Assembly: GCA_044358965.1 (NCBI GenBank)
Contig: JBIKNA010000022.1
Coordinates: forward strand, 1 to 34,028
Source: Polyangiaceae bacterium
Lineage (GTDB): Bacteria > Myxococcota_A > Polyangia > Polyangiales > Polyangiaceae
Length of the DNA stretch: 34,028 nucleotides
Direction of reading: 5' to 3'
Both the position numbers and the translations under genes were made by a program. Below, in pieces: positions 1 through 34,028 of the stretch (within the stretch, counting starts at the first letter, position 1; the number at the start of each line of letters is the position of its first letter). Under the pieces are notes generated by a model. That model did not search any database. It was given only the letters and a program-made list of their open reading frames with translations, and was not told the origin of the DNA.

Positions 1-351
1 GACGAAGAGTCGCGCCTCATTGCGCCGGGGATGCTCGAGGCCCGTCGGCGCCCAGAGCGCATCGACGGCCATACACGGCTCTTTGGCCCCGTGCCCGCCG
101 AGGCAGCCTTTCGAAAGGCCCGCGATGGTGCCTACGATGGTGTCGTCGCCATGTACCACGACCAGGCGACCATCCCCATGAAGCTCATTGGCTTCGGCGA
201 GGCCGTCAATGTGTCCTTGGGGCTGCCCATCGTGCGTACCAGCGTCGACCACGGCACCGCCTACGACATCGCCGGCAGGGGGCTCGCCGATGCCCGCGGG
301 ATGCGCGCGGCGCTGCAGCTCGCGCGAGTCCTGACCCGGGCGGAGGCGTAG
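1..351 (+). CDS. pdxA: 4-hydroxythreonine-4-phosphate dehydrogenase PdxA, C-terminal part (5' end lies outside the window)
   Basis: Frame 1 is open from nt 1. The C-terminal sequence ...YDGVVAMYHDQATIPMKLIGFGEAVNVSLGLPIVRTSVDHGTAYDIAGRG... matches the conserved PdxA C-terminus (MYHDQG..P.K / TSVDHGTAFDIAGKG). High GC3. Confidence 0.8.
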   Translation, partial: DEESRLIAPGMLEARRRPERIDGHTRLFGPVPAEAAFRKARDGAYDGVVAMYHDQATIPMKLIGFGEAVNVSLGLPIVRTSVDHGTAYDIAGRGLADARGMRAALQLARVLTRAEA

Positions 352-388
352 AAGCACCAGGCTCTTTGGGTCTCGAGACAAGGGCAAC

Positions 389-1195
389 ATGAGCGACCGG
401 GCGCTGACGCCAGCGATGGCTTGGACGAAGTACGACGAGATCGAGGCGCGGCTCACCGCGCCGGTCAGCGCCCGCATGGTGGAGCTTGCGGACCTGAGGC
501 CCAACATGCGCGTGCTCGATTTGGCCACCGGGCGCGGAGAGCCTGCGCTAAGCGCCGCAGCGGGCGTGGGGCCCGGCGGCACCGTGCTGGGGGTGGATTC
601 GGACCCCGACGTTCTCGCCTTGGCAAGGTCCCGTGCGCAGCGCATGGGGATCTCCAATCTGGAACTCTCGGCCACCAGCGCCGAGTCCCTCGACGCGTTG
701 CCGTCCGGTACCTTCGACGCGGTGCTCTGTCGCTGGGGGCTGATGTACATGGCGGCGCCAGCGCGTGCGCTTGCGCATGCCCGTCGCTTGCTGCAGCCGG
801 CGAGGCCCCTGGTGGTCGCGGTTTGGGCGCTGCCCTCACCATGGGCAACGCTGCCGCAGCAGGTGTTTGCGCAGCAAGGAATCGTCGCGCCGGCACCGCT
901 CCGTGCGCTCCGCTACGAAGAACCCGCGGTGCTCGATGCCGAGCTCCGTGCCGCAGGATTTGCCATCGGACACAGCGTCGAGATGACCACTGCGGTGATG
1001 GAGGCGGAAACCGGGGCGGAGGTCGCCACGTGGTACCACGATCTGGGCTTTCTGCGCGCATTGGACCCGCTATCGCCGCCCCGCCGCGCCCTCGCGGAAT
1101 CGATGCTGGCCGCCGAGGCCGAGGGGCTTCGAGCCGGTCGCTCGATTCAGCTATTGGGCACGACGCGTATCGTTGTCGCTCTGGCACCGGGGTGA
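389..1195 (+). CDS. class I SAM-dependent methyltransferase
   Basis: 268-aa ORF with an ATG start 38 nt after pdxA. It has methyltransferase motif I (VLDLATGRGEPAL), a post-I acidic residue (VLGVDSD) and motif II/III (FDAVLCRWGLMYM). Confidence 0.75.
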   Translation: MSDRALTPAMAWTKYDEIEARLTAPVSARMVELADLRPNMRVLDLATGRGEPALSAAAGVGPGGTVLGVDSDPDVLALARSRAQRMGISNLELSATSAESLDALPSGTFDAVLCRWGLMYMAAPARALAHARRLLQPARPLVVAVWALPSPWATLPQQVFAQQGIVAPAPLRALRYEEPAVLDAELRAAGFAIGHSVEMTTAVMEAETGAEVATWYHDLGFLRALDPLSPPRRALAESMLAAEAEGLRAGRSIQLLGTTRIVVALAPG

Positions 1196-1308
1196 GTGTG
1201 CGAGCGCTCCGCGTGCGAAGCCCAGTCCCTTCGAACTGAGACGGCTTCCGGTCATTCCGATGGCGCGTGCGTGGGCGGGCCTCGGCAATTCTGCCCAAGG
1301 AGGCACCG

Positions 1309-1980
1309 ATGCCGGCAGGCATGAGACTCGCACTGTCGTGCTGCTGCTGGCTCCGCCGTCCGGGGCTCGCGCGAAGGAGCTGGGTCATGGCCGAGATGCT
1401 GAAAAAGACTTCGTCGTGGGAGGAAGTGAAGGGGGAGAGCGCCCGAAGCCACCCGGTTCCGCCGGCGCCACCTTCGCGGCCCTTGCCGCTCCGCACATCT
1501 AGCGTTCCACCAAAAGCGCAGTCCGCGGGGGTGGCCGTGGGTGATCTCGGCGCCGAAATCGTGAGCTCCGCGGAACAGCTGATGAGCGCCGGTGTGGACA
1601 AGCAATCGCGACAGGGCGCCAAAGACTTGGCGGAACTCGCAGACGCGCTCCGGCGCACCAGCCTCGAAATCGAAGGCAACGCCGCGGCACCGTACGTGGA
1701 CAAAGCAGCAGAGCAAATGGATCGGGTGGCACAACTGCTCCTCCGGACCGACGCCCGCGCCGCGGTGCGCGGCGTCGAGGGCTTTGCGCGCAGGGAACCT
1801 CTGGTCTTCTTGGGCGGTGCCTTTGTGGCAGGTCTGCTGGGGGCACGATTTCTTCGGAGTTCGTCTACCGCGGCGCCCAAGTCCGCAAACGCCGTGCCGC
1901 CCGATGGCGCCTTCGTGGAACTAAAGGGCTCGTCGCCCGGCACGACACGAAACACGCGGCCGGGACCGCTCGCACCGTGA
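1309..1980 (+). CDS. YqjD/ElaB-like (DUF883-like) membrane-anchored protein with a C-terminal TM helix; the start is uncertain (alternative ATG at 1387)
   Basis: The ORF ends with a predicted TM anchor (REPLVFLGGAFVAGLLGARFLRSS) preceded by a charged helical region, as in DUF883 proteins. A perfect SD (AAGGAGG) lies 5 nt before ATG 1309. An AAGGAG also lies 7 nt before the in-frame ATG 1387. The stop TGA overlaps the GTG start of the next gene (GTGA). Confidence 0.5.
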   Translation: MPAGMRLALSCCCWLRRPGLARRSWVMAEMLKKTSSWEEVKGESARSHPVPPAPPSRPLPLRTSSVPPKAQSAGVAVGDLGAEIVSSAEQLMSAGVDKQSRQGAKDLAELADALRRTSLEIEGNAAAPYVDKAAEQMDRVAQLLLRTDARAAVRGVEGFARREPLVFLGGAFVAGLLGARFLRSSSTAAPKSANAVPPDGAFVELKGSSPGTTRNTRPGPLAP

Positions 1981-2393
1981 CCGGAGGCATTTGGGATGCA
2001 CCGCGGGCGGAGCGCAAAGAGCCCACCATCACGGATCTCTTCGGGCGACTGGCCTCGGACTCAGGCACGCTGCTGCGCCAACAGGTCGAGCTCGCTACGG
2101 AGGAGATGGGGGAGAAGGTTCGCATCGCCGGGCGCTGGCTCGCGGTCATGGCCGCGGGCACGGTGCTCGGTGTCGCGGGGGTGATGTGCCTCGTGGTTGC
2201 AGCCATCTTTGGGCTTGGCACCGCCATGCCGCTGTGGGCCGCGGCGCTCGTGGCCGGTGGCGTCCTTGGGGTCGTGTGTGCGGCGTCCGGGGCCGTGGCC
2301 TACCGCGCGCTCCTCCGTCTGGACCTGACGCCCCGACGAACACTTCGAACGTTGAGAGAGGACCGGTTATGGGTGCAAGAACAGTTCCGATGA
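1977..2393 (+). CDS. DUF1469 'phage holin family' / YqjE-like inner-membrane protein
   Basis: 138 aa. The N-terminal motif TITDLFGRLASDSGTLLRQQVELATEE is followed by two hydrophobic helices (LAVMAAGTVLGVAGVMCLVVAAIFGL / LWAAALVAGGVLGVVCAASGAV), the typical DUF1469 layout. Translationally coupled to the upstream gene. Confidence 0.65.
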   Translation: MTGGIWDAPRAERKEPTITDLFGRLASDSGTLLRQQVELATEEMGEKVRIAGRWLAVMAAGTVLGVAGVMCLVVAAIFGLGTAMPLWAAALVAGGVLGVVCAASGAVAYRALLRLDLTPRRTLRTLREDRLWVQEQFR

Positions 2394-3451
2394 GGGGGAT
2401 CAAGCGCGGCTCGGACAACGATGTCGAGCGCAGAACTTCGCTCGATACGGCCATCGCACGATCGCGCTCGAACCTTGGCGAGACCATCGAAGCATTGCAT
2501 GGGCGGCTGCGCCCGGCTGCGTTTCGTGAAGACGTCATGAAGCAATTTCACGAGGCCAAAGAAACGCTCAAGAGTGAACTCAAAGGTGATCTGTTGGAGG
2601 CCAAGGGCGCCCTCCGACACGCCACCATCGGAAAGGTCGAGACCATGATCCACAGCACACAAGACTCGGTCAGCGCGACGGGGCAGTCCGTTCTCGATAC
2701 CATCAAACAAAACCCCGTTCCGTCGGCCTTGGTGGGCATCGGCCTTCTCTGGATGTTCGCCCGCAGTGGGGAAAGGCGCCGCATCGGCGTGCGCGTGGCG
2801 GACCATGCGCCCTTGCGGGGACCCGACGGCTGGAGTGCCGGAAGTGGCCCCCTTCCGCGTGCATCGAGCGAACTCGGGCACATGGCGGAAGAGGCGCAAA
2901 AGACCGCAGTGCAGGCCGCGCACGAGGCACGTGAGGCCGTGGGCACGCTCGCCGGCAACATCAAGGTGTCCGTGGGTGAGGCCCGCCATGCCGCATCCGA
3001 CAAGCTCAGTGCCTTGGCCCACGACGCCGGAGATCGCGTTTCGCACGCCGCGCACGATGCGCAAGACCAGGGGCGAAAGCTTGGCGGGCGCGCGCAGGGG
3101 GTCTTTGAGCGGAACCCTTTGGCGGTGGGCGCGCTGGTGCTTGCCGCGGGCGTCGCCGTGGGCCTTGCCATTCCGATGTCGCGCAAAGAAACACGGTGGA
3201 TGGGCGCTGCCAGCAAGCAGCTGCGCAGCAAGGCCGAAGTGCTCGCGCGGGATGCGTTTGCCAGCGCCGAGGGAGCGGCGCAGCAGCTCGACTGGAGCCG
3301 CCCGCCGCCGGCCACGCGATCGTCGCCCCGGCCTCCGGAAGTGGCCGAGGACTTTGGCGCCAGCGCAGCCTCCGTCAAGACGCCGTTGGGCGGAATTTAT
3401 GTGCCGCGGCTCGGTGGCGCCAAAGAGCTGGACGGTCCCGGCCATACCTGA
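2369..3451 (+). CDS. DUF3618 domain protein with a C-proximal TM segment and a long low-complexity tail
   Basis: The N-terminus ERRTSLDTAIARSRSNLGETIEALHGRLRP resembles the DUF3618 signature (S.eeI..dIe.tR..L..t.dAL). A later hydrophobic segment NPLAVGALVLAAGVAVGLAIP is present. GAGAGAGGA lies 7 nt upstream of ATG 2369 (alternative ATG at 2390). Overlaps the preceding gene by 25 nt. Confidence 0.6.
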   Translation: MGARTVPMRGIKRGSDNDVERRTSLDTAIARSRSNLGETIEALHGRLRPAAFREDVMKQFHEAKETLKSELKGDLLEAKGALRHATIGKVETMIHSTQDSVSATGQSVLDTIKQNPVPSALVGIGLLWMFARSGERRRIGVRVADHAPLRGPDGWSAGSGPLPRASSELGHMAEEAQKTAVQAAHEAREAVGTLAGNIKVSVGEARHAASDKLSALAHDAGDRVSHAAHDAQDQGRKLGGRAQGVFERNPLAVGALVLAAGVAVGLAIPMSRKETRWMGAASKQLRSKAEVLARDAFASAEGAAQQLDWSRPPPATRSSPRPPEVAEDFGASAASVKTPLGGIYVPRLGGAKELDGPGHT

Positions 3452-3473
3452 GCGCGTCGGCAAAAAGGGACCG

Positions 3474-3500
3474 AAGGGGGCGCGGGCGCCGCGTCCCCTT
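3474..3500. terminator. GC-rich hairpin between convergent genes; candidate bidirectional intrinsic terminator
   Basis: aagggggcgcg-ggcgc-cgcgtcccctt forms an 11-bp stem with one mismatch. It is flanked by an A-run on the left (caaaaag) and a T/G-rich stretch on the right. It sits between the + strand DUF3618 gene and the - strand gene ending at 3523. Confidence 0.4.
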
Positions 3501-3522
3501 GGTGGTCTGTGTGCGCCCTCGC

Positions 3523-3972
3523 TCAGTGACCGCGAGACAAGAAGATGCGGTACGTCAGGTACCCGAGGATGACCGCACACATCACCACGGCGGTAACGTT
3601 CCACATGAGCGGCGTTTTGGTGGGGGCCTGGGTCTTGGTCGACAACAGAAGCTGCGTTGCCGCCATGACCACGCCGTTCAGCCGCTTCTGCGCCAATTCG
3701 CGCTTGGCCTCGTCGTCTTTGAAGGGCCCTTCGGCGTCCGTGAGCGCCTTGTAGAGCCCCGCTGTTTCCGGGAGCTTGTGCGTGCGCACGGCGTACTCGA
3801 TCAGCGCATGGTGCGGCTTGTCGTCAGGCCAAGCGTCGAGCACGCGATCCCATAGCGCGTCGAAGCCGGCATCTCCGGTGCCCGCGCTGGGGCCCGACGC
3901 GGGCGCTGCACTCGGGTCTCCCTCGCCGTCCTTCGCCACTGCTCCCGTCGGCACGAGTTCTTCTTCGCTCAC
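3523..3972 (-). CDS. hypothetical tail-anchored membrane protein (acidic, low-complexity N-terminus with a single C-terminal TM)
   Basis: 149-aa ORF. Its GTG start overlaps the dtd stop (GTGA). The C-terminal hydrophobic helix is VTAVVMCAVILGYLTYRIFL. Codon bias is consistent with the flanking genes. Confidence 0.5.
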   Translation of the reverse strand: MSEEELVPTGAVAKDGEGDPSAAPASGPSAGTGDAGFDALWDRVLDAWPDDKPHHALIEYAVRTHKLPETAGLYKALTDAEGPFKDDEAKRELAQKRLNGVVMAATQLLLSTKTQAPTKTPLMWNVTAVVMCAVILGYLTYRIFLSRGH

Positions 3973-4427
3973 GAGGACATCTCAGCGGATTTCTGGCTGT
4001 CGATCCAGATCGTGATGGGACCTGCGTTCTCCGAGAGCACGCGCATATCGGCGCGAAACACCCCAGTGGCCACCCGGAGTTGCGTGCGGGCCTCGGCCAC
4101 GAAGGCCTGGTAGTGGGCTTCGGCCTGCGCAGGTTCCATGGCGCCCTCGAAGCTCGGGCGATTGCCCCGGCGCACGTCGCCAAAAAGTGTGAACTGACTC
4201 ACCACGAGGAGTTCCCCTTTGGTGTCGAGCACGCTCTTGTCGAGCTTACCGGCATCGTTCTCGAAGATGCGCAGGTTCAACACTTTGCGAAGGATGTAGG
4301 TCCGGTCTGCCGCCGTGTCCCCGGTACCGACGCCGAGATAGACGAGTAGCCCCGGGCCAATGGTGCCGACGGTCTCCCCGGCGACCACCACCTGGGCATG
4401 GTTGACCCGCTGCACGACCGCGCGCAT
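3969..4427 (-). CDS. dtd: D-aminoacyl-tRNA deacylase (D-Tyr-tRNA(Tyr) deacylase)
   Basis: 152 aa, MRAVVQRVNHAQVVVAGETVGTIGPGLLVYLGVG...SQFTLFGD...GNRPSF.... The Dtd hallmarks are present: the QRV start, the SQFTL motif and NGPVT-like GPIT. The start was counted from the ORF-track frame. Confidence 0.9.
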   Translation of the reverse strand: MRAVVQRVNHAQVVVAGETVGTIGPGLLVYLGVGTGDTAADRTYILRKVLNLRIFENDAGKLDKSVLDTKGELLVVSQFTLFGDVRRGNRPSFEGAMEPAQAEAHYQAFVAEARTQLRVATGVFRADMRVLSENAGPITIWIDSQKSAEMSS

Positions 4428-4855
4428 CAGCCAACGGCCTCGGGCAGGCGAAGTTCTCGCGCCAGCGCCTTCACGATGCGGAAGTAGTCTTCGCGGCTGT
4501 AGGGCTCGTTCAAGATGTGGAAGTCTTTCCGCGAGAGCCCGACGCAGCCAAAGCAGTATGTGCAGTCTACACACTGTGTGCAGCGAGCAAGGTACTTGCT
4601 TCGCGCGCAGCGCTGGCACTCCACGCAGTGAGAGCAATCGTTGCAGTGGTCGCTGCGAACGCAGTGCGAGCAATTGGTGCAATCTGCACAGTTGCGGCAG
4701 TGGCTGCAGCCAAAGAGCCGCTTGCTGTCGCTGCAAAAGGTGCAAGCAGAGCAGGCCACGCAGCCCGTGCAGGCCACGCAGCCGGTATTCTCTTGGCTCT
4801 GTTCGGCGGCTTTCTGGAGCTTGCCCAGACGCTCTTGGAACTGTCGTGCATCCAT
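4427..4855 (-). CDS. small cysteine-rich protein (22 Cys, in four runs with Cys at every third residue) with a non-Cys C-terminal tail
   Basis: 142 aa, MDARQFQERLGKLQ...CVACTGCVACSACTFC...CSHCRNCADCTNCSHC...CNDCSHCVECQRC...CTQCVDCTYCFGC...FHILNEPYSREDYFRIVKALAREL. Its stop TGA shares the A with the dtd ATG (TGATG), so the two are translationally coupled. GC3 is typical. No recognisable family. Confidence 0.55.
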   Translation of the reverse strand: MDARQFQERLGKLQKAAEQSQENTGCVACTGCVACSACTFCSDSKRLFGCSHCRNCADCTNCSHCVRSDHCNDCSHCVECQRCARSKYLARCTQCVDCTYCFGCVGLSRKDFHILNEPYSREDYFRIVKALARELRLPEAVG

Positions 4856-4988
4856 GTGACAGGCGGCATGGTGCCCGCTTGCCCAAGAAAAAGCGTGCGA
4901 CAAATTTGGGTGCGCCGAGAGAGATGTAGGACAGTGTGGCCAACCGGGGCTTCCGACCCCGTCGAACCGCTGCCATCTGGAGGATCTC

Positions 4989-6236
4989 ATGAAAGCTTTT
5001 GCCTCGCTGCTCGCTCTCGCCATCGCCCTCGCCCCCGCCGCTGCGCTCGCCGAGACCGCGGCCCCCGAAGCCGGCATCAAGACCGAGAGCCCCGCGCCCA
5101 AGAAGGACGCGAAGAAGCGCCAGCATTCCAAGACCCAGCCCAGCCGCCGCGCGCACACGCAGCAGCACAAGGACGTTGTGACCGTGTCCACCCGCTCCGT
5201 GCAGAAGGCTCCCAAAGAGAGCAAGAGCCACGGCGCCGACAAGGGCCCCAAGAAAGAGTCCAAGAGCGACAAGAAGAACGACTCGAAGCACCCAGCAGGT
5301 AGCTCAGCCTTCGATCACGATCACGCCGCCGAGCCCAAGGCCCAGCTCGGAAGTCGCGGCGATGGTGTAAAGGACCTGGAGCCCTTGCCCACGCCGGAGG
5401 TCGCCCCCAAGACGGCGCACCCCCGTTCGCATGGCGTCAAGCGCGTGTCCCTGCCGGAGCCCAAGTCCCTGCCGGAGCCCAAGAAGGTTGACGAGCCGAC
5501 GGGCTCGTCTCACGCCGGTGGACCCGTGGCGCCCAAGGCACCTAGCAAAGGCAAGGGAGCCGCCAAGGTGGCCAAGGCCGCCGCCGGTGCCAAGACCGAC
5601 GCGCCGCAGGCCAAGAAGTGTTTCAAAGAGGCCGTGACTTTCTTGCGCGGCGCCGAGGTCGACAGCTTTCCGCTGCAGCAATGTGACGGAACCCTGGCGC
5701 CCCTCGCGGTAGAGCACCTGTCCATCATGTTGCGGCCGCATGGCGTCGACAAGCCCGCAGGCTCCCTGGAGCACCTTGCCCGAGAGCACCAGAAAGATCA
5801 GAACCTGGCGCCCAACTTGAGGAAGATCGATGCGCGTTTGATCACGCGTCTCGGGGAGATCCTCGAGGCCACGCACAAGGGCAAGGCTGCCAAGGTCTCC
5901 ATCGTGTCGGGCTATCGACCGCAGTCCCAAGGCAGCCAGCATTCGCTGGGGCGCGCCATGGACTTCCGCATCGACGGCGTCGACAACGAGCGCATCGTGC
6001 AGGCGTGCAAAGGCATGGCCGACGTTGGCTGTGGGTTCTACCCCAACAGCTCCTTCGTGCACCTCGATGTTCGTGACGCAGGCACGGGACATGTGTCCTG
6101 GATCGACGCGAGCGGCCCCGGCGAGGCGCCCAAATACGTGACCGCCTGGCCGCCCCCCGCCGCCGCGGCAGCGGAGACCCCGGCTTCGGCCATGGTGCCG
6201 GAGGCCGACGCAACGGAAAGCCAGGGCCAGCAATAA
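4989..6236 (+). CDS. secreted DUF882 / peptidase M15-like (YcbK family) protein with a Lys/Pro-rich linker
   Basis: Sec signal peptide (MKAFASLLALAIALAPAAALAET), GGAGG 6 nt before the ATG, and a long K/P/E-rich low-complexity region. The C-terminal domain has SGYRPQSQGSQHSLGRAMDFRIDGV...GFYPNSSFVHLDVRD, matching DUF882/Peptidase_M15_3 (SGYRS..N....S.H..G.A.D...GVGYYPRSGFVHVDVR). Confidence 0.75.
   Translation: MKAFASLLALAIALAPAAALAETAAPEAGIKTESPAPKKDAKKRQHSKTQPSRRAHTQQHKDVVTVSTRSVQKAPKESKSHGADKGPKKESKSDKKNDSKHPAGSSAFDHDHAAEPKAQLGSRGDGVKDLEPLPTPEVAPKTAHPRSHGVKRVSLPEPKSLPEPKKVDEPTGSSHAGGPVAPKAPSKGKGAAKVAKAAAGAKTDAPQAKKCFKEAVTFLRGAEVDSFPLQQCDGTLAPLAVEHLSIMLRPHGVDKPAGSLEHLAREHQKDQNLAPNLRKIDARLITRLGEILEATHKGKAAKVSIVSGYRPQSQGSQHSLGRAMDFRIDGVDNERIVQACKGMADVGCGFYPNSSFVHLDVRDAGTGHVSWIDASGPGEAPKYVTAWPPPAAAAAETPASAMVPEADATESQGQQ
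5447..5482 (+). repeat. 18-bp perfect tandem repeat x2 (tccctgccggagcccaag) inside the DUF882 gene linker
   Basis: Read directly from the sequence. It encodes SLPEPK-SLPEPK. Confidence 0.7.
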
Positions 6237-6337
6237 GAGTTCGCGAGAGGGGTGCGTCTCGCAGCGGTGCGCCTCCCTCGTGGCAGTGACAGCAGTGCAG
6301 CGGTAGTCGGAACAACAACACTTATTCTTAGCTTTTG

Positions 6338-6379
6338 GGGAGCGCGGGAATCATCCTGCGCTCCCTTCGTGCTATTTGG
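6338..6379 (+). terminator. hairpin plus T-rich tail in an AT-rich island; candidate intrinsic terminator for the DUF882 gene or a 5'-UTR structure of the glutaredoxin-like gene
   Basis: gggagcgc-gggaatcatcct-gcgctccc is a perfect 8-bp stem, followed by ttcgtgctatttgg. It is embedded in an unusually AT-rich 80 bp (acaacaacacttattcttagctttt). Confidence 0.35.
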
Positions 6380-6384
6380 ACCCC

Positions 6385-6750
6385 ATGACCAGGCCATTGC
6401 TCCACGCAGACCGTGTTCGCGAACCCGCCCGTGCGGCCGTAGCGGCGTTCCATGCAGATGTCGTCGCCGAGGTCGTCGCCGCCGTGGAGACCGAGCCCGT
6501 GGTCATCGTGGGCATGGCGCAGAACCCCGTGGTCAAGCGCGCACGCAAGCTGCTCACCGAGGCACAGATCCCCTTCAAGTACCTCGAGTACGGCAGCTAC
6601 TTCTCCGACTGGAAAAAGCGCCTTGCCATCAAGCTCTGGGCCGGTTGGCCCACGTTCCCCATGGTGTTCGTCAAGGGCAACCTGGTGGGCGGCGCCGACG
6701 AAACCGAGAAGGCGTTGGCCGACGGGGCCATCAAAGAGCTTCTTGGCTAG
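6385..6750 (+). CDS. glutaredoxin-fold protein (Grx-like, no active-site Cys visible)
   Basis: About 121 aa. The sequence VVIVGMAQNPVVKRARKLLTEAQIPFKYLEY...WPTFPMVFVKGNLVGGADE...LL parallels monothiol Grx (VVLFMKG...C.FS...L...gv.f...nil.d.....WPTiPqlyi.GefvGG.D) but has AQNP in place of CGFS. The stop TAG overlaps the stop of the convergent rhodanese-ThiF gene in the palindrome CTAG. Confidence 0.5.
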   Translation: MTRPLLHADRVREPARAAVAAFHADVVAEVVAAVETEPVVIVGMAQNPVVKRARKLLTEAQIPFKYLEYGSYFSDWKKRLAIKLWAGWPTFPMVFVKGNLVGGADETEKALADGAIKELLG

Positions 6751-7805
6751 GTAGCTGCCAGACGAGCGCCCGCGCCACAGACGGTGCAGGCAGGGTCCCG
6801 CGGCGTCTCGAAGGAACGAAACGTCATCTGCATCAAGTCCACATGCAGCATGCGCCCGACGAGCGCATCTCCGATGCCGAGCAGCAACTTGAGGGCCAAG
6901 GCTGCCTGCATGCTCCCCAGCACCCCCGGAACCGCGCCGAGCACGCCGACCTCGGCGCAGTTGGGCGCATCGGCGGGGCCCGGTCGCCTGGGGAAAAGGC
7001 ACGCGTAGCAAGGTCCCGGCGCGCCAAGGGGCGAGCCGTCGGGCACAAACGACGTGAGCTGCCCCAGGAACCTGTGCACCGACGCATGCACCACGGCGAT
7101 GCCGAGACGAACGCTCGCCGCGCACACGGCATACCGCGTGCTCAGGTTGTCGCTGCCATCGACCACGAGCGTGACGCCGGCGAGCAGGTCTTGGGCATTG
7201 GCCTCGACGAGTCGCACACGCTGGGGGTGCACCTGCACCAAGGGGTTCAGGGCGCGAAGATGCTCGAGGCCGCTGTCGACTTTGGAGCGACCGATGTCGT
7301 GGGTGGTGTGGAGCACCTGGCGATGCAAGTTCGTCTCGTCGACGACATCGGCGTCGATGATCGTGAGGGTGCCCACGCCCGCACCGGCGAGATAGAGCAG
7401 GGCCGGGGAGCCGAGCCCGCCGGCACCGACGACGGCGACGTGCGCCTGGGCGAGGCGCGCCTGCCCGGCGGCGCCGATCTCGGGTAGCGTTTCTTGCCGC
7501 GCGTAGCGCATCCCATCGGCCAATGGGTGCCACGCTTCGTAGCCGGGCAAGAATACCCGCACGCGCTTGCCGCGACCCTGCAACAACCCCTGGGCCTGGA
7601 GCGCCCGGGGGCCGCGCTGGCAATACACGATGATGTCGTCGTCGACACCCAACGGCAGGCCGTCGAGCTTGTCGAGGGGGACATTCTCCGCGCCGGTGAC
7701 GTGTCCCGCGGCGTACTCCTCGGGGCTTCGCACATCGAGCACGCGGACCTTGGCCCCTTGCGAAAGAACGCTGCGAAGGGCGCTCGCGTCGAGCTCCTCG
7801 CTCAC
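6747..7805 (-). CDS. rhodanese-ThiF/MoeB E1-like sulfurtransferase/adenylyltransferase (N-terminal rhodanese, C-terminal ThiF)
   Basis: The N-terminal rhodanese domain is VRVLDVRSPEEYAAGHVTGAENVPL...DIIVYCQRGPRALQAQGLL..VFLPGYEAW, with a CQRGPRA active-site loop. The ThiF domain has MRYARQETLPEIGAAGQARLAQAHVAVVGAGGLGSPALLYLAGAGVG..DADVVDETNLHRQ and C-terminal CYAC...CTVCG zinc motifs. The GTG start overlaps the kinase stop (GTGA), and GGAG lies 9 nt upstream. Confidence 0.85.
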   Translation of the reverse strand: MSEELDASALRSVLSQGAKVRVLDVRSPEEYAAGHVTGAENVPLDKLDGLPLGVDDDIIVYCQRGPRALQAQGLLQGRGKRVRVFLPGYEAWHPLADGMRYARQETLPEIGAAGQARLAQAHVAVVGAGGLGSPALLYLAGAGVGTLTIIDADVVDETNLHRQVLHTTHDIGRSKVDSGLEHLRALNPLVQVHPQRVRLVEANAQDLLAGVTLVVDGSDNLSTRYAVCAASVRLGIAVVHASVHRFLGQLTSFVPDGSPLGAPGPCYACLFPRRPGPADAPNCAEVGVLGAVPGVLGSMQAALALKLLLGIGDALVGRMLHVDLMQMTFRSFETPRDPACTVCGAGARLAAT

Positions 7806-9016
7806 AGCGACAGCTCCACACGAAGCCGCGTCAGAATGGCGCGACCGTCGGCCGGGCGCCCTTCGTCGGGGCCCGTGCACGCTGCAGCCAGTCGGCCAAA
7901 CTTGGCGCGATCATGCCCCGTGGCATCGTGCTCCAGCACATCTTCGAGGACCCGACCAAAGCCGTACACGTCGTCCCGCGGATCGCTCGGTCGCCCGCGC
8001 AGGCGCTCGGGAGACATGTAGCCCATGCTACCGGCCGGGGCGGGCTCCCCCCCGCGGCGCGCGATGCCGAAGTCCGCCAGAAGTGGCGCCCCGGGCGCAG
8101 CCAAGAGCACGTTGGCGGGCTTGACGTCGTGGTGCACCCAGCCCGCTGCGTGCACACGGGCAAGCGCGGCCACGAGACCTGGCACCCAACCCTGCAGCGG
8201 GAACACGCCGTCCAGGGCACCTTGCCGCAATCGATCGCGCAAGGCCCCAAGGGCCGCCCACTCGAGCGCGAGCCAGCCGTGCTCTGGGTCGGCGTCGTAC
8301 ACACGGATGACGCCGTCGCCCGCCAGTGCGCCAGCCACCCGGGCTTCGTGGAGCAGTTGGCCGCGATCGCGATCGGGCTGGTGGTACACCTTGAGCGCGA
8401 CGGTTCTGCGGAGCTCGCGATCGGTGGCTTCGTACACGGCGCCGGCACCGCCGCGGGCCACCTCGCGCAAGATGTCGAAGGGAGCGTCGGGCTCTTTGGC
8501 CGACATGGTGGTGGCCCCGGCGGGAATGACCGCCCGGAACTCCCCAAGCCCCATGGCGGCCCGCCAGCGCCGATGTCGCTCTCGCGCACCGGGAAAATCG
8601 TAGCTGCGCAGCAGAACACGTTCGATGCGGCTGAGCGCAAGGGCCAGGTCGTCACGCTCCGCGGCGATGTCTGCCGCCGCAAAGAGCCCTTGGGCGCTGA
8701 CCAACGCGCTCACGCAGCGTTCGGCCTGCTCGAGATCGCCGCGTTCTACGAGGAGGGCGGCGACCCCGAGCGCAACGGGCTCGGGCAAGGGCCCCGCTTG
8801 GGTCCGGCGCAAGAGATCATCGATGTGTGTGCCGGCCTCGGGCGATGCGCGGAGCTCGGACAACGCCGCGAGCGCGACCTCTGTGTGCCCGCGGGCGCTC
8901 GCGGCGAGTACCCGCTCGGCCACGGATTGCGTCGCGACGGACGGTCCCTCGCTCGGACCTGCGGCCTCGGGCGGTACGGGCGCGGTGCCCTCTTTTTTGC
9001 GCGACCAAGGCCACAT
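7802..9016 (-). CDS. Ser/Thr protein kinase with an N-terminal helical (TPR-like) region and a C-terminal kinase domain
   Basis: Kinase motifs: RGGAGAVYEA (Gly loop), VALKV (VAIK), HHDVKPANVLL (HRDLKPxN), ADFGIA (DFG), YMSPE (APE), DVYGFG (DxWSxG). ATG at 9016. Confidence 0.8.
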   Translation of the reverse strand: MWPWSRKKEGTAPVPPEAAGPSEGPSVATQSVAERVLAASARGHTEVALAALSELRASPEAGTHIDDLLRRTQAGPLPEPVALGVAALLVERGDLEQAERCVSALVSAQGLFAAADIAAERDDLALALSRIERVLLRSYDFPGARERHRRWRAAMGLGEFRAVIPAGATTMSAKEPDAPFDILREVARGGAGAVYEATDRELRRTVALKVYHQPDRDRGQLLHEARVAGALAGDGVIRVYDADPEHGWLALEWAALGALRDRLRQGALDGVFPLQGWVPGLVAALARVHAAGWVHHDVKPANVLLAAPGAPLLADFGIARRGGEPAPAGSMGYMSPERLRGRPSDPRDDVYGFGRVLEDVLEHDATGHDRAKFGRLAAACTGPDEGRPADGRAILTRLRVELSL

Positions 9017-9115
9017 GAGCTGGGTGCCAAGAGACTAGACCAGACTAGGGCACGCCGGTGCAAATGCCCAGGCTGCGCGGGGCTCCCGCGCCTTCGGCGT
9101 GCTAAGTGAACGCCC

Positions 9116-9799
9116 ATGCGTTGGGTCATCACAGGGGCAAATCGTGGCATCGGGCTCGAGTTCGCGCGGCAGCTGGCCCAGCGCGGCGAGATGGTCGAGG
9201 CGGGGGTACGAGACCTGGCCCCGCGGGGGCCCATTGCGGAACTGGCCCTGGGCAGCAACGTCAACATCCACCCGTGTGACGTGGGCAGCGACGAGGGCGT
9301 AGCGGCGTTCGCGCGGTCCATCGGCGACGTGCCCGTGGACGTGCTCATCAACAACGCGGGCGTCATGGGCAAGATGCAAGCCTTCGAGGATCTGGACCTC
9401 GACGATGTGATGCAAACGATCAACGTGAACGCCATCGGTGTCATTCGCGTGACCCGGGCGCTGATGCCGAACATGCTCAAGGGCACCGCCAGGCGCATCG
9501 TGCACATCTCCAGCGGCATGGGCTCCATTGCCGACAACGGCAGCGGCGGAGCCTATGGGTATCGCATGTCCAAAGCCGCTCTCAACATGGCCAACAAGTC
9601 GCTCAGCGTCGACTACAAGGCCCAGGGCTTCACCTGCGTCGTCATGAACCCCGGGTGGGTCCAGACAGACATGGGTGGCCACGGCGCCCCCACCCCCGTC
9701 GAAGACTCGGTCCGCATGATGCTCCGTCGCATCGATACGCTCTCGCCGGCCAACACGGGCGAGTTCGTGGACTACAAGGGTGGCGTGTACCCGTATTGA
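9116..9799 (+). CDS. SDR family short-chain dehydrogenase/reductase (C-factor/CsgA-like type)
   Basis: VITGANRGIGLEFARQL (TGxxxGIG), NNAG, ISSGMGS, YGYRMSKAALNM (YxxxK). 227 aa. Confidence 0.85.
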   Translation: MRWVITGANRGIGLEFARQLAQRGEMVEAGVRDLAPRGPIAELALGSNVNIHPCDVGSDEGVAAFARSIGDVPVDVLINNAGVMGKMQAFEDLDLDDVMQTINVNAIGVIRVTRALMPNMLKGTARRIVHISSGMGSIADNGSGGAYGYRMSKAALNMANKSLSVDYKAQGFTCVVMNPGWVQTDMGGHGAPTPVEDSVRMMLRRIDTLSPANTGEFVDYKGGVYPY

Positions 9800-9908
9800 G
9801 GTTTCGCTGGCGCCGCCGCGAGTGCGTCGTTTGGATTCGACCATCGATAATCGTTCGAACATCCCAGTCACCGCGGCGGGCCTCGGGCGCCCCTTGCTGC
9901 AGGGAGCA

Positions 9909-10385
9909 TCACTCTTCGGGTTCGAGCGATTCGACTTCTAGGCTGCTCGCCCTCGTCACCCATGGGTAAAGCTTCCCATGGAGGGCCCAGACCACGGGGC
10001 AGTCGTCGCCCTCCGCGCTTGCCAAATCGAAGCACAGAACACCCCAGCTGTTGGTCTCGGCGAAGATGTCGAGTCCGTAACCGAGATTGCTCCCGCTCTG
10101 GTTGAGCGCCGCAAACGGGACAAGCGTTCCGTCGTCAAGGCGCTCGCCCAGATCCTCTTTCCCCAGAAACACATACTGATCGAGTGAATCGATGTGCGCG
10201 TCTTCGAGCTCGGCGAAGGAGAAAAACGCAGTCTTGATGTCAGGGAAGTCTTCGTCCGACAACGAGGTCTTGTACTTGTACTTGTGCTTTGCGATCAGTT
10301 TTTTGTGCTCCTGCGTGATGGTGAGCCGAGCGTCGAGCAAGGCGTAGTCTTCGAAACGACTGAAGAAGGCTGCGGGGTCGGGCAT
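9909..10385 (-). CDS. SUKH-1 (Smi1/Knr4 family) immunity-like protein
   Basis: MPDPAAFFSRFEDYALLDARL...LVPFAALNQSGSNLGYGLDIF...WGVLCFDLASAEGDDCPVVWALHGK matches the SMI1/KNR4 core (lIPFA.dggGn.lcfDl....g..pVv.wdHE). GAGGA lies upstream; an alternative ATG is at 10391. Confidence 0.6.
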   Translation of the reverse strand: MPDPAAFFSRFEDYALLDARLTITQEHKKLIAKHKYKYKTSLSDEDFPDIKTAFFSFAELEDAHIDSLDQYVFLGKEDLGERLDDGTLVPFAALNQSGSNLGYGLDIFAETNSWGVLCFDLASAEGDDCPVVWALHGKLYPWVTRASSLEVESLEPEE

Positions 10386-10501
10386 GGTCATGGTCCTCGT
10401 GCACAAGGATTGGCCGGTGCTCTGGGATTCTGTGGCGTCACTTGGCACGTGGAGCAGATACCTTCGGCGTCTTTGCGATCATGTGCGCCGAGGGCGTGGC
10501 G
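10181..10501 (-). repeat. direct repeat copy A (~320 bp): upstream region plus the first ~85 codons of the SUKH gene
   Basis: About 90% identical to 11525..11837 (copy B), read by eye. Shared blocks include gccgagggcgtggcg...cttcggcg.ctttgcga.cat, ggtcatggtcctcgtgc.caaggattggccggtgctctgg, and tttttgtgctcctgcgtgatggtgagccgagcgtcgagcaaggcgtag. Copy A has an extra tacttg hexamer (KYKYK vs KYK). Confidence 0.7.
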
Positions 10502-10613
10502 GTCGGGCAAGTGGTGTGGGCGCCAGGCCCGACTGGTGTGGCGATTGGCGTGGACGGACGCCGGTGGACGTGATGCGTGCGTCAGCTCCGTGCCTCCCGG
10601 CGACCCCAGACCG

Positions 10614-11486
10614 CTACGGTGTTTTTGCGCCGAATGTGGCGGTGACCACCGTGCCGGTCGGCTTCATACCGTCCGTGAGCCGCAGGCACGACTGCGTCAT
10701 GTTTCCTTGGAGACTCCACATCGAGGGGTCGCTCCAGCTGTCGAGGCCGTAGACCCGTTTTGCCCTCGCGAGATTCGCGAGCGGCGTAGGTGGATCCGTC
10801 CACCGGAGCGTCTCGACGTCGATGTCAGCCACGTCGATCTTGCTGCTATCACGGTCGGTTGCTACGCGAATCATGCCGCGGACGCTTCCGTCGTCACGGA
10901 CGAGGTCGGAACTGAGAAGGCGACCTTGGAGGCGTGCGCTACCGGTCACCCGACCATCCCACTCGCGCTGGGTGCCTACCTCGACTGTCGAGACGTCGCC
11001 GACGAGTTGCACCACGACGTGAGCGCCGACGCGACGCGCGAGCACGGTACCGCCGTCGTGAACGAGGAGCGGACCACGAAAGAACCGCCAGGCCGCCATC
11101 GACGGCACGTGGTTCGGGTTGAGACCGAAGGCGAATGTCGCGGCCCCAGTCGACGCTTCGCGCGACTCACCCGAGGGGCCGCACGAACGGGTGCCGTTGA
11201 CCCACGGGGAACAAAGGTCGCGGGTCGCGACCTGAAAGCGGCCGAGCGCCCTGTCGGAGCGGTCGCCGAGCATCGCGTTGAGGTCGGCCTGCGTGACCGA
11301 GGGGCCTTCGCACGAGGACGTCCACGCCTCCGATTGCGCGTAGTTCCGGAACTCGGGATTCTTTAGAACGATGTCGCCTTCGGTCGCGGCGGGGCCATCT
11401 GCGCCTGCGGAAGCCGAGCAACCGAGCGCTAGACAAGAGGAGAGAAGGAGTGCCGTCAGGCTTCGCGCCCGCGGGCTCTTGAACAT
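10614..11486 (-). CDS. lipoprotein of unknown function (lipobox LALGC)
   Basis: MFKSPRARSLTALLLSSCLALGC-SASAG... is a type II signal peptide with Cys +1. 290 aa with no recognisable domain. The ORF is open in-frame upstream into duplicated SUKH fragment copy B, and there is no obvious SD before ATG 11486. Confidence 0.5.
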   Translation of the reverse strand: MFKSPRARSLTALLLSSCLALGCSASAGADGPAATEGDIVLKNPEFRNYAQSEAWTSSCEGPSVTQADLNAMLGDRSDRALGRFQVATRDLCSPWVNGTRSCGPSGESREASTGAATFAFGLNPNHVPSMAAWRFFRGPLLVHDGGTVLARRVGAHVVVQLVGDVSTVEVGTQREWDGRVTGSARLQGRLLSSDLVRDDGSVRGMIRVATDRDSSKIDVADIDVETLRWTDPPTPLANLARAKRVYGLDSWSDPSMWSLQGNMTQSCLRLTDGMKPTGTVVTATFGAKTP

Positions 11487-11726
11487 GTAGGAAAATGCGC
11501 AAGGACGCGGCGTACGAGCTTCGAGTGAATCGATGTGTGCGTCTTCGAGCTTGGCGAATGAGAAAAACGCGGTCTTGATGTTTGGGACGACCTCGTCCGA
11601 CAACGAGGTCTTGTACTTGTGCTTCGCGACCAGCTTTTTGTGCTCCTGCGTGATGGTGAGCCGAGCGTCGAGCAAGGCGTAGTTCTCGAAACGACTGAAG
11701 AAGGCAGCGGGGTCGGGCATCGTCAT
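11487..11726 (-). pseudogene. 5' fragment (about 80 codons) of a SUKH/Smi1-Knr4 gene, duplicated and fused in frame to the downstream lipoprotein ORF
   Basis: MTMPDPAAFFSRFENYALLDARLTITQEHKKLVAKHKYKTSLSDEVVPNIKTAFFSFAKLEDAHIDSL is about 90% identical to residues 1-85 of the 9909..10385 protein. Homology then stops abruptly, and the frame continues without a stop into MFKSPRA.... Confidence 0.45.
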
Positions 11727-11837
11727 GGTCCTCGTGCGCAAGGATTGGCCGGTGCTCTGGCAATCTGTGGCGGCACGAGGCACACGGTGCAAACTTGCTT
11801 CGGCGCCTTTGCGACCATCAGCGCCGAGGGCGTGGCG
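11525..11837 (-). repeat. direct repeat copy B (see copy A at 10181..10501)
   Basis: Same evidence as copy A. It includes about 110 bp of the SUKH upstream region (putative promoter/5'UTR) plus the 5' coding fragment. Confidence 0.7.
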
Positions 11838-11888
11838 CTCGCGGAAACTGCGGGAAGGCCTTTCGAGGGCGCGTCGGGGACTAACTAG

Positions 11889-13061
11889 CTAGCGTGCACG
11901 CAGCGCGAAAATTCTGGCCCCGTCCCGTCGGCCGCTGAGCTGATCGCCCACCAGCAATGTGGCACCGTCGGTCCACTCGGTGGCTCCGGCGAAGGCGTGT
12001 CCGCCGGGGCCCAGCCGCAGTTCGAGGAAGCCATCGCCGGCGAGTTCCACACTGAACGCATCTGCGCCCAATTGCAGCGGCCCGAGCGGCACCAGGTACT
12101 CTTGGCCCGAGATGCGCGCGGTGACCGGCGCCCCCGGGCCGGCACCGGCCAACAAGTGCAGCGGGACCTCGCGTCCGAGCATGAGGTCGAGGCTGCCCTC
12201 GAGTGGTACCGGGCCACGCAACAAGGCGCCGTGGAGCAGCGTGCCATTGCGACTGCCGAGATCTTCGACGAGAACCCTGGCGCCGTCGCGGAATACGCGC
12301 AGGTGGTGTCGACTGACGGCGCTGGAGGGGACGGCGATGAGGGCGTCAGTCCGGCCAATGACGAGCTCGTTGCCGAAGGGGACCCGGCAGGGCTTGCCGT
12401 GAAACTCGATGTCGAAGGTGGGGCCTGCGGGCTTTCGGCGCAGCTGCGCGGCGCGCATCTCGTGGGCAGCGCCCACCCCGGAGGTGGCGCAAAGCGCGTC
12501 GAGTTTCTCGAGGGCTTCGCGGCGTCGGCCCGATGCGAGCAAGACCTCGATGTCCCCGAGCTCCTGGGTTCGCGCGCGTTCTTGGCGCTCGGCGAACTGC
12601 TCGGAGGAGAGCAGATGTTCGAGTTCGTCGACCTCGCCCGCGGCGGCCAGGGCCCGCGCTTGGCCTTCGCGATCTTTGGCCCGGGCATAGGCTGCGGCAG
12701 CCTCTTGGTGCTCGCCCACGGCCTCGAGGTCCCGGGCCGCGTCGAGCAAATCGCGCTGCGCAACGGCGGAAATGGCCTGGTCGCCAACGAGTGCGATCAT
12801 GAGCTGCGCCCTTCGCGTGCGGGCCACCCGCCACGCGGCCGATCCCTCGGGGGCGATGCCCGCTGCCTGGGTAAAGTGCGCGAGGCGCGCTCGGGCCTCG
12901 GGCTCGGCTTCGCCCCGCAAGACCATCACGCGGCTCGCCTCTTCGGGGGCGCCGGCGGCCACCCAGAGTTCGATGGCCTTGGCAAAGTCGCCGCGCAGTT
13001 CGGCCGACTGCGCCTGCGCCTTCACCCGACCTTTGCCAAAGAGGTTATCGAACAAGCCCAC
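11889..13061 (-). CDS. FHA domain-containing protein with an N-terminal helical/TPR-like region
   Basis: FHA core LVIGRTDALIAVPSSAVSRHHLRVFRDGARVLVEDLGSRNGTLLHG (GR...D....d..vSR.Ha.......v.DlgS.NGT.vN). GTG start per the ORF-track frame. Divergent from pilB with about 205 bp between them. Confidence 0.75.
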   Translation of the reverse strand: MGLFDNLFGKGRVKAQAQSAELRGDFAKAIELWVAAGAPEEASRVMVLRGEAEPEARARLAHFTQAAGIAPEGSAAWRVARTRRAQLMIALVGDQAISAVAQRDLLDAARDLEAVGEHQEAAAAYARAKDREGQARALAAAGEVDELEHLLSSEQFAERQERARTQELGDIEVLLASGRRREALEKLDALCATSGVGAAHEMRAAQLRRKPAGPTFDIEFHGKPCRVPFGNELVIGRTDALIAVPSSAVSRHHLRVFRDGARVLVEDLGSRNGTLLHGALLRGPVPLEGSLDLMLGREVPLHLLAGAGPGAPVTARISGQEYLVPLGPLQLGADAFSVELAGDGFLELRLGPGGHAFAGATEWTDGATLLVGDQLSGRRDGARIFALRAR

Positions 13062-13267
13062 GGTGTGCCTTCGGTCGTAGTGGACCTTGGGGCGCGTCGC
13101 AATGTGGCGTTGCCCACCTTGGTGTGCGGCGGGGTAGCAGAAGGGCCCCGGGTGAAACGCTTGGCTGCGCCAAGCTGTTGAAAAGAGCGTACCATTCCCT
13201 TGACCCGGGGGCGCACTTCACCGACGCTTTTTCTCGTTACTTCGTCACTGTCACGGAGCCCACTGCC

Positions 13268-14968
<1,701 letters not shown>

Positions 14969-15060
14969 GGCCCCAACGCCCACTGGTCCCCCCGGTTGCC
15001 GTGCGTGGGCAGCCCGAGGGTGCTTTCCCGGCACGCAACGGAACAACGCAAGGAACACCG

Positions 15061-16185
<1,125 letters not shown>

Positions 16186-16200
16186 CGGGGGAGGGGCGCG

Positions 16201-18975
16201 CTACGGCTTCTTTCGCGTCTTGCCGAGGCCCGCAGCCTCGGTGGCGCGGGATACGTCGGTGTTGGCCATACCGCTTTGCGACAGCGCTCGCGCGAGGTCT
16301 CCCGCGCGCTTGTCTTTGATGGCCAGTAGCGCGCTGGCGGCAGCAGATCGGTGCAAGAGGGAGCTTGTGGCCGTGGGCAAGGGCTCTTGGGCCAGCTTGC
16401 TGCGAGCTTCGGCCTCGCGACCGCTGCGCACGAGGGCCAGGGCAAGCAAGAAGCGTCCGGCGGGTCCGGCGCGCTGCGGGCGCTCGGATAGGCGCGCGAT
16501 GACCTCGTCGGGTTTGCCCTGCTGCAAGGAGAGCAGCGCCCGTTCGGCAACGACACGTTCGGTGCTGATCTGCGCAGCCTCGAGCTCACCGAGCAACGCC
16601 GCCGCATCGACCAGGCGGCCTTGGTAGCGGGCCAGCCGGGCCAGCCGCAGTTTGCGCAGCGGTCGCGCAGGCTCTTGGGTCCACTGCCGCGCAAGCTCCG
16701 TGGCGGCGTCGAGCTCCCCGCTGTCGAGCAGCGAGTCCATCCGCACCAGATCTGTCCATGGTCCGGTGATGAGCCGCAACTGAAGCGCGCGCTCGGGGCC
16801 AAGGACCTTGCCCGTCAGCACCTCGTTGGACAGCACGACGCCCAGGAACAGGGGCGCGTTGCGTGCGCCCTCGGGCAGCGCCGCAGCGCTCTTGGCCGTG
16901 GCAGCGGGGTCCATCCGTTCGTAGCCAAGCGCGACGCGCGTAATGGTTGCGTCGAGAATGGTGCCATCGGTGAGTGTGGCCACGGCAAGCTCTGCGTCCG
17001 CCAGGCGTCCGTCTTGAAGCGCCACCCGGGCTGCCAGCAGTCGGCCCGGCGTGTAGACCGGTGAGAGTGACAGCGCCCGCTGGCTGGCTTCGCTGCCCAA
17101 TGCGTCGTCGCCGGCATCGAGGGCCAACATGCCGATCCACGTGGCCATTTGTGCCGATTCGGCCACGGCGAGGCCCTTCTTGAGCGCGGCGCGAGCTGCA
17201 AGTCCGTCCCGCGCATCGAGCGCACGTGCAGCGAACAGGCCGTGGGGGATCGCCCGCAAGGCCGCGGGCAGGGCGCCCAGTTGCTCCGCAGCCTCGGCCT
17301 CTTTGGGGGCTTCGCCGCGGGCCGGGTCTTTGGCCCAAGCAAAGGCCAGGAGCGCGACCCCCTCGGTGCGCTCGGGGGCGCGTTGCCGTAGGTTGCGCGC
17401 AAGCTCCATGGCTTTCTTGGGGTCTCCGTCTTGCGCGAGGCACCGCAAGAGCCCGGTCTCCGCGGCCATCAACTCCGGAGACAGTCGCATGGCGGCGGCG
17501 TAGCGCTCTTGCGCACGCGCGTCGCCGGCGCGTTCGAGCACGGCGCCGGCGACCAGCTGGAAGTAGGCGTCCTGGCCTGCGCTGGCATCCCACTGGGCGA
17601 CGGCGTCGAGGGCGCCGGCGAGATCTTCGCTGAAGAGGTAGCTCGCCGTCAGCGCAAAGGCGGTGTCCTTGGCGGGCATGCCGAGCTCTCGGGCCCGTCG
17701 GATGCCCGATTCGAGGCTCGCGTCGGACGTCCCGAGCAACAGCCCCTTCAGCACCCGGGCGCGCATCCAGCTTTGCGCGGCGTGCACCGACGCGGGCTCC
17801 GCGGCGATGGCGCGGCGCAAGTCTCGCTCGACGTCGGCCATGGCCTGAGGCTCGGCGGCGGCGAGCTTAGCGTCGACGGTGGCCAATGTTTGTTCGGCCA
17901 CACCGTGGGCCTTGTGCCTCTGATCGCGCAGGTAGGCGAAGCCGCCCGCGGCGGCGCCGGCGAACAAAACGGAGATGACGCTCGCGGCGATGACGCGACC
18001 GCGTTGCCGGGGCTTGGGCGCCGGGGTCCAGGCGTAGTCTTCTTTTGCGTTGGGCTCGAACAAGCCCGATGTTTCCAGCGAACGAAGGAGCGCATCGGGC
18101 GACAACGGCTTTTCGGGCTCCGTGACGACGATGCTGGGCGGATCGAAGGGCCCGCTGGGAACGGGGGCTGCCGTTGGCAGGGGAGGCGGGGGCCGCGAAC
18201 GGGGCAAGGGCGGGGGCGGACGCGACGTGGGCTTGATGCTGCGGGCCTCGGCCGTTGGGGCCGCCGAACGAACCTTGGCGGACGAAGGCGTGTAGTCGCG
18301 ATCGAGGCCTGCCCCGGCGAGCGAAAAGGATGGGTCTCGACTGGCGGCGCGGGCCAGGGTCTCGAGGCTCTCGTCGTGGCTGAACTGCGCGCCCGGCAGG
18401 GCAGTGCGCGCCAGGGTGATGGCGTCGTCCACCTCTTTGCGACTCTTGATTTCGGTGTCGACGTCCGACAGCGACAACTGCCGCGCTCGGATGCGTACCC
18501 GGGGCCCGAAGCGCACGGTGAAGGCGGCGTCGAACTGCGCAGCCACACCCTCGGGGCCGACGGTTCGAAACAGCGGGCCGAGGGCTCGGGCGCGCTCGTG
18601 CAGAAATGTGGTCTCCTCGTCCCGACCGCCAAAGGCCACAGCGCGTTCCAGCACCTTCTCGGCGCGGTCGGCGTCGCCACGACGCAGCAGCACCTCGCCC
18701 AGCCATCGGTACACCACGGCGTCTCGGGGGGCCACGCGCCCCGCCGCCACGAACGCAGCCTGCGCGTCGTCGATGCGTCCGGCCTCGAGGTACATGCGCC
18801 CGGCGGCGATGAGCGCCGGTGCGCTCTGCGTGTGCCGCTGCAAGACGAAGTTCCCGACCTCGTTCATGAGATCGTCGCGATCGACGCCGCGAAGTGCGTT
18901 GCAGAGGGCGAGCGAAGTTGCAGCGTCGGGGGTGCGCTGCCACTCTTCGAAGAGTCGCTCGATGGAATCACTCAT
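16201..18975 (-). CDS. large TPR-repeat membrane protein (cytoplasmic N-domain, single TM, Pro-rich linker, about 560-aa TPR-like C-domain)
   Basis: 924 aa with an ATG start. The TM segment is RVIAASVISVLFAGAAAGGFAYL, and Ala/Leu-rich TPR-like helical repeats run throughout. Convergent with pilT; the stop codons are 15 nt apart and lie within a small inverted repeat gtagcg...cgctac. Confidence 0.7.
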   Translation of the reverse strand: MSDSIERLFEEWQRTPDAATSLALCNALRGVDRDDLMNEVGNFVLQRHTQSAPALIAAGRMYLEAGRIDDAQAAFVAAGRVAPRDAVVYRWLGEVLLRRGDADRAEKVLERAVAFGGRDEETTFLHERARALGPLFRTVGPEGVAAQFDAAFTVRFGPRVRIRARQLSLSDVDTEIKSRKEVDDAITLARTALPGAQFSHDESLETLARAASRDPSFSLAGAGLDRDYTPSSAKVRSAAPTAEARSIKPTSRPPPPLPRSRPPPPLPTAAPVPSGPFDPPSIVVTEPEKPLSPDALLRSLETSGLFEPNAKEDYAWTPAPKPRQRGRVIAASVISVLFAGAAAGGFAYLRDQRHKAHGVAEQTLATVDAKLAAAEPQAMADVERDLRRAIAAEPASVHAAQSWMRARVLKGLLLGTSDASLESGIRRARELGMPAKDTAFALTASYLFSEDLAGALDAVAQWDASAGQDAYFQLVAGAVLERAGDARAQERYAAAMRLSPELMAAETGLLRCLAQDGDPKKAMELARNLRQRAPERTEGVALLAFAWAKDPARGEAPKEAEAAEQLGALPAALRAIPHGLFAARALDARDGLAARAALKKGLAVAESAQMATWIGMLALDAGDDALGSEASQRALSLSPVYTPGRLLAARVALQDGRLADAELAVATLTDGTILDATITRVALGYERMDPAATAKSAAALPEGARNAPLFLGVVLSNEVLTGKVLGPERALQLRLITGPWTDLVRMDSLLDSGELDAATELARQWTQEPARPLRKLRLARLARYQGRLVDAAALLGELEAAQISTERVVAERALLSLQQGKPDEVIARLSERPQRAGPAGRFLLALALVRSGREAEARSKLAQEPLPTATSSLLHRSAAASALLAIKDKRAGDLARALSQSGMANTDVSRATEAAGLGKTRKKP

Positions 18976-19144
18976 CTAGAAAAACGGGCCTACTCTATCG
19001 CGAAAAGGCGGCAAGTTCCCCACCATTTCGGCAGCTTCGGAAAGCCCTGCCCGCGGAGCGCCGCGCGGCCGCGGTTTCCCCCGCACGGGCTCGCACAAAG
19101 GCACGTATGCTGAAGCCCACGAACGCCAGCGAGGGGCGCGATCC

Positions 19145-20638
19145 ATGACAGAGATGGAAACGTTTGAGCACGCGACAGGCTTCGAGAAGGGCGAGACCAC
19201 GGGCAACGTTGTGCTCGGGCGCCTGGAAGCCATGTACGAGGAGGTCTACGCCGAGGTCATCGAGGACGGCGTCATCACCGCAGAGGAGCGACAGCGCCTC
19301 GACAAGACCGCCGACAACCTTGGCCTCGACAAGTCGCGGCTGCGACGGCTCGAGCAGGCGCTTCAAGCGGCCTACGAAGCGCGGCACCGCGTGGTCATCA
19401 AGGACCTATCGTCCGATGACCTGCCACCGCCAGCCTCCCTGGTTCCGCTCGCGCCCACCAATGACCCGCGCACCCTCGCCCTCGAGCGACGCGTAAAGGT
19501 GCTCGAGGCACGGCTCCGCGATCTCGAAAAAGAGCTCGAAGAGGCCCGCGCCATGGTGAGCGTCGAGGTGGATTTCTCGGACGTCGGGGCCACGTCGGCG
19601 CAGGTGCCCGAAGACGACCCCGTGGAACTCGCGCGGCGCGTTCGGCACGATCCTCGCGACGAGGCGAGCCTGCATGCGCTCTTTCGGTTGCACCGGCGCA
19701 CGGGCGACGCAGATCGGGCGTACTGCGCCGCGCAGGTGCTCGAGTTCGTGGGGGCGGCCAACGCCGAGGAGAAGGGCTTCTATGCCGAGCGCACAGAAGT
19801 TGGGCTCATCAAGCCCCAAGCCTCCATCACCCAAGATGCATGGAAGCGGCTTCTGTTTCACCCCGAAGAAGAAACCCTCGTGGGCGAAATCTTCTCGGTA
19901 GTGGTCTCGGCGGTGCTCATTGGGCGCCTGTCGGCGCTGCGTCGAGACAAAGCCCTGCCCAAGCTCGACCCCGCCCAGAAACAAGATCCGGTCAGCTCGA
20001 CGCTTCAGTCTGTTCGCTGTTTTGCCTGGGCCGCGCAGCTCTTGGGCATGCACGCGCCGCCGCTCTACGTCGACCCGGAGTTCGCCGGTGTTGCGGAGAT
20101 GGTGCCGGCGGTCCCGCCGGCCACACGCCTCGGACAAAAGGCCCTGTCGGGCCGCAATGCCAAGGAACTCGCCTTCATGGCGGGGTGGCACCTGACGCAC
20201 TTTCGCGAGGAGCACTTCGTCAAGCTCGTTGTCCCGTCGGCCAAGGGGCTCGAAGAGGTGTTCTTGGCGGCGCTGTCCATTGGCAACCCCGGGCTGCCGC
20301 TCGCGCCGCACGTCAAAGAAATGGTGGTGCCGTTGGCCAAGGCCATCGAGCCCATCCTCGAGCCCGTGCAACTCGACCGGCTTCGCGGGCACTTCTTGCG
20401 CTTCGTGGAAGAAGGTGGGCGCACCAACTTGGCCCGCTGGACCCAAGCCGTCGAGGGCACCTGTGCCCGCGCGGGCATGCTGCTGTCGGGCGACTTGCGC
20501 GCCGCCGAGGCTGTGCTCCGCGCGCAGGGCGATGGTGGCGTCGAAGAGCGCATGAACGATCTGTTGGCGTTTGTCGTGTCCGATCGATACACCAAGCTCC
20601 GCCGGCAGATCGGCGTCGCGCATCCCGGCGCGCAATAG
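19145..20638 (+). CDS. hypothetical protein (497 aa) with an N-terminal acidic helical region
   Basis: ATG with GAGGGG 9 nt upstream and consistent GC3 bias. No confident family assignment. The N-terminus (VITAEERQRLDKTADNLGLDKSRLRRLEQAL) weakly recalls TerB/DjlA-N-like helical modules. Confidence 0.55.
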   Translation: MTEMETFEHATGFEKGETTGNVVLGRLEAMYEEVYAEVIEDGVITAEERQRLDKTADNLGLDKSRLRRLEQALQAAYEARHRVVIKDLSSDDLPPPASLVPLAPTNDPRTLALERRVKVLEARLRDLEKELEEARAMVSVEVDFSDVGATSAQVPEDDPVELARRVRHDPRDEASLHALFRLHRRTGDADRAYCAAQVLEFVGAANAEEKGFYAERTEVGLIKPQASITQDAWKRLLFHPEEETLVGEIFSVVVSAVLIGRLSALRRDKALPKLDPAQKQDPVSSTLQSVRCFAWAAQLLGMHAPPLYVDPEFAGVAEMVPAVPPATRLGQKALSGRNAKELAFMAGWHLTHFREEHFVKLVVPSAKGLEEVFLAALSIGNPGLPLAPHVKEMVVPLAKAIEPILEPVQLDRLRGHFLRFVEEGGRTNLARWTQAVEGTCARAGMLLSGDLRAAEAVLRAQGDGGVEERMNDLLAFVVSDRYTKLRRQIGVAHPGAQ

Positions 20639-20659
20639 CGTCCCGCGCAAAGAACCCCA

Positions 20660-20697
20660 AACGCCGCGCCCTCTCTTCGCAGAGGGACGCGGCGTTC
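20660..20697. terminator. bidirectional intrinsic terminator hairpin between convergent genes
   Basis: aaacgccgcgccctct-cttcgc-agagggacgcggcgtt forms a stem of about 15 bp with one bulge. An A-run (ccccaaa) lies upstream, which reads as TTTGGGG on the other strand. It sits between the 19145..20638 (+) and 20720..22732 (-) genes. Confidence 0.55.
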
Positions 20698-20719
20698 GCG
20701 TCAGCGGCTCAAGCCCCGT

Positions 20720-22732
20720 TCAGGCCTTGGGTTGCTCCGCCGGTGCCTTGCCGTTGGTTTTGCTGTGCCCAAGGTCGTTCAGCAGTTCGCCACGAACGCG
20801 GTCTCGTAGCGCCAGCAGCTCTTTGGGGGCGGCGCCGGGCGCAGCGTCCGACTTTTCGCTGCTGTTGGCATCGGGGTTCATGAGCATGGCCAGCAAGGCC
20901 TCGAGCATGTTGCCGGTGCCACCGTCTTTGCCGCCGCCCACCATGACCCGCGGCACGATGTCGACCTTGGCCTGGGCAATGGCCGCGGACAGCTTGCCCA
21001 TGACCTCTTGGGTGACCTGGAAGCGAGGTCCACCGTAGGCGCGTACTTGCTCTTCGGTCGCGATGGCCTGGGCCATGCCCACGCGCGCAATGCGTTCGGC
21101 GTCGGCCTCGGCCAGCGTCCGAATGCAGTCGGCGTCCTCCCGCGAGCGTTGGTACGCTGCGCGGCCCTGGTTGGCCTGAACGTGGATCTCGAGCTCACTG
21201 GCCGTGAGCTTGCCCTGGTGCTCGGCCCGGGCCTGGGCCTCGCGCAAGGAGCGCTCTTTGCCCGAGGCCTTCTCCTGTTGGGCGTAGGTGAGGATTTGCT
21301 CCTCGGCAATTTGCCGCGAGCGCAGCTGCTCGAGGATGTGCTCGATGCCAGCATCACCGGTGGCAGACGTCGGGGTGCCGATGAGCACCTCTTCGAGCTC
21401 GAGGTTGTACCGGGAGAAGCGCGCTTTCATCTCTTCGCCAGCGATGCCTTGGATGAGGCTGCGCTCCTGGAGAAGTTGGATCACAGTGCGCGTCTGTCCG
21501 ATGTTCTTGAAGTATGCGGCGACCATCGGGTCGAGCGTTTGCTCCACCAGGCGCTTGACGTCGCCAAAGCGCTGCACCACCAGCGGTGCTTTGCGGTAGT
21601 CGATGTGGACCACGACGGAGAGCGGGAGCCGCGGCTCAAATGCATCTTTCGTGATGAGCGATACCTCGCTCAGGTTCTCGTCGAAGCGGTGTTGTCCCAC
21701 CTCCGTGCGGCTCCACTTCAGGATGAAGTTGGTGGTCGGCACCATGATGACCTTGCCTGCGTAGGTGTTGAATGCGTACTTGCCGGGCAGCAGCGGCTCG
21801 CTCCAGACGCCGCGTTCGCCGCGCTTGACCAGTTCGCCGTGTTTGTACTCCTGGCCCGACAGATCACTGCCCGTGGCGCCGGTGTACGAGACCACCACGC
21901 CCACGGTGCCGACTTCGACCACCGTCTTGGGGATGAGCTCGACGGTAGCGAAGAGACAGTTGATGAAGTACGTGCCTTCGGACAGAACGTGAAGCTGCCG
22001 GCCCCTGCGGCCGCCCGCCGCCAAGAAGGCCTCGGGGTCTTGGAAGCTGTTGTGGTAGGCCGGTAGCTCGGCTTGGTCGCCAACGATGGGCGCGATCAGC
22101 TGCCCCTGCTCTAGCGTCGGGCCATCGTGCACGGTGACCACGCCGATGACGTCGTCGGAACCCTTGATGACGAGCGGGGTGTAGCCTCCACGCTCCAGCA
22201 CCTGCTGGGTCATCCGCTGAAACAATGCCTCTTCGTCACGCGTCAGCGGTAGCGAGTAGACCTTGGACTCGGTCATGACGCAGAACTGTGCCAGGTTGAT
22301 GGCGTAGGTGCCCTCGCGGAGCACCGCGCGTTGCGGGCCCTTCTGGCCGCCGCTGCGCAAGAAGCCCTCGGCGTCTTGGAACTCTTTGGCCACGCGGTTG
22401 TCGCCGAGGGTCTGCATCGGTCCCAGTGCGCGTCCGTCGCGGGCGAACACGTAACCAATGCGGCCCTGGGGCACGGTTACCAGCGGCACTTTGTGCACGC
22501 GGTACTGCAGGGGCACGAAGAAGTGCACACCACCGCGGAGGACCTTGGGCTGGTAGCCCGCCTCGCCAGACAGAGCAATGAGCCCCGAGCGAAGGCTGCC
22601 GCCCAGACTGAAACGTTTCTCGACGATGCCTACCTTGTTGTTGGGGATGAAGTGAACGGACGACAGAACCACAAACGCGAGCGCGAGCAGAACCAACCCA
22701 CCAACCAGGGTGGGCAGACCTACAGCGAACAT
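20720..22732 (-). CDS. flotillin-like SPFH/band-7 family protein (YqiK-like)
   Basis: 670 aa. An N-terminal TM (LVGGLVLLALAFVVLSSV) is followed by SPFH-like repeats and a long coiled-coil region rich in E/A/Q/R (EEQILTYAQQEKASGKERSLREAQARAEHQGKL...), the typical YqiK/flotillin architecture. Confidence 0.8.
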   Translation of the reverse strand: MFAVGLPTLVGGLVLLALAFVVLSSVHFIPNNKVGIVEKRFSLGGSLRSGLIALSGEAGYQPKVLRGGVHFFVPLQYRVHKVPLVTVPQGRIGYVFARDGRALGPMQTLGDNRVAKEFQDAEGFLRSGGQKGPQRAVLREGTYAINLAQFCVMTESKVYSLPLTRDEEALFQRMTQQVLERGGYTPLVIKGSDDVIGVVTVHDGPTLEQGQLIAPIVGDQAELPAYHNSFQDPEAFLAAGGRRGRQLHVLSEGTYFINCLFATVELIPKTVVEVGTVGVVVSYTGATGSDLSGQEYKHGELVKRGERGVWSEPLLPGKYAFNTYAGKVIMVPTTNFILKWSRTEVGQHRFDENLSEVSLITKDAFEPRLPLSVVVHIDYRKAPLVVQRFGDVKRLVEQTLDPMVAAYFKNIGQTRTVIQLLQERSLIQGIAGEEMKARFSRYNLELEEVLIGTPTSATGDAGIEHILEQLRSRQIAEEQILTYAQQEKASGKERSLREAQARAEHQGKLTASELEIHVQANQGRAAYQRSREDADCIRTLAEADAERIARVGMAQAIATEEQVRAYGGPRFQVTQEVMGKLSAAIAQAKVDIVPRVMVGGGKDGGTGNMLEALLAMLMNPDANSSEKSDAAPGAAPKELLALRDRVRGELLNDLGHSKTNGKAPAEQPKA

Positions 22733-23005
22733 GACGGGTGCTTCTTTCTTGAGCGAGGGGAAAGGTGCTCACGCACACGTGGGCCCGGCGTCAGCTTTTG
22801 TGCCTAGGCACCAAAGTCCGTGGACGCCGGGAACGCGTGAGTACGGGCCCTCGTGCGAAGAAGTGTGCGCACGACCCGAGGGCCGACAAGGCCAAATCGG
22901 AACAATCGAACTCGGCACGCTCGTTGCTGCGGGAGCACGGGCGACACCCCCAAGAACCGCGCCAGCCAGCGGGCTGTGCGTCGCCGCGTTGCGGCAAAGC
23001 TCGCG

Positions 23006-24490
23006 CTACTTTTCGCAGGGCACCGGCATCCAGATCTCGGGCGCTGGCGGCGAGCCGCGGCCCAAGAACTCGGCCACCACCCGACAGTCCAGCGTGGGGC
23101 CATCGTCGAAGTTGAAGGGGGCTTGGGCGCAGCGCGCCACCTTGCCCTGGAACTCGGGCTCGAAGCGCGCTTGCGCCGCCGCGAGCAGCACCGGCCGGAG
23201 CTGGCCTTCGATGGCCTCGCGGCTCGGGGCCCGCAACGGATCTGCGGGTACGCCGGCCACGGGCACCGCGGGGTGCTCGGAGTCGCGGAACACGATATTG
23301 CCTTGGCGCGACCCTTGCGCACTTTCGTACGTCCACCGGGTGCTCCACGTGTGGTGGCGCACGGTATAGGCAACCTCTTTGATGATTTCCCGCTCGATGG
23401 TGGACGGCGTGTTCTGGAGCCGGCTCTGGGCGTTCTGATACGCCTGCTGCCGCCGCGTGTGCTCCCCAACGGTGGCATCACGTTGCGCACAAGCCGAGCG
23501 TTTGGTGGCAACCGGTGCAGCCGCGCACTGGGCCTCGTTCTGTCGTTGCTCGCGATCGATCTGCTCGAAGGACGACCGTGTGCGCACGAGTTCGCGCTCC
23601 GCCGGGGCGTAGTCCGGGTTTGGCACGCGCTCGGTGCCTGCGACGTAACGGGCCACGCGTAGCTCTTCGGCCACCGCGTCGGTGGTGGCTCCCAGCGACA
23701 CCGTGACGTCGAAGGAGACAACCTTGTCGGTGCGGATGCCGCACTGCGCCCGTGCGCCCATGGCCTGCGCCACGGCGGCGCACAGGTTGGTGATGTTGGA
23801 AGAGAGCGGCGTCGGGCCGTTGTCGCGCACGTTGACGGCGATGGGGGTGGCCGCAGCGGCGATCAACGTCTCCCGGGCGATGCCATCGGTGTCGGGCCCG
23901 AGGCTCTTCTGAAGACAGGACGCGGTGTGCAACATGGCGTAGGACGCGCCCGGCGGAGCCGACGGAGACGCGTCCACGAAGCGCTTGGCGATGGCGTGCC
24001 GGCTCTCGACATAGGCCGGTATCACGCGCTTGGTGACATCGACGCCGTGCTGCATGCACTTGAGTGCGCCGAGGGCCGCGGTAAACGAGCCCTTGTCTTG
24101 CGCCTTGCAGGCGTCCGCGTGCGTGTCGAGGCCTTGGGTGACCAGCTTGACGCCGTCGGGGTCTGCGGGTTGCACGGCCAACACGTCGCCGATTTGCTGG
24201 TGGCACGCGTCGATGTCCGGCGTCGCGCAAGCTTGGGTGGCAGCGGGCAGCCTCCGTGACTTGAGATCGGCGAAGGTCTGCTTGGCCTGCGCGCAGGTTT
24301 CCTGTTCGCTCGGCTTGAGGGTGCACGCCCGGTGGAAGTTGAGCGCCGCGCGGGCCACGTCACCCGCCTTGAGGGCGGTCTGGGCCTCGTCCAGCGCGAG
24401 ATCGTAGGGTGACTTGGGGCAGCCGGTGAGGGGCAGCGACAGAAGCGCGACGGTAAGAACCCGGGCGCGAACAGAGGCGGAACGAGCCAT
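23006..24490 (-). CDS. Cys-containing lipoprotein of unknown function; possibly the last gene of the Bat operon
   Basis: MARSASVRARVLTVALLSLPLTGC-PKSP has a lipobox LTGC. 494 aa with no domain recognised. Starts 85 bp downstream of the batE stop with no terminator evident in between. Confidence 0.6.
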   Translation of the reverse strand: MARSASVRARVLTVALLSLPLTGCPKSPYDLALDEAQTALKAGDVARAALNFHRACTLKPSEQETCAQAKQTFADLKSRRLPAATQACATPDIDACHQQIGDVLAVQPADPDGVKLVTQGLDTHADACKAQDKGSFTAALGALKCMQHGVDVTKRVIPAYVESRHAIAKRFVDASPSAPPGASYAMLHTASCLQKSLGPDTDGIARETLIAAAATPIAVNVRDNGPTPLSSNITNLCAAVAQAMGARAQCGIRTDKVVSFDVTVSLGATTDAVAEELRVARYVAGTERVPNPDYAPAERELVRTRSSFEQIDREQRQNEAQCAAAPVATKRSACAQRDATVGEHTRRQQAYQNAQSRLQNTPSTIEREIIKEVAYTVRHHTWSTRWTYESAQGSRQGNIVFRDSEHPAVPVAGVPADPLRAPSREAIEGQLRPVLLAAAQARFEPEFQGKVARCAQAPFNFDDGPTLDCRVVAEFLGRGSPPAPEIWMPVPCEK

Positions 24491-24575
24491 GCCGCGAGGT
24501 TACATCAACCGCCGCATCGGAGGGGGCCCACACGAAGCGGGCAGATTGTGTTTGTCGCCTTTTTTTGCGCCGAGG

Positions 24576-25391
24576 CTACTTGCCGATGGGCAAGATGGCG
24601 TCGGCGCTGATCCACGCGGGGCCGGACGCAAGGCGTACCTGCGTCCAGCCGGCGGCAGAGCCTAGAATGTCGAGGCGCGTGCCCTCGGGAACCGGGGGCT
24701 CTGCAGGCAGCGGTACGTGGCGGTCATCGGCGGGGCGTACCTCTTTGGTGATGATGACGCCGCTCGTGAGATCGCGCCGGGCGGAGCGATCGACAAAGAG
24801 GAAGAGCCCCCCGCCGAGCAACATGGCAAGGCAGACCGAGGCTGCGAGGCGGCTTGCCACTCTTGCGTTGCGCGAGGCCGCGCCGACGAACAAGAGAGCC
24901 GCGCAAAGACCGGCGCTGCCAAGCAGGCAAAGCAGAGCCCAGGCGTCTTCGGGGATGGACGAGGCAACGCTGCGCAGGATGGGAGGTGCCGGCTGCATGG
25001 CGGGGCTGGCGCCGCTGCGCCCTCGCTCCCGCGCGATCTCCGAGCGCACCTGGGCCAGCGCCGTCTCGGCATCGTTGCGCAATGTTGCATCGTGCGTGAG
25101 CGAGCGGGCTTCTTCGAAGGCGTGCGCCGCACGTCCGAGATCCCCGGGCTGAGGTTGCGTGCGCGCACGCAGCGCGTAGGCAAGGCCGCGATTGAAGCTC
25201 ATGGCCGCGTCCAAGGTGCCCTCGTCGGCCAGTCCCTCGAACAGTGTGACCGCCCGGGCGCTGTCTTGCTGCTTGAGCGCCGCGACCGCCGCTGCGCGCG
25301 CGTCCTCGTCGGCCCGGGCCGCGCTGGGGACCGCACACAACACGATGCAGAGCGCGGTCATGGCCGCAAGGCGTCGGCGGTCGAGCATCAT
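24576..25391 (-). CDS. batE: BatE-like protein (TPR plus C-terminal SH3b domain)
   Basis: 271 aa with a signal/TM N-terminus, TPR-like helices, an internal TM and a C-terminal SH3-like domain (PEGTRLDILGSAAGWTQVRLASGPAWISADAI). ATG overlaps the batD stop (ATGA). Confidence 0.65.
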   Translation of the reverse strand: MMLDRRRLAAMTALCIVLCAVPSAARADEDARAAAVAALKQQDSARAVTLFEGLADEGTLDAAMSFNRGLAYALRARTQPQPGDLGRAAHAFEEARSLTHDATLRNDAETALAQVRSEIARERGRSGASPAMQPAPPILRSVASSIPEDAWALLCLLGSAGLCAALLFVGAASRNARVASRLAASVCLAMLLGGGLFLFVDRSARRDLTSGVIITKEVRPADDRHVPLPAEPPVPEGTRLDILGSAAGWTQVRLASGPAWISADAILPIGK

Positions 25392-27250
25392 CGGCCCCCC
25401 GCTTTGCGCAAGGCAACATCGAGCTTCTGTGCGCGTTGCCATAGCTCCTTGGCCGCCTCGGGTTCGACGCCCGAGGGCAAAAAGCGAAGGCTCTCGCACT
25501 CGGCCAAGAGGGTACCCAATGCCTGTTGGTCCGCGGCCGCTAGCGCAGTGCCACCCAATGCCTCTTGCAGTTCGTTGGCCGTCAGCGCCCGGGCGTTGAT
25601 GCCCAGTCGCGTGCTGCAGGCTGCGAGCACGAACTCGTGAACGGCACGAAGGCTGGCCTGGCCGTCGCTGCCCCGGAGCGAACGTTCGGCCTCGACGCGC
25701 CGGAGTTCGAGCGCGTGCTCGGGGCTGTCGGCCTTGCTTTGGGCCCGGGCGCGAAGGCGAGCGCGGGCGGTTTGCCCTGCACGGAACAGCGCGAGGCCGA
25801 AGGGCCAGACCGCGATACCCCATAGGAACCAAGGGCTGTCCGAGAGGTACCGCGGCGCGATGCGGGGCTCGGGTTGCTCTCGGGGGGCCGGCATGCTCGG
25901 GGCACCATCGGCCTTGGGGGCTTCGGCGGGCGCCACACCGGTGACAGTGATGGTGCCCAAGACGGCTTGGGCGTTGCGGTAGGCGCGGCGCTCGACGTCG
26001 TAGAAGGGCAGGTTGATGATGCCGAGGTCGATGGTGCCCGGCCGCCGCGCACGCACCACATAGGAGAAACTTCGCGTGCCCCCCAGTCGATCGCCGCGCG
26101 CCACGCCGATGCGCTCGTGGGTCTCGGGCGGCAGGAACTCGATGCCTGGCGGCGTGGGCAGCGGCAGCTGCGACGGGAGGTTGCCCTCCCCGGACAGGTC
26201 CACGGTGACCTGCACAGCGCCACCGACCTCGGTCTGCCGGGGCTCCACGTCGGCGCGTAGTTTGAAATCGCCGACATCGCCCAAGGCGTAGCCTGCAGGG
26301 CGCCCCGCGGCCGGTGGTTCTTGCGCCTGGATGACGATGCGCTCGCTCTCTACGGAGGTCTTGCGGCGCCCGCGCATGGCCACACCGGTCATGGGGCCAA
26401 TCTCTAGAGCGCCGGCCTTGAGCGGGAAGAGCGCGTAGCGTCGCACCAAGCCCACGGCGTAGATCTTCCCTTGAATCTTCGCATGCCCCACCAACGAGCG
26501 ATCATGCGGCAACAGGTGTTTGACGAAGTCCGCCGCGGGGGACTCGTGCAGGTCCGTGTAGTCCGGCTCTTGCGTCGAGATGTCCGTGTACGTGTAGATC
26601 TTGAGCGTGACTTGCTCGCCCACGAGCGCGCGTGTCTTGTCGACCTGCGCATGAAAGAAGCTGCCGTCGCCGCGTGGGGCATCGAGCGAAAGCGCCGGGT
26701 CCGTGGACGGCTCGCCCAGGAGCAGCTGCGGATCTTGAGGCTCGTCGTCGAAGATCCCCTTGAATGGATCGGCGCCCGGTGCGAACGGCCACCCCGGACC
26801 CGGACGCTTGGGGCCGTTGGCGGCCCCGCGGCGCTGCACTCGCACAGACAATACCTTGCCGGAGATGCGTCGACCTTGCGAGCGCACCGAGGGAGGCCCC
26901 AAGGTCAGGTTGCCTTCGCGCTCGGCGCGCAGAACCCACGTGACGGACAATCCCGTTTTCTGCGAGCGAACGCCGTTGATGATGCTGATGGAGGTGCTGG
27001 GCGAAGCGCGCTGACCCACCACAGTGAACCCTTGGGTGGTGCCCGGCTGCGGATCTTCGAACTCGCGGCCGGAGCCGGTGCTCATGACTTGGAGGGTGAG
27101 CTGCACCGTGTCTCCGACGCTGACGACCTCGTGGTCGACGCCGGATTGAACCTCGATGCCGGCGGGCTGCGCGGACGCCGGGACTGCGCCCAGAAGTGCC
27201 CCGAGGCACATGCAGAGCAACAGGCCGAGGCGCAGCACCGCCCGGCTCAT
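25388..27250 (-). CDS. batD: BatD-like oxygen-tolerance protein
   Basis: 620 aa. A signal peptide (MSRAVLRLGLLLCMCLGALLGAVPASAQ), a large periplasmic beta-rich region and a C-terminal TM (WFLWGIAVWPFGLALF) followed by a cytoplasmic tail match the BatD architecture. ATGA overlap with batC. The ORF-track ORF of 1007 aa includes a spurious Arg-rich 387-aa N-terminal extension. Confidence 0.7.
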   Translation of the reverse strand: MSRAVLRLGLLLCMCLGALLGAVPASAQPAGIEVQSGVDHEVVSVGDTVQLTLQVMSTGSGREFEDPQPGTTQGFTVVGQRASPSTSISIINGVRSQKTGLSVTWVLRAEREGNLTLGPPSVRSQGRRISGKVLSVRVQRRGAANGPKRPGPGWPFAPGADPFKGIFDDEPQDPQLLLGEPSTDPALSLDAPRGDGSFFHAQVDKTRALVGEQVTLKIYTYTDISTQEPDYTDLHESPAADFVKHLLPHDRSLVGHAKIQGKIYAVGLVRRYALFPLKAGALEIGPMTGVAMRGRRKTSVESERIVIQAQEPPAAGRPAGYALGDVGDFKLRADVEPRQTEVGGAVQVTVDLSGEGNLPSQLPLPTPPGIEFLPPETHERIGVARGDRLGGTRSFSYVVRARRPGTIDLGIINLPFYDVERRAYRNAQAVLGTITVTGVAPAEAPKADGAPSMPAPREQPEPRIAPRYLSDSPWFLWGIAVWPFGLALFRAGQTARARLRARAQSKADSPEHALELRRVEAERSLRGSDGQASLRAVHEFVLAACSTRLGINARALTANELQEALGGTALAAADQQALGTLLAECESLRFLPSGVEPEAAKELWQRAQKLDVALRKAGGR

Positions 27251-28218
27251 TTGTCGGCGGACCCGCGCACTGCGCGCTTTTGCGCCTGCTTCTTGGCAGC
27301 TTCTTGCTGCACCGTCGGAGCATTCTCGAGCTGATCGAGCATGCGATCGTCTTGCGAACGCGGCGGCGGCTTGGCGCCGGCGTCTTGCTCGGGCGGCGGC
27401 GGACCCGCGTCGGGCTTCTTGTTGTCGTCGTTGCCGCTGTCTTTGCCCGCGTCGGGCTTCTTGTTGTCGTCGTTGCCGCCGTCTTTGTTGTCGCCGCTGT
27501 CGCTGCCGCTGTCCTTGTTGTCGCCGCCGTCGCCGCCGCCGTCGTTGCTGGCGTCTTGCGATGCGTCCTGTGACGCGTCTTGGCCTGCGTCTTTTTTGTC
27601 GTCCTCGCGCCGGAGGGCGATGGCGCGGTTCCATGCCGCATCGAGCCCCGTGTCGTCGCCTGCATCCGGGGCTCCGGGAATCAAGGCGAGCGCCCGGTCG
27701 TAGGAGCTGACGGCGTCTTTGTAGCGCTTGTCTAGAAACTGCAGGTTGCCTTCGAGGTAGTAGGCCCGGGCCCGTACGGGCAACGGGGTCTGCGCGTCCG
27801 CGGCGAAGGCGCGGACGATGCGCAGGGCGCACTCGATCTCGCCCTTTCGGGCGCCGTTGTCCGCCTCGTTGGTCGGGCCGTGCCCGGTGGTGTCTTTGCC
27901 GCCAGACTCTTCGTCGCCAAAGCGCTGCCCGTAGCGTTCGGCCAGCCCAAACAAGGCCAGGCCCAGGTCGAAGCTGCCCTGGGGTCGCGCGCGTAGTCGC
28001 TCGGGGGTGCCGATGTTGCCCTCGGCGCAGGCGCCGGTTTGTAGGTATTCTGCAAGCAACTTGGCGGCGGCGTCGACGTCGCCGGCATCGAGGCTGGCGA
28101 TGGCGCGGTTGACCTCGGGAGCTTCGCGTTCGAAGGGCTTCTTTGGGTCCCAGGAGCAGGCGTACAGGGCCGCGGAGGCCAGCGCGAGCGACAGGAGGGT
28201 GATACCGCGGCGGCTCAT
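27247..28218 (-). CDS. batC: BatC-like TPR lipoprotein with an acidic/Lys-rich low-complexity tail
   Basis: MSRRGITLLSLALASAALYAC-SWD has a lipobox LYAC. TPR-like repeats are followed by D/G/N/K-rich repeats. ATGA overlap with the batB stop. Confidence 0.7.
   Translation of the reverse strand: MSRRGITLLSLALASAALYACSWDPKKPFEREAPEVNRAIASLDAGDVDAAAKLLAEYLQTGACAEGNIGTPERLRARPQGSFDLGLALFGLAERYGQRFGDEESGGKDTTGHGPTNEADNGARKGEIECALRIVRAFAADAQTPLPVRARAYYLEGNLQFLDKRYKDAVSSYDRALALIPGAPDAGDDTGLDAAWNRAIALRREDDKKDAGQDASQDASQDASNDGGGDGGDNKDSGSDSGDNKDGGNDDNKKPDAGKDSGNDDNKKPDAGPPPPEQDAGAKPPPRSQDDRMLDQLENAPTVQQEAAKKQAQKRAVRGSADK
27404..27487 (-). repeat. 42-bp tandem repeat x2 inside batC, followed by about four 12-bp units (27550..27597)
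   Basis: cccgcgtcgggcttcttgttgtcgtcgttgccgc(t/c)gtctttg appears twice head-to-tail and encodes KDxGNDDNKKPDAG x2. The nearby gcgtc(t/c)tg(c/t)ga(t/c) units encode (QDAS)n. Confidence 0.7.
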
Positions 28219-29396
28219 TCCTGGACTCCTTTCGCTTTGGCCTTGGGGCGTTTTGTGCCGGGCTTCTTGTCCTTGGATTTGTCTTTGGCTTTCTCTTTGG
28301 CCTTGGCGTCGGGCCTGTCGGCGCGGGGGGCGGGCGCGGGGACCACGAAGCGGCGCTTGCGCCGCGGGGCCTCGAGCACCATGGCCTCGACGAACAACAC
28401 GCACAGCGCAAGACCCAAGGGCCAGGCGTAGGCTTCGGCGAACACCGTCTCCACGCGCTCGGAGAGCTCTTCGCGCTGCAGTTTGCTCAGGTTCTTTGCG
28501 ATCTGCTCGATGCCCGTCTCGCCCTTTTGTGCGCGCACGATGGCGCCGCCGGTCTTTTGGGCGATCTCTGCGAGTTGCGCTTCGCCCTCCGCAGACAGTT
28601 CGGTGGTGAGGGGCTTGCCTTGCTCGTCCCTTCGGATCCCCGACACCTTGCCGTCGGCGCCCACTTCGGGAATGGGCTCCGGCGCGCGGCCGCCGATTTG
28701 CACCACATCGATGCGGGTTTTCTCGGCGGCGCATCCTTCGGCCACGCGCAACGGATCACCCTCGAGATCTTCTCCGTCGGTGACCAATACAATGACCCGG
28801 ACGTGGTCTTTGGACTTGGGGTCCCGGGCGAAGAGCTCCCGCGCGCGTTCCAGCGCGCGGGCAGTGGCCGTACCGCCGATGGGCATGTCGTTGGGTTCGA
28901 GTTGCCGGAAGAACTGCGCAATGGCCGCGCCGTCGCTGGTGAGCGGGAAGCTCATGGGCTCGCCGGCAAACGCCACGGCGCCGAAACGTGCGCCCGGCAG
29001 CTTGCGCACGAGGTCTGCGACCTCGGCCTTGGCGCGGGAGATGCGGTTCGGCACCACGTCCCTTGCGTACATGCTCTTCGAGTAGTCGAGCACGATGACC
29101 ACATCGAGGTTCGTGGCCGGGATGATCTTGGTGCCGCGGCCAAACTGAGGGCGCGCAAGGGCGGCGAACGCCAGCACCATGCCGAGCACCAAGAGCGTTC
29201 CCTTGAAGGCGCGGAGCCCCGTGGCCTCGTAGGTGATGAGTCCCTGCACGAGCGAGGCGTCGCCGAGCAGTTTGCGGTCCCGGGCCCGGCGATACGCCGC
29301 CACCACCAGCAACACGCCGAAGATGCCGACCAAGAGGGCGCACAGGAACGTGAGCGCAATCGTGACGGGGCTCGTGAAGTCGTGGGCGAACTTCAT
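28215..29396 (-). CDS. batB: BatB-like von Willebrand factor A (VWA) domain membrane protein
   Basis: N-terminal TMs (VTIALTFLCALLVGIFGVLLVVAAY; LLVLGMVLAFAAL) and a VWA MIDAS motif (DVVIVLDYSKSM...VLVTDGED). ATGA overlap with batA. Confidence 0.85.
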   Translation of the reverse strand: MKFAHDFTSPVTIALTFLCALLVGIFGVLLVVAAYRRARDRKLLGDASLVQGLITYEATGLRAFKGTLLVLGMVLAFAALARPQFGRGTKIIPATNLDVVIVLDYSKSMYARDVVPNRISRAKAEVADLVRKLPGARFGAVAFAGEPMSFPLTSDGAAIAQFFRQLEPNDMPIGGTATARALERARELFARDPKSKDHVRVIVLVTDGEDLEGDPLRVAEGCAAEKTRIDVVQIGGRAPEPIPEVGADGKVSGIRRDEQGKPLTTELSAEGEAQLAEIAQKTGGAIVRAQKGETGIEQIAKNLSKLQREELSERVETVFAEAYAWPLGLALCVLFVEAMVLEAPRRKRRFVVPAPAPRADRPDAKAKEKAKDKSKDKKPGTKRPKAKAKGVQE

Positions 29397-30580
29397 GGGA
29401 ACCTCCGCTGCACCAGCAAGCGCACGACGGCCTCGAGGGCGATGAGCGCCACGGCGGGCAACAGGAAGAACGGGAACAGGTCTTCCATCTGGCTCGCTTG
29501 GGCCTCGAAGCGCGTCTTTTCGAGGCGATCCAGGATCCGGTGCATGCTCTCTTCGAGGCCGGCCTTGTCCGTGGCCACGAAGGCCTCACCGCCGGTGTCT
29601 TGGGCGATCTTGCGCAAGAGCTCGGGGTTGACCGGGAAGCGAACGCGGGTCAGTCGCGGCTGCCCGAACAAGTCGAAGCCATTCTCGATGTCGACGTCGT
29701 CGCCGTTGCCGATCTGCACCGTGTACGTCTTGACGCCCTGGGTTTGCGCCAGGTGCGTTGCATAGGCAGGGTCGATGGTGCCGGCGTTGGAGTCGCCGTC
29801 CGTGAGCAAGATGACGGTCTTGGACCTGGCGTTGGACCTGCGAAGGCGCGCCACGGCGGTGCCCAGGGCATCGCCGATGGCCGTGCCATTGCCGTCGATG
29901 ATGTTCAGGTCCATCTTCTCGACCAGTGCCGAGAGCAGCGCCTTGTCGAGGGTGGGGGGCGACAGGATGTAGGCCGAGCGCCCGAAGACCACCACGCCGA
30001 TGCGGTCGTTCTTGCGCCGGGAGACGAAGTCCAAGATGACCTCTTTGGCCGTCTCGATGCGCGTGAGCCGCGCTTCTTTCTTCTTGGGCGTGCCGTCCGG
30101 TGCCACCGGCGCGTCCATGAGCGCTTTCATCGACCCCGAGAGGTCGAGCACGATGACGATGTCGATGCCTCGGTCTTCGGACTCTTCGCCGCGCAAGACG
30201 TTCTCGGGGCGGGCCAGGGCGATGGCGCCCAAGATGAGCGCGGCAACCCGAAACGATGCGGGGAGATCCCGCAAGCGGGTGCGCAAGCCGCGTGGGGACC
30301 GCGTGAGGTGCGCCACGCTGGGCACCAAAAGCCGCGGCACGTTGTCGTCGGCGCCGATGGTCATGGTGTACAGCACGGCGGCGCCAAGGATCAGCAACGC
30401 GAAGCCCAGGAAGGTGGGCATGTACCACGCCGGGAGCCCCTCGGTGAGCCGCCCGCGCAGAAGGCTCCAGCGCGCCGAAAGCAGCGCTTCGCCGCGCATG
30501 GCCGCCGGATAGATGAGCCCGAGCGCAAGCAACACGAGCGTTGCAACGACTGCCGTGAAGTAGCGTGCGGCGCGGCTCAT
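29393..30580 (-). CDS. batA: BatA-like VWA domain membrane protein
   Basis: TMs (YFTAVVATLVLLALGLIYPAA; FLGFALLILGAAVLY), a VWA MIDAS (DIVIVLDLSGSM...ILLTDGDSN) and a C-terminal TM. ATGA overlap with the upstream gene. Confidence 0.85.
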   Translation of the reverse strand: MSRAARYFTAVVATLVLLALGLIYPAAMRGEALLSARWSLLRGRLTEGLPAWYMPTFLGFALLILGAAVLYTMTIGADDNVPRLLVPSVAHLTRSPRGLRTRLRDLPASFRVAALILGAIALARPENVLRGEESEDRGIDIVIVLDLSGSMKALMDAPVAPDGTPKKKEARLTRIETAKEVILDFVSRRKNDRIGVVVFGRSAYILSPPTLDKALLSALVEKMDLNIIDGNGTAIGDALGTAVARLRRSNARSKTVILLTDGDSNAGTIDPAYATHLAQTQGVKTYTVQIGNGDDVDIENGFDLFGQPRLTRVRFPVNPELLRKIAQDTGGEAFVATDKAGLEESMHRILDRLEKTRFEAQASQMEDLFPFFLLPAVALIALEAVVRLLVQRRFP

Positions 30581-31655
30581 GGGCGCCTCTCCGGGGCGGG
30601 CATGGTGGCCCGCACGATGTGCTCGCCCTGGTCGAGCAGCGCCAGGCACGCCTCTTTCGTGGCTGCGGCATTGGCAAACTTGACGAGATCACATTCGTGC
30701 AAGAACGCGATGATTTCGCTCTGGGGGATGCCAAAGACCGCCGCGGAGCGCAGCGCCAAGATGATCTCGTCGGTGGTGGACTCGAGGCCGTCGAAGTCGA
30801 AGCGCGCCCCGAGGTAGCGTCGCAGCGTGTCGCTGACGCGGTCGACGAACTCGGCGTAGCGGTCCGTGTCGAGCAAGCCTGCGTGGCGAATCTCGTGGAG
30901 GTCCTCGAGGGCGATCTCCCACGGGGGCCGCGGCGGCGGCGGCGGCGGCAGGGGCTTTTCGCGCTTGCGCCACTGGTACAGGGCATAAGCGCAGGCACCG
31001 CCAAAGAAGAGGCCCACGAGCACCCATGCCATGGCTTGTTTCAGTGCGGTCCATTCTTCGCGCTGGGGCAGGGGCGCCGCGTTGCCATGGGGCTTTGGCT
31101 CCGGGGTGCCCGCGATGGGGTCCTCGACGACGATGCTGTGCAGCTGCGTGCAAAGTACACTGGTGTCGCCGTTGGCCCGGGCGATGGTGATGGGCAAGGG
31201 GGGGAGCACCAGGGCGTTGCGCCCGGGCTTTTCCGGCAGTGGCACCACCGGCAGTTCGAGCACGGTCTTGGCGCTGGCGTCACCGGGCTTGGCCTCGGCG
31301 GTGAGCCTGGGTTTGCCCGGGCCTTGGGCGTCGGGTAGCGCAAAACCCGCTGCGCGAAGGTCTTTGGCGGCGGCGCTGTCGCGATCGGGGGTGACGCCGT
31401 GGGGCAAGACGGATTCGCCAGGTTTATGGTGCACCGTGATGCGCAGCACCGCTTGGTGACCGCTGGTGCCGCGGGAAGGGAACTGCTCGTCCACCCGGGG
31501 GCGTTCGGCGCCTTTGGCCAGGCGCGGCACGCAGCTGCCCATCATGCTGGCCAACTGCGCGCTGCTGAGCGGCGGCGCGGGTTGGCCGCTCGCCAGCCCG
31601 GGCACCATGGCTGTGCCGAGCGCCGCAGCAACCACGAGCATGTGCCCAAGCGTCT

Positions 31656-31659
<4 letters not shown>
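30577..31659 (-). CDS. DUF4381-like membrane protein with an extra N-terminal signal peptide and a periplasmic domain of about 230 aa
   Basis: The GTG start overlaps the DUF58 stop (GTGA); an alternative ATG is at 31641. A signal peptide (LVVAAALGTAMVPGLASG) and an internal TM (WVLVGLFFGGACAYALYQW) are followed by RKREKPLPPPPPPRPPWEIALEDLHEI..., matching the TM + PwE.AL.eL core of DUF4381 proteins found in MoxR/VWA operons. Confidence 0.55.
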
Positions 31660-32579
<920 letters not shown>

Positions 32580-32599
32580 GACGGGGCCCCCATGGTGCC

Positions 32600-33586
32600 T
32601 TACGGGACTTCCACCACCTCGAACACGCGGCGAACCACCTGCTCGACGGTGATCTGCTCGGCGTCAGCCTCGTAAGTGAGCGTGATGCGGTGGCGCAGCA
32701 CGTCGGGGCCGACGGCCTTGACGTCTTCGGGGGTGACGTAGCCCCGGTGCCGCAAGAAGGCATGGGCGCGGGCGGCCATGTTGAGCGCGATGGACGCCCG
32801 CGGGGAGGCGCCGTACTCGATGAGCGAGGCCATGTCTTTCATGCCGTGTTTGGCCGGGTCGCGGGTGGCGAAGACCACGTTGACGATGTAGTCCTTGACC
32901 TTGTCGTCCACGTACACCTGGCCGATGATCTTGCGTGCCTCGGACAGCTCCATGGGCGTGGCCACGGGCTGCGCCTTGGCCAGCTCTCCGGTGGTCATGC
33001 GGTCCATGATCTTCCGCTCGTCGTCGCGGGTGGGGTAGCCCACCTTGATCATGAGCATGAAGCGGTCGACCTGGGCCTCGGGCAGGGGGTAGGTGCCCTC
33101 TTGCTCGATGGGGTTCTGCGTGGCCATGACGATGAAGGGCGAGGGCAGGGGGTAGGTCTGATCGCCGATGGTGACCTGACCCTCTTGCATGGCCTCGAGC
33201 AACGCGCTCTGCACCTTGGCTGGTGCGCGGTTGATCTCGTCGGCGAGCACCAGGTTGGCGAACACCGGACCGAGCTTGGAGGTGAACTCGCCCTTCTGCT
33301 GGTTGTAAATCACGGTGCCCACCACGTCGGCGGGCAACAGGTCGGGGGTGAACTGGATGCGCGCGAACTTGGCGGCGATGGCGTCGCACAGGGTGCGGAC
33401 GGTGAGGGTCTTGGCGAGACCCGGCACGCCCTCGAGCAGCACGTGCCCGCCAGCCAAGAGGCCGATCAGGATGCGCTCGATCATGTAGGTCTGACCAACG
33501 ATGACCTTGCCGACCTCGTTGGTGATGCGGTCGACGACCGCGCTCTCGCGGGCGACCAGTTCGTTTAGCGCGCGTACATCGTACAT
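32600..33586 (-). CDS. moxR: MoxR-family AAA+ ATPase
   Basis: 328 aa. Walker A LLEGVPGLAKT, Walker B LVLADEINRAPAKVQSALLEAMQE, sensor ATQNP, and a typical MoxR C-terminus. Confidence 0.92.
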   Translation of the reverse strand: MYDVRALNELVARESAVVDRITNEVGKVIVGQTYMIERILIGLLAGGHVLLEGVPGLAKTLTVRTLCDAIAAKFARIQFTPDLLPADVVGTVIYNQQKGEFTSKLGPVFANLVLADEINRAPAKVQSALLEAMQEGQVTIGDQTYPLPSPFIVMATQNPIEQEGTYPLPEAQVDRFMLMIKVGYPTRDDERKIMDRMTTGELAKAQPVATPMELSEARKIIGQVYVDDKVKDYIVNVVFATRDPAKHGMKDMASLIEYGASPRASIALNMAARAHAFLRHRGYVTPEDVKAVGPDVLRHRITLTYEADAEQITVEQVVRRVFEVVEVP

Positions 33587-33685
33587 GGGGGCATCCCTTG
33601 AAAAGAGTCTCTCGCGGACCCGGGCCCGACCAAGACACGGGGGACCCGGCCCGTATTCCGGCGCTCGGCGTTGCCTTCGCGGTTG

Positions 33686-33856
33686 TTAGCCAGCGGTGCG
33701 CGTGCGGCTCGAAATCTCGACGCCGCCGCGGGCGCCCATGGCGCCGCCAAGCGCGATGAGAGCCCAGAACAGGTTGCGGTCGGTGAGCTTGAGGGCGAGC
33801 ACGCCCAGGATCACCAGACCGACGCCAAGGACCATCAATGCGGTTCCGCGCTGCAT
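33686..33856 (-). CDS. possible small membrane protein (56 aa) upstream of moxR
   Basis: Translated manually as MQRGTALMVLGVGLVILGVLALKLTDRNLFWALIALGGAMGARGGVEISSRTRTAG*. It has two hydrophobic stretches, high GC3, and GGGAG 3 nt before the ATG. It is below the 60-aa ORF-track cutoff, and its coordinates are +-1. Confidence 0.35.
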   Translation of the reverse strand: MQRGTALMVLGVGLVILGVLALKLTDRNLFWALIALGGAMGARGGVEISSRTRTAG

Positions 33857-34028
33857 GGGCTCCCTACTAGCAGAATTTCGCCAAAGTTCTCAAGCGTAAG
33901 CGCGGCCCCGGGCCAGGCGCCGCCCTGCGGGGACCGGGTGGCTCCGTGGCCTTGGGAAAAGTCTGGCGAGGTCTAGGAGCGTGTGCAAGATAGCGGGCGC
34001 CTGGGAGAGCTGGCGCGCCGGTCCGCCG

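Follow-up and report, generated by a model that had tools for sequence, protein, structure and literature searches.

A putative cysteine-lined beta-helix protein encoded in an overlapping three-gene operon with Dtd and a predicted tail-anchored protein in a Myxococcota-type genome

The narrow, disulfide-braced beta-helix is a fold known from an insect antifreeze protein, the secreted TmAFP (PDB 1EZG/1L1I; Pfam AFP, PF02420), whose 12-residue tandem turns follow the consensus TCTxSxxCxxAx, with two cysteines and one i,i+6 disulfide per turn and a Thr-x-Thr ice-binding ladder. Beta-solenoids built from very short repeats also occur in the bacterial cytoplasm; the pentapeptide-repeat proteins Qnr and MfpA, for instance, point one residue of each repeat side inward and serve as rigid surfaces for interactions. 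Among cytoplasmic proteins, CxxC motifs are densely spaced in the CxxCxGxG zinc-finger domain of DnaJ, in the bacterial metallothionein SmtA and in 4Fe-4S ferredoxins. Metallothioneins are short and Cys-rich, have few or no aromatic residues and flexible spacing, and fold only around metal. Here we describe a bacterial protein that, as predicted, shares its 12-residue tandem turns and narrow right-handed beta-helix with TmAFP, and its cytoplasmic location, very short inward-facing repeats and possible action as a rigid interaction surface with the pentapeptide-repeat proteins; its dense CxxC spacing makes DnaJ, SmtA and the ferredoxins a plausible analogy for how its thiols may be used. The gene lies in a 34,028-nucleotide window, the whole stretch of DNA that we analyzed, from contig JBIKNA010000022.1 of a Polyangiaceae bacterium.

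Direct reading of the sequence identified three minus-strand ORFs (4855–4427, 4427–3969 and 3972–3523) chained through TGATG and GTGA overlaps. The first of these (gene 1, 4427–4855) encodes the 142-residue Cys protein; it starts with an ATG at 4855–4853 and ends in a TGA at 4429–4427 that has one base in common with the ATG of dtd (4427–4425), forming the TGATG junction (4425–4429). The TGA of dtd (3971–3969) in turn overlaps the GTG start (3972–3970) of the third gene, forming the GTGA junction (3969–3972), and this 4-nt overlap is identical in the gene-caller predictions for loci L083–L088. The first-pass annotation had described a tightly coupled three-gene operon, and this was borne out by near relatives, the nearest being Polyangiaceae MAGs, in which both the gene order and the overlaps match; the minus-strand region 4855–3523 is thus a real three-gene operon of a Myxococcota-type genome, with adjacent reading frames joined by stop/start overlaps. 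Upstream, a 133-bp divergent intergenic region (4856–4988) separates gene 1 from a DUF882/Peptidase_M15_2 gene on the plus strand (4989–6236; ORF map and Pfam) and presumably contains the operon promoter, a position that we infer, as a consensus scan found no sigma-70 sites. A terminator scan yielded two sites where chance alone would give 1.3, neither of them convincing for the operon, and the window contained no tRNA or Rfam elements and no paralog.

The first-pass annotation had noted 22 cysteines at every third position in four runs (residues 26–41, 50–65, 71–83 and 92–104); the runs as quoted were exact, and the lattice proved stricter still. All 22 cysteines fall in residue class 2 mod 3 (chance ~1e-10 given 22 Cys), and the 28 positions reached from residue 26 to 107 in steps of three are occupied by 22 Cys, 3 Ser and 3 Leu. 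This segment (4535–4780, minus strand) corresponds to the predicted beta-helix of seven 12-residue turns, for which the consensus is C-[ST]-[FYH]-C-x-x-C-x-x-C-x-x; in the core, Cys/Ser occupy positions 1 and 7 and either Cys or Leu/Val positions 4 and 10, while position 3 forms an outward ladder of F40, H52, H64, H76, Y88 and Y100. Across the family the same 28-position core has almost only C/S in columns 1 and 7 and C/L/V in columns 4 and 10. On the surface, conservation is confined to column 3 and the C-terminal block, and the other outward columns vary. The turns are preceded by an N-terminal helix (residues 3–18; 4802–4849, minus strand; AlphaFold secondary structure and alignments) with an invariant L13 and with F6 kept in ≥90% of members. 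The best-conserved block of the family, CxYCFGCVGLxxKDFHILNxPYxRxxYF (residues 98–125; 4481–4564, minus strand), consists of invariant and near-invariant columns that span the last turn and the C-terminal cap, and a helix (residues 121–134) follows the cap block.

At the DNA level, a 15-nt exact direct repeat, GCAGGCCACGCAGCC (4751–4783, plus strand; copies at 4751–4765 and 4769–4783), codes for GCVAC twice within the first turn. Short repeats present twice near 4770–4810 had been reported from the first reading; the repeat does exist, and is smaller and slightly displaced relative to that description. The accompanying suggestion that the Cys array could be length-variable was contradicted by the alignments, since 198 unique family members had 0 indels over residues 26–107, and in near relatives the repeat segment differed by substitutions only, with its length unchanged.

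Comparison with two near relatives gave pN/pS values of 0.13–0.17 for gene 1, with 50 of 73 and 53 of 76 differences, respectively, at codon position 3, and we conclude that it is a real gene under purifying selection specific to its frame. Searches identified 233 database homologs of ~50% identity, which matched over the full length and started identically at MDARQF, and relatives were present in at least 568 species genomes. An exhaustive profile search returned 2,971 cluster representatives (50% identity, E ≤0.001), some of which are probably composition-driven. The peptide patterns YCFGCVGL and DFHILN recovered family members from genome contigs. All 80 loci retained for inspection were Myxococcota-type, and gene 1 belongs to a large family without a name that was observed here in Myxococcota-type genomes alone. 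Orthologs were also seen in Myxococcaceae and Anaeromyxobacter (loci L043 and L027). The possibility raised at first reading that the Cys ORF would lack conservation at dtd loci did not materialize; the gene is conserved, with dtd directly downstream in 36 of 82 related loci. The protein had been called novel, and with respect to Pfam (E up to 1) and NCBIfam this holds, with zero matches; a Pfam scan of 121 family members likewise gave no match at E up to 0.01, cluster look-ups gave the family no name, and the family was absent from a full-text literature search, in which the one apparent match (PMC2938197) was irrelevant. The Cys module is also carried by long multidomain paralogs, 20 of which showed no informative Pfam domain except for an S-AdoMet lyase domain in one of them (P0251); among the long paralogs are proteins with a disordered tail and a C-terminal SLRRGRRP-like motif. 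We rejected an anti-phage defense or phage family, as PADLOC had no match for either the Cys protein or the tail-anchored protein, PHROG gave one weak match of unknown function restricted to the Cys array, and a scan of 2.9 million viral contigs found no relative. A DNA mimic was also rejected, based on a net charge of ~0.

For gene 1, AlphaFold confidently predicted an N-terminal helix followed by seven beta-helical turns of 12 residues, and a fixed seven-turn beta-helix of the Tenebrio-antifreeze type, plus the N-terminal helix, is predicted for every member of the family. A Foldseek search of the model against the PDB found nothing at E ≤0.001 and only generic beta-helices, and the predicted fold may itself be an echo of the antifreeze template pattern. 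As the N-terminus is hydrophilic, helical and unlike a signal peptide, the product is predicted to be cytoplasmic. In this the family differs from the secreted insect protein, and there are further differences: four cysteines per turn rather than two, an aromatic/His ladder in the place equivalent to the TCT/TxT ice-binding ladder, an additional N-terminal helix, an invariant C-terminal cap, and no match to the Pfam AFP model. The resemblance to TmAFP may be convergent, and an ice-binding function was rejected given the cytoplasmic location and the missing TxT ladder.

The middle gene (dtd, 3969–4427, minus strand) encodes a 152-residue D-aminoacyl-tRNA deacylase (DTD1). Its product matches the full Pfam Tyr_Deacylase profile PF02580 (2.4e-53, 180.8 bits against a cut-off of 25) and the TIGR00256 equivalog (1.2e-44, 152.3 bits against a cut-off of 101.5), and has in common with DTD1 proteins the SQFTL and NxGPxT motifs (VVSQFTLFGD and NAGPIT in the translation). 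The enzyme itself is an ordinary Dtd, notable only for its position between two uncharacterized genes. That position is found in ~40% of the related loci; among the 36 loci with dtd directly 3' of the Cys gene, 34 had a tight junction (a 4-nt overlap in 17, a 1-nt overlap in five and a gap of ≤10 nt in 12 more). The stop/start overlaps suggest translational coupling that would tie Dtd expression to the pair formed by genes 1 and 3, although they do not demonstrate a common biochemical pathway for Dtd and the pair. A specific link to Dtd, as implied by the first-pass annotation, is not what the wider comparison indicates: the tail-anchored partner is the more frequent neighbor, and the 46 of 82 loci without dtd led us to reject an obligatory functional coupling of the Cys protein to Dtd. 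The Dtd linkage is probably of modest importance.

Gene 3 (3523–3972, minus strand) encodes a protein of 149 residues predicted, from its homologs and AlphaFold topology, to be a tail-anchored inner-membrane protein. In the AlphaFold model, residues 1–33 are disordered and hydrophilic, residues 35–112 form a helical domain, and a helix spans residues 123–147 of 149, giving five predicted helices, four of them in the soluble portion and the fifth close to the C-terminus. The helical domain, delimited as residues 34–112 (3637–3873, minus strand) and predicted to be cytoplasmic, has invariant L40, W41, W48, H54, L67, A71, Y74, D87 and A105, and the C-terminal transmembrane helix (3532–3606, minus strand) coincides with the hydrophobic stretch MWNVTAVVMCAVILGYLTYRIFL, in agreement with the C-terminal hydrophobic segment seen at first reading. 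The predicted combination of a single C-terminal transmembrane helix, no signal peptide and a cytoplasmic N-terminal domain corresponds to a tail-anchored topology, and the homologs share this layout. The family has 359 homologs, with lengths of 90–160 residues among the 120 matches listed, and public assemblies contain a protein (P0121) identical to the gene 3 product. Gene 3 matched nothing in Pfam or NCBIfam, and a Pfam scan of 111 family members was likewise empty. Homologs of gene 3 adjoin the Cys gene in 55 of the 82 loci, more often than any other neighbor; in the other 27 the gene is absent nearby, about a dozen of these loci belonging to a separate clade with an unrelated context.

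Annotated neighbors of the Cys gene across these loci were dtd, the tail-anchored protein, Peptidase_M15_2 (nearby in 30 loci), Grx-like, ThiF-rhodanese, PdxA and Tol-Pal genes, the latter as an OmpA/Pal-like gene with TolQ, TolR and TolB downstream in ~26 loci. The recurrence of Tol-Pal, the DUF882 peptidase and Dtd suggests a housekeeping role that involves the cell envelope or D-amino acids; mere inheritance of gene order could also account for the envelope link.

On balance we lean, with somewhat better than even confidence, toward the Cys protein being a thiolate solenoid held by metal or redox chemistry that docks on a membrane partner, a function that we infer. The predicted helix leaves no room for a hydrophobic core, and there is no signal peptide; its ~20 stacked thiols are therefore most likely held together by bound metal, in layers of up to four cysteines, or by reversible disulfide bonds. 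The cysteines are, however, less strictly conserved than typical obligate metal sites: no more than 12 of the 22 positions reach 90% conservation among members, and the total per protein ranges from 15 to 24. The product would be a rigid rod that responds to redox state or metal. Its conserved ladder and cap may bind the cytoplasmic domain of the tail-anchored partner, on the cytoplasmic side of the inner membrane; gene adjacency alone suggests this docking. A bolder and unlikely extension is that the seven layers, each with up to four inward thiolates, enclose metal ions in an unbroken column, or a metal–sulfur chain of extended length. Such a protein-sheathed thiolate 'wire' would represent a metal-binding fold not described before. 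With the tail-anchored partner as its tether to the inner membrane, it might be used by Myxococcota to sense redox state or metals, or to transfer electrons at the membrane.

Several other readings of the cysteines were considered. A metallothionein-like buffer, which would sequester or store Zn, Cu, Cd or reactive oxidants in bulk and need no specific partner or surface, would suit a cytoplasmic protein in which cysteine makes up 15.5% of residues and the loss of single Cys positions is tolerated. We nonetheless regard it as unlikely given the indel-free lattice and confidently predicted rigid fold, the conserved aromatic/His ladder, the invariant non-Cys C-terminal motif and the conserved membrane partner gene, and because the Pfam metallothionein families were unmatched and no metal-resistance genes were identified among the annotated neighbors. 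The likeness to TmAFP invites the reading of an oxidized beta-helix with i,i+6 intra-turn disulfides, a purely structural rod without metal or redox switching, which we consider quite unlikely for a cytoplasmic protein without a signal peptide whose four cysteines per turn exceed the need of one disulfide per turn. The alignments also point away from it: the conserved C41 and C101 face conserved leucines at i+6 (L47 and L107), and covariation joins i,i+3 pairs, which are gained or lost jointly (C44–C47, phi 0.72; C68–C71, phi 0.56), rather than i,i+6 pairs of the antifreeze type (65–71, phi -0.27). That the CxxCxxC runs ligate several iron–sulfur clusters, with the membrane partner anchoring an electron-transfer module, is distinctly improbable; although the spacing recalls ligands one to three of a ferredoxin motif and the partner is membrane-anchored, none of the 121 members had a Fer4-type Pfam match, the alignment contains no CxxCxxCxxxCP motif ending in Cys-Pro, a beta-helix is predicted instead of a ferredoxin fold, and redox enzyme genes were not consistently adjacent. 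More broadly, no member of the 121 had a Pfam match to the DnaJ zinc finger, SmtA or ferredoxins, and those proteins have neither the strict period of three that gene 1 sustains for 82 residues nor its predicted beta-helix and conserved non-Cys cap.

Two readings deny the Cys ORF a role as a folded protein, and both fare poorly against its conservation. With 22 Cys codons directly 5' of dtd and conserved overlaps onto its start, the ORF could act mainly as a cis-acting leader that senses Cys-tRNA supply and gates dtd translation; this is very improbable in view of the loci without dtd downstream, the strong constraint on non-Cys residues reflected in the low pN/pS, and the presence of the same module in long multidomain paralogs. 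The unusual composition, the overlap of the ORF by others on the opposite strand, and its omission by gene callers in public assemblies of the same DNA could be taken to indicate either a RiPP-like precursor peptide or a high-GC antisense artifact in which dtd alone is real, both of which had been raised at first reading. We give these hardly any credence: the frame-specific purifying selection (pN/pS 0.13–0.17) led us to reject the artifact, hundreds of homologs share a fixed length, and near relatives have the gene called. We also rejected a RiPP precursor, as all 142 residues are conserved and confidently predicted to fold, with no leader/core architecture, and no maturase-type genes (radical SAM, YcaO or Lan-type enzymes) are nearby.

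If the prediction is correct, these genes would represent a widespread and wholly unannotated bacterial protein family, in which a narrow antifreeze-like beta-helix has a core made up of cysteines and resides in the cytoplasm, a reducing environment. This raises the structural-chemistry question of what keeps ~20 stacked thiols together, and such a compact scaffold would be of possible interest for metalloprotein design. That the Cys ORF went uncalled in public assemblies illustrates that standard gene callers can overlook genes of this kind. For myxobacterial geneticists, the conserved pair of a Cys helix and a tail-anchored protein, often located beside Tol-Pal and Dtd, would provide a concrete target.

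Direct reading of the minus strand bore out the three ORFs and the two junctions proposed in the first-pass annotation: gene 1, encoding a 142-residue Cys-rich protein (ATG at 4855 to TGA at 4429-4427), dtd (152 residues, ATG at 4427-4425 to TGA at 3971-3969) and gene 3, encoding a 149-residue tail-anchored protein (GTG at 3972-3970 to 3523), with one base in common between gene 1 and dtd (TGATG) and a four-base overlap between dtd and gene 3 (GTGA). The three genes are a real operon in which each stop codon overlaps the next start codon, and these overlaps suggest that Dtd expression is translationally coupled to that of the Cys/tail-anchored pair. Judged from its sequence, dtd is a canonical DTD1. 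The gene 3 family (359 proteins, the 120 listed being of 90–160 residues) had no Pfam match; in the AlphaFold model of the gene 3 product (mean pLDDT 70), residues 1–33 are disordered, four predicted helices within 35–112 carry the invariant L40, W41, W48, H54, L67, A71, Y74, D87 and A105, and a predicted transmembrane helix (123–147) lies at the C-terminus.

Comparative evidence indicates that the Cys ORF is a genuine gene, the rivals weighed here being a leader of Cys codons and a RiPP precursor or artefact. Between gene 1 and two near relatives, in which the Cys gene is ~85% identical and the tail-anchored protein 80–87% identical, third codon positions account for 50 of the 73 and 53 of the 76 nucleotide differences, and pN/pS, which ranges from 0.28 to 2.7 in the five other frames, is 0.17 and 0.13 in the frame of gene 1. 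A database search identified 233 full-length homologs (45–56% identity), and when one genome per species was scanned, at least 568 genomes had a relative. All 80 loci kept for inspection were Myxococcota-type, most of them labeled Polyangiaceae, Myxococcales, Myxococcota, Labilithrix, Anaeromyxobacter or Myxococcaceae and the remainder carrying older deltaproteobacterial, Proteobacteria/Pseudomonadota or uncultured-bacterium labels. The homolog search returned no identical protein because gene 1 is uncalled in the public assemblies of the same DNA: the ORF is present base for base in four Logan assemblies (L083:4118-4546, and likewise L084 to L086), each with a 562-bp gap without a called gene between the M15 peptidase gene and dtd, while its ortholog is called as a gene in the near relatives L087 and L088. 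The GC3 of gene 1 is 0.76 versus 0.79–0.85 in neighboring genes, with local GC dipping to 0.60, and this slightly lower GC3 may be a reason that it went uncalled.

The placement of Cys at every third residue held up, and proved stricter than had been described: the 22 Cys of gene 1 (residues 26–41, 50–65, 71–83 and 92–104) all fall in one residue class modulo 3 (chance probability ~1e-10), and the 28 positions counted by threes from residue 26 to 107 hold 22 Cys, three Ser and three Leu. The short DNA repeats reported within the array do exist, at small size, as an exact 15-mer direct repeat (4751-4765 and 4769-4783) that encodes GCVAC twice. An AlphaFold model built with 121 sequences (mean pLDDT 80; 10-residue block means of 92–97 over residues 31–90) predicts helices at 3–18 and 121–134 and, between them, one short strand per 12 residues from 28 to 102, and the 12-residue register gives seven repeats of the consensus C-[ST]-[FYH]-C-x-x-C-x-x-C-x-x. 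The predicted fold is a beta-helix of the antifreeze kind, with 12 residues per turn and Cys in its core. Among 198 unique sequences there were no indels in residues 26–107; core columns 1 and 7 held only Cys or small residues, chiefly Ser, and columns 4 and 10 held Cys or Leu/Val. A HMMER alignment with the Tenebrio molitor antifreeze protein (TmAFP), a narrow disulfide-braced beta-helix with 12-residue turns, places the TmAFP disulfide Cys in columns 4 and 10, while columns 1 and 7 take the TmAFP Ser and Ala, which fits an inward orientation of all four lattice columns. Of the outward columns only column 3 is conserved, forming a ladder of F40, Y/H52, H64, H76, Y88 and Y100; the others are variable, and the net charge is near zero. 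The most conserved stretch in the family is the last turn and cap (CxYCFGCVGLxxKDFHILNxPYxRxxYF).

No gene 1 family member scanned matched Pfam or NCBIfam. Gene 1 belongs to a large, unnamed family of constant architecture: an exhaustive profile search gave 2,971 cluster representatives at E-values up to 0.001, of which 864 reach 1e-10 or better; composition probably accounts for some of the weaker matches. Many were proteins of 250–775 residues that share the N-terminal helix, beta-helix and cap; in these long paralogs, which had no Pfam domains, a long disordered acidic/Pro-rich tail comes after the cap and has a basic SLRRGRRP-like motif at its end. Six of these long paralogs (P0178, P0191, P0197, P0222, P0181 and P0183) carry an FH(V/I)LN cap and then a GWRP motif before the disordered tail, and the distant profile match P0251 (836 residues) has an S-AdoMet lyase domain along with five stretches of Cys repeats. 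A scan of viral contigs found no relatives there; phrog_15341, a PHROG phage family of unknown function, matched weakly (E 2.7e-7) over the Cys array only (residues 22–107).

Across 82 related loci, dtd lies immediately downstream of the Cys gene in 36 and a gene 3 homolog adjoins it in 55, the classes being the tail-anchored gene only (28), both companions (27), dtd only (9) and neither (18). Where dtd is present, its start overlaps the Cys stop by 4 nt (17 loci) or 1 nt (five), or follows it at 0–10 nt (12) or 38–49 nt (two). By these counts and spacings, the gene order seen in the window is conserved, but the Cys gene is accompanied more often by the tail-anchored gene than by dtd; the pairing of the Cys and tail-anchored genes is conserved, and the insertion of dtd is frequent, not universal. 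Recurrent neighbors are a roughly 200-residue unannotated protein upstream (31 loci), a downstream OmpA/Pal-like gene with TolQ, TolR and TolB after it (~26), and DUF882/Peptidase_M15_2 (30), ThiF-rhodanese (24) and PdxA (19) genes. At L001:5373-11046 and ~25 other loci the Cys gene and its partner sit between the roughly 200-residue protein and the OmpA/Pal-like-TolQ-TolR-TolB cluster, the head of the Tol-Pal region being the site of the pair in many Polyangia-type genomes; in P0136 this upstream protein and the Cys protein seem to have been fused by read-through. The window itself has no Tol-Pal genes, and its M15 peptidase gene is transcribed divergently from gene 1. Between that gene and a rhodanese-ThiF (MoeZ/MoeB-like) gene, a position conserved in relatives, lies a plus-strand gene (6376-6750) for a glutaredoxin-fold protein with a weak Pfam Glutaredoxin match to the C-terminal part of the profile only and no CxxC or CGFS active-site motif seen. 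Convergent with the operon (1991-3451, plus strand; equivalents at L083:5522-7586) are three small membrane or coiled-coil genes, encoding a DUF3618-like/apolipoprotein-like protein, a Phage_holin_3_6 family protein and a 197-residue protein, followed by a methyltransferase gene and pdxA.

Because so narrow a helix cannot accommodate a hydrophobic core and the protein resides in the cytoplasm, the core would most likely be a thiol stack organized by metal ions or reversible S-S bonds; we weighed this against a ladder of disulfides alone, a metallothionein-like buffer and an Fe-S carrier. Cys is kept in at least 90% of members at twelve positions, with 15–24 Cys per protein, and the variable Cys come and go jointly at i,i+3 spacing (44-47, phi 0.72; 68-71, phi 0.56), while the antifreeze-type i,i+6 pair 65-71 has a phi of -0.27. 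Among the 198 family members Cys26 is nearly exclusive of Cys44 and Cys47 (phi -0.68 and -0.87), which may reflect compensating movement of core Cys to another site or just a paralogous lineage; in the clade that this pattern defines (S26/C44/C47), to which the cultured Anaeromyxobacter and Myxococcaceae genomes belong, most loci have neither dtd nor the tail-anchored gene as a neighbor. The tests run place the Cys protein outside the ferredoxins, DnaJ zinc fingers, pentapeptide-repeat proteins, RiPP precursors and defence proteins, and it is probably not a metallothionein. The likely docking surface for the tail-anchored membrane partner would be the conserved ladder and cap, and the envelope-related neighbors hint at the physiological setting. 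We hold the gene, family and fold with high confidence and consider the metal/redox-docking mechanism a tentative and rather doubtful proposal; the explanation as a whole, from operon to docking, we judge slightly better than an even bet.

The Cys protein works like, or at least resembles in shape, TmAFP; however, it does not have the sequence, secretion and ice-binding features that define the TmAFP family, and is therefore not a member. It would instead be a cysteine-braced 12-residue beta-solenoid whose cellular setting and partner are new, and the gene 1 family is a real, widespread and unannotated structural curiosity.

What the first reader, a model, noticed from the sequence alone, without database searches (positions are those of the whole stretch)
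6385..9016. Ser/Thr kinase translationally coupled to a rhodanese-ThiF E1-like enzyme with inverted domain order; a Grx-like gene overlaps its 3' end
The kinase gene (unusually, kinase domain at the C-terminus and a helical/TPR-like N-terminus) ends in TGA overlapping the GTG start of the next gene (GTGA). This strongly suggests an obligate two-gene operon.

The second gene encodes an E1-like adenylyltransferase whose rhodanese domain, with its catalytic Cys loop CQRGPRA, is N-terminal to the ThiF/MoeB domain. The well-known MoeZ/MOCS3/CysO-activating enzymes have the opposite order (ThiF then rhodanese). The C-terminal Zn motifs (CYAC...CTVCG) are intact.

No ThiS/MoaD/CysO-like small GG-terminated sulfur-carrier gene is visible nearby. 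Instead, the convergent downstream gene encodes a glutaredoxin-fold protein lacking the CGFS/CPYC cysteines, and its stop codon shares the palindrome CTAG with the E1 gene's stop.

This could be a kinase-regulated sulfur-relay or protein-conjugation (ubiquitin-like) module with an unconventional partner.
Basis: partly seen in the sequence, partly recalled or inferred. Interest (0 to 1): 0.6.

Follow-up and report, generated by a model that had tools for sequence, protein, structure and literature searches.

The report
Kinase next to divergent MoeB-type enzyme
A serine/threonine kinase gene overlaps by 4 bases a trimmed, fast-evolving copy of a known rhodanese–ThiF "MoeB" sulfur-carrier-activating enzyme; the pairing is inherited from Labilithrix-like myxobacteria but is not obligatory, and the glutaredoxin-like neighbour appears unrelated.

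Summary
All three genes, the GTGA stop/start overlap, the shared CTAG stops, the rhodanese-then-ThiF order, the intact motifs and the absence of a nearby ThiS/MoaD gene were confirmed.

- **Domain order.** Rhodanese-N/ThiF-C is not unusual. 49 of the 120 best homologues have it, and NCBI curates it as NF006444/PRK08762 "MoeB". Some members sit in MobA–MoeA molybdenum-cofactor operons.
- **Kinase–E1 pair.** It is conserved. Of 64 evaluable loci encoding kinase orthologues, 50 have the E1 directly downstream and 7 more have it within 3 kb, including loci that share nothing else with the window. It belongs to an FHA–kinase–E1 block typical of Labilithrix-like Polyangiales.
- **Not obligate.** In the window's own kinase subclade the E1 was lost, displaced or strongly diverged.
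- **The window's E1 is the oddity.** It is 43.5% identical to its positional orthologues, which are 82% identical to one another. It is shorter and scores below the family cut-off. It is still under purifying selection (dN/dS 0.2) with all catalytic residues present.
- **Grx-like gene.** It belongs to a large stand-alone cysteine-free family. None of 80 such loci has a ThiF gene within 10 kb, so it is a chance neighbour.

Interest is modest.

The parts
7802..9016 (-). Hanks-type Ser/Thr kinase, 404 aa, of a small Polyangiales-type family
   Evidence: Pkinase 86 bits. K209, D297, N302 and D315-F-G are invariant in 31 orthologues. The fold is PknB-like.
8555..8923 (-). Kinase N-terminal eight-helix (TPR-like) domain, residues 32-154
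   Evidence: AF2 model, block pLDDT 81-95. Only 85 representative clusters in 1.84 billion proteins match it; most non-fragmentary hits are about 400 aa long with the domain at the N-terminus. Weak TPR Pfam hits occur in some orthologues.
7805..8479 (-). Kinase catalytic domain, residues 180-404
7802..7805 (-). GTGA: the kinase stop codon overlaps the E1 start codon
   Evidence: ATGA at the same place in L004 and L005. GGAG lies 8 nt upstream of the GTG.
6747..7805 (-). Rhodanese-ThiF E1-like adenylyltransferase/sulfurtransferase, 352 aa; a divergent, trimmed member of the PRK08762-type MoeB family
   Evidence: Pfam. NF006444 362.6 bits against a cut-off of 449. AF2 pLDDT 91. 43.5% identity to positional orthologues that are 82% identical to each other.
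7527..7805 (-). Rhodanese domain, residues 1-93; catalytic loop CQRGPRA at 7602-7622
   Evidence: C62 is invariant in alignment A3. dN/dS 0.23-0.30.
6750..7517 (-). ThiF/MoeB adenylation domain, residues 97-352; Zn motifs CYAC (6999-7010) and CTVC (6777-6788)
   Evidence: Alignment to Uba4, ThiF and MoeB structures. Invariant columns.
6385..6750 (+). Cysteine-free glutaredoxin-fold protein, 121 aa; convergent neighbour, judged not to be part of the module
6747..6750 (.). CTAG shared by the two convergent stop codons
   Evidence: In L004 and L005 the two genes overlap by 20 nt instead.
11889..13061 (-). FHA-domain protein, the ancestral upstream partner of the kinase; separated from it here by three inserted genes
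   Evidence: FHA Pfam hit. Directly upstream of the kinase in L005, L172, L174-177. Adjacent in 35 of 59 evaluable loci.

Best explanation
The locus is a derived version of an ancestral FHA -> Ser/Thr kinase -> MoeB-type E1 gene string found in Labilithrix-like Polyangiales (Myxococcota).

**The E1.** It is a rhodanese-ThiF enzyme of the kind NCBI curates as PRK08762 'MoeB'. By homology, its ThiF domain should adenylate the C-terminal glycine of a MoaD/ThiS-type sulfur-carrier protein encoded elsewhere in the genome. The persulfide on rhodanese Cys62 should then convert that adenylate to a thiocarboxylate, for molybdenum-cofactor or another thio-cofactor synthesis.

**In this lineage.** The E1 has been trimmed (352 aa against about 397) and has evolved unusually fast, but it remains intact and under purifying selection. 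Its start codon has become fused to the kinase stop codon. The two genes are therefore almost certainly co-transcribed and translationally coupled here.

**The kinase.** It is an active-looking PknB-type kinase with a family-specific helical N-domain. Its more natural signalling partner is the FHA protein. A direct kinase-to-E1 regulatory link is possible but not shown. It cannot be obligatory, because close relatives keep the kinase after losing the E1 at this site.

**The Grx-like gene.** It is an unrelated stand-alone gene that happens to lie between the E1 and the M15 peptidase in this clade.

**Shown:** gene structures, domains, motifs, conservation statistics.
**Inferred:** the enzymatic reaction, co-transcription, and any regulatory link.
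For: Domain and motif identity. Confident E1 model.

Family membership of the orthologues:
- Kinase-linked E1s elsewhere score 578 bits on NF006444 (cut-off 449), like the Corallococcus and Moco-operon members.
- A MoaD/ThiS-Rhd-ThiF fusion exists in the same family, P0113.

Kinase-to-E1 adjacency: 50 of 64 loci immediately adjacent, 57 of 64 within 3 kb. This compares with E1-to-M15 at 20 of 36 and FHA-to-kinase at 35 of 59. The pair persists where all other neighbours differ. The block is present in a named Labilithrix sp. MAG and in L172.

E1-specific divergence: 43.5% against 82%. PilB-like, kinase, FHA and Dtd show no such gap.

Selection: dN/dS is 0.20 for the E1, 0.10 for the kinase and 0.11 for the Grx-like gene.

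E1 loss or displacement in the window's kinase subclade.

Grx-like gene unlinked.
Against: - No sulfur-carrier, Moco or thiamin gene lies in the 34-kb window, so the E1's substrate and pathway are inferred only from family membership.
- The window's E1 falls below the family's curated cut-off. It may have changed function.
- Background synteny in this lineage is high. M15 and Dtd are also often retained, so adjacency alone cannot separate an operon kept by selection from gene order kept by descent.
- The kinase-to-E1 adjacency is somewhat more conserved than the neighbouring pairs. This leaves room for a real functional link that this explanation plays down.
Confidence: 0.6

Rival explanations
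1. Kinase-regulated sulfur relay. The kinase senses a signal through its helical N-domain, possibly with the FHA protein as a phospho-dependent adaptor. It then phosphorylates the E1 or its carrier protein to switch sulfur-carrier activation on or off. The gene pair is kept together by selection for this.
For: - The E1 is directly downstream of the kinase in 50 of 64 loci and within 3 kb in 57 of 64.
- The pair is retained in L154, L119 and L138, where no other neighbour is shared.
- It is retained in 11 of 14 loci that lack the FHA gene upstream.
- The adjacency is higher than for the unrelated E1-M15 pair, 20 of 36.
- The kinase has all catalytic residues.
- There is a 4-nt overlap in the window clade.
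Against: - The E1 is absent next to the kinase in 7 of 64 loci, and specifically in the window's nearest relatives.
- Seven loci have a gene on the opposite strand inserted between the two.
- Members of the same E1 family in Corallococcus and in Moco operons have no kinase.
- No kinase-ThiF fusion appears among the 240 homologues listed.
- No paper in the searched library describes such regulation.
Confidence: 0.25
2. Ubiquitin-like protein conjugation or an unconventional sulfur relay in which the cysteine-free Grx-fold protein is the E1's partner or target.
For: The E1 and Grx-like genes are adjacent and overlapping in the window, L004 and L005. Frataxin-rhodanese-Grx fusions are known in bacteria (PMC2679010).
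Against: - The genes are convergent, so they are on separate transcripts.
- None of 80 loci of the Grx-like family has ThiF within 10 kb.
- None of 80 kinase/E1 loci has the Grx-like gene.
- The family has no conserved neighbour at all.
- The protein has no cysteine and does not end in Gly-Gly.
- There is no E2, JAB or beta-grasp gene in the window.
Confidence: 0.03
3. The window's E1 is a decaying relic. It became redundant in this subclade, where relatives lost it, and it no longer has a specific function.
For: - An E1-specific drop to 43.5% identity, against 82% among orthologues.
- Loss of the N-terminal helix, the linker and the C-terminal tail.
- A score below the NF006444 cut-off.
- Repeated loss in sister lineages.
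- dN/dS twice that of its neighbours.
Against: - dN/dS of 0.18-0.30 still indicates purifying selection across about 30% amino-acid divergence.
- Every catalytic and Zn residue is retained in all three clade members.
- The AF2 model is confident, pLDDT 91.
- The reading frame and the start overlap are conserved.
Confidence: 0.1

Closest known systems
NCBIfam NF006444 / PRK08762 'molybdopterin-synthase adenylyltransferase MoeB' (N-terminal rhodanese + ThiF domain, about 387 aa)
   Same: Same two domains in the same order. The best-scoring family is matched over both domains (residues 3-348 to profile positions 15-372). All adenylation, Zn and rhodanese catalytic residues are present. The positional orthologues next to the same kinase are full members at 578 bits.
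   Different: The window protein scores 362.6 bits, below the 449 cut-off. It is about 45 aa shorter: it lacks the N-terminal helix, a rhodanese loop, the Rhd-ThiF linker and the C-terminal 'YIDYEGFC' tail. It is not in a Moco operon, unlike the members.
MoeZ / MOCS3 / Uba4 / CysO- and QbsE-activating enzymes (ThiF domain followed by a C-terminal rhodanese)
   Same: Same two catalytic modules and presumably the same chemistry: adenylation of a beta-grasp carrier, then thiocarboxylation through a rhodanese persulfide. The Uba4 adenylation domain is the best match among solved structures, E 1.6e-48.
   Different: Opposite domain order. The curated MoeZ model NF005902 scores 279 bits against a cut-off of 647.
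PknB-type Hanks Ser/Thr kinases paired with FHA-domain proteins
   Same: PknB-like catalytic fold and residues. An FHA gene lies directly upstream in most relatives.
   Different: The kinase domain is C-terminal and short, about 225 aa. A family-specific eight-helix domain is N-terminal. No transmembrane or PASTA segment was detected by Pfam, NCBIfam or in the AF2 model. The family is tiny, 85 representative clusters.
Class II (CGFS, Grx4/Grx5-type) monothiol glutaredoxins
   Same: Grx fold, with the WPTFP cis-Pro motif and the GG-D motif.
   Different: There is no cysteine. A shortened 'GMAQNP' loop replaces the CGFS/CxxC site. TIGR00365 scores 37.7 bits against a cut-off of 117. The protein therefore cannot ligate an Fe-S cluster or do thiol-disulfide chemistry in the known way.

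Membership tests
NF006444/PRK08762 rhodanese-ThiF MoeB | Single chain with an N-terminal rhodanese domain followed by a ThiF/MoeB adenylation domain | tested here: met
   Pfam Rhodanese then ThiF at residues 41-118 and 126-366 of the 377-aa ORF. The profile matches across both domains.
NF006444/PRK08762 rhodanese-ThiF MoeB | Whole-protein score at or above the curated cut-off (449 bits) | tested here: not met
   362.6 bits. Clade relative P0002 scores 370 and L096 scores 357. The canonical kinase-linked E1 scores 578, Corallococcus 597, and the Moco-operon member 558.
NF006444/PRK08762 rhodanese-ThiF MoeB | ATP-binding GxGxxG, Arg finger (RYxRQ), Mg-binding Asp (DGxDN), crossover-loop Cys, two CxxC Zn motifs | tested here: met
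   Alignments to Uba4, ThiF and MoeB structures and to family members.
NF006444/PRK08762 rhodanese-ThiF MoeB | Rhodanese catalytic Cys in a CxxGxR loop | tested here: met
   C62-QRGPRA. C62, G65 and R67 are invariant in A3.
NF006444/PRK08762 rhodanese-ThiF MoeB | Cognate MoaD/ThiS-type carrier or Moco biosynthesis genes in the neighbourhood | tested here: not met
   None in the 34-kb window. The rest of the genome could not be searched.
NF006444/PRK08762 rhodanese-ThiF MoeB | Adenylation and thiocarboxylation of MoaD | not testable with these tools
   Requires biochemistry.
MoeZ/MOCS3/Uba4-type E1 | ThiF domain N-terminal, rhodanese C-terminal | tested here: not met
   The order is reversed. 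NF005902 scores 279 bits against 647.
Hanks-type (eukaryotic-like) Ser/Thr protein kinase | Pkinase domain above the Pfam cut-off with catalytic Lys, HxD Asp, Asn and DFG | tested here: met
   86.2 bits against 31.7. K209, H295-H-D297, N302 and D315-F-G317 are invariant. Foldseek top hits are PknB.
Hanks-type (eukaryotic-like) Ser/Thr protein kinase | Phosphotransfer activity and identified substrates | not testable with these tools
   Requires an in-vitro kinase assay or phosphoproteomics.
Class II monothiol glutaredoxin (Grx4 family, TIGR00365) | CGFS-type active-site cysteine | tested here: not met
   No Cys in the protein. 107 of 120 homologues have none. 'AQNP' aligns with CSYC of human Grx2.
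Class II monothiol glutaredoxin (Grx4 family, TIGR00365) | Score at or above the curated cut-off | tested here: not met
   37.7 bits against 117.1. Pfam Glutaredoxin just passes at 24.8 against 22.9.
Bacterial ubiquitin-like conjugation systems (E1 with Ubl, E2 and/or JAB peptidase) | Ubl (beta-grasp, Gly-Gly end), E2 or JAB gene linked to the E1 | tested here: not met
   None among the window's ORFs, nor in the genes inserted between kinase and E1 in relatives.

The most novel reading that the evidence does not exclude
The conserved kinase -> rhodanese-ThiF pair of Labilithrix-like Polyangiales would reflect direct phospho-regulation of a sulfur-carrier-activating E1 by a Hanks-type kinase, with the FHA protein as adaptor. 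I found no such control point for Moco or thio-cofactor synthesis described in bacteria. In the window's clade, the tightly coupled, trimmed E1 would have been re-purposed for a new kinase-dependent role.
Probability: 0.2. Interest if true: 0.6.

Novelty: new member of a known kind. Interest (0 to 1): 0.3.

Why it matters
If the kinase-E1 link is functional, it would tie eukaryotic-like Ser/Thr signalling to sulfur-carrier (MoaD/ThiS-type) activation in myxobacteria. That would be a testable regulatory node, reminiscent of E1 control in eukaryotes.

As it stands, the value is mainly corrective.
- The 'inverted' E1 architecture is a catalogued MoeB type.
- The Grx-like gene is a bystander.
- The unusual feature is the lineage-specific acceleration and trimming of an otherwise highly conserved enzyme, alongside repeated loss in sister lineages.

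The cysteine-free Grx-fold family is a separate, uncharacterised and widespread family that may merit its own study.

Tried and rejected
- **ThiS/MoaD-like ORFs.** I searched the window for ORFs ending in Gly-Gly. The only hit is a 57-codon ORF with non-coding composition.
- **Genes inserted between kinase and E1.** I checked seven relatives in case the inserted gene was a sulfur carrier. The inserts are Cys-rich secreted proteins on the opposite strand, or a small Zn-ribbon protein.
- **Conserved neighbour of the Cys-less Grx family.** I examined 56 loci and found none. The largest neighbour cluster spans 7 loci, in Archangium-type genomes.
- **Kinase C-terminus as E1 substrate.** I asked whether the kinase might end in Gly-Gly. 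Only 21 of 120 orthologues do, and the window's does not. Rejected.
- **Promoter and terminator scan of 6100-9300.** No sigma-70-like promoter, and terminator-like sites at chance level. Uninformative for a 68% G+C myxobacterium.
- **Literature searches for a kinase-MoeB/ThiF link.** Nothing found. One query was malformed.
- **Labilithrix luteola kinase (P0291).** It could not be located in the contig index.
- **Horizontal replacement of the E1.** The NJ trees are rough distance trees. The E1 tree cannot tell extreme acceleration from xenologous replacement, so that question stays open.
Full report
**1. What is in the sequence**

*Kinase.* It occupies 7802-9016 (-) and encodes 404 aa, with a Pkinase domain at residues 182-362 (86 bits). 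An AlphaFold2 model built on 31 orthologues has a mean pLDDT of 84.6. It shows eight helices at residues 32-154, a disordered linker at 155-178, and a kinase domain at 180-404 whose best structural matches are M. tuberculosis PknB. The catalytic Lys209, His-His-Asp297, Asn302 and Asp315-Phe-Gly are invariant across the orthologues.

*Overlap and E1 start.* The kinase TGA (7804-7802) overlaps a GTG (7805-7803), giving GTGA. Four observations support this GTG as the E1 start:
- Public gene calls give the same 352-aa product.
- Orthologues L004 and L005 have ATGA at the homologous position.
- A GGAG lies 8 nt upstream.
- The rhodanese-coding part is under purifying selection, dN/dS 0.23-0.30.

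*E1.* It has an N-terminal rhodanese domain and a C-terminal ThiF domain. The following are all present:
- rhodanese loop C62-QRGPRA
- Arg finger
- GAGGLG
- DGSDN
- crossover-loop Cys
- both CxxC Zn motifs

The AF2 model is confident for both domains, pLDDT 91.

*Grx-like gene.* It lies at 6385-6750 (+) and has no cysteine. Its stop codon and the E1's stop codon share CTAG at 6747-6750.

*Sulfur carrier.* The 34-kb window has no plausible ORF ending in Gly-Gly, and no ThiS/MoaD, Moco or thiamin gene.

**2. The domain order is not unusual**

Among the 120 best homologues of the E1, 49 carry the rhodanese N-terminal to ThiF and 71 carry it C-terminal. NCBI curates the N-terminal form as an equivalog family, NF006444/PRK08762 'molybdopterin-synthase adenylyltransferase MoeB', 387 positions. 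It is the window protein's best match over both domains, at 362.6 bits, below the 449-bit cut-off.

Full members include:
- a Corallococcus protein with no kinase nearby;
- proteins at the end of MobA-MoeA Moco operons;
- a MoaD/ThiS-Rhd-ThiF fusion, P0113.

This supports the usual sulfur-carrier chemistry for the family. The classic survey of prokaryotic E1-like systems discusses only C-terminal rhodanese fusions (PMC1779556). That may explain why the order looked novel.

**3. The kinase-E1 pair is conserved, but not obligate**

*The kinase family.* It is small and well conserved. The best homologues are 52-65% identical over the full length. The N-domain matches only 85 representative clusters among 1.84 billion proteins. 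Named members are Labilithrix (Polyangiales).

*Adjacency census.* I fetched 80 metagenome loci encoding orthologues of the kinase; 64 could be evaluated.

| State of the rhodanese-ThiF gene | Loci |
|---|---|
| Directly downstream, same strand | 50 |
| Downstream with one or two inserted genes | 7 |
| Absent | 7 |

The intergenic gap is usually 7-170 nt. The 4-nt overlap is confined to the window's clade; one other locus (L155) has a 1-nt stop/start overlap.

*Wider block.* The pair sits in a larger syntenic block:
- TPR protein
- PilT-like and PilB-like ATPases (-)
- FHA, kinase, E1 (+)
- M15 peptidase (-)
- Cys-rich protein, Dtd

*Is the adjacency more than background?* Background synteny is high: E1-M15 adjacency is 20 of 36 and FHA-kinase is 35 of 59. 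Adjacency alone is therefore weak evidence. However, kinase-E1 is the most retained link. It persists in 11 of 14 loci that lack the FHA gene upstream. It also persists in L154, L119 and L138, which share nothing else with the window.

*Against obligate coupling.* In the kinase tree, the window falls in a subclade where the arrangement has broken down:
- L174, L175/176, L092 and L110 have FHA-kinase followed directly by M15, with no E1.
- L173 has a canonical E1 7 kb away.
- L096 and the window clade have strongly divergent E1s.

**4. The window's E1 is the real oddity**

| Protein | Window vs others (% identity) | Others vs others (% identity) |
|---|---|---|
| PilB-like | 84 | 85 |
| Kinase | 56 | 59 |
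| FHA | 43 | 48 |
| Dtd | 61 | 67 |
| E1 | 43.5 | 82 |

The window E1 (with P0002 and P0003), and L096 on its own, sit on long branches. L096 is as far from the window clade (42-47% identity) as from the canonical E1s. Like the window E1, P0002 and L096 score below the NF006444 cut-off, whereas a canonical kinase-linked E1 scores 578 bits. The window-clade proteins (window, P0002, P0003) lack the N-terminal helix, a rhodanese loop, the inter-domain linker and the C-terminal tail.

The gene is not decaying. Within the clade, dN/dS is 0.20, against 0.10 for the kinase, 0.12 for FHA and 0.11-0.17 for the Grx-like gene. All catalytic residues are kept. Extreme acceleration and replacement by a foreign copy cannot be told apart with the distance trees available.

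**5. The Grx-like gene is a bystander**

Its family is large: 4,214 hits, with the best 120 at 59-90% identity and 107 of these without any Cys. 'AQNP' takes the place of CxxC/CGFS. The family occurs in Myxococcota, Bdellovibrionota and Burkholderiales.

- In 80 species-representative loci, none has a ThiF gene within 10 kb.
- No neighbour is conserved.
- None of the 80 kinase loci contains it.
- Only the window, L004 and L005 have it beside the E1, in convergent orientation.

**6. Mechanism and verdict**

The most likely reading is an inherited FHA-kinase-MoeB string in which the E1 performs standard adenylation and thiocarboxylation of a MoaD/ThiS-type carrier encoded elsewhere. In this clade the E1 is trimmed, fast-evolving and translationally coupled to the kinase.

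Direct phospho-regulation of the E1 is plausible; I put it at about 0.2-0.25. It is unproven, and no paper in the searched library describes it.

The conjugation and Grx-partner ideas are not supported.

The finding is a divergent new member of a known enzyme family in a conserved but non-obligate neighbourhood. Interest is modest.

Noticed in passing
window 6385-6750 (+); loci L012-L091: There is a large, well-conserved family of glutaredoxin-fold proteins with no cysteine. 'GMAQNP' replaces the CGFS/CxxC loop, while the WPTFP and GG motifs are kept. It is 52-67% identical across Myxococcota, Bdellovibrionota and Burkholderiales, is annotated simply as 'glutaredoxin', and has no conserved gene neighbour. 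Its function is unknown.
   Followed up: partly
window 4427-4855 (-): A conserved 142-aa cysteine-rich (repeated CxxC) gene lies directly upstream of dtd. It is absent from the public gene calls for this contig. It is 88% identical to a called gene in L004 and 46-48% to those in L174 and L177.
   Followed up: partly
window 9909-10385 and 10614-11720 (-); repeats 10180-10510 / 11521-11846: Two paralogous hypothetical genes share about 330 nt of 86-91% identical 5' coding and upstream DNA. Neither has a Pfam hit. Together with the SDR gene (9116-9799) they separate the FHA gene from the kinase. In relatives these two are adjacent.
   Followed up: partly
window 13268-14968 (+), 15061-16185 (+), 16201-18975 (-): A PilB-like (MshEN + T2SSE) ATPase, a PilT-like ATPase and a 924-aa TPR protein lie divergent from the FHA gene. 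The PilB-like ATPase is 83-87% and the PilT-like about 73-82% identical across the lineage, and both are nearly always next to FHA-kinase. They are plausible alternative targets of the FHA/kinase pair.
   Followed up: partly
P0113 (homologue of the E1): A natural fusion of a MoaD/ThiS-like domain (ending ...AGG) to a rhodanese-ThiF E1. It scores 612 bits on NF006444.
   Followed up: partly
kinase orthologues P0241-P0360; E1s of loci L092-L172: 21 of 120 kinase orthologues end in Gly-Gly (...VEILGG), and several canonical E1s end in ...PGG. The window's kinase ends ...ELSL. This is probably compositional, but it is curious beside an E1.
   Followed up: partly
L033 9498-9734: In an alphaproteobacterial MAG, a rhodanese-like ORF lies directly upstream of the cysteine-free Grx-like gene. 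It is the only such case among 80 loci.
   Followed up: no
window 28215-33586 (-): A MoxR-type AAA ATPase (32600-33586) sits with two VWA-domain proteins (28215-29396 and 29393-30649), a typical MoxR-VWA cluster.
   Followed up: no
L104, L107/L108, L111 (between kinase and E1): Homologous Cys-rich secreted or lipoprotein-like genes of about 320-400 aa are inserted on the opposite strand between the kinase and the E1. L104 has two tandem copies.
   Followed up: no

What the first reader, a model, noticed from the sequence alone, without database searches (positions are those of the whole stretch)
9909..11860. Duplicated promoter and 5' module of a SUKH (Smi1/Knr4) immunity-like gene, with the second copy fused in frame to a lipoprotein gene
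A block of about 320 bp occurs twice in direct orientation at roughly 90% identity (10181-10501 and 11525-11837). It comprises about 110 bp of upstream non-coding sequence plus the first ~85 codons of the SUKH-family gene at 9909-10385. Copy A heads an intact SUKH gene. Copy B loses homology exactly at the point where the reading frame continues, without a stop, into a 290-aa ORF that begins with a lipoprotein signal peptide (LALGC) at 11486.

SUKH proteins are the hallmark immunity proteins of polymorphic toxin and contact-dependent competition systems, where modules are frequently swapped and duplicated as cassettes. Here the duplicated part is the 5' (promoter and N-terminal) module rather than the usual 3' toxin/immunity tips.

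Three explanations fit:
- A promoter-capture or gene-conversion event placed the lipoprotein gene under the SUKH promoter. The lipoprotein could then be a co-regulated effector or immunity partner.
- A genuine N-terminally extended fusion protein, in which case the signal peptide would be internal and non-functional.
- A decaying tandem immunity-gene array.

The lipoprotein has no recognisable domain and is a candidate novel effector or immunity component.
Basis: partly seen in the sequence, partly recalled or inferred. Interest (0 to 1): 0.7.

Follow-up and report, generated by a model that had tools for sequence, protein, structure and literature searches.

The report
Gene relic beside inserted lipoprotein cassette
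A small, mobile lipoprotein gene sits between a truncated leftover and an intact copy of a SUKH-fold, immunity-like gene inside a 2.9-kb accessory islet of an uncultured myxobacterium. It records ordinary gene-cassette shuffling, not a new kind of system.

Summary
The repeat is real. About 325-330 bp at 10181-10510 recurs at 11521-11846 with 88-90% identity. All genes involved lie on the minus strand. Each copy holds about 125 bp of upstream DNA plus the first 68 codons of a 158/160-aa gene.

The 1.02 kb between the copies (10501-11520) is a discrete lipoprotein cassette. It is 90% identical to DNA lying between an integrase gene and a tRNA-like fragment in an unrelated contig.

The whole 2.87-kb segment 9017-11888 (relic, lipoprotein, 160-aa gene, SDR) is an islet. 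In relatives, the flanking FHA and kinase genes are adjacent.

The upstream copy is a decaying relic of a second, diverged gene copy. The in-frame fusion looks accidental, because all homologues start at the lipoprotein's own ATG.

The lipoprotein and the SUKH-like gene co-occur only here, and no toxin domain or nearby polymorphic toxin was found. A toxin-immunity pair is therefore not supported.

Twelve independent metagenome contigs confirm the arrangement. Interest is modest.

The parts
9017..11888 (.). Accessory islet (2.87 kb) between the FHA gene and the Ser/Thr kinase gene
   Evidence: In the closest relative (L025, FHA protein 82% identical) and in L026 and L027, FHA is followed directly by the kinase gene, 61 or 12 bp apart. 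Flanking synteny at 85% and 78% nucleotide identity stops at window 11905 and resumes at 8927. GC is lower here (56-66%) than in the window overall (66.8%).
11521..11846 (-). Repeat copy B: relic of a second copy of the SUKH-like gene. It holds about 120 bp of upstream DNA, the SD/ATG (11726 and 11720) and 68 codons, and is truncated at 11521.
   Evidence: Non-conservative changes occur at positions invariant or near-invariant in the family (DF->VV, D->N, E->K).
10501..11520 (-). Lipoprotein cassette X: 34-36 bp of 5' leader, a 290-codon gene and about 110 bp of 3' UTR
   Evidence: It is 90.1% identical over 1029 nt to L003 7965-8980. The homology fills exactly the space between the two repeat copies.
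10614..11486 (-). Lipoprotein gene (290 aa). Signal peptide plus lipobox LALGC, with four further invariant cysteines.
   Evidence: No match in Pfam, NCBIfam, PHROGs, PADLOC or PDB sequences.
10614..11726 (-). Fused reading frame (368-370 codons): relic N-terminus, 10-codon linker, then the lipoprotein
   Evidence: Open frame seen. Gene callers in public data call it as one 368- or 370-aa product.
10181..10510 (-). Repeat copy A: upstream region and first 68-70 codons of the intact gene. It carries a 6-bp AAGTAC tandem duplication.
9909..10391 (-). Intact 158/160-aa gene for an acidic cytoplasmic protein with a SUKH-like predicted fold
9116..9799 (+). Short-chain dehydrogenase gene, convergent with the 160-aa gene and part of the islet
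   Evidence: Pfam adh_short, E = 6.6e-34. Absent from the FHA-kinase interval of relatives.
11889..13061 (-). FHA-domain gene (left flank of the islet)
   Evidence: Pfam FHA. Orthologues found.
7802..9016 (-). Ser/Thr protein kinase gene (right flank of the islet)
   Evidence: Pfam Pkinase. Synteny shown.

Best explanation
A 2.9-kb accessory islet has been inserted between an FHA gene and a Ser/Thr kinase gene that are neighbours in related genomes.

Layout on the minus strand:
1. The 5' relic (upstream region plus 68 codons) of one copy of a small SUKH-fold gene.
2. A 1.02-kb lipoprotein gene cassette.
3. A second, intact and diverged copy of the same SUKH-fold gene with its own upstream region.
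4. A convergent SDR gene.

Proposed history (inferred). Two diverged copies of the SUKH-like gene unit came to lie in tandem with the cassette next to the downstream one. They could be paralogues of an immunity-type array, or a resident copy plus a copy brought in with the cassette. An illegitimate junction (2-nt microhomology, GA) then removed everything between codon 68 of the upstream copy and the cassette's 5' leader. The upstream copy has been decaying since.

Consequences (inferred). The in-frame continuation into the lipoprotein ORF is an accident of that junction. The lipoprotein is most likely translated from its own conserved ATG and exported as a lipoprotein. It is probably transcribed from the relic's upstream region or by read-through from the FHA gene, because the cassette carries only about 36 bp of its own upstream DNA.

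Likely functions (inferred). The intact 160-aa protein most likely acts as stand-alone SUKH proteins are thought to: a cytoplasmic binder that neutralises an incoming protein toxin. The lipoprotein is most likely an independently roaming envelope accessory (moron-like) gene, not the cognate toxin.
For: Shown:
- The repeat and its junctions.
- Homology to L003 fills exactly the interval between the repeat copies. In L003 the same 1.02 kb lies 61 nt after a tyrosine-integrase gene (PHROG integrase E = 5.7e-21) and 72 nt before a tRNA-like 3' fragment.
- Empty site: FHA and kinase are adjacent in L025, L026 and L027.
- The arrangement is fixed in 12 metagenome contigs.
- The two copies differ by 10 synonymous and 6 non-synonymous changes (pS 0.23, pN 0.037, ratio 0.16). 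Five or six of the non-synonymous changes fall on copy B when polarised with homologues.
- If copy B had been neutral ever since an in-situ duplication, about 67% of the changes should be non-synonymous (binomial P = 0.015).
- Near-neutral divergence between the repeat copies (29/163 sites) exceeds that between the two cassette copies (32/350 sites; Fisher P = 0.008). The copies therefore separated before the cassette's last common ancestor with L003.
- All six lipoprotein homologues start at their own signal peptide with a conserved lipobox Cys.
- Tandem arrays of diverged SUKH paralogues and stand-alone supernumerary SUKH genes are described there.
Against: - The divergence statistics rest on few sites (16 coding differences, about 120 non-coding positions) and on a simple Nei-Gojobori count in a GC-rich genome.
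- No genome was found that still has two full tandem copies, or the intact gene without the cassette. The order of events is therefore inferred.
- No promoter consensus was found in the repeat, so promoter capture is untested.
- The lipoprotein structure prediction failed (pLDDT 30), so its function is a guess from context.
Confidence: 0.55

Rival explanations
1. In-situ event. The cassette was copied into the 5' part of a single resident gene by a process that duplicated 330 bp of target. Candidates are template switching during break-induced replication, or Campbell-type integration of a small circle carrying an identical homology arm. The two copies then diverged in place.
For: The cassette is bracketed exactly by the two copies, with only 2 nt of microhomology at the copy B-cassette junction and about 10 nt of weak similarity at the cassette-copy A junction. 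Removing the cassette plus one copy would restore a single gene. No integrase or transposase lies in the islet.
Against: Near-neutral divergence between the repeat copies is about twice that between the window cassette and its L003 counterpart (P = 0.008). The copies differ mainly at synonymous sites (ratio 0.16; P = 0.015 against a neutral copy B). Both points indicate that the copies separated earlier than the cassette arrived and evolved as coding genes.
Confidence: 0.2
2. The cassette plus copy A is the surviving end of an integrative element that targets the 5' end of the SUKH-like gene. The element carries its own replica of the promoter and N-terminus, as e14 does at icd or Rac at ttcA. 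On this reading copy B is the displaced host 5' end, and the rest of the element, including the integrase, was later deleted.
For: In L003 the cassette lies between an integrase gene and a tRNA-like 3' fragment, the usual place for an attP-adjacent cargo gene. In the window it lies directly against the start of copy A. This reading explains copies that diverged as functional sequence in different replicons. Precedents are e14/icd (a 163-bp pseudo-duplicate) and Rac at the 5' end of ttcA (PMC6379469).
Against: No integrase or other element gene lies in the islet. No element carrying the replica was found. The whole SUKH-like gene is itself part of an islet absent from relatives, so it is not an obvious conserved attachment target. 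L003 could not be shown to be a phage, and the viral scan was negative.
Confidence: 0.15
3. The lipoprotein and the SUKH-like protein form a toxin-immunity pair of the myxobacterial sitAI type. The lipoprotein would be an outer-membrane toxin delivered to neighbours and the 160-aa protein its cytoplasmic immunity protein. The relic would mark replacement of an older immunity allele.
For: The gene order lipoprotein then SUKH-fold gene, on the same strand with no terminator between them, matches sitA1-sitI1, where SitI1 is a SUKH protein and the loci often sit on mobile DNA (PMC5562445 and PMC8546572). The best structural match is the immunity protein of a WHH nuclease toxin. The lipoprotein evolves fast (dN/dS 0.71 against L003), and all three population SNPs lie in the cassette.
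Against: The two families co-occur only here. Six other lipoprotein contexts lack any SUKH-like gene, and the L001 and L028 SUKH-like genes lack a lipoprotein or toxin neighbour. The 90%-identical cassette in L003 has no immunity gene. The mature lipoprotein (268 aa) is shorter than a SitA escort domain alone (about 375 aa). It is conserved end to end, with no variable C-terminal module and no toxin domain.
Confidence: 0.1
4. The 368-aa fusion is the functional product: a lipoprotein with a new cytoplasmic N-terminal module kept by selection.
For: The frame is open. Copy B keeps the same SD/ATG as copy A. The frame has survived 16 substitutions and an in-frame indel, and the copies have a low dN/dS ratio. 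Gene callers annotate it as one product.
Against: An in-frame junction has a one-in-three prior. The 68-residue fragment is less than half of the predicted domain. It carries DF->VV, D->N and E->K changes at conserved positions. Every homologue begins with the signal peptide. A signal peptide preceded by an 80-residue extension is not a typical lipoprotein precursor.
Confidence: 0.05

Closest known systems
SUKH-superfamily immunity proteins, including tandem polyimmunity arrays and stand-alone supernumerary copies (Zhang, Iyer & Aravind 2011, PMC3113570)
   Same: A small, acidic, cytoplasmic single-domain protein. Its predicted fold best matches RhsPI, YobK, Syd, Lin2918 and PSPTO_5518. A second, diverged copy (now a relic) lies in tandem. 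It sits in a horizontally acquired islet.
Myxobacterial sitAI (sitBAI) lipoprotein toxin / immunity cassettes (PMC5562445, PMC8546572)
   Same: A Myxococcota host. A lipoprotein gene is followed directly by a SUKH-fold gene on the same strand. There is an association with mobile DNA.
   Different: The lipoprotein is too short for an escort domain plus toxin, has no recognisable toxin domain and has no polymorphic C-terminus. The two genes are not linked anywhere else. No NCBIfam model of any kind matches either protein.
Target-gene end replacement by integrative elements (e14 at icd, Rac at the 5' end of ttcA; PMC6379469)
   Same: A diverged partial duplicate of a gene end flanks inserted DNA while an intact gene is kept. 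The same cassette lies next to an integrase and an att-like tRNA fragment in another contig.
   Different: No integrase and no other element genes at this site. The insert is only 1 kb. No att core could be defined. The duplicated part is a 5' end plus promoter, about 330 bp long.
Displaced 'orphan' modules in Rhs/CDI loci (general knowledge; PMC3482391 for polymorphic toxin cassettes)
   Same: A fragment of a conserved gene part is left behind as a direct repeat when a new module is recombined in.
   Different: Here the repeated part is the 5' end of an immunity-like gene, not the 3' core of a toxin gene. No toxin gene is involved.

Membership tests
SUKH superfamily (Smi1/Knr4, Syd, YobK) | Significant sequence-profile match to a SUKH family model | tested here: not met
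   Pfam at E <= 1: no SUKH family for the protein or for any of 13 family members. NCBIfam: none. A profile search against PDB sequences found only a chance TIM10 hit, E = 0.71.
SUKH superfamily (Smi1/Knr4, Syd, YobK) | The alpha+beta SUKH fold shared by 2PRV, 3FFV, 2ICG, 2PAG and 3D5P | tested here: met
SUKH superfamily (Smi1/Knr4, Syd, YobK) | Genomic linkage to a toxin gene or to other SUKH paralogues | tested here: inconclusive
   No toxin, Rhs or CDI gene in the window or next to the homologues P0002 and P0003. A truncated second copy does lie in tandem.
sitAI lipoprotein toxin / immunity cassette | SitA: type II signal peptide with lipobox | tested here: met
   MFKSPRARSLTALLLSSCLALGC. 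The lipobox Cys is invariant in 7 homologues.
sitAI lipoprotein toxin / immunity cassette | SitA: a family-defining N-terminal escort domain of about 375 aa followed by a C-terminal toxin domain, usually a nuclease (PMC8546572) | tested here: not met
   The mature protein is only 268 aa. No Pfam or NCBIfam domain matches. It is conserved over its full length, including the C-terminus, with no modular tip.
sitAI lipoprotein toxin / immunity cassette | [quoted passage not shown] | tested here: not met
   Lipoprotein homologues in L003, L015, L019, L023, L032 and the P0009 contig have no SUKH-like neighbour. SUKH-like homologues in L001 and L028 have no lipoprotein neighbour.
sitAI lipoprotein toxin / immunity cassette | Host encodes traAB, and the toxin is transferred by outer membrane exchange | not testable with these tools
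   Only a 34-kb window and short metagenome contigs are available. Transfer needs an experiment.
Integrative element with a target-gene replica (e14/icd type) | An integrase and other element genes between the two repeat copies | tested here: not met
   Only the 1.02-kb lipoprotein cassette lies between the copies. No recombinase ORF is present in 9017-11888. The integrase is seen only in L003.
Integrative element with a target-gene replica (e14/icd type) | Diverged partial duplicate of the target gene end, with an intact gene retained | tested here: met
   Copies are 88-90% identical and differ mostly at synonymous sites. The downstream gene is intact.
Integron gene cassette | attC site with a GTTRRRY core at the cassette boundaries, and an IntI integrase nearby | tested here: not met
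   The junctions read CTCGA|AGCTCG and CCCGACC|GCCACG, with no core site. The 3' UTR shows no significant structure (z = -0.8 and -1.2). No integrase lies in the window region.

The most novel reading that the evidence does not exclude
The lipoprotein and the SUKH-fold protein are a compact, previously unrecognised lipoprotein-toxin / immunity pair of Polyangia-type myxobacteria, analogous to sitAI but unrelated in sequence. On this reading the toxin cassette travels on integrase-bearing elements, and the relic marks the replacement of an older immunity allele.
Probability: 0.1. Interest if true: 0.55.

Novelty: new member of a known kind. Interest (0 to 1): 0.3.

Why it matters
The locus is a clean, datable example of how small accessory islets are built. 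A roaming single-gene cassette is joined to a relic of an immunity-like gene, with an empty site available in a sister lineage.

It also flags a tiny family with a SUKH-like predicted fold that current sequence models miss. The family has about 10 representatives in 1.84 billion proteins.

It also shows that public gene calls for this locus annotate a 368-370-aa "fusion" that is probably not the real product.

It does not reveal a new mechanism. Its value is for annotation and as a lead for anyone cataloguing immunity genes and envelope cargo genes in uncultured Myxococcota.

Tried and rejected
- **Assembly artefact:** rejected. The structure is identical in 12 contigs from separate assemblies.
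- **Sequence membership in SUKH, SitA/SitI, defence or phage families:** no hits in Pfam, NCBIfam, PADLOC or PHROGs.
- **Lipoprotein structure:** the AlphaFold2 model was unusable (pLDDT 30), so no fold search was possible. A profile search against PDB sequences gave nothing.
- **Foldseek on the 160-aa model:** nothing significant against PDB or BFVD. YobK and US22 appear only at E of about 1-3. The AFDB libraries were unavailable.
- **Genome scans:** the scan with the FHA protein found nothing. The scan with the SUKH-like alignment found only the already known Polyangiaceae MAG.
- **Metagenome scan with the lipoprotein alignment:** one already known contig.
- **Viral scan:** nothing.
- **tRNA, Rfam and terminator checks:** no RNA family in the window. 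No sigma-70 consensus promoter and no convincing terminator in 9800-12000. The cassette UTR and the copy A leader are not significantly structured.
- **Integron-cassette reading:** no attC or core site.
- **Flanking repeats:** none around the islet, and none around lipoprotein homologues elsewhere.
- **Conserved SDR / SUKH-like pairing:** the SDR next to P0003 is only 29% identical to the window SDR.
- **Phage identity of L003:** beyond the integrase it could not be established.
Full report
**Observation.**
The repeat finder returns three collinear direct-repeat blocks covering 10180-10510 and 11521-11846 at 86-91% identity.
- A pairwise alignment shows one continuous repeat with a single 6-bp indel. 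BLAST scores it at 327 nt, 87.8% identity, E = 7.5e-115.
- All the genes concerned are on the minus strand. Read in that direction the order is:
  - the FHA-domain gene, ending at 11889;
  - 43 nt of spacer;
  - copy B (11846->11521);
  - a 1.02-kb insert (11520->10501) holding a 290-codon lipoprotein gene (ATG 11486, stop at 10614);
  - copy A (10510->10181), which continues as an intact 158/160-codon gene (ATG 10391 or 10385, stop at 9909);
  - a convergent short-chain dehydrogenase gene (9116-9799, plus strand);
  - a Ser/Thr kinase gene (9016->7802).
- Each repeat copy holds about 120-125 nt of upstream DNA (84% identical between copies) and the first 68 codons (92.5% identical).
- Copy B ends at ...GATTCACTCGA. 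It then runs in frame through a 10-codon linker into the lipoprotein ORF, giving an open frame of 368-370 codons.

**Not an artefact.** The same sequence recurs in 12 contigs from different JGI and ENA metagenome assemblies, with 0-3 mismatches over 2.4 kb. Seven of them span copy B, the insert and at least the start of copy A. Several others break inside or just before copy A, as expected for a repeat.

**The insert is a discrete, mobile unit.**
- The window segment between the two copies is 90.1% identical over 1029 nt to L003 7965-8980, an activated-sludge contig that shares nothing else with the window. The homology starts and stops exactly at the inner edges of the two repeat copies.
- In L003 the unit begins 61 nt after the stop of a 541-aa tyrosine recombinase (Pfam Phage_integrase E = 9.5e-6; PHROG integrase E = 5.7e-21).
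- It ends 72 nt before a tRNA-like 3' fragment (T-arm, acceptor stem and CCA, but no 5' half). Beyond that fragment lie mostly ORFan genes. This is the usual position of a cargo gene beside the attachment site of an integrative element, but I could not show that L003 is a phage.
- More distant lipoprotein homologues share only the coding region. They sit in six unrelated neighbourhoods, and none is flanked by long repeats.

**The whole region is an islet.**
- The closest relative I could find (L025; FHA protein 82% identical) is collinear with the window on both sides, at 85% and 78% nucleotide identity. There the FHA gene is followed after 61 nt by the kinase gene.
- Two more distant relatives (L026, L027) have the two genes 12 nt apart.
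- Window 9017-11888 is therefore a 2.87-kb insertion relative to these genomes. It comprises the relic, the lipoprotein cassette, the 160-aa gene and the SDR.
- Its GC content dips to 56-66%, against 66.8% for the window. The 160-aa gene has GC3 of 0.75, against 0.80-0.92 for neighbouring genes.
- I found no direct repeats bounding the islet.

**Is the 160-aa protein a SUKH protein?**
- By sequence, no. Pfam at E <= 1 and NCBIfam give nothing for it. Pfam gives nothing relevant for any of 13 family members, and a family profile finds no solved structure.
- The family is very small. There are 4 clusters at 90% identity among 5.8 billion sequences. A full HMMER scan of 1.84 billion representatives gave 10 hits, one of them a spurious repeat protein.
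- By predicted fold, yes, with moderate strength. An AlphaFold2 model from a 13-sequence alignment has pLDDT 83 and pTM 0.84.
  - 3d5p (4.8), YobK 2prv (4.8), Syd 3ffv (4.6) and 2icg (4.3);
  - the T6SS immunity protein 8g0k_D (4.3), then 2pag (3.9);
  - yeast Knr4 (5j1b) further down, at 3.3.
- Foldseek gave no significant match. YobK and an iridovirus US22 protein appear only at E of about 1-3.
- The protein is acidic (pI 4.4) with no hydrophobic segment, and its relatives carry acidic C-terminal tails.
- I therefore call it SUKH-like in fold and not a member of any described SUKH sequence family.

**The lipoprotein.**
- It has a basic n-region, a hydrophobic core and a Cys at position 23 that is invariant in seven homologues. 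Four further invariant cysteines suggest a disulfide-bonded envelope protein.
- Nothing matches it in Pfam, NCBIfam, PHROGs, PADLOC or PDB sequences. The structure prediction was unusable (pLDDT 30).
- It is conserved over its whole length, including the C-terminus, so it lacks the variable tip of a polymorphic toxin.
- Against its L003 counterpart it shows dN/dS of about 0.71 (24 synonymous and 50 non-synonymous changes). All three SNPs segregating among the 12 contigs fall in the cassette. It is evolving fast or under weak constraint.

**Are the two genes partners?**
- The order lipoprotein then SUKH-fold gene in a myxobacterium recalls sitA1-sitI1, where SitI1 is a SUKH protein and the cassettes ride on mobile DNA (PMC5562445).
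- SitA toxins, however, have an escort domain of about 375 aa plus a nuclease domain. sitA and sitI are described as always linked (PMC8546572).
- Here the mature lipoprotein is 268 aa and has no toxin domain.
- The two families meet only in this organism. The 90%-identical cassette in L003 has no immunity-type gene. The SUKH-like homologues in a Polyangiaceae MAG (L001/L024) and in L028 have no lipoprotein or toxin neighbour.
- The window holds no Rhs, CDI or other polymorphic toxin. The pairing therefore looks like a by-product of the insertion.

**History of the two copies.**
- In the 68 shared codons there are 10 synonymous and 6 non-synonymous differences (pS 0.23, pN 0.037, ratio 0.16).
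- Polarised with the homologues, five or six of the non-synonymous changes lie on copy B. They include DF->VV in the invariant EDFP motif, D->N and E->K.
- Copy A has instead acquired the AAGTAC duplication.
- Suppose copy B had been a neutral fragment ever since an in-situ duplication. Then about two-thirds of the differences should be non-synonymous, whereas 6 of 16 were observed (binomial P = 0.015).
- Near-neutral divergence between the two repeat copies (29 of 163 synonymous and non-coding sites) is about twice that between the window cassette and the L003 cassette (32 of 350; Fisher P = 0.008).
- Both results suggest that the two copies separated before the cassette's last common ancestor with L003, and spent much of that time as functional coding sequence. 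They would then have been paralogues or alleles from different lineages, one of which was later truncated.
- The samples are small, so I treat this as suggestive only.
- The copy B-cassette junction shows only a 2-nt overlap (GA). The cassette-copy A junction shows about 10 nt of weak similarity, so it is fuzzy. This is consistent with illegitimate joining.

**Most likely mechanism and consequences.**
- My best reading (confidence about 0.55) is a decaying two-copy array of a SUKH-like gene unit into which, or beside which, a roaming lipoprotein cassette was placed. A deletion then fused codon 68 of the upstream copy to the cassette leader.
- Two more specific variants remain open:
  - the cassette and copy A are the end of a degraded integrative element that carried a replica of its target's 5' end, as in e14/icd and Rac/ttcA (PMC6379469);
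  - an in-situ duplicative insertion.
- What is shown: the anatomy, the mobility of the cassette, the empty site and the decay of copy B.
- What is inferred:
  - the order of events;
  - that the cassette, with only about 36 nt of its own upstream DNA, depends on copy B's upstream region or on read-through from the FHA gene for transcription (no consensus promoter or terminator was detected);
  - that translation starts at the conserved ATG at 11486 rather than at copy B's retained SD/ATG;
  - that the SUKH-like protein neutralises an incoming toxin, as proposed for supernumerary SUKH genes (PMC3113570).

**Verdict.** The SUKH label survives only at fold level. The effector-immunity partnership and the functional-fusion ideas are not supported. 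This is a new, sequence-orphan member of a known structural class, sitting in a product of ordinary cassette shuffling. Interest is modest (0.3). The most novel reading still open, a new sitAI-like lipoprotein toxin/immunity pair, has a probability of about 0.1.

Noticed in passing
window 7802-9016 and 11889-13061 (minus strand); L025, L026, L027: The FHA-domain gene and the Ser/Thr kinase gene are 12-61 bp apart, and probably an operon, in three related genomes. Here the 2.87-kb islet splits them, so the kinase must now be expressed from the 100-bp region it shares divergently with the SDR gene.
   Followed up: partly
window about 10270-10281 (copy A): An in-frame 6-bp tandem duplication AAGTAC (KYKYK) is present in the intact gene. 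It is absent from copy B and from all homologues, so the functional copy has also changed since the two separated.
   Followed up: yes
window 10863, 10794, 10602: These are the only three polymorphic positions among 12 metagenome contigs over 9701-12100. All lie inside the lipoprotein cassette. One is a D->E change, and 10602 is in the 3' UTR.
   Followed up: partly
L003 about 9053-9100 (minus strand), 6278-7903 and 5200-5721: A tRNA-like 3' fragment (T-arm, acceptor and CCA, with no 5' half) lies 72 nt past the cassette. A tyrosine integrase with an HTH_17 domain lies 61 nt before it. A truncated family-A DNA polymerase ORF lies just upstream of the integrase. Together these look like the end of an integrative element.
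   Followed up: partly
L001 7438-7529: A tRNA-Ser(GCT) gene lies 470 bp upstream of the SUKH-like homologue P0002 in a Polyangiaceae MAG. That copy may also sit in an island at a tRNA site.
   Followed up: no
proteins P0014, P0015, P0020 (relatives of the 160-aa protein): Family members carry acidic C-terminal tails, up to about 65 residues of almost pure D/E in P0014. P0015 has a 150-residue N-terminal extension before the SUKH-like domain.
   Followed up: no
window 11721-11846 compared with 10386-10510 (minus strand): The upstream/leader region of copy B folds much more stably than shuffled controls (-53 kcal/mol, z = -2.7), with the SD region paired. The copy A leader does not (z = -1.1).
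   Followed up: no
window 25388-33586 (minus strand): A Bat-like aerotolerance-type operon: MoxR AAA ATPase (32600-33586), DUF58 (31656-32579), two VWA proteins (28215-30649) and BatD (25388-28411). An SPFH/Band 7 gene lies at 20720-22732. The pilB, pilT and TPR genes lie at 13124-18975.
   Followed up: no
L028 1396-2775: The SUKH-like homologue P0003 is also next to an SDR gene. That SDR is co-directional and only 29% identical to the window SDR, so the adjacency is probably coincidental.
   Followed up: yes
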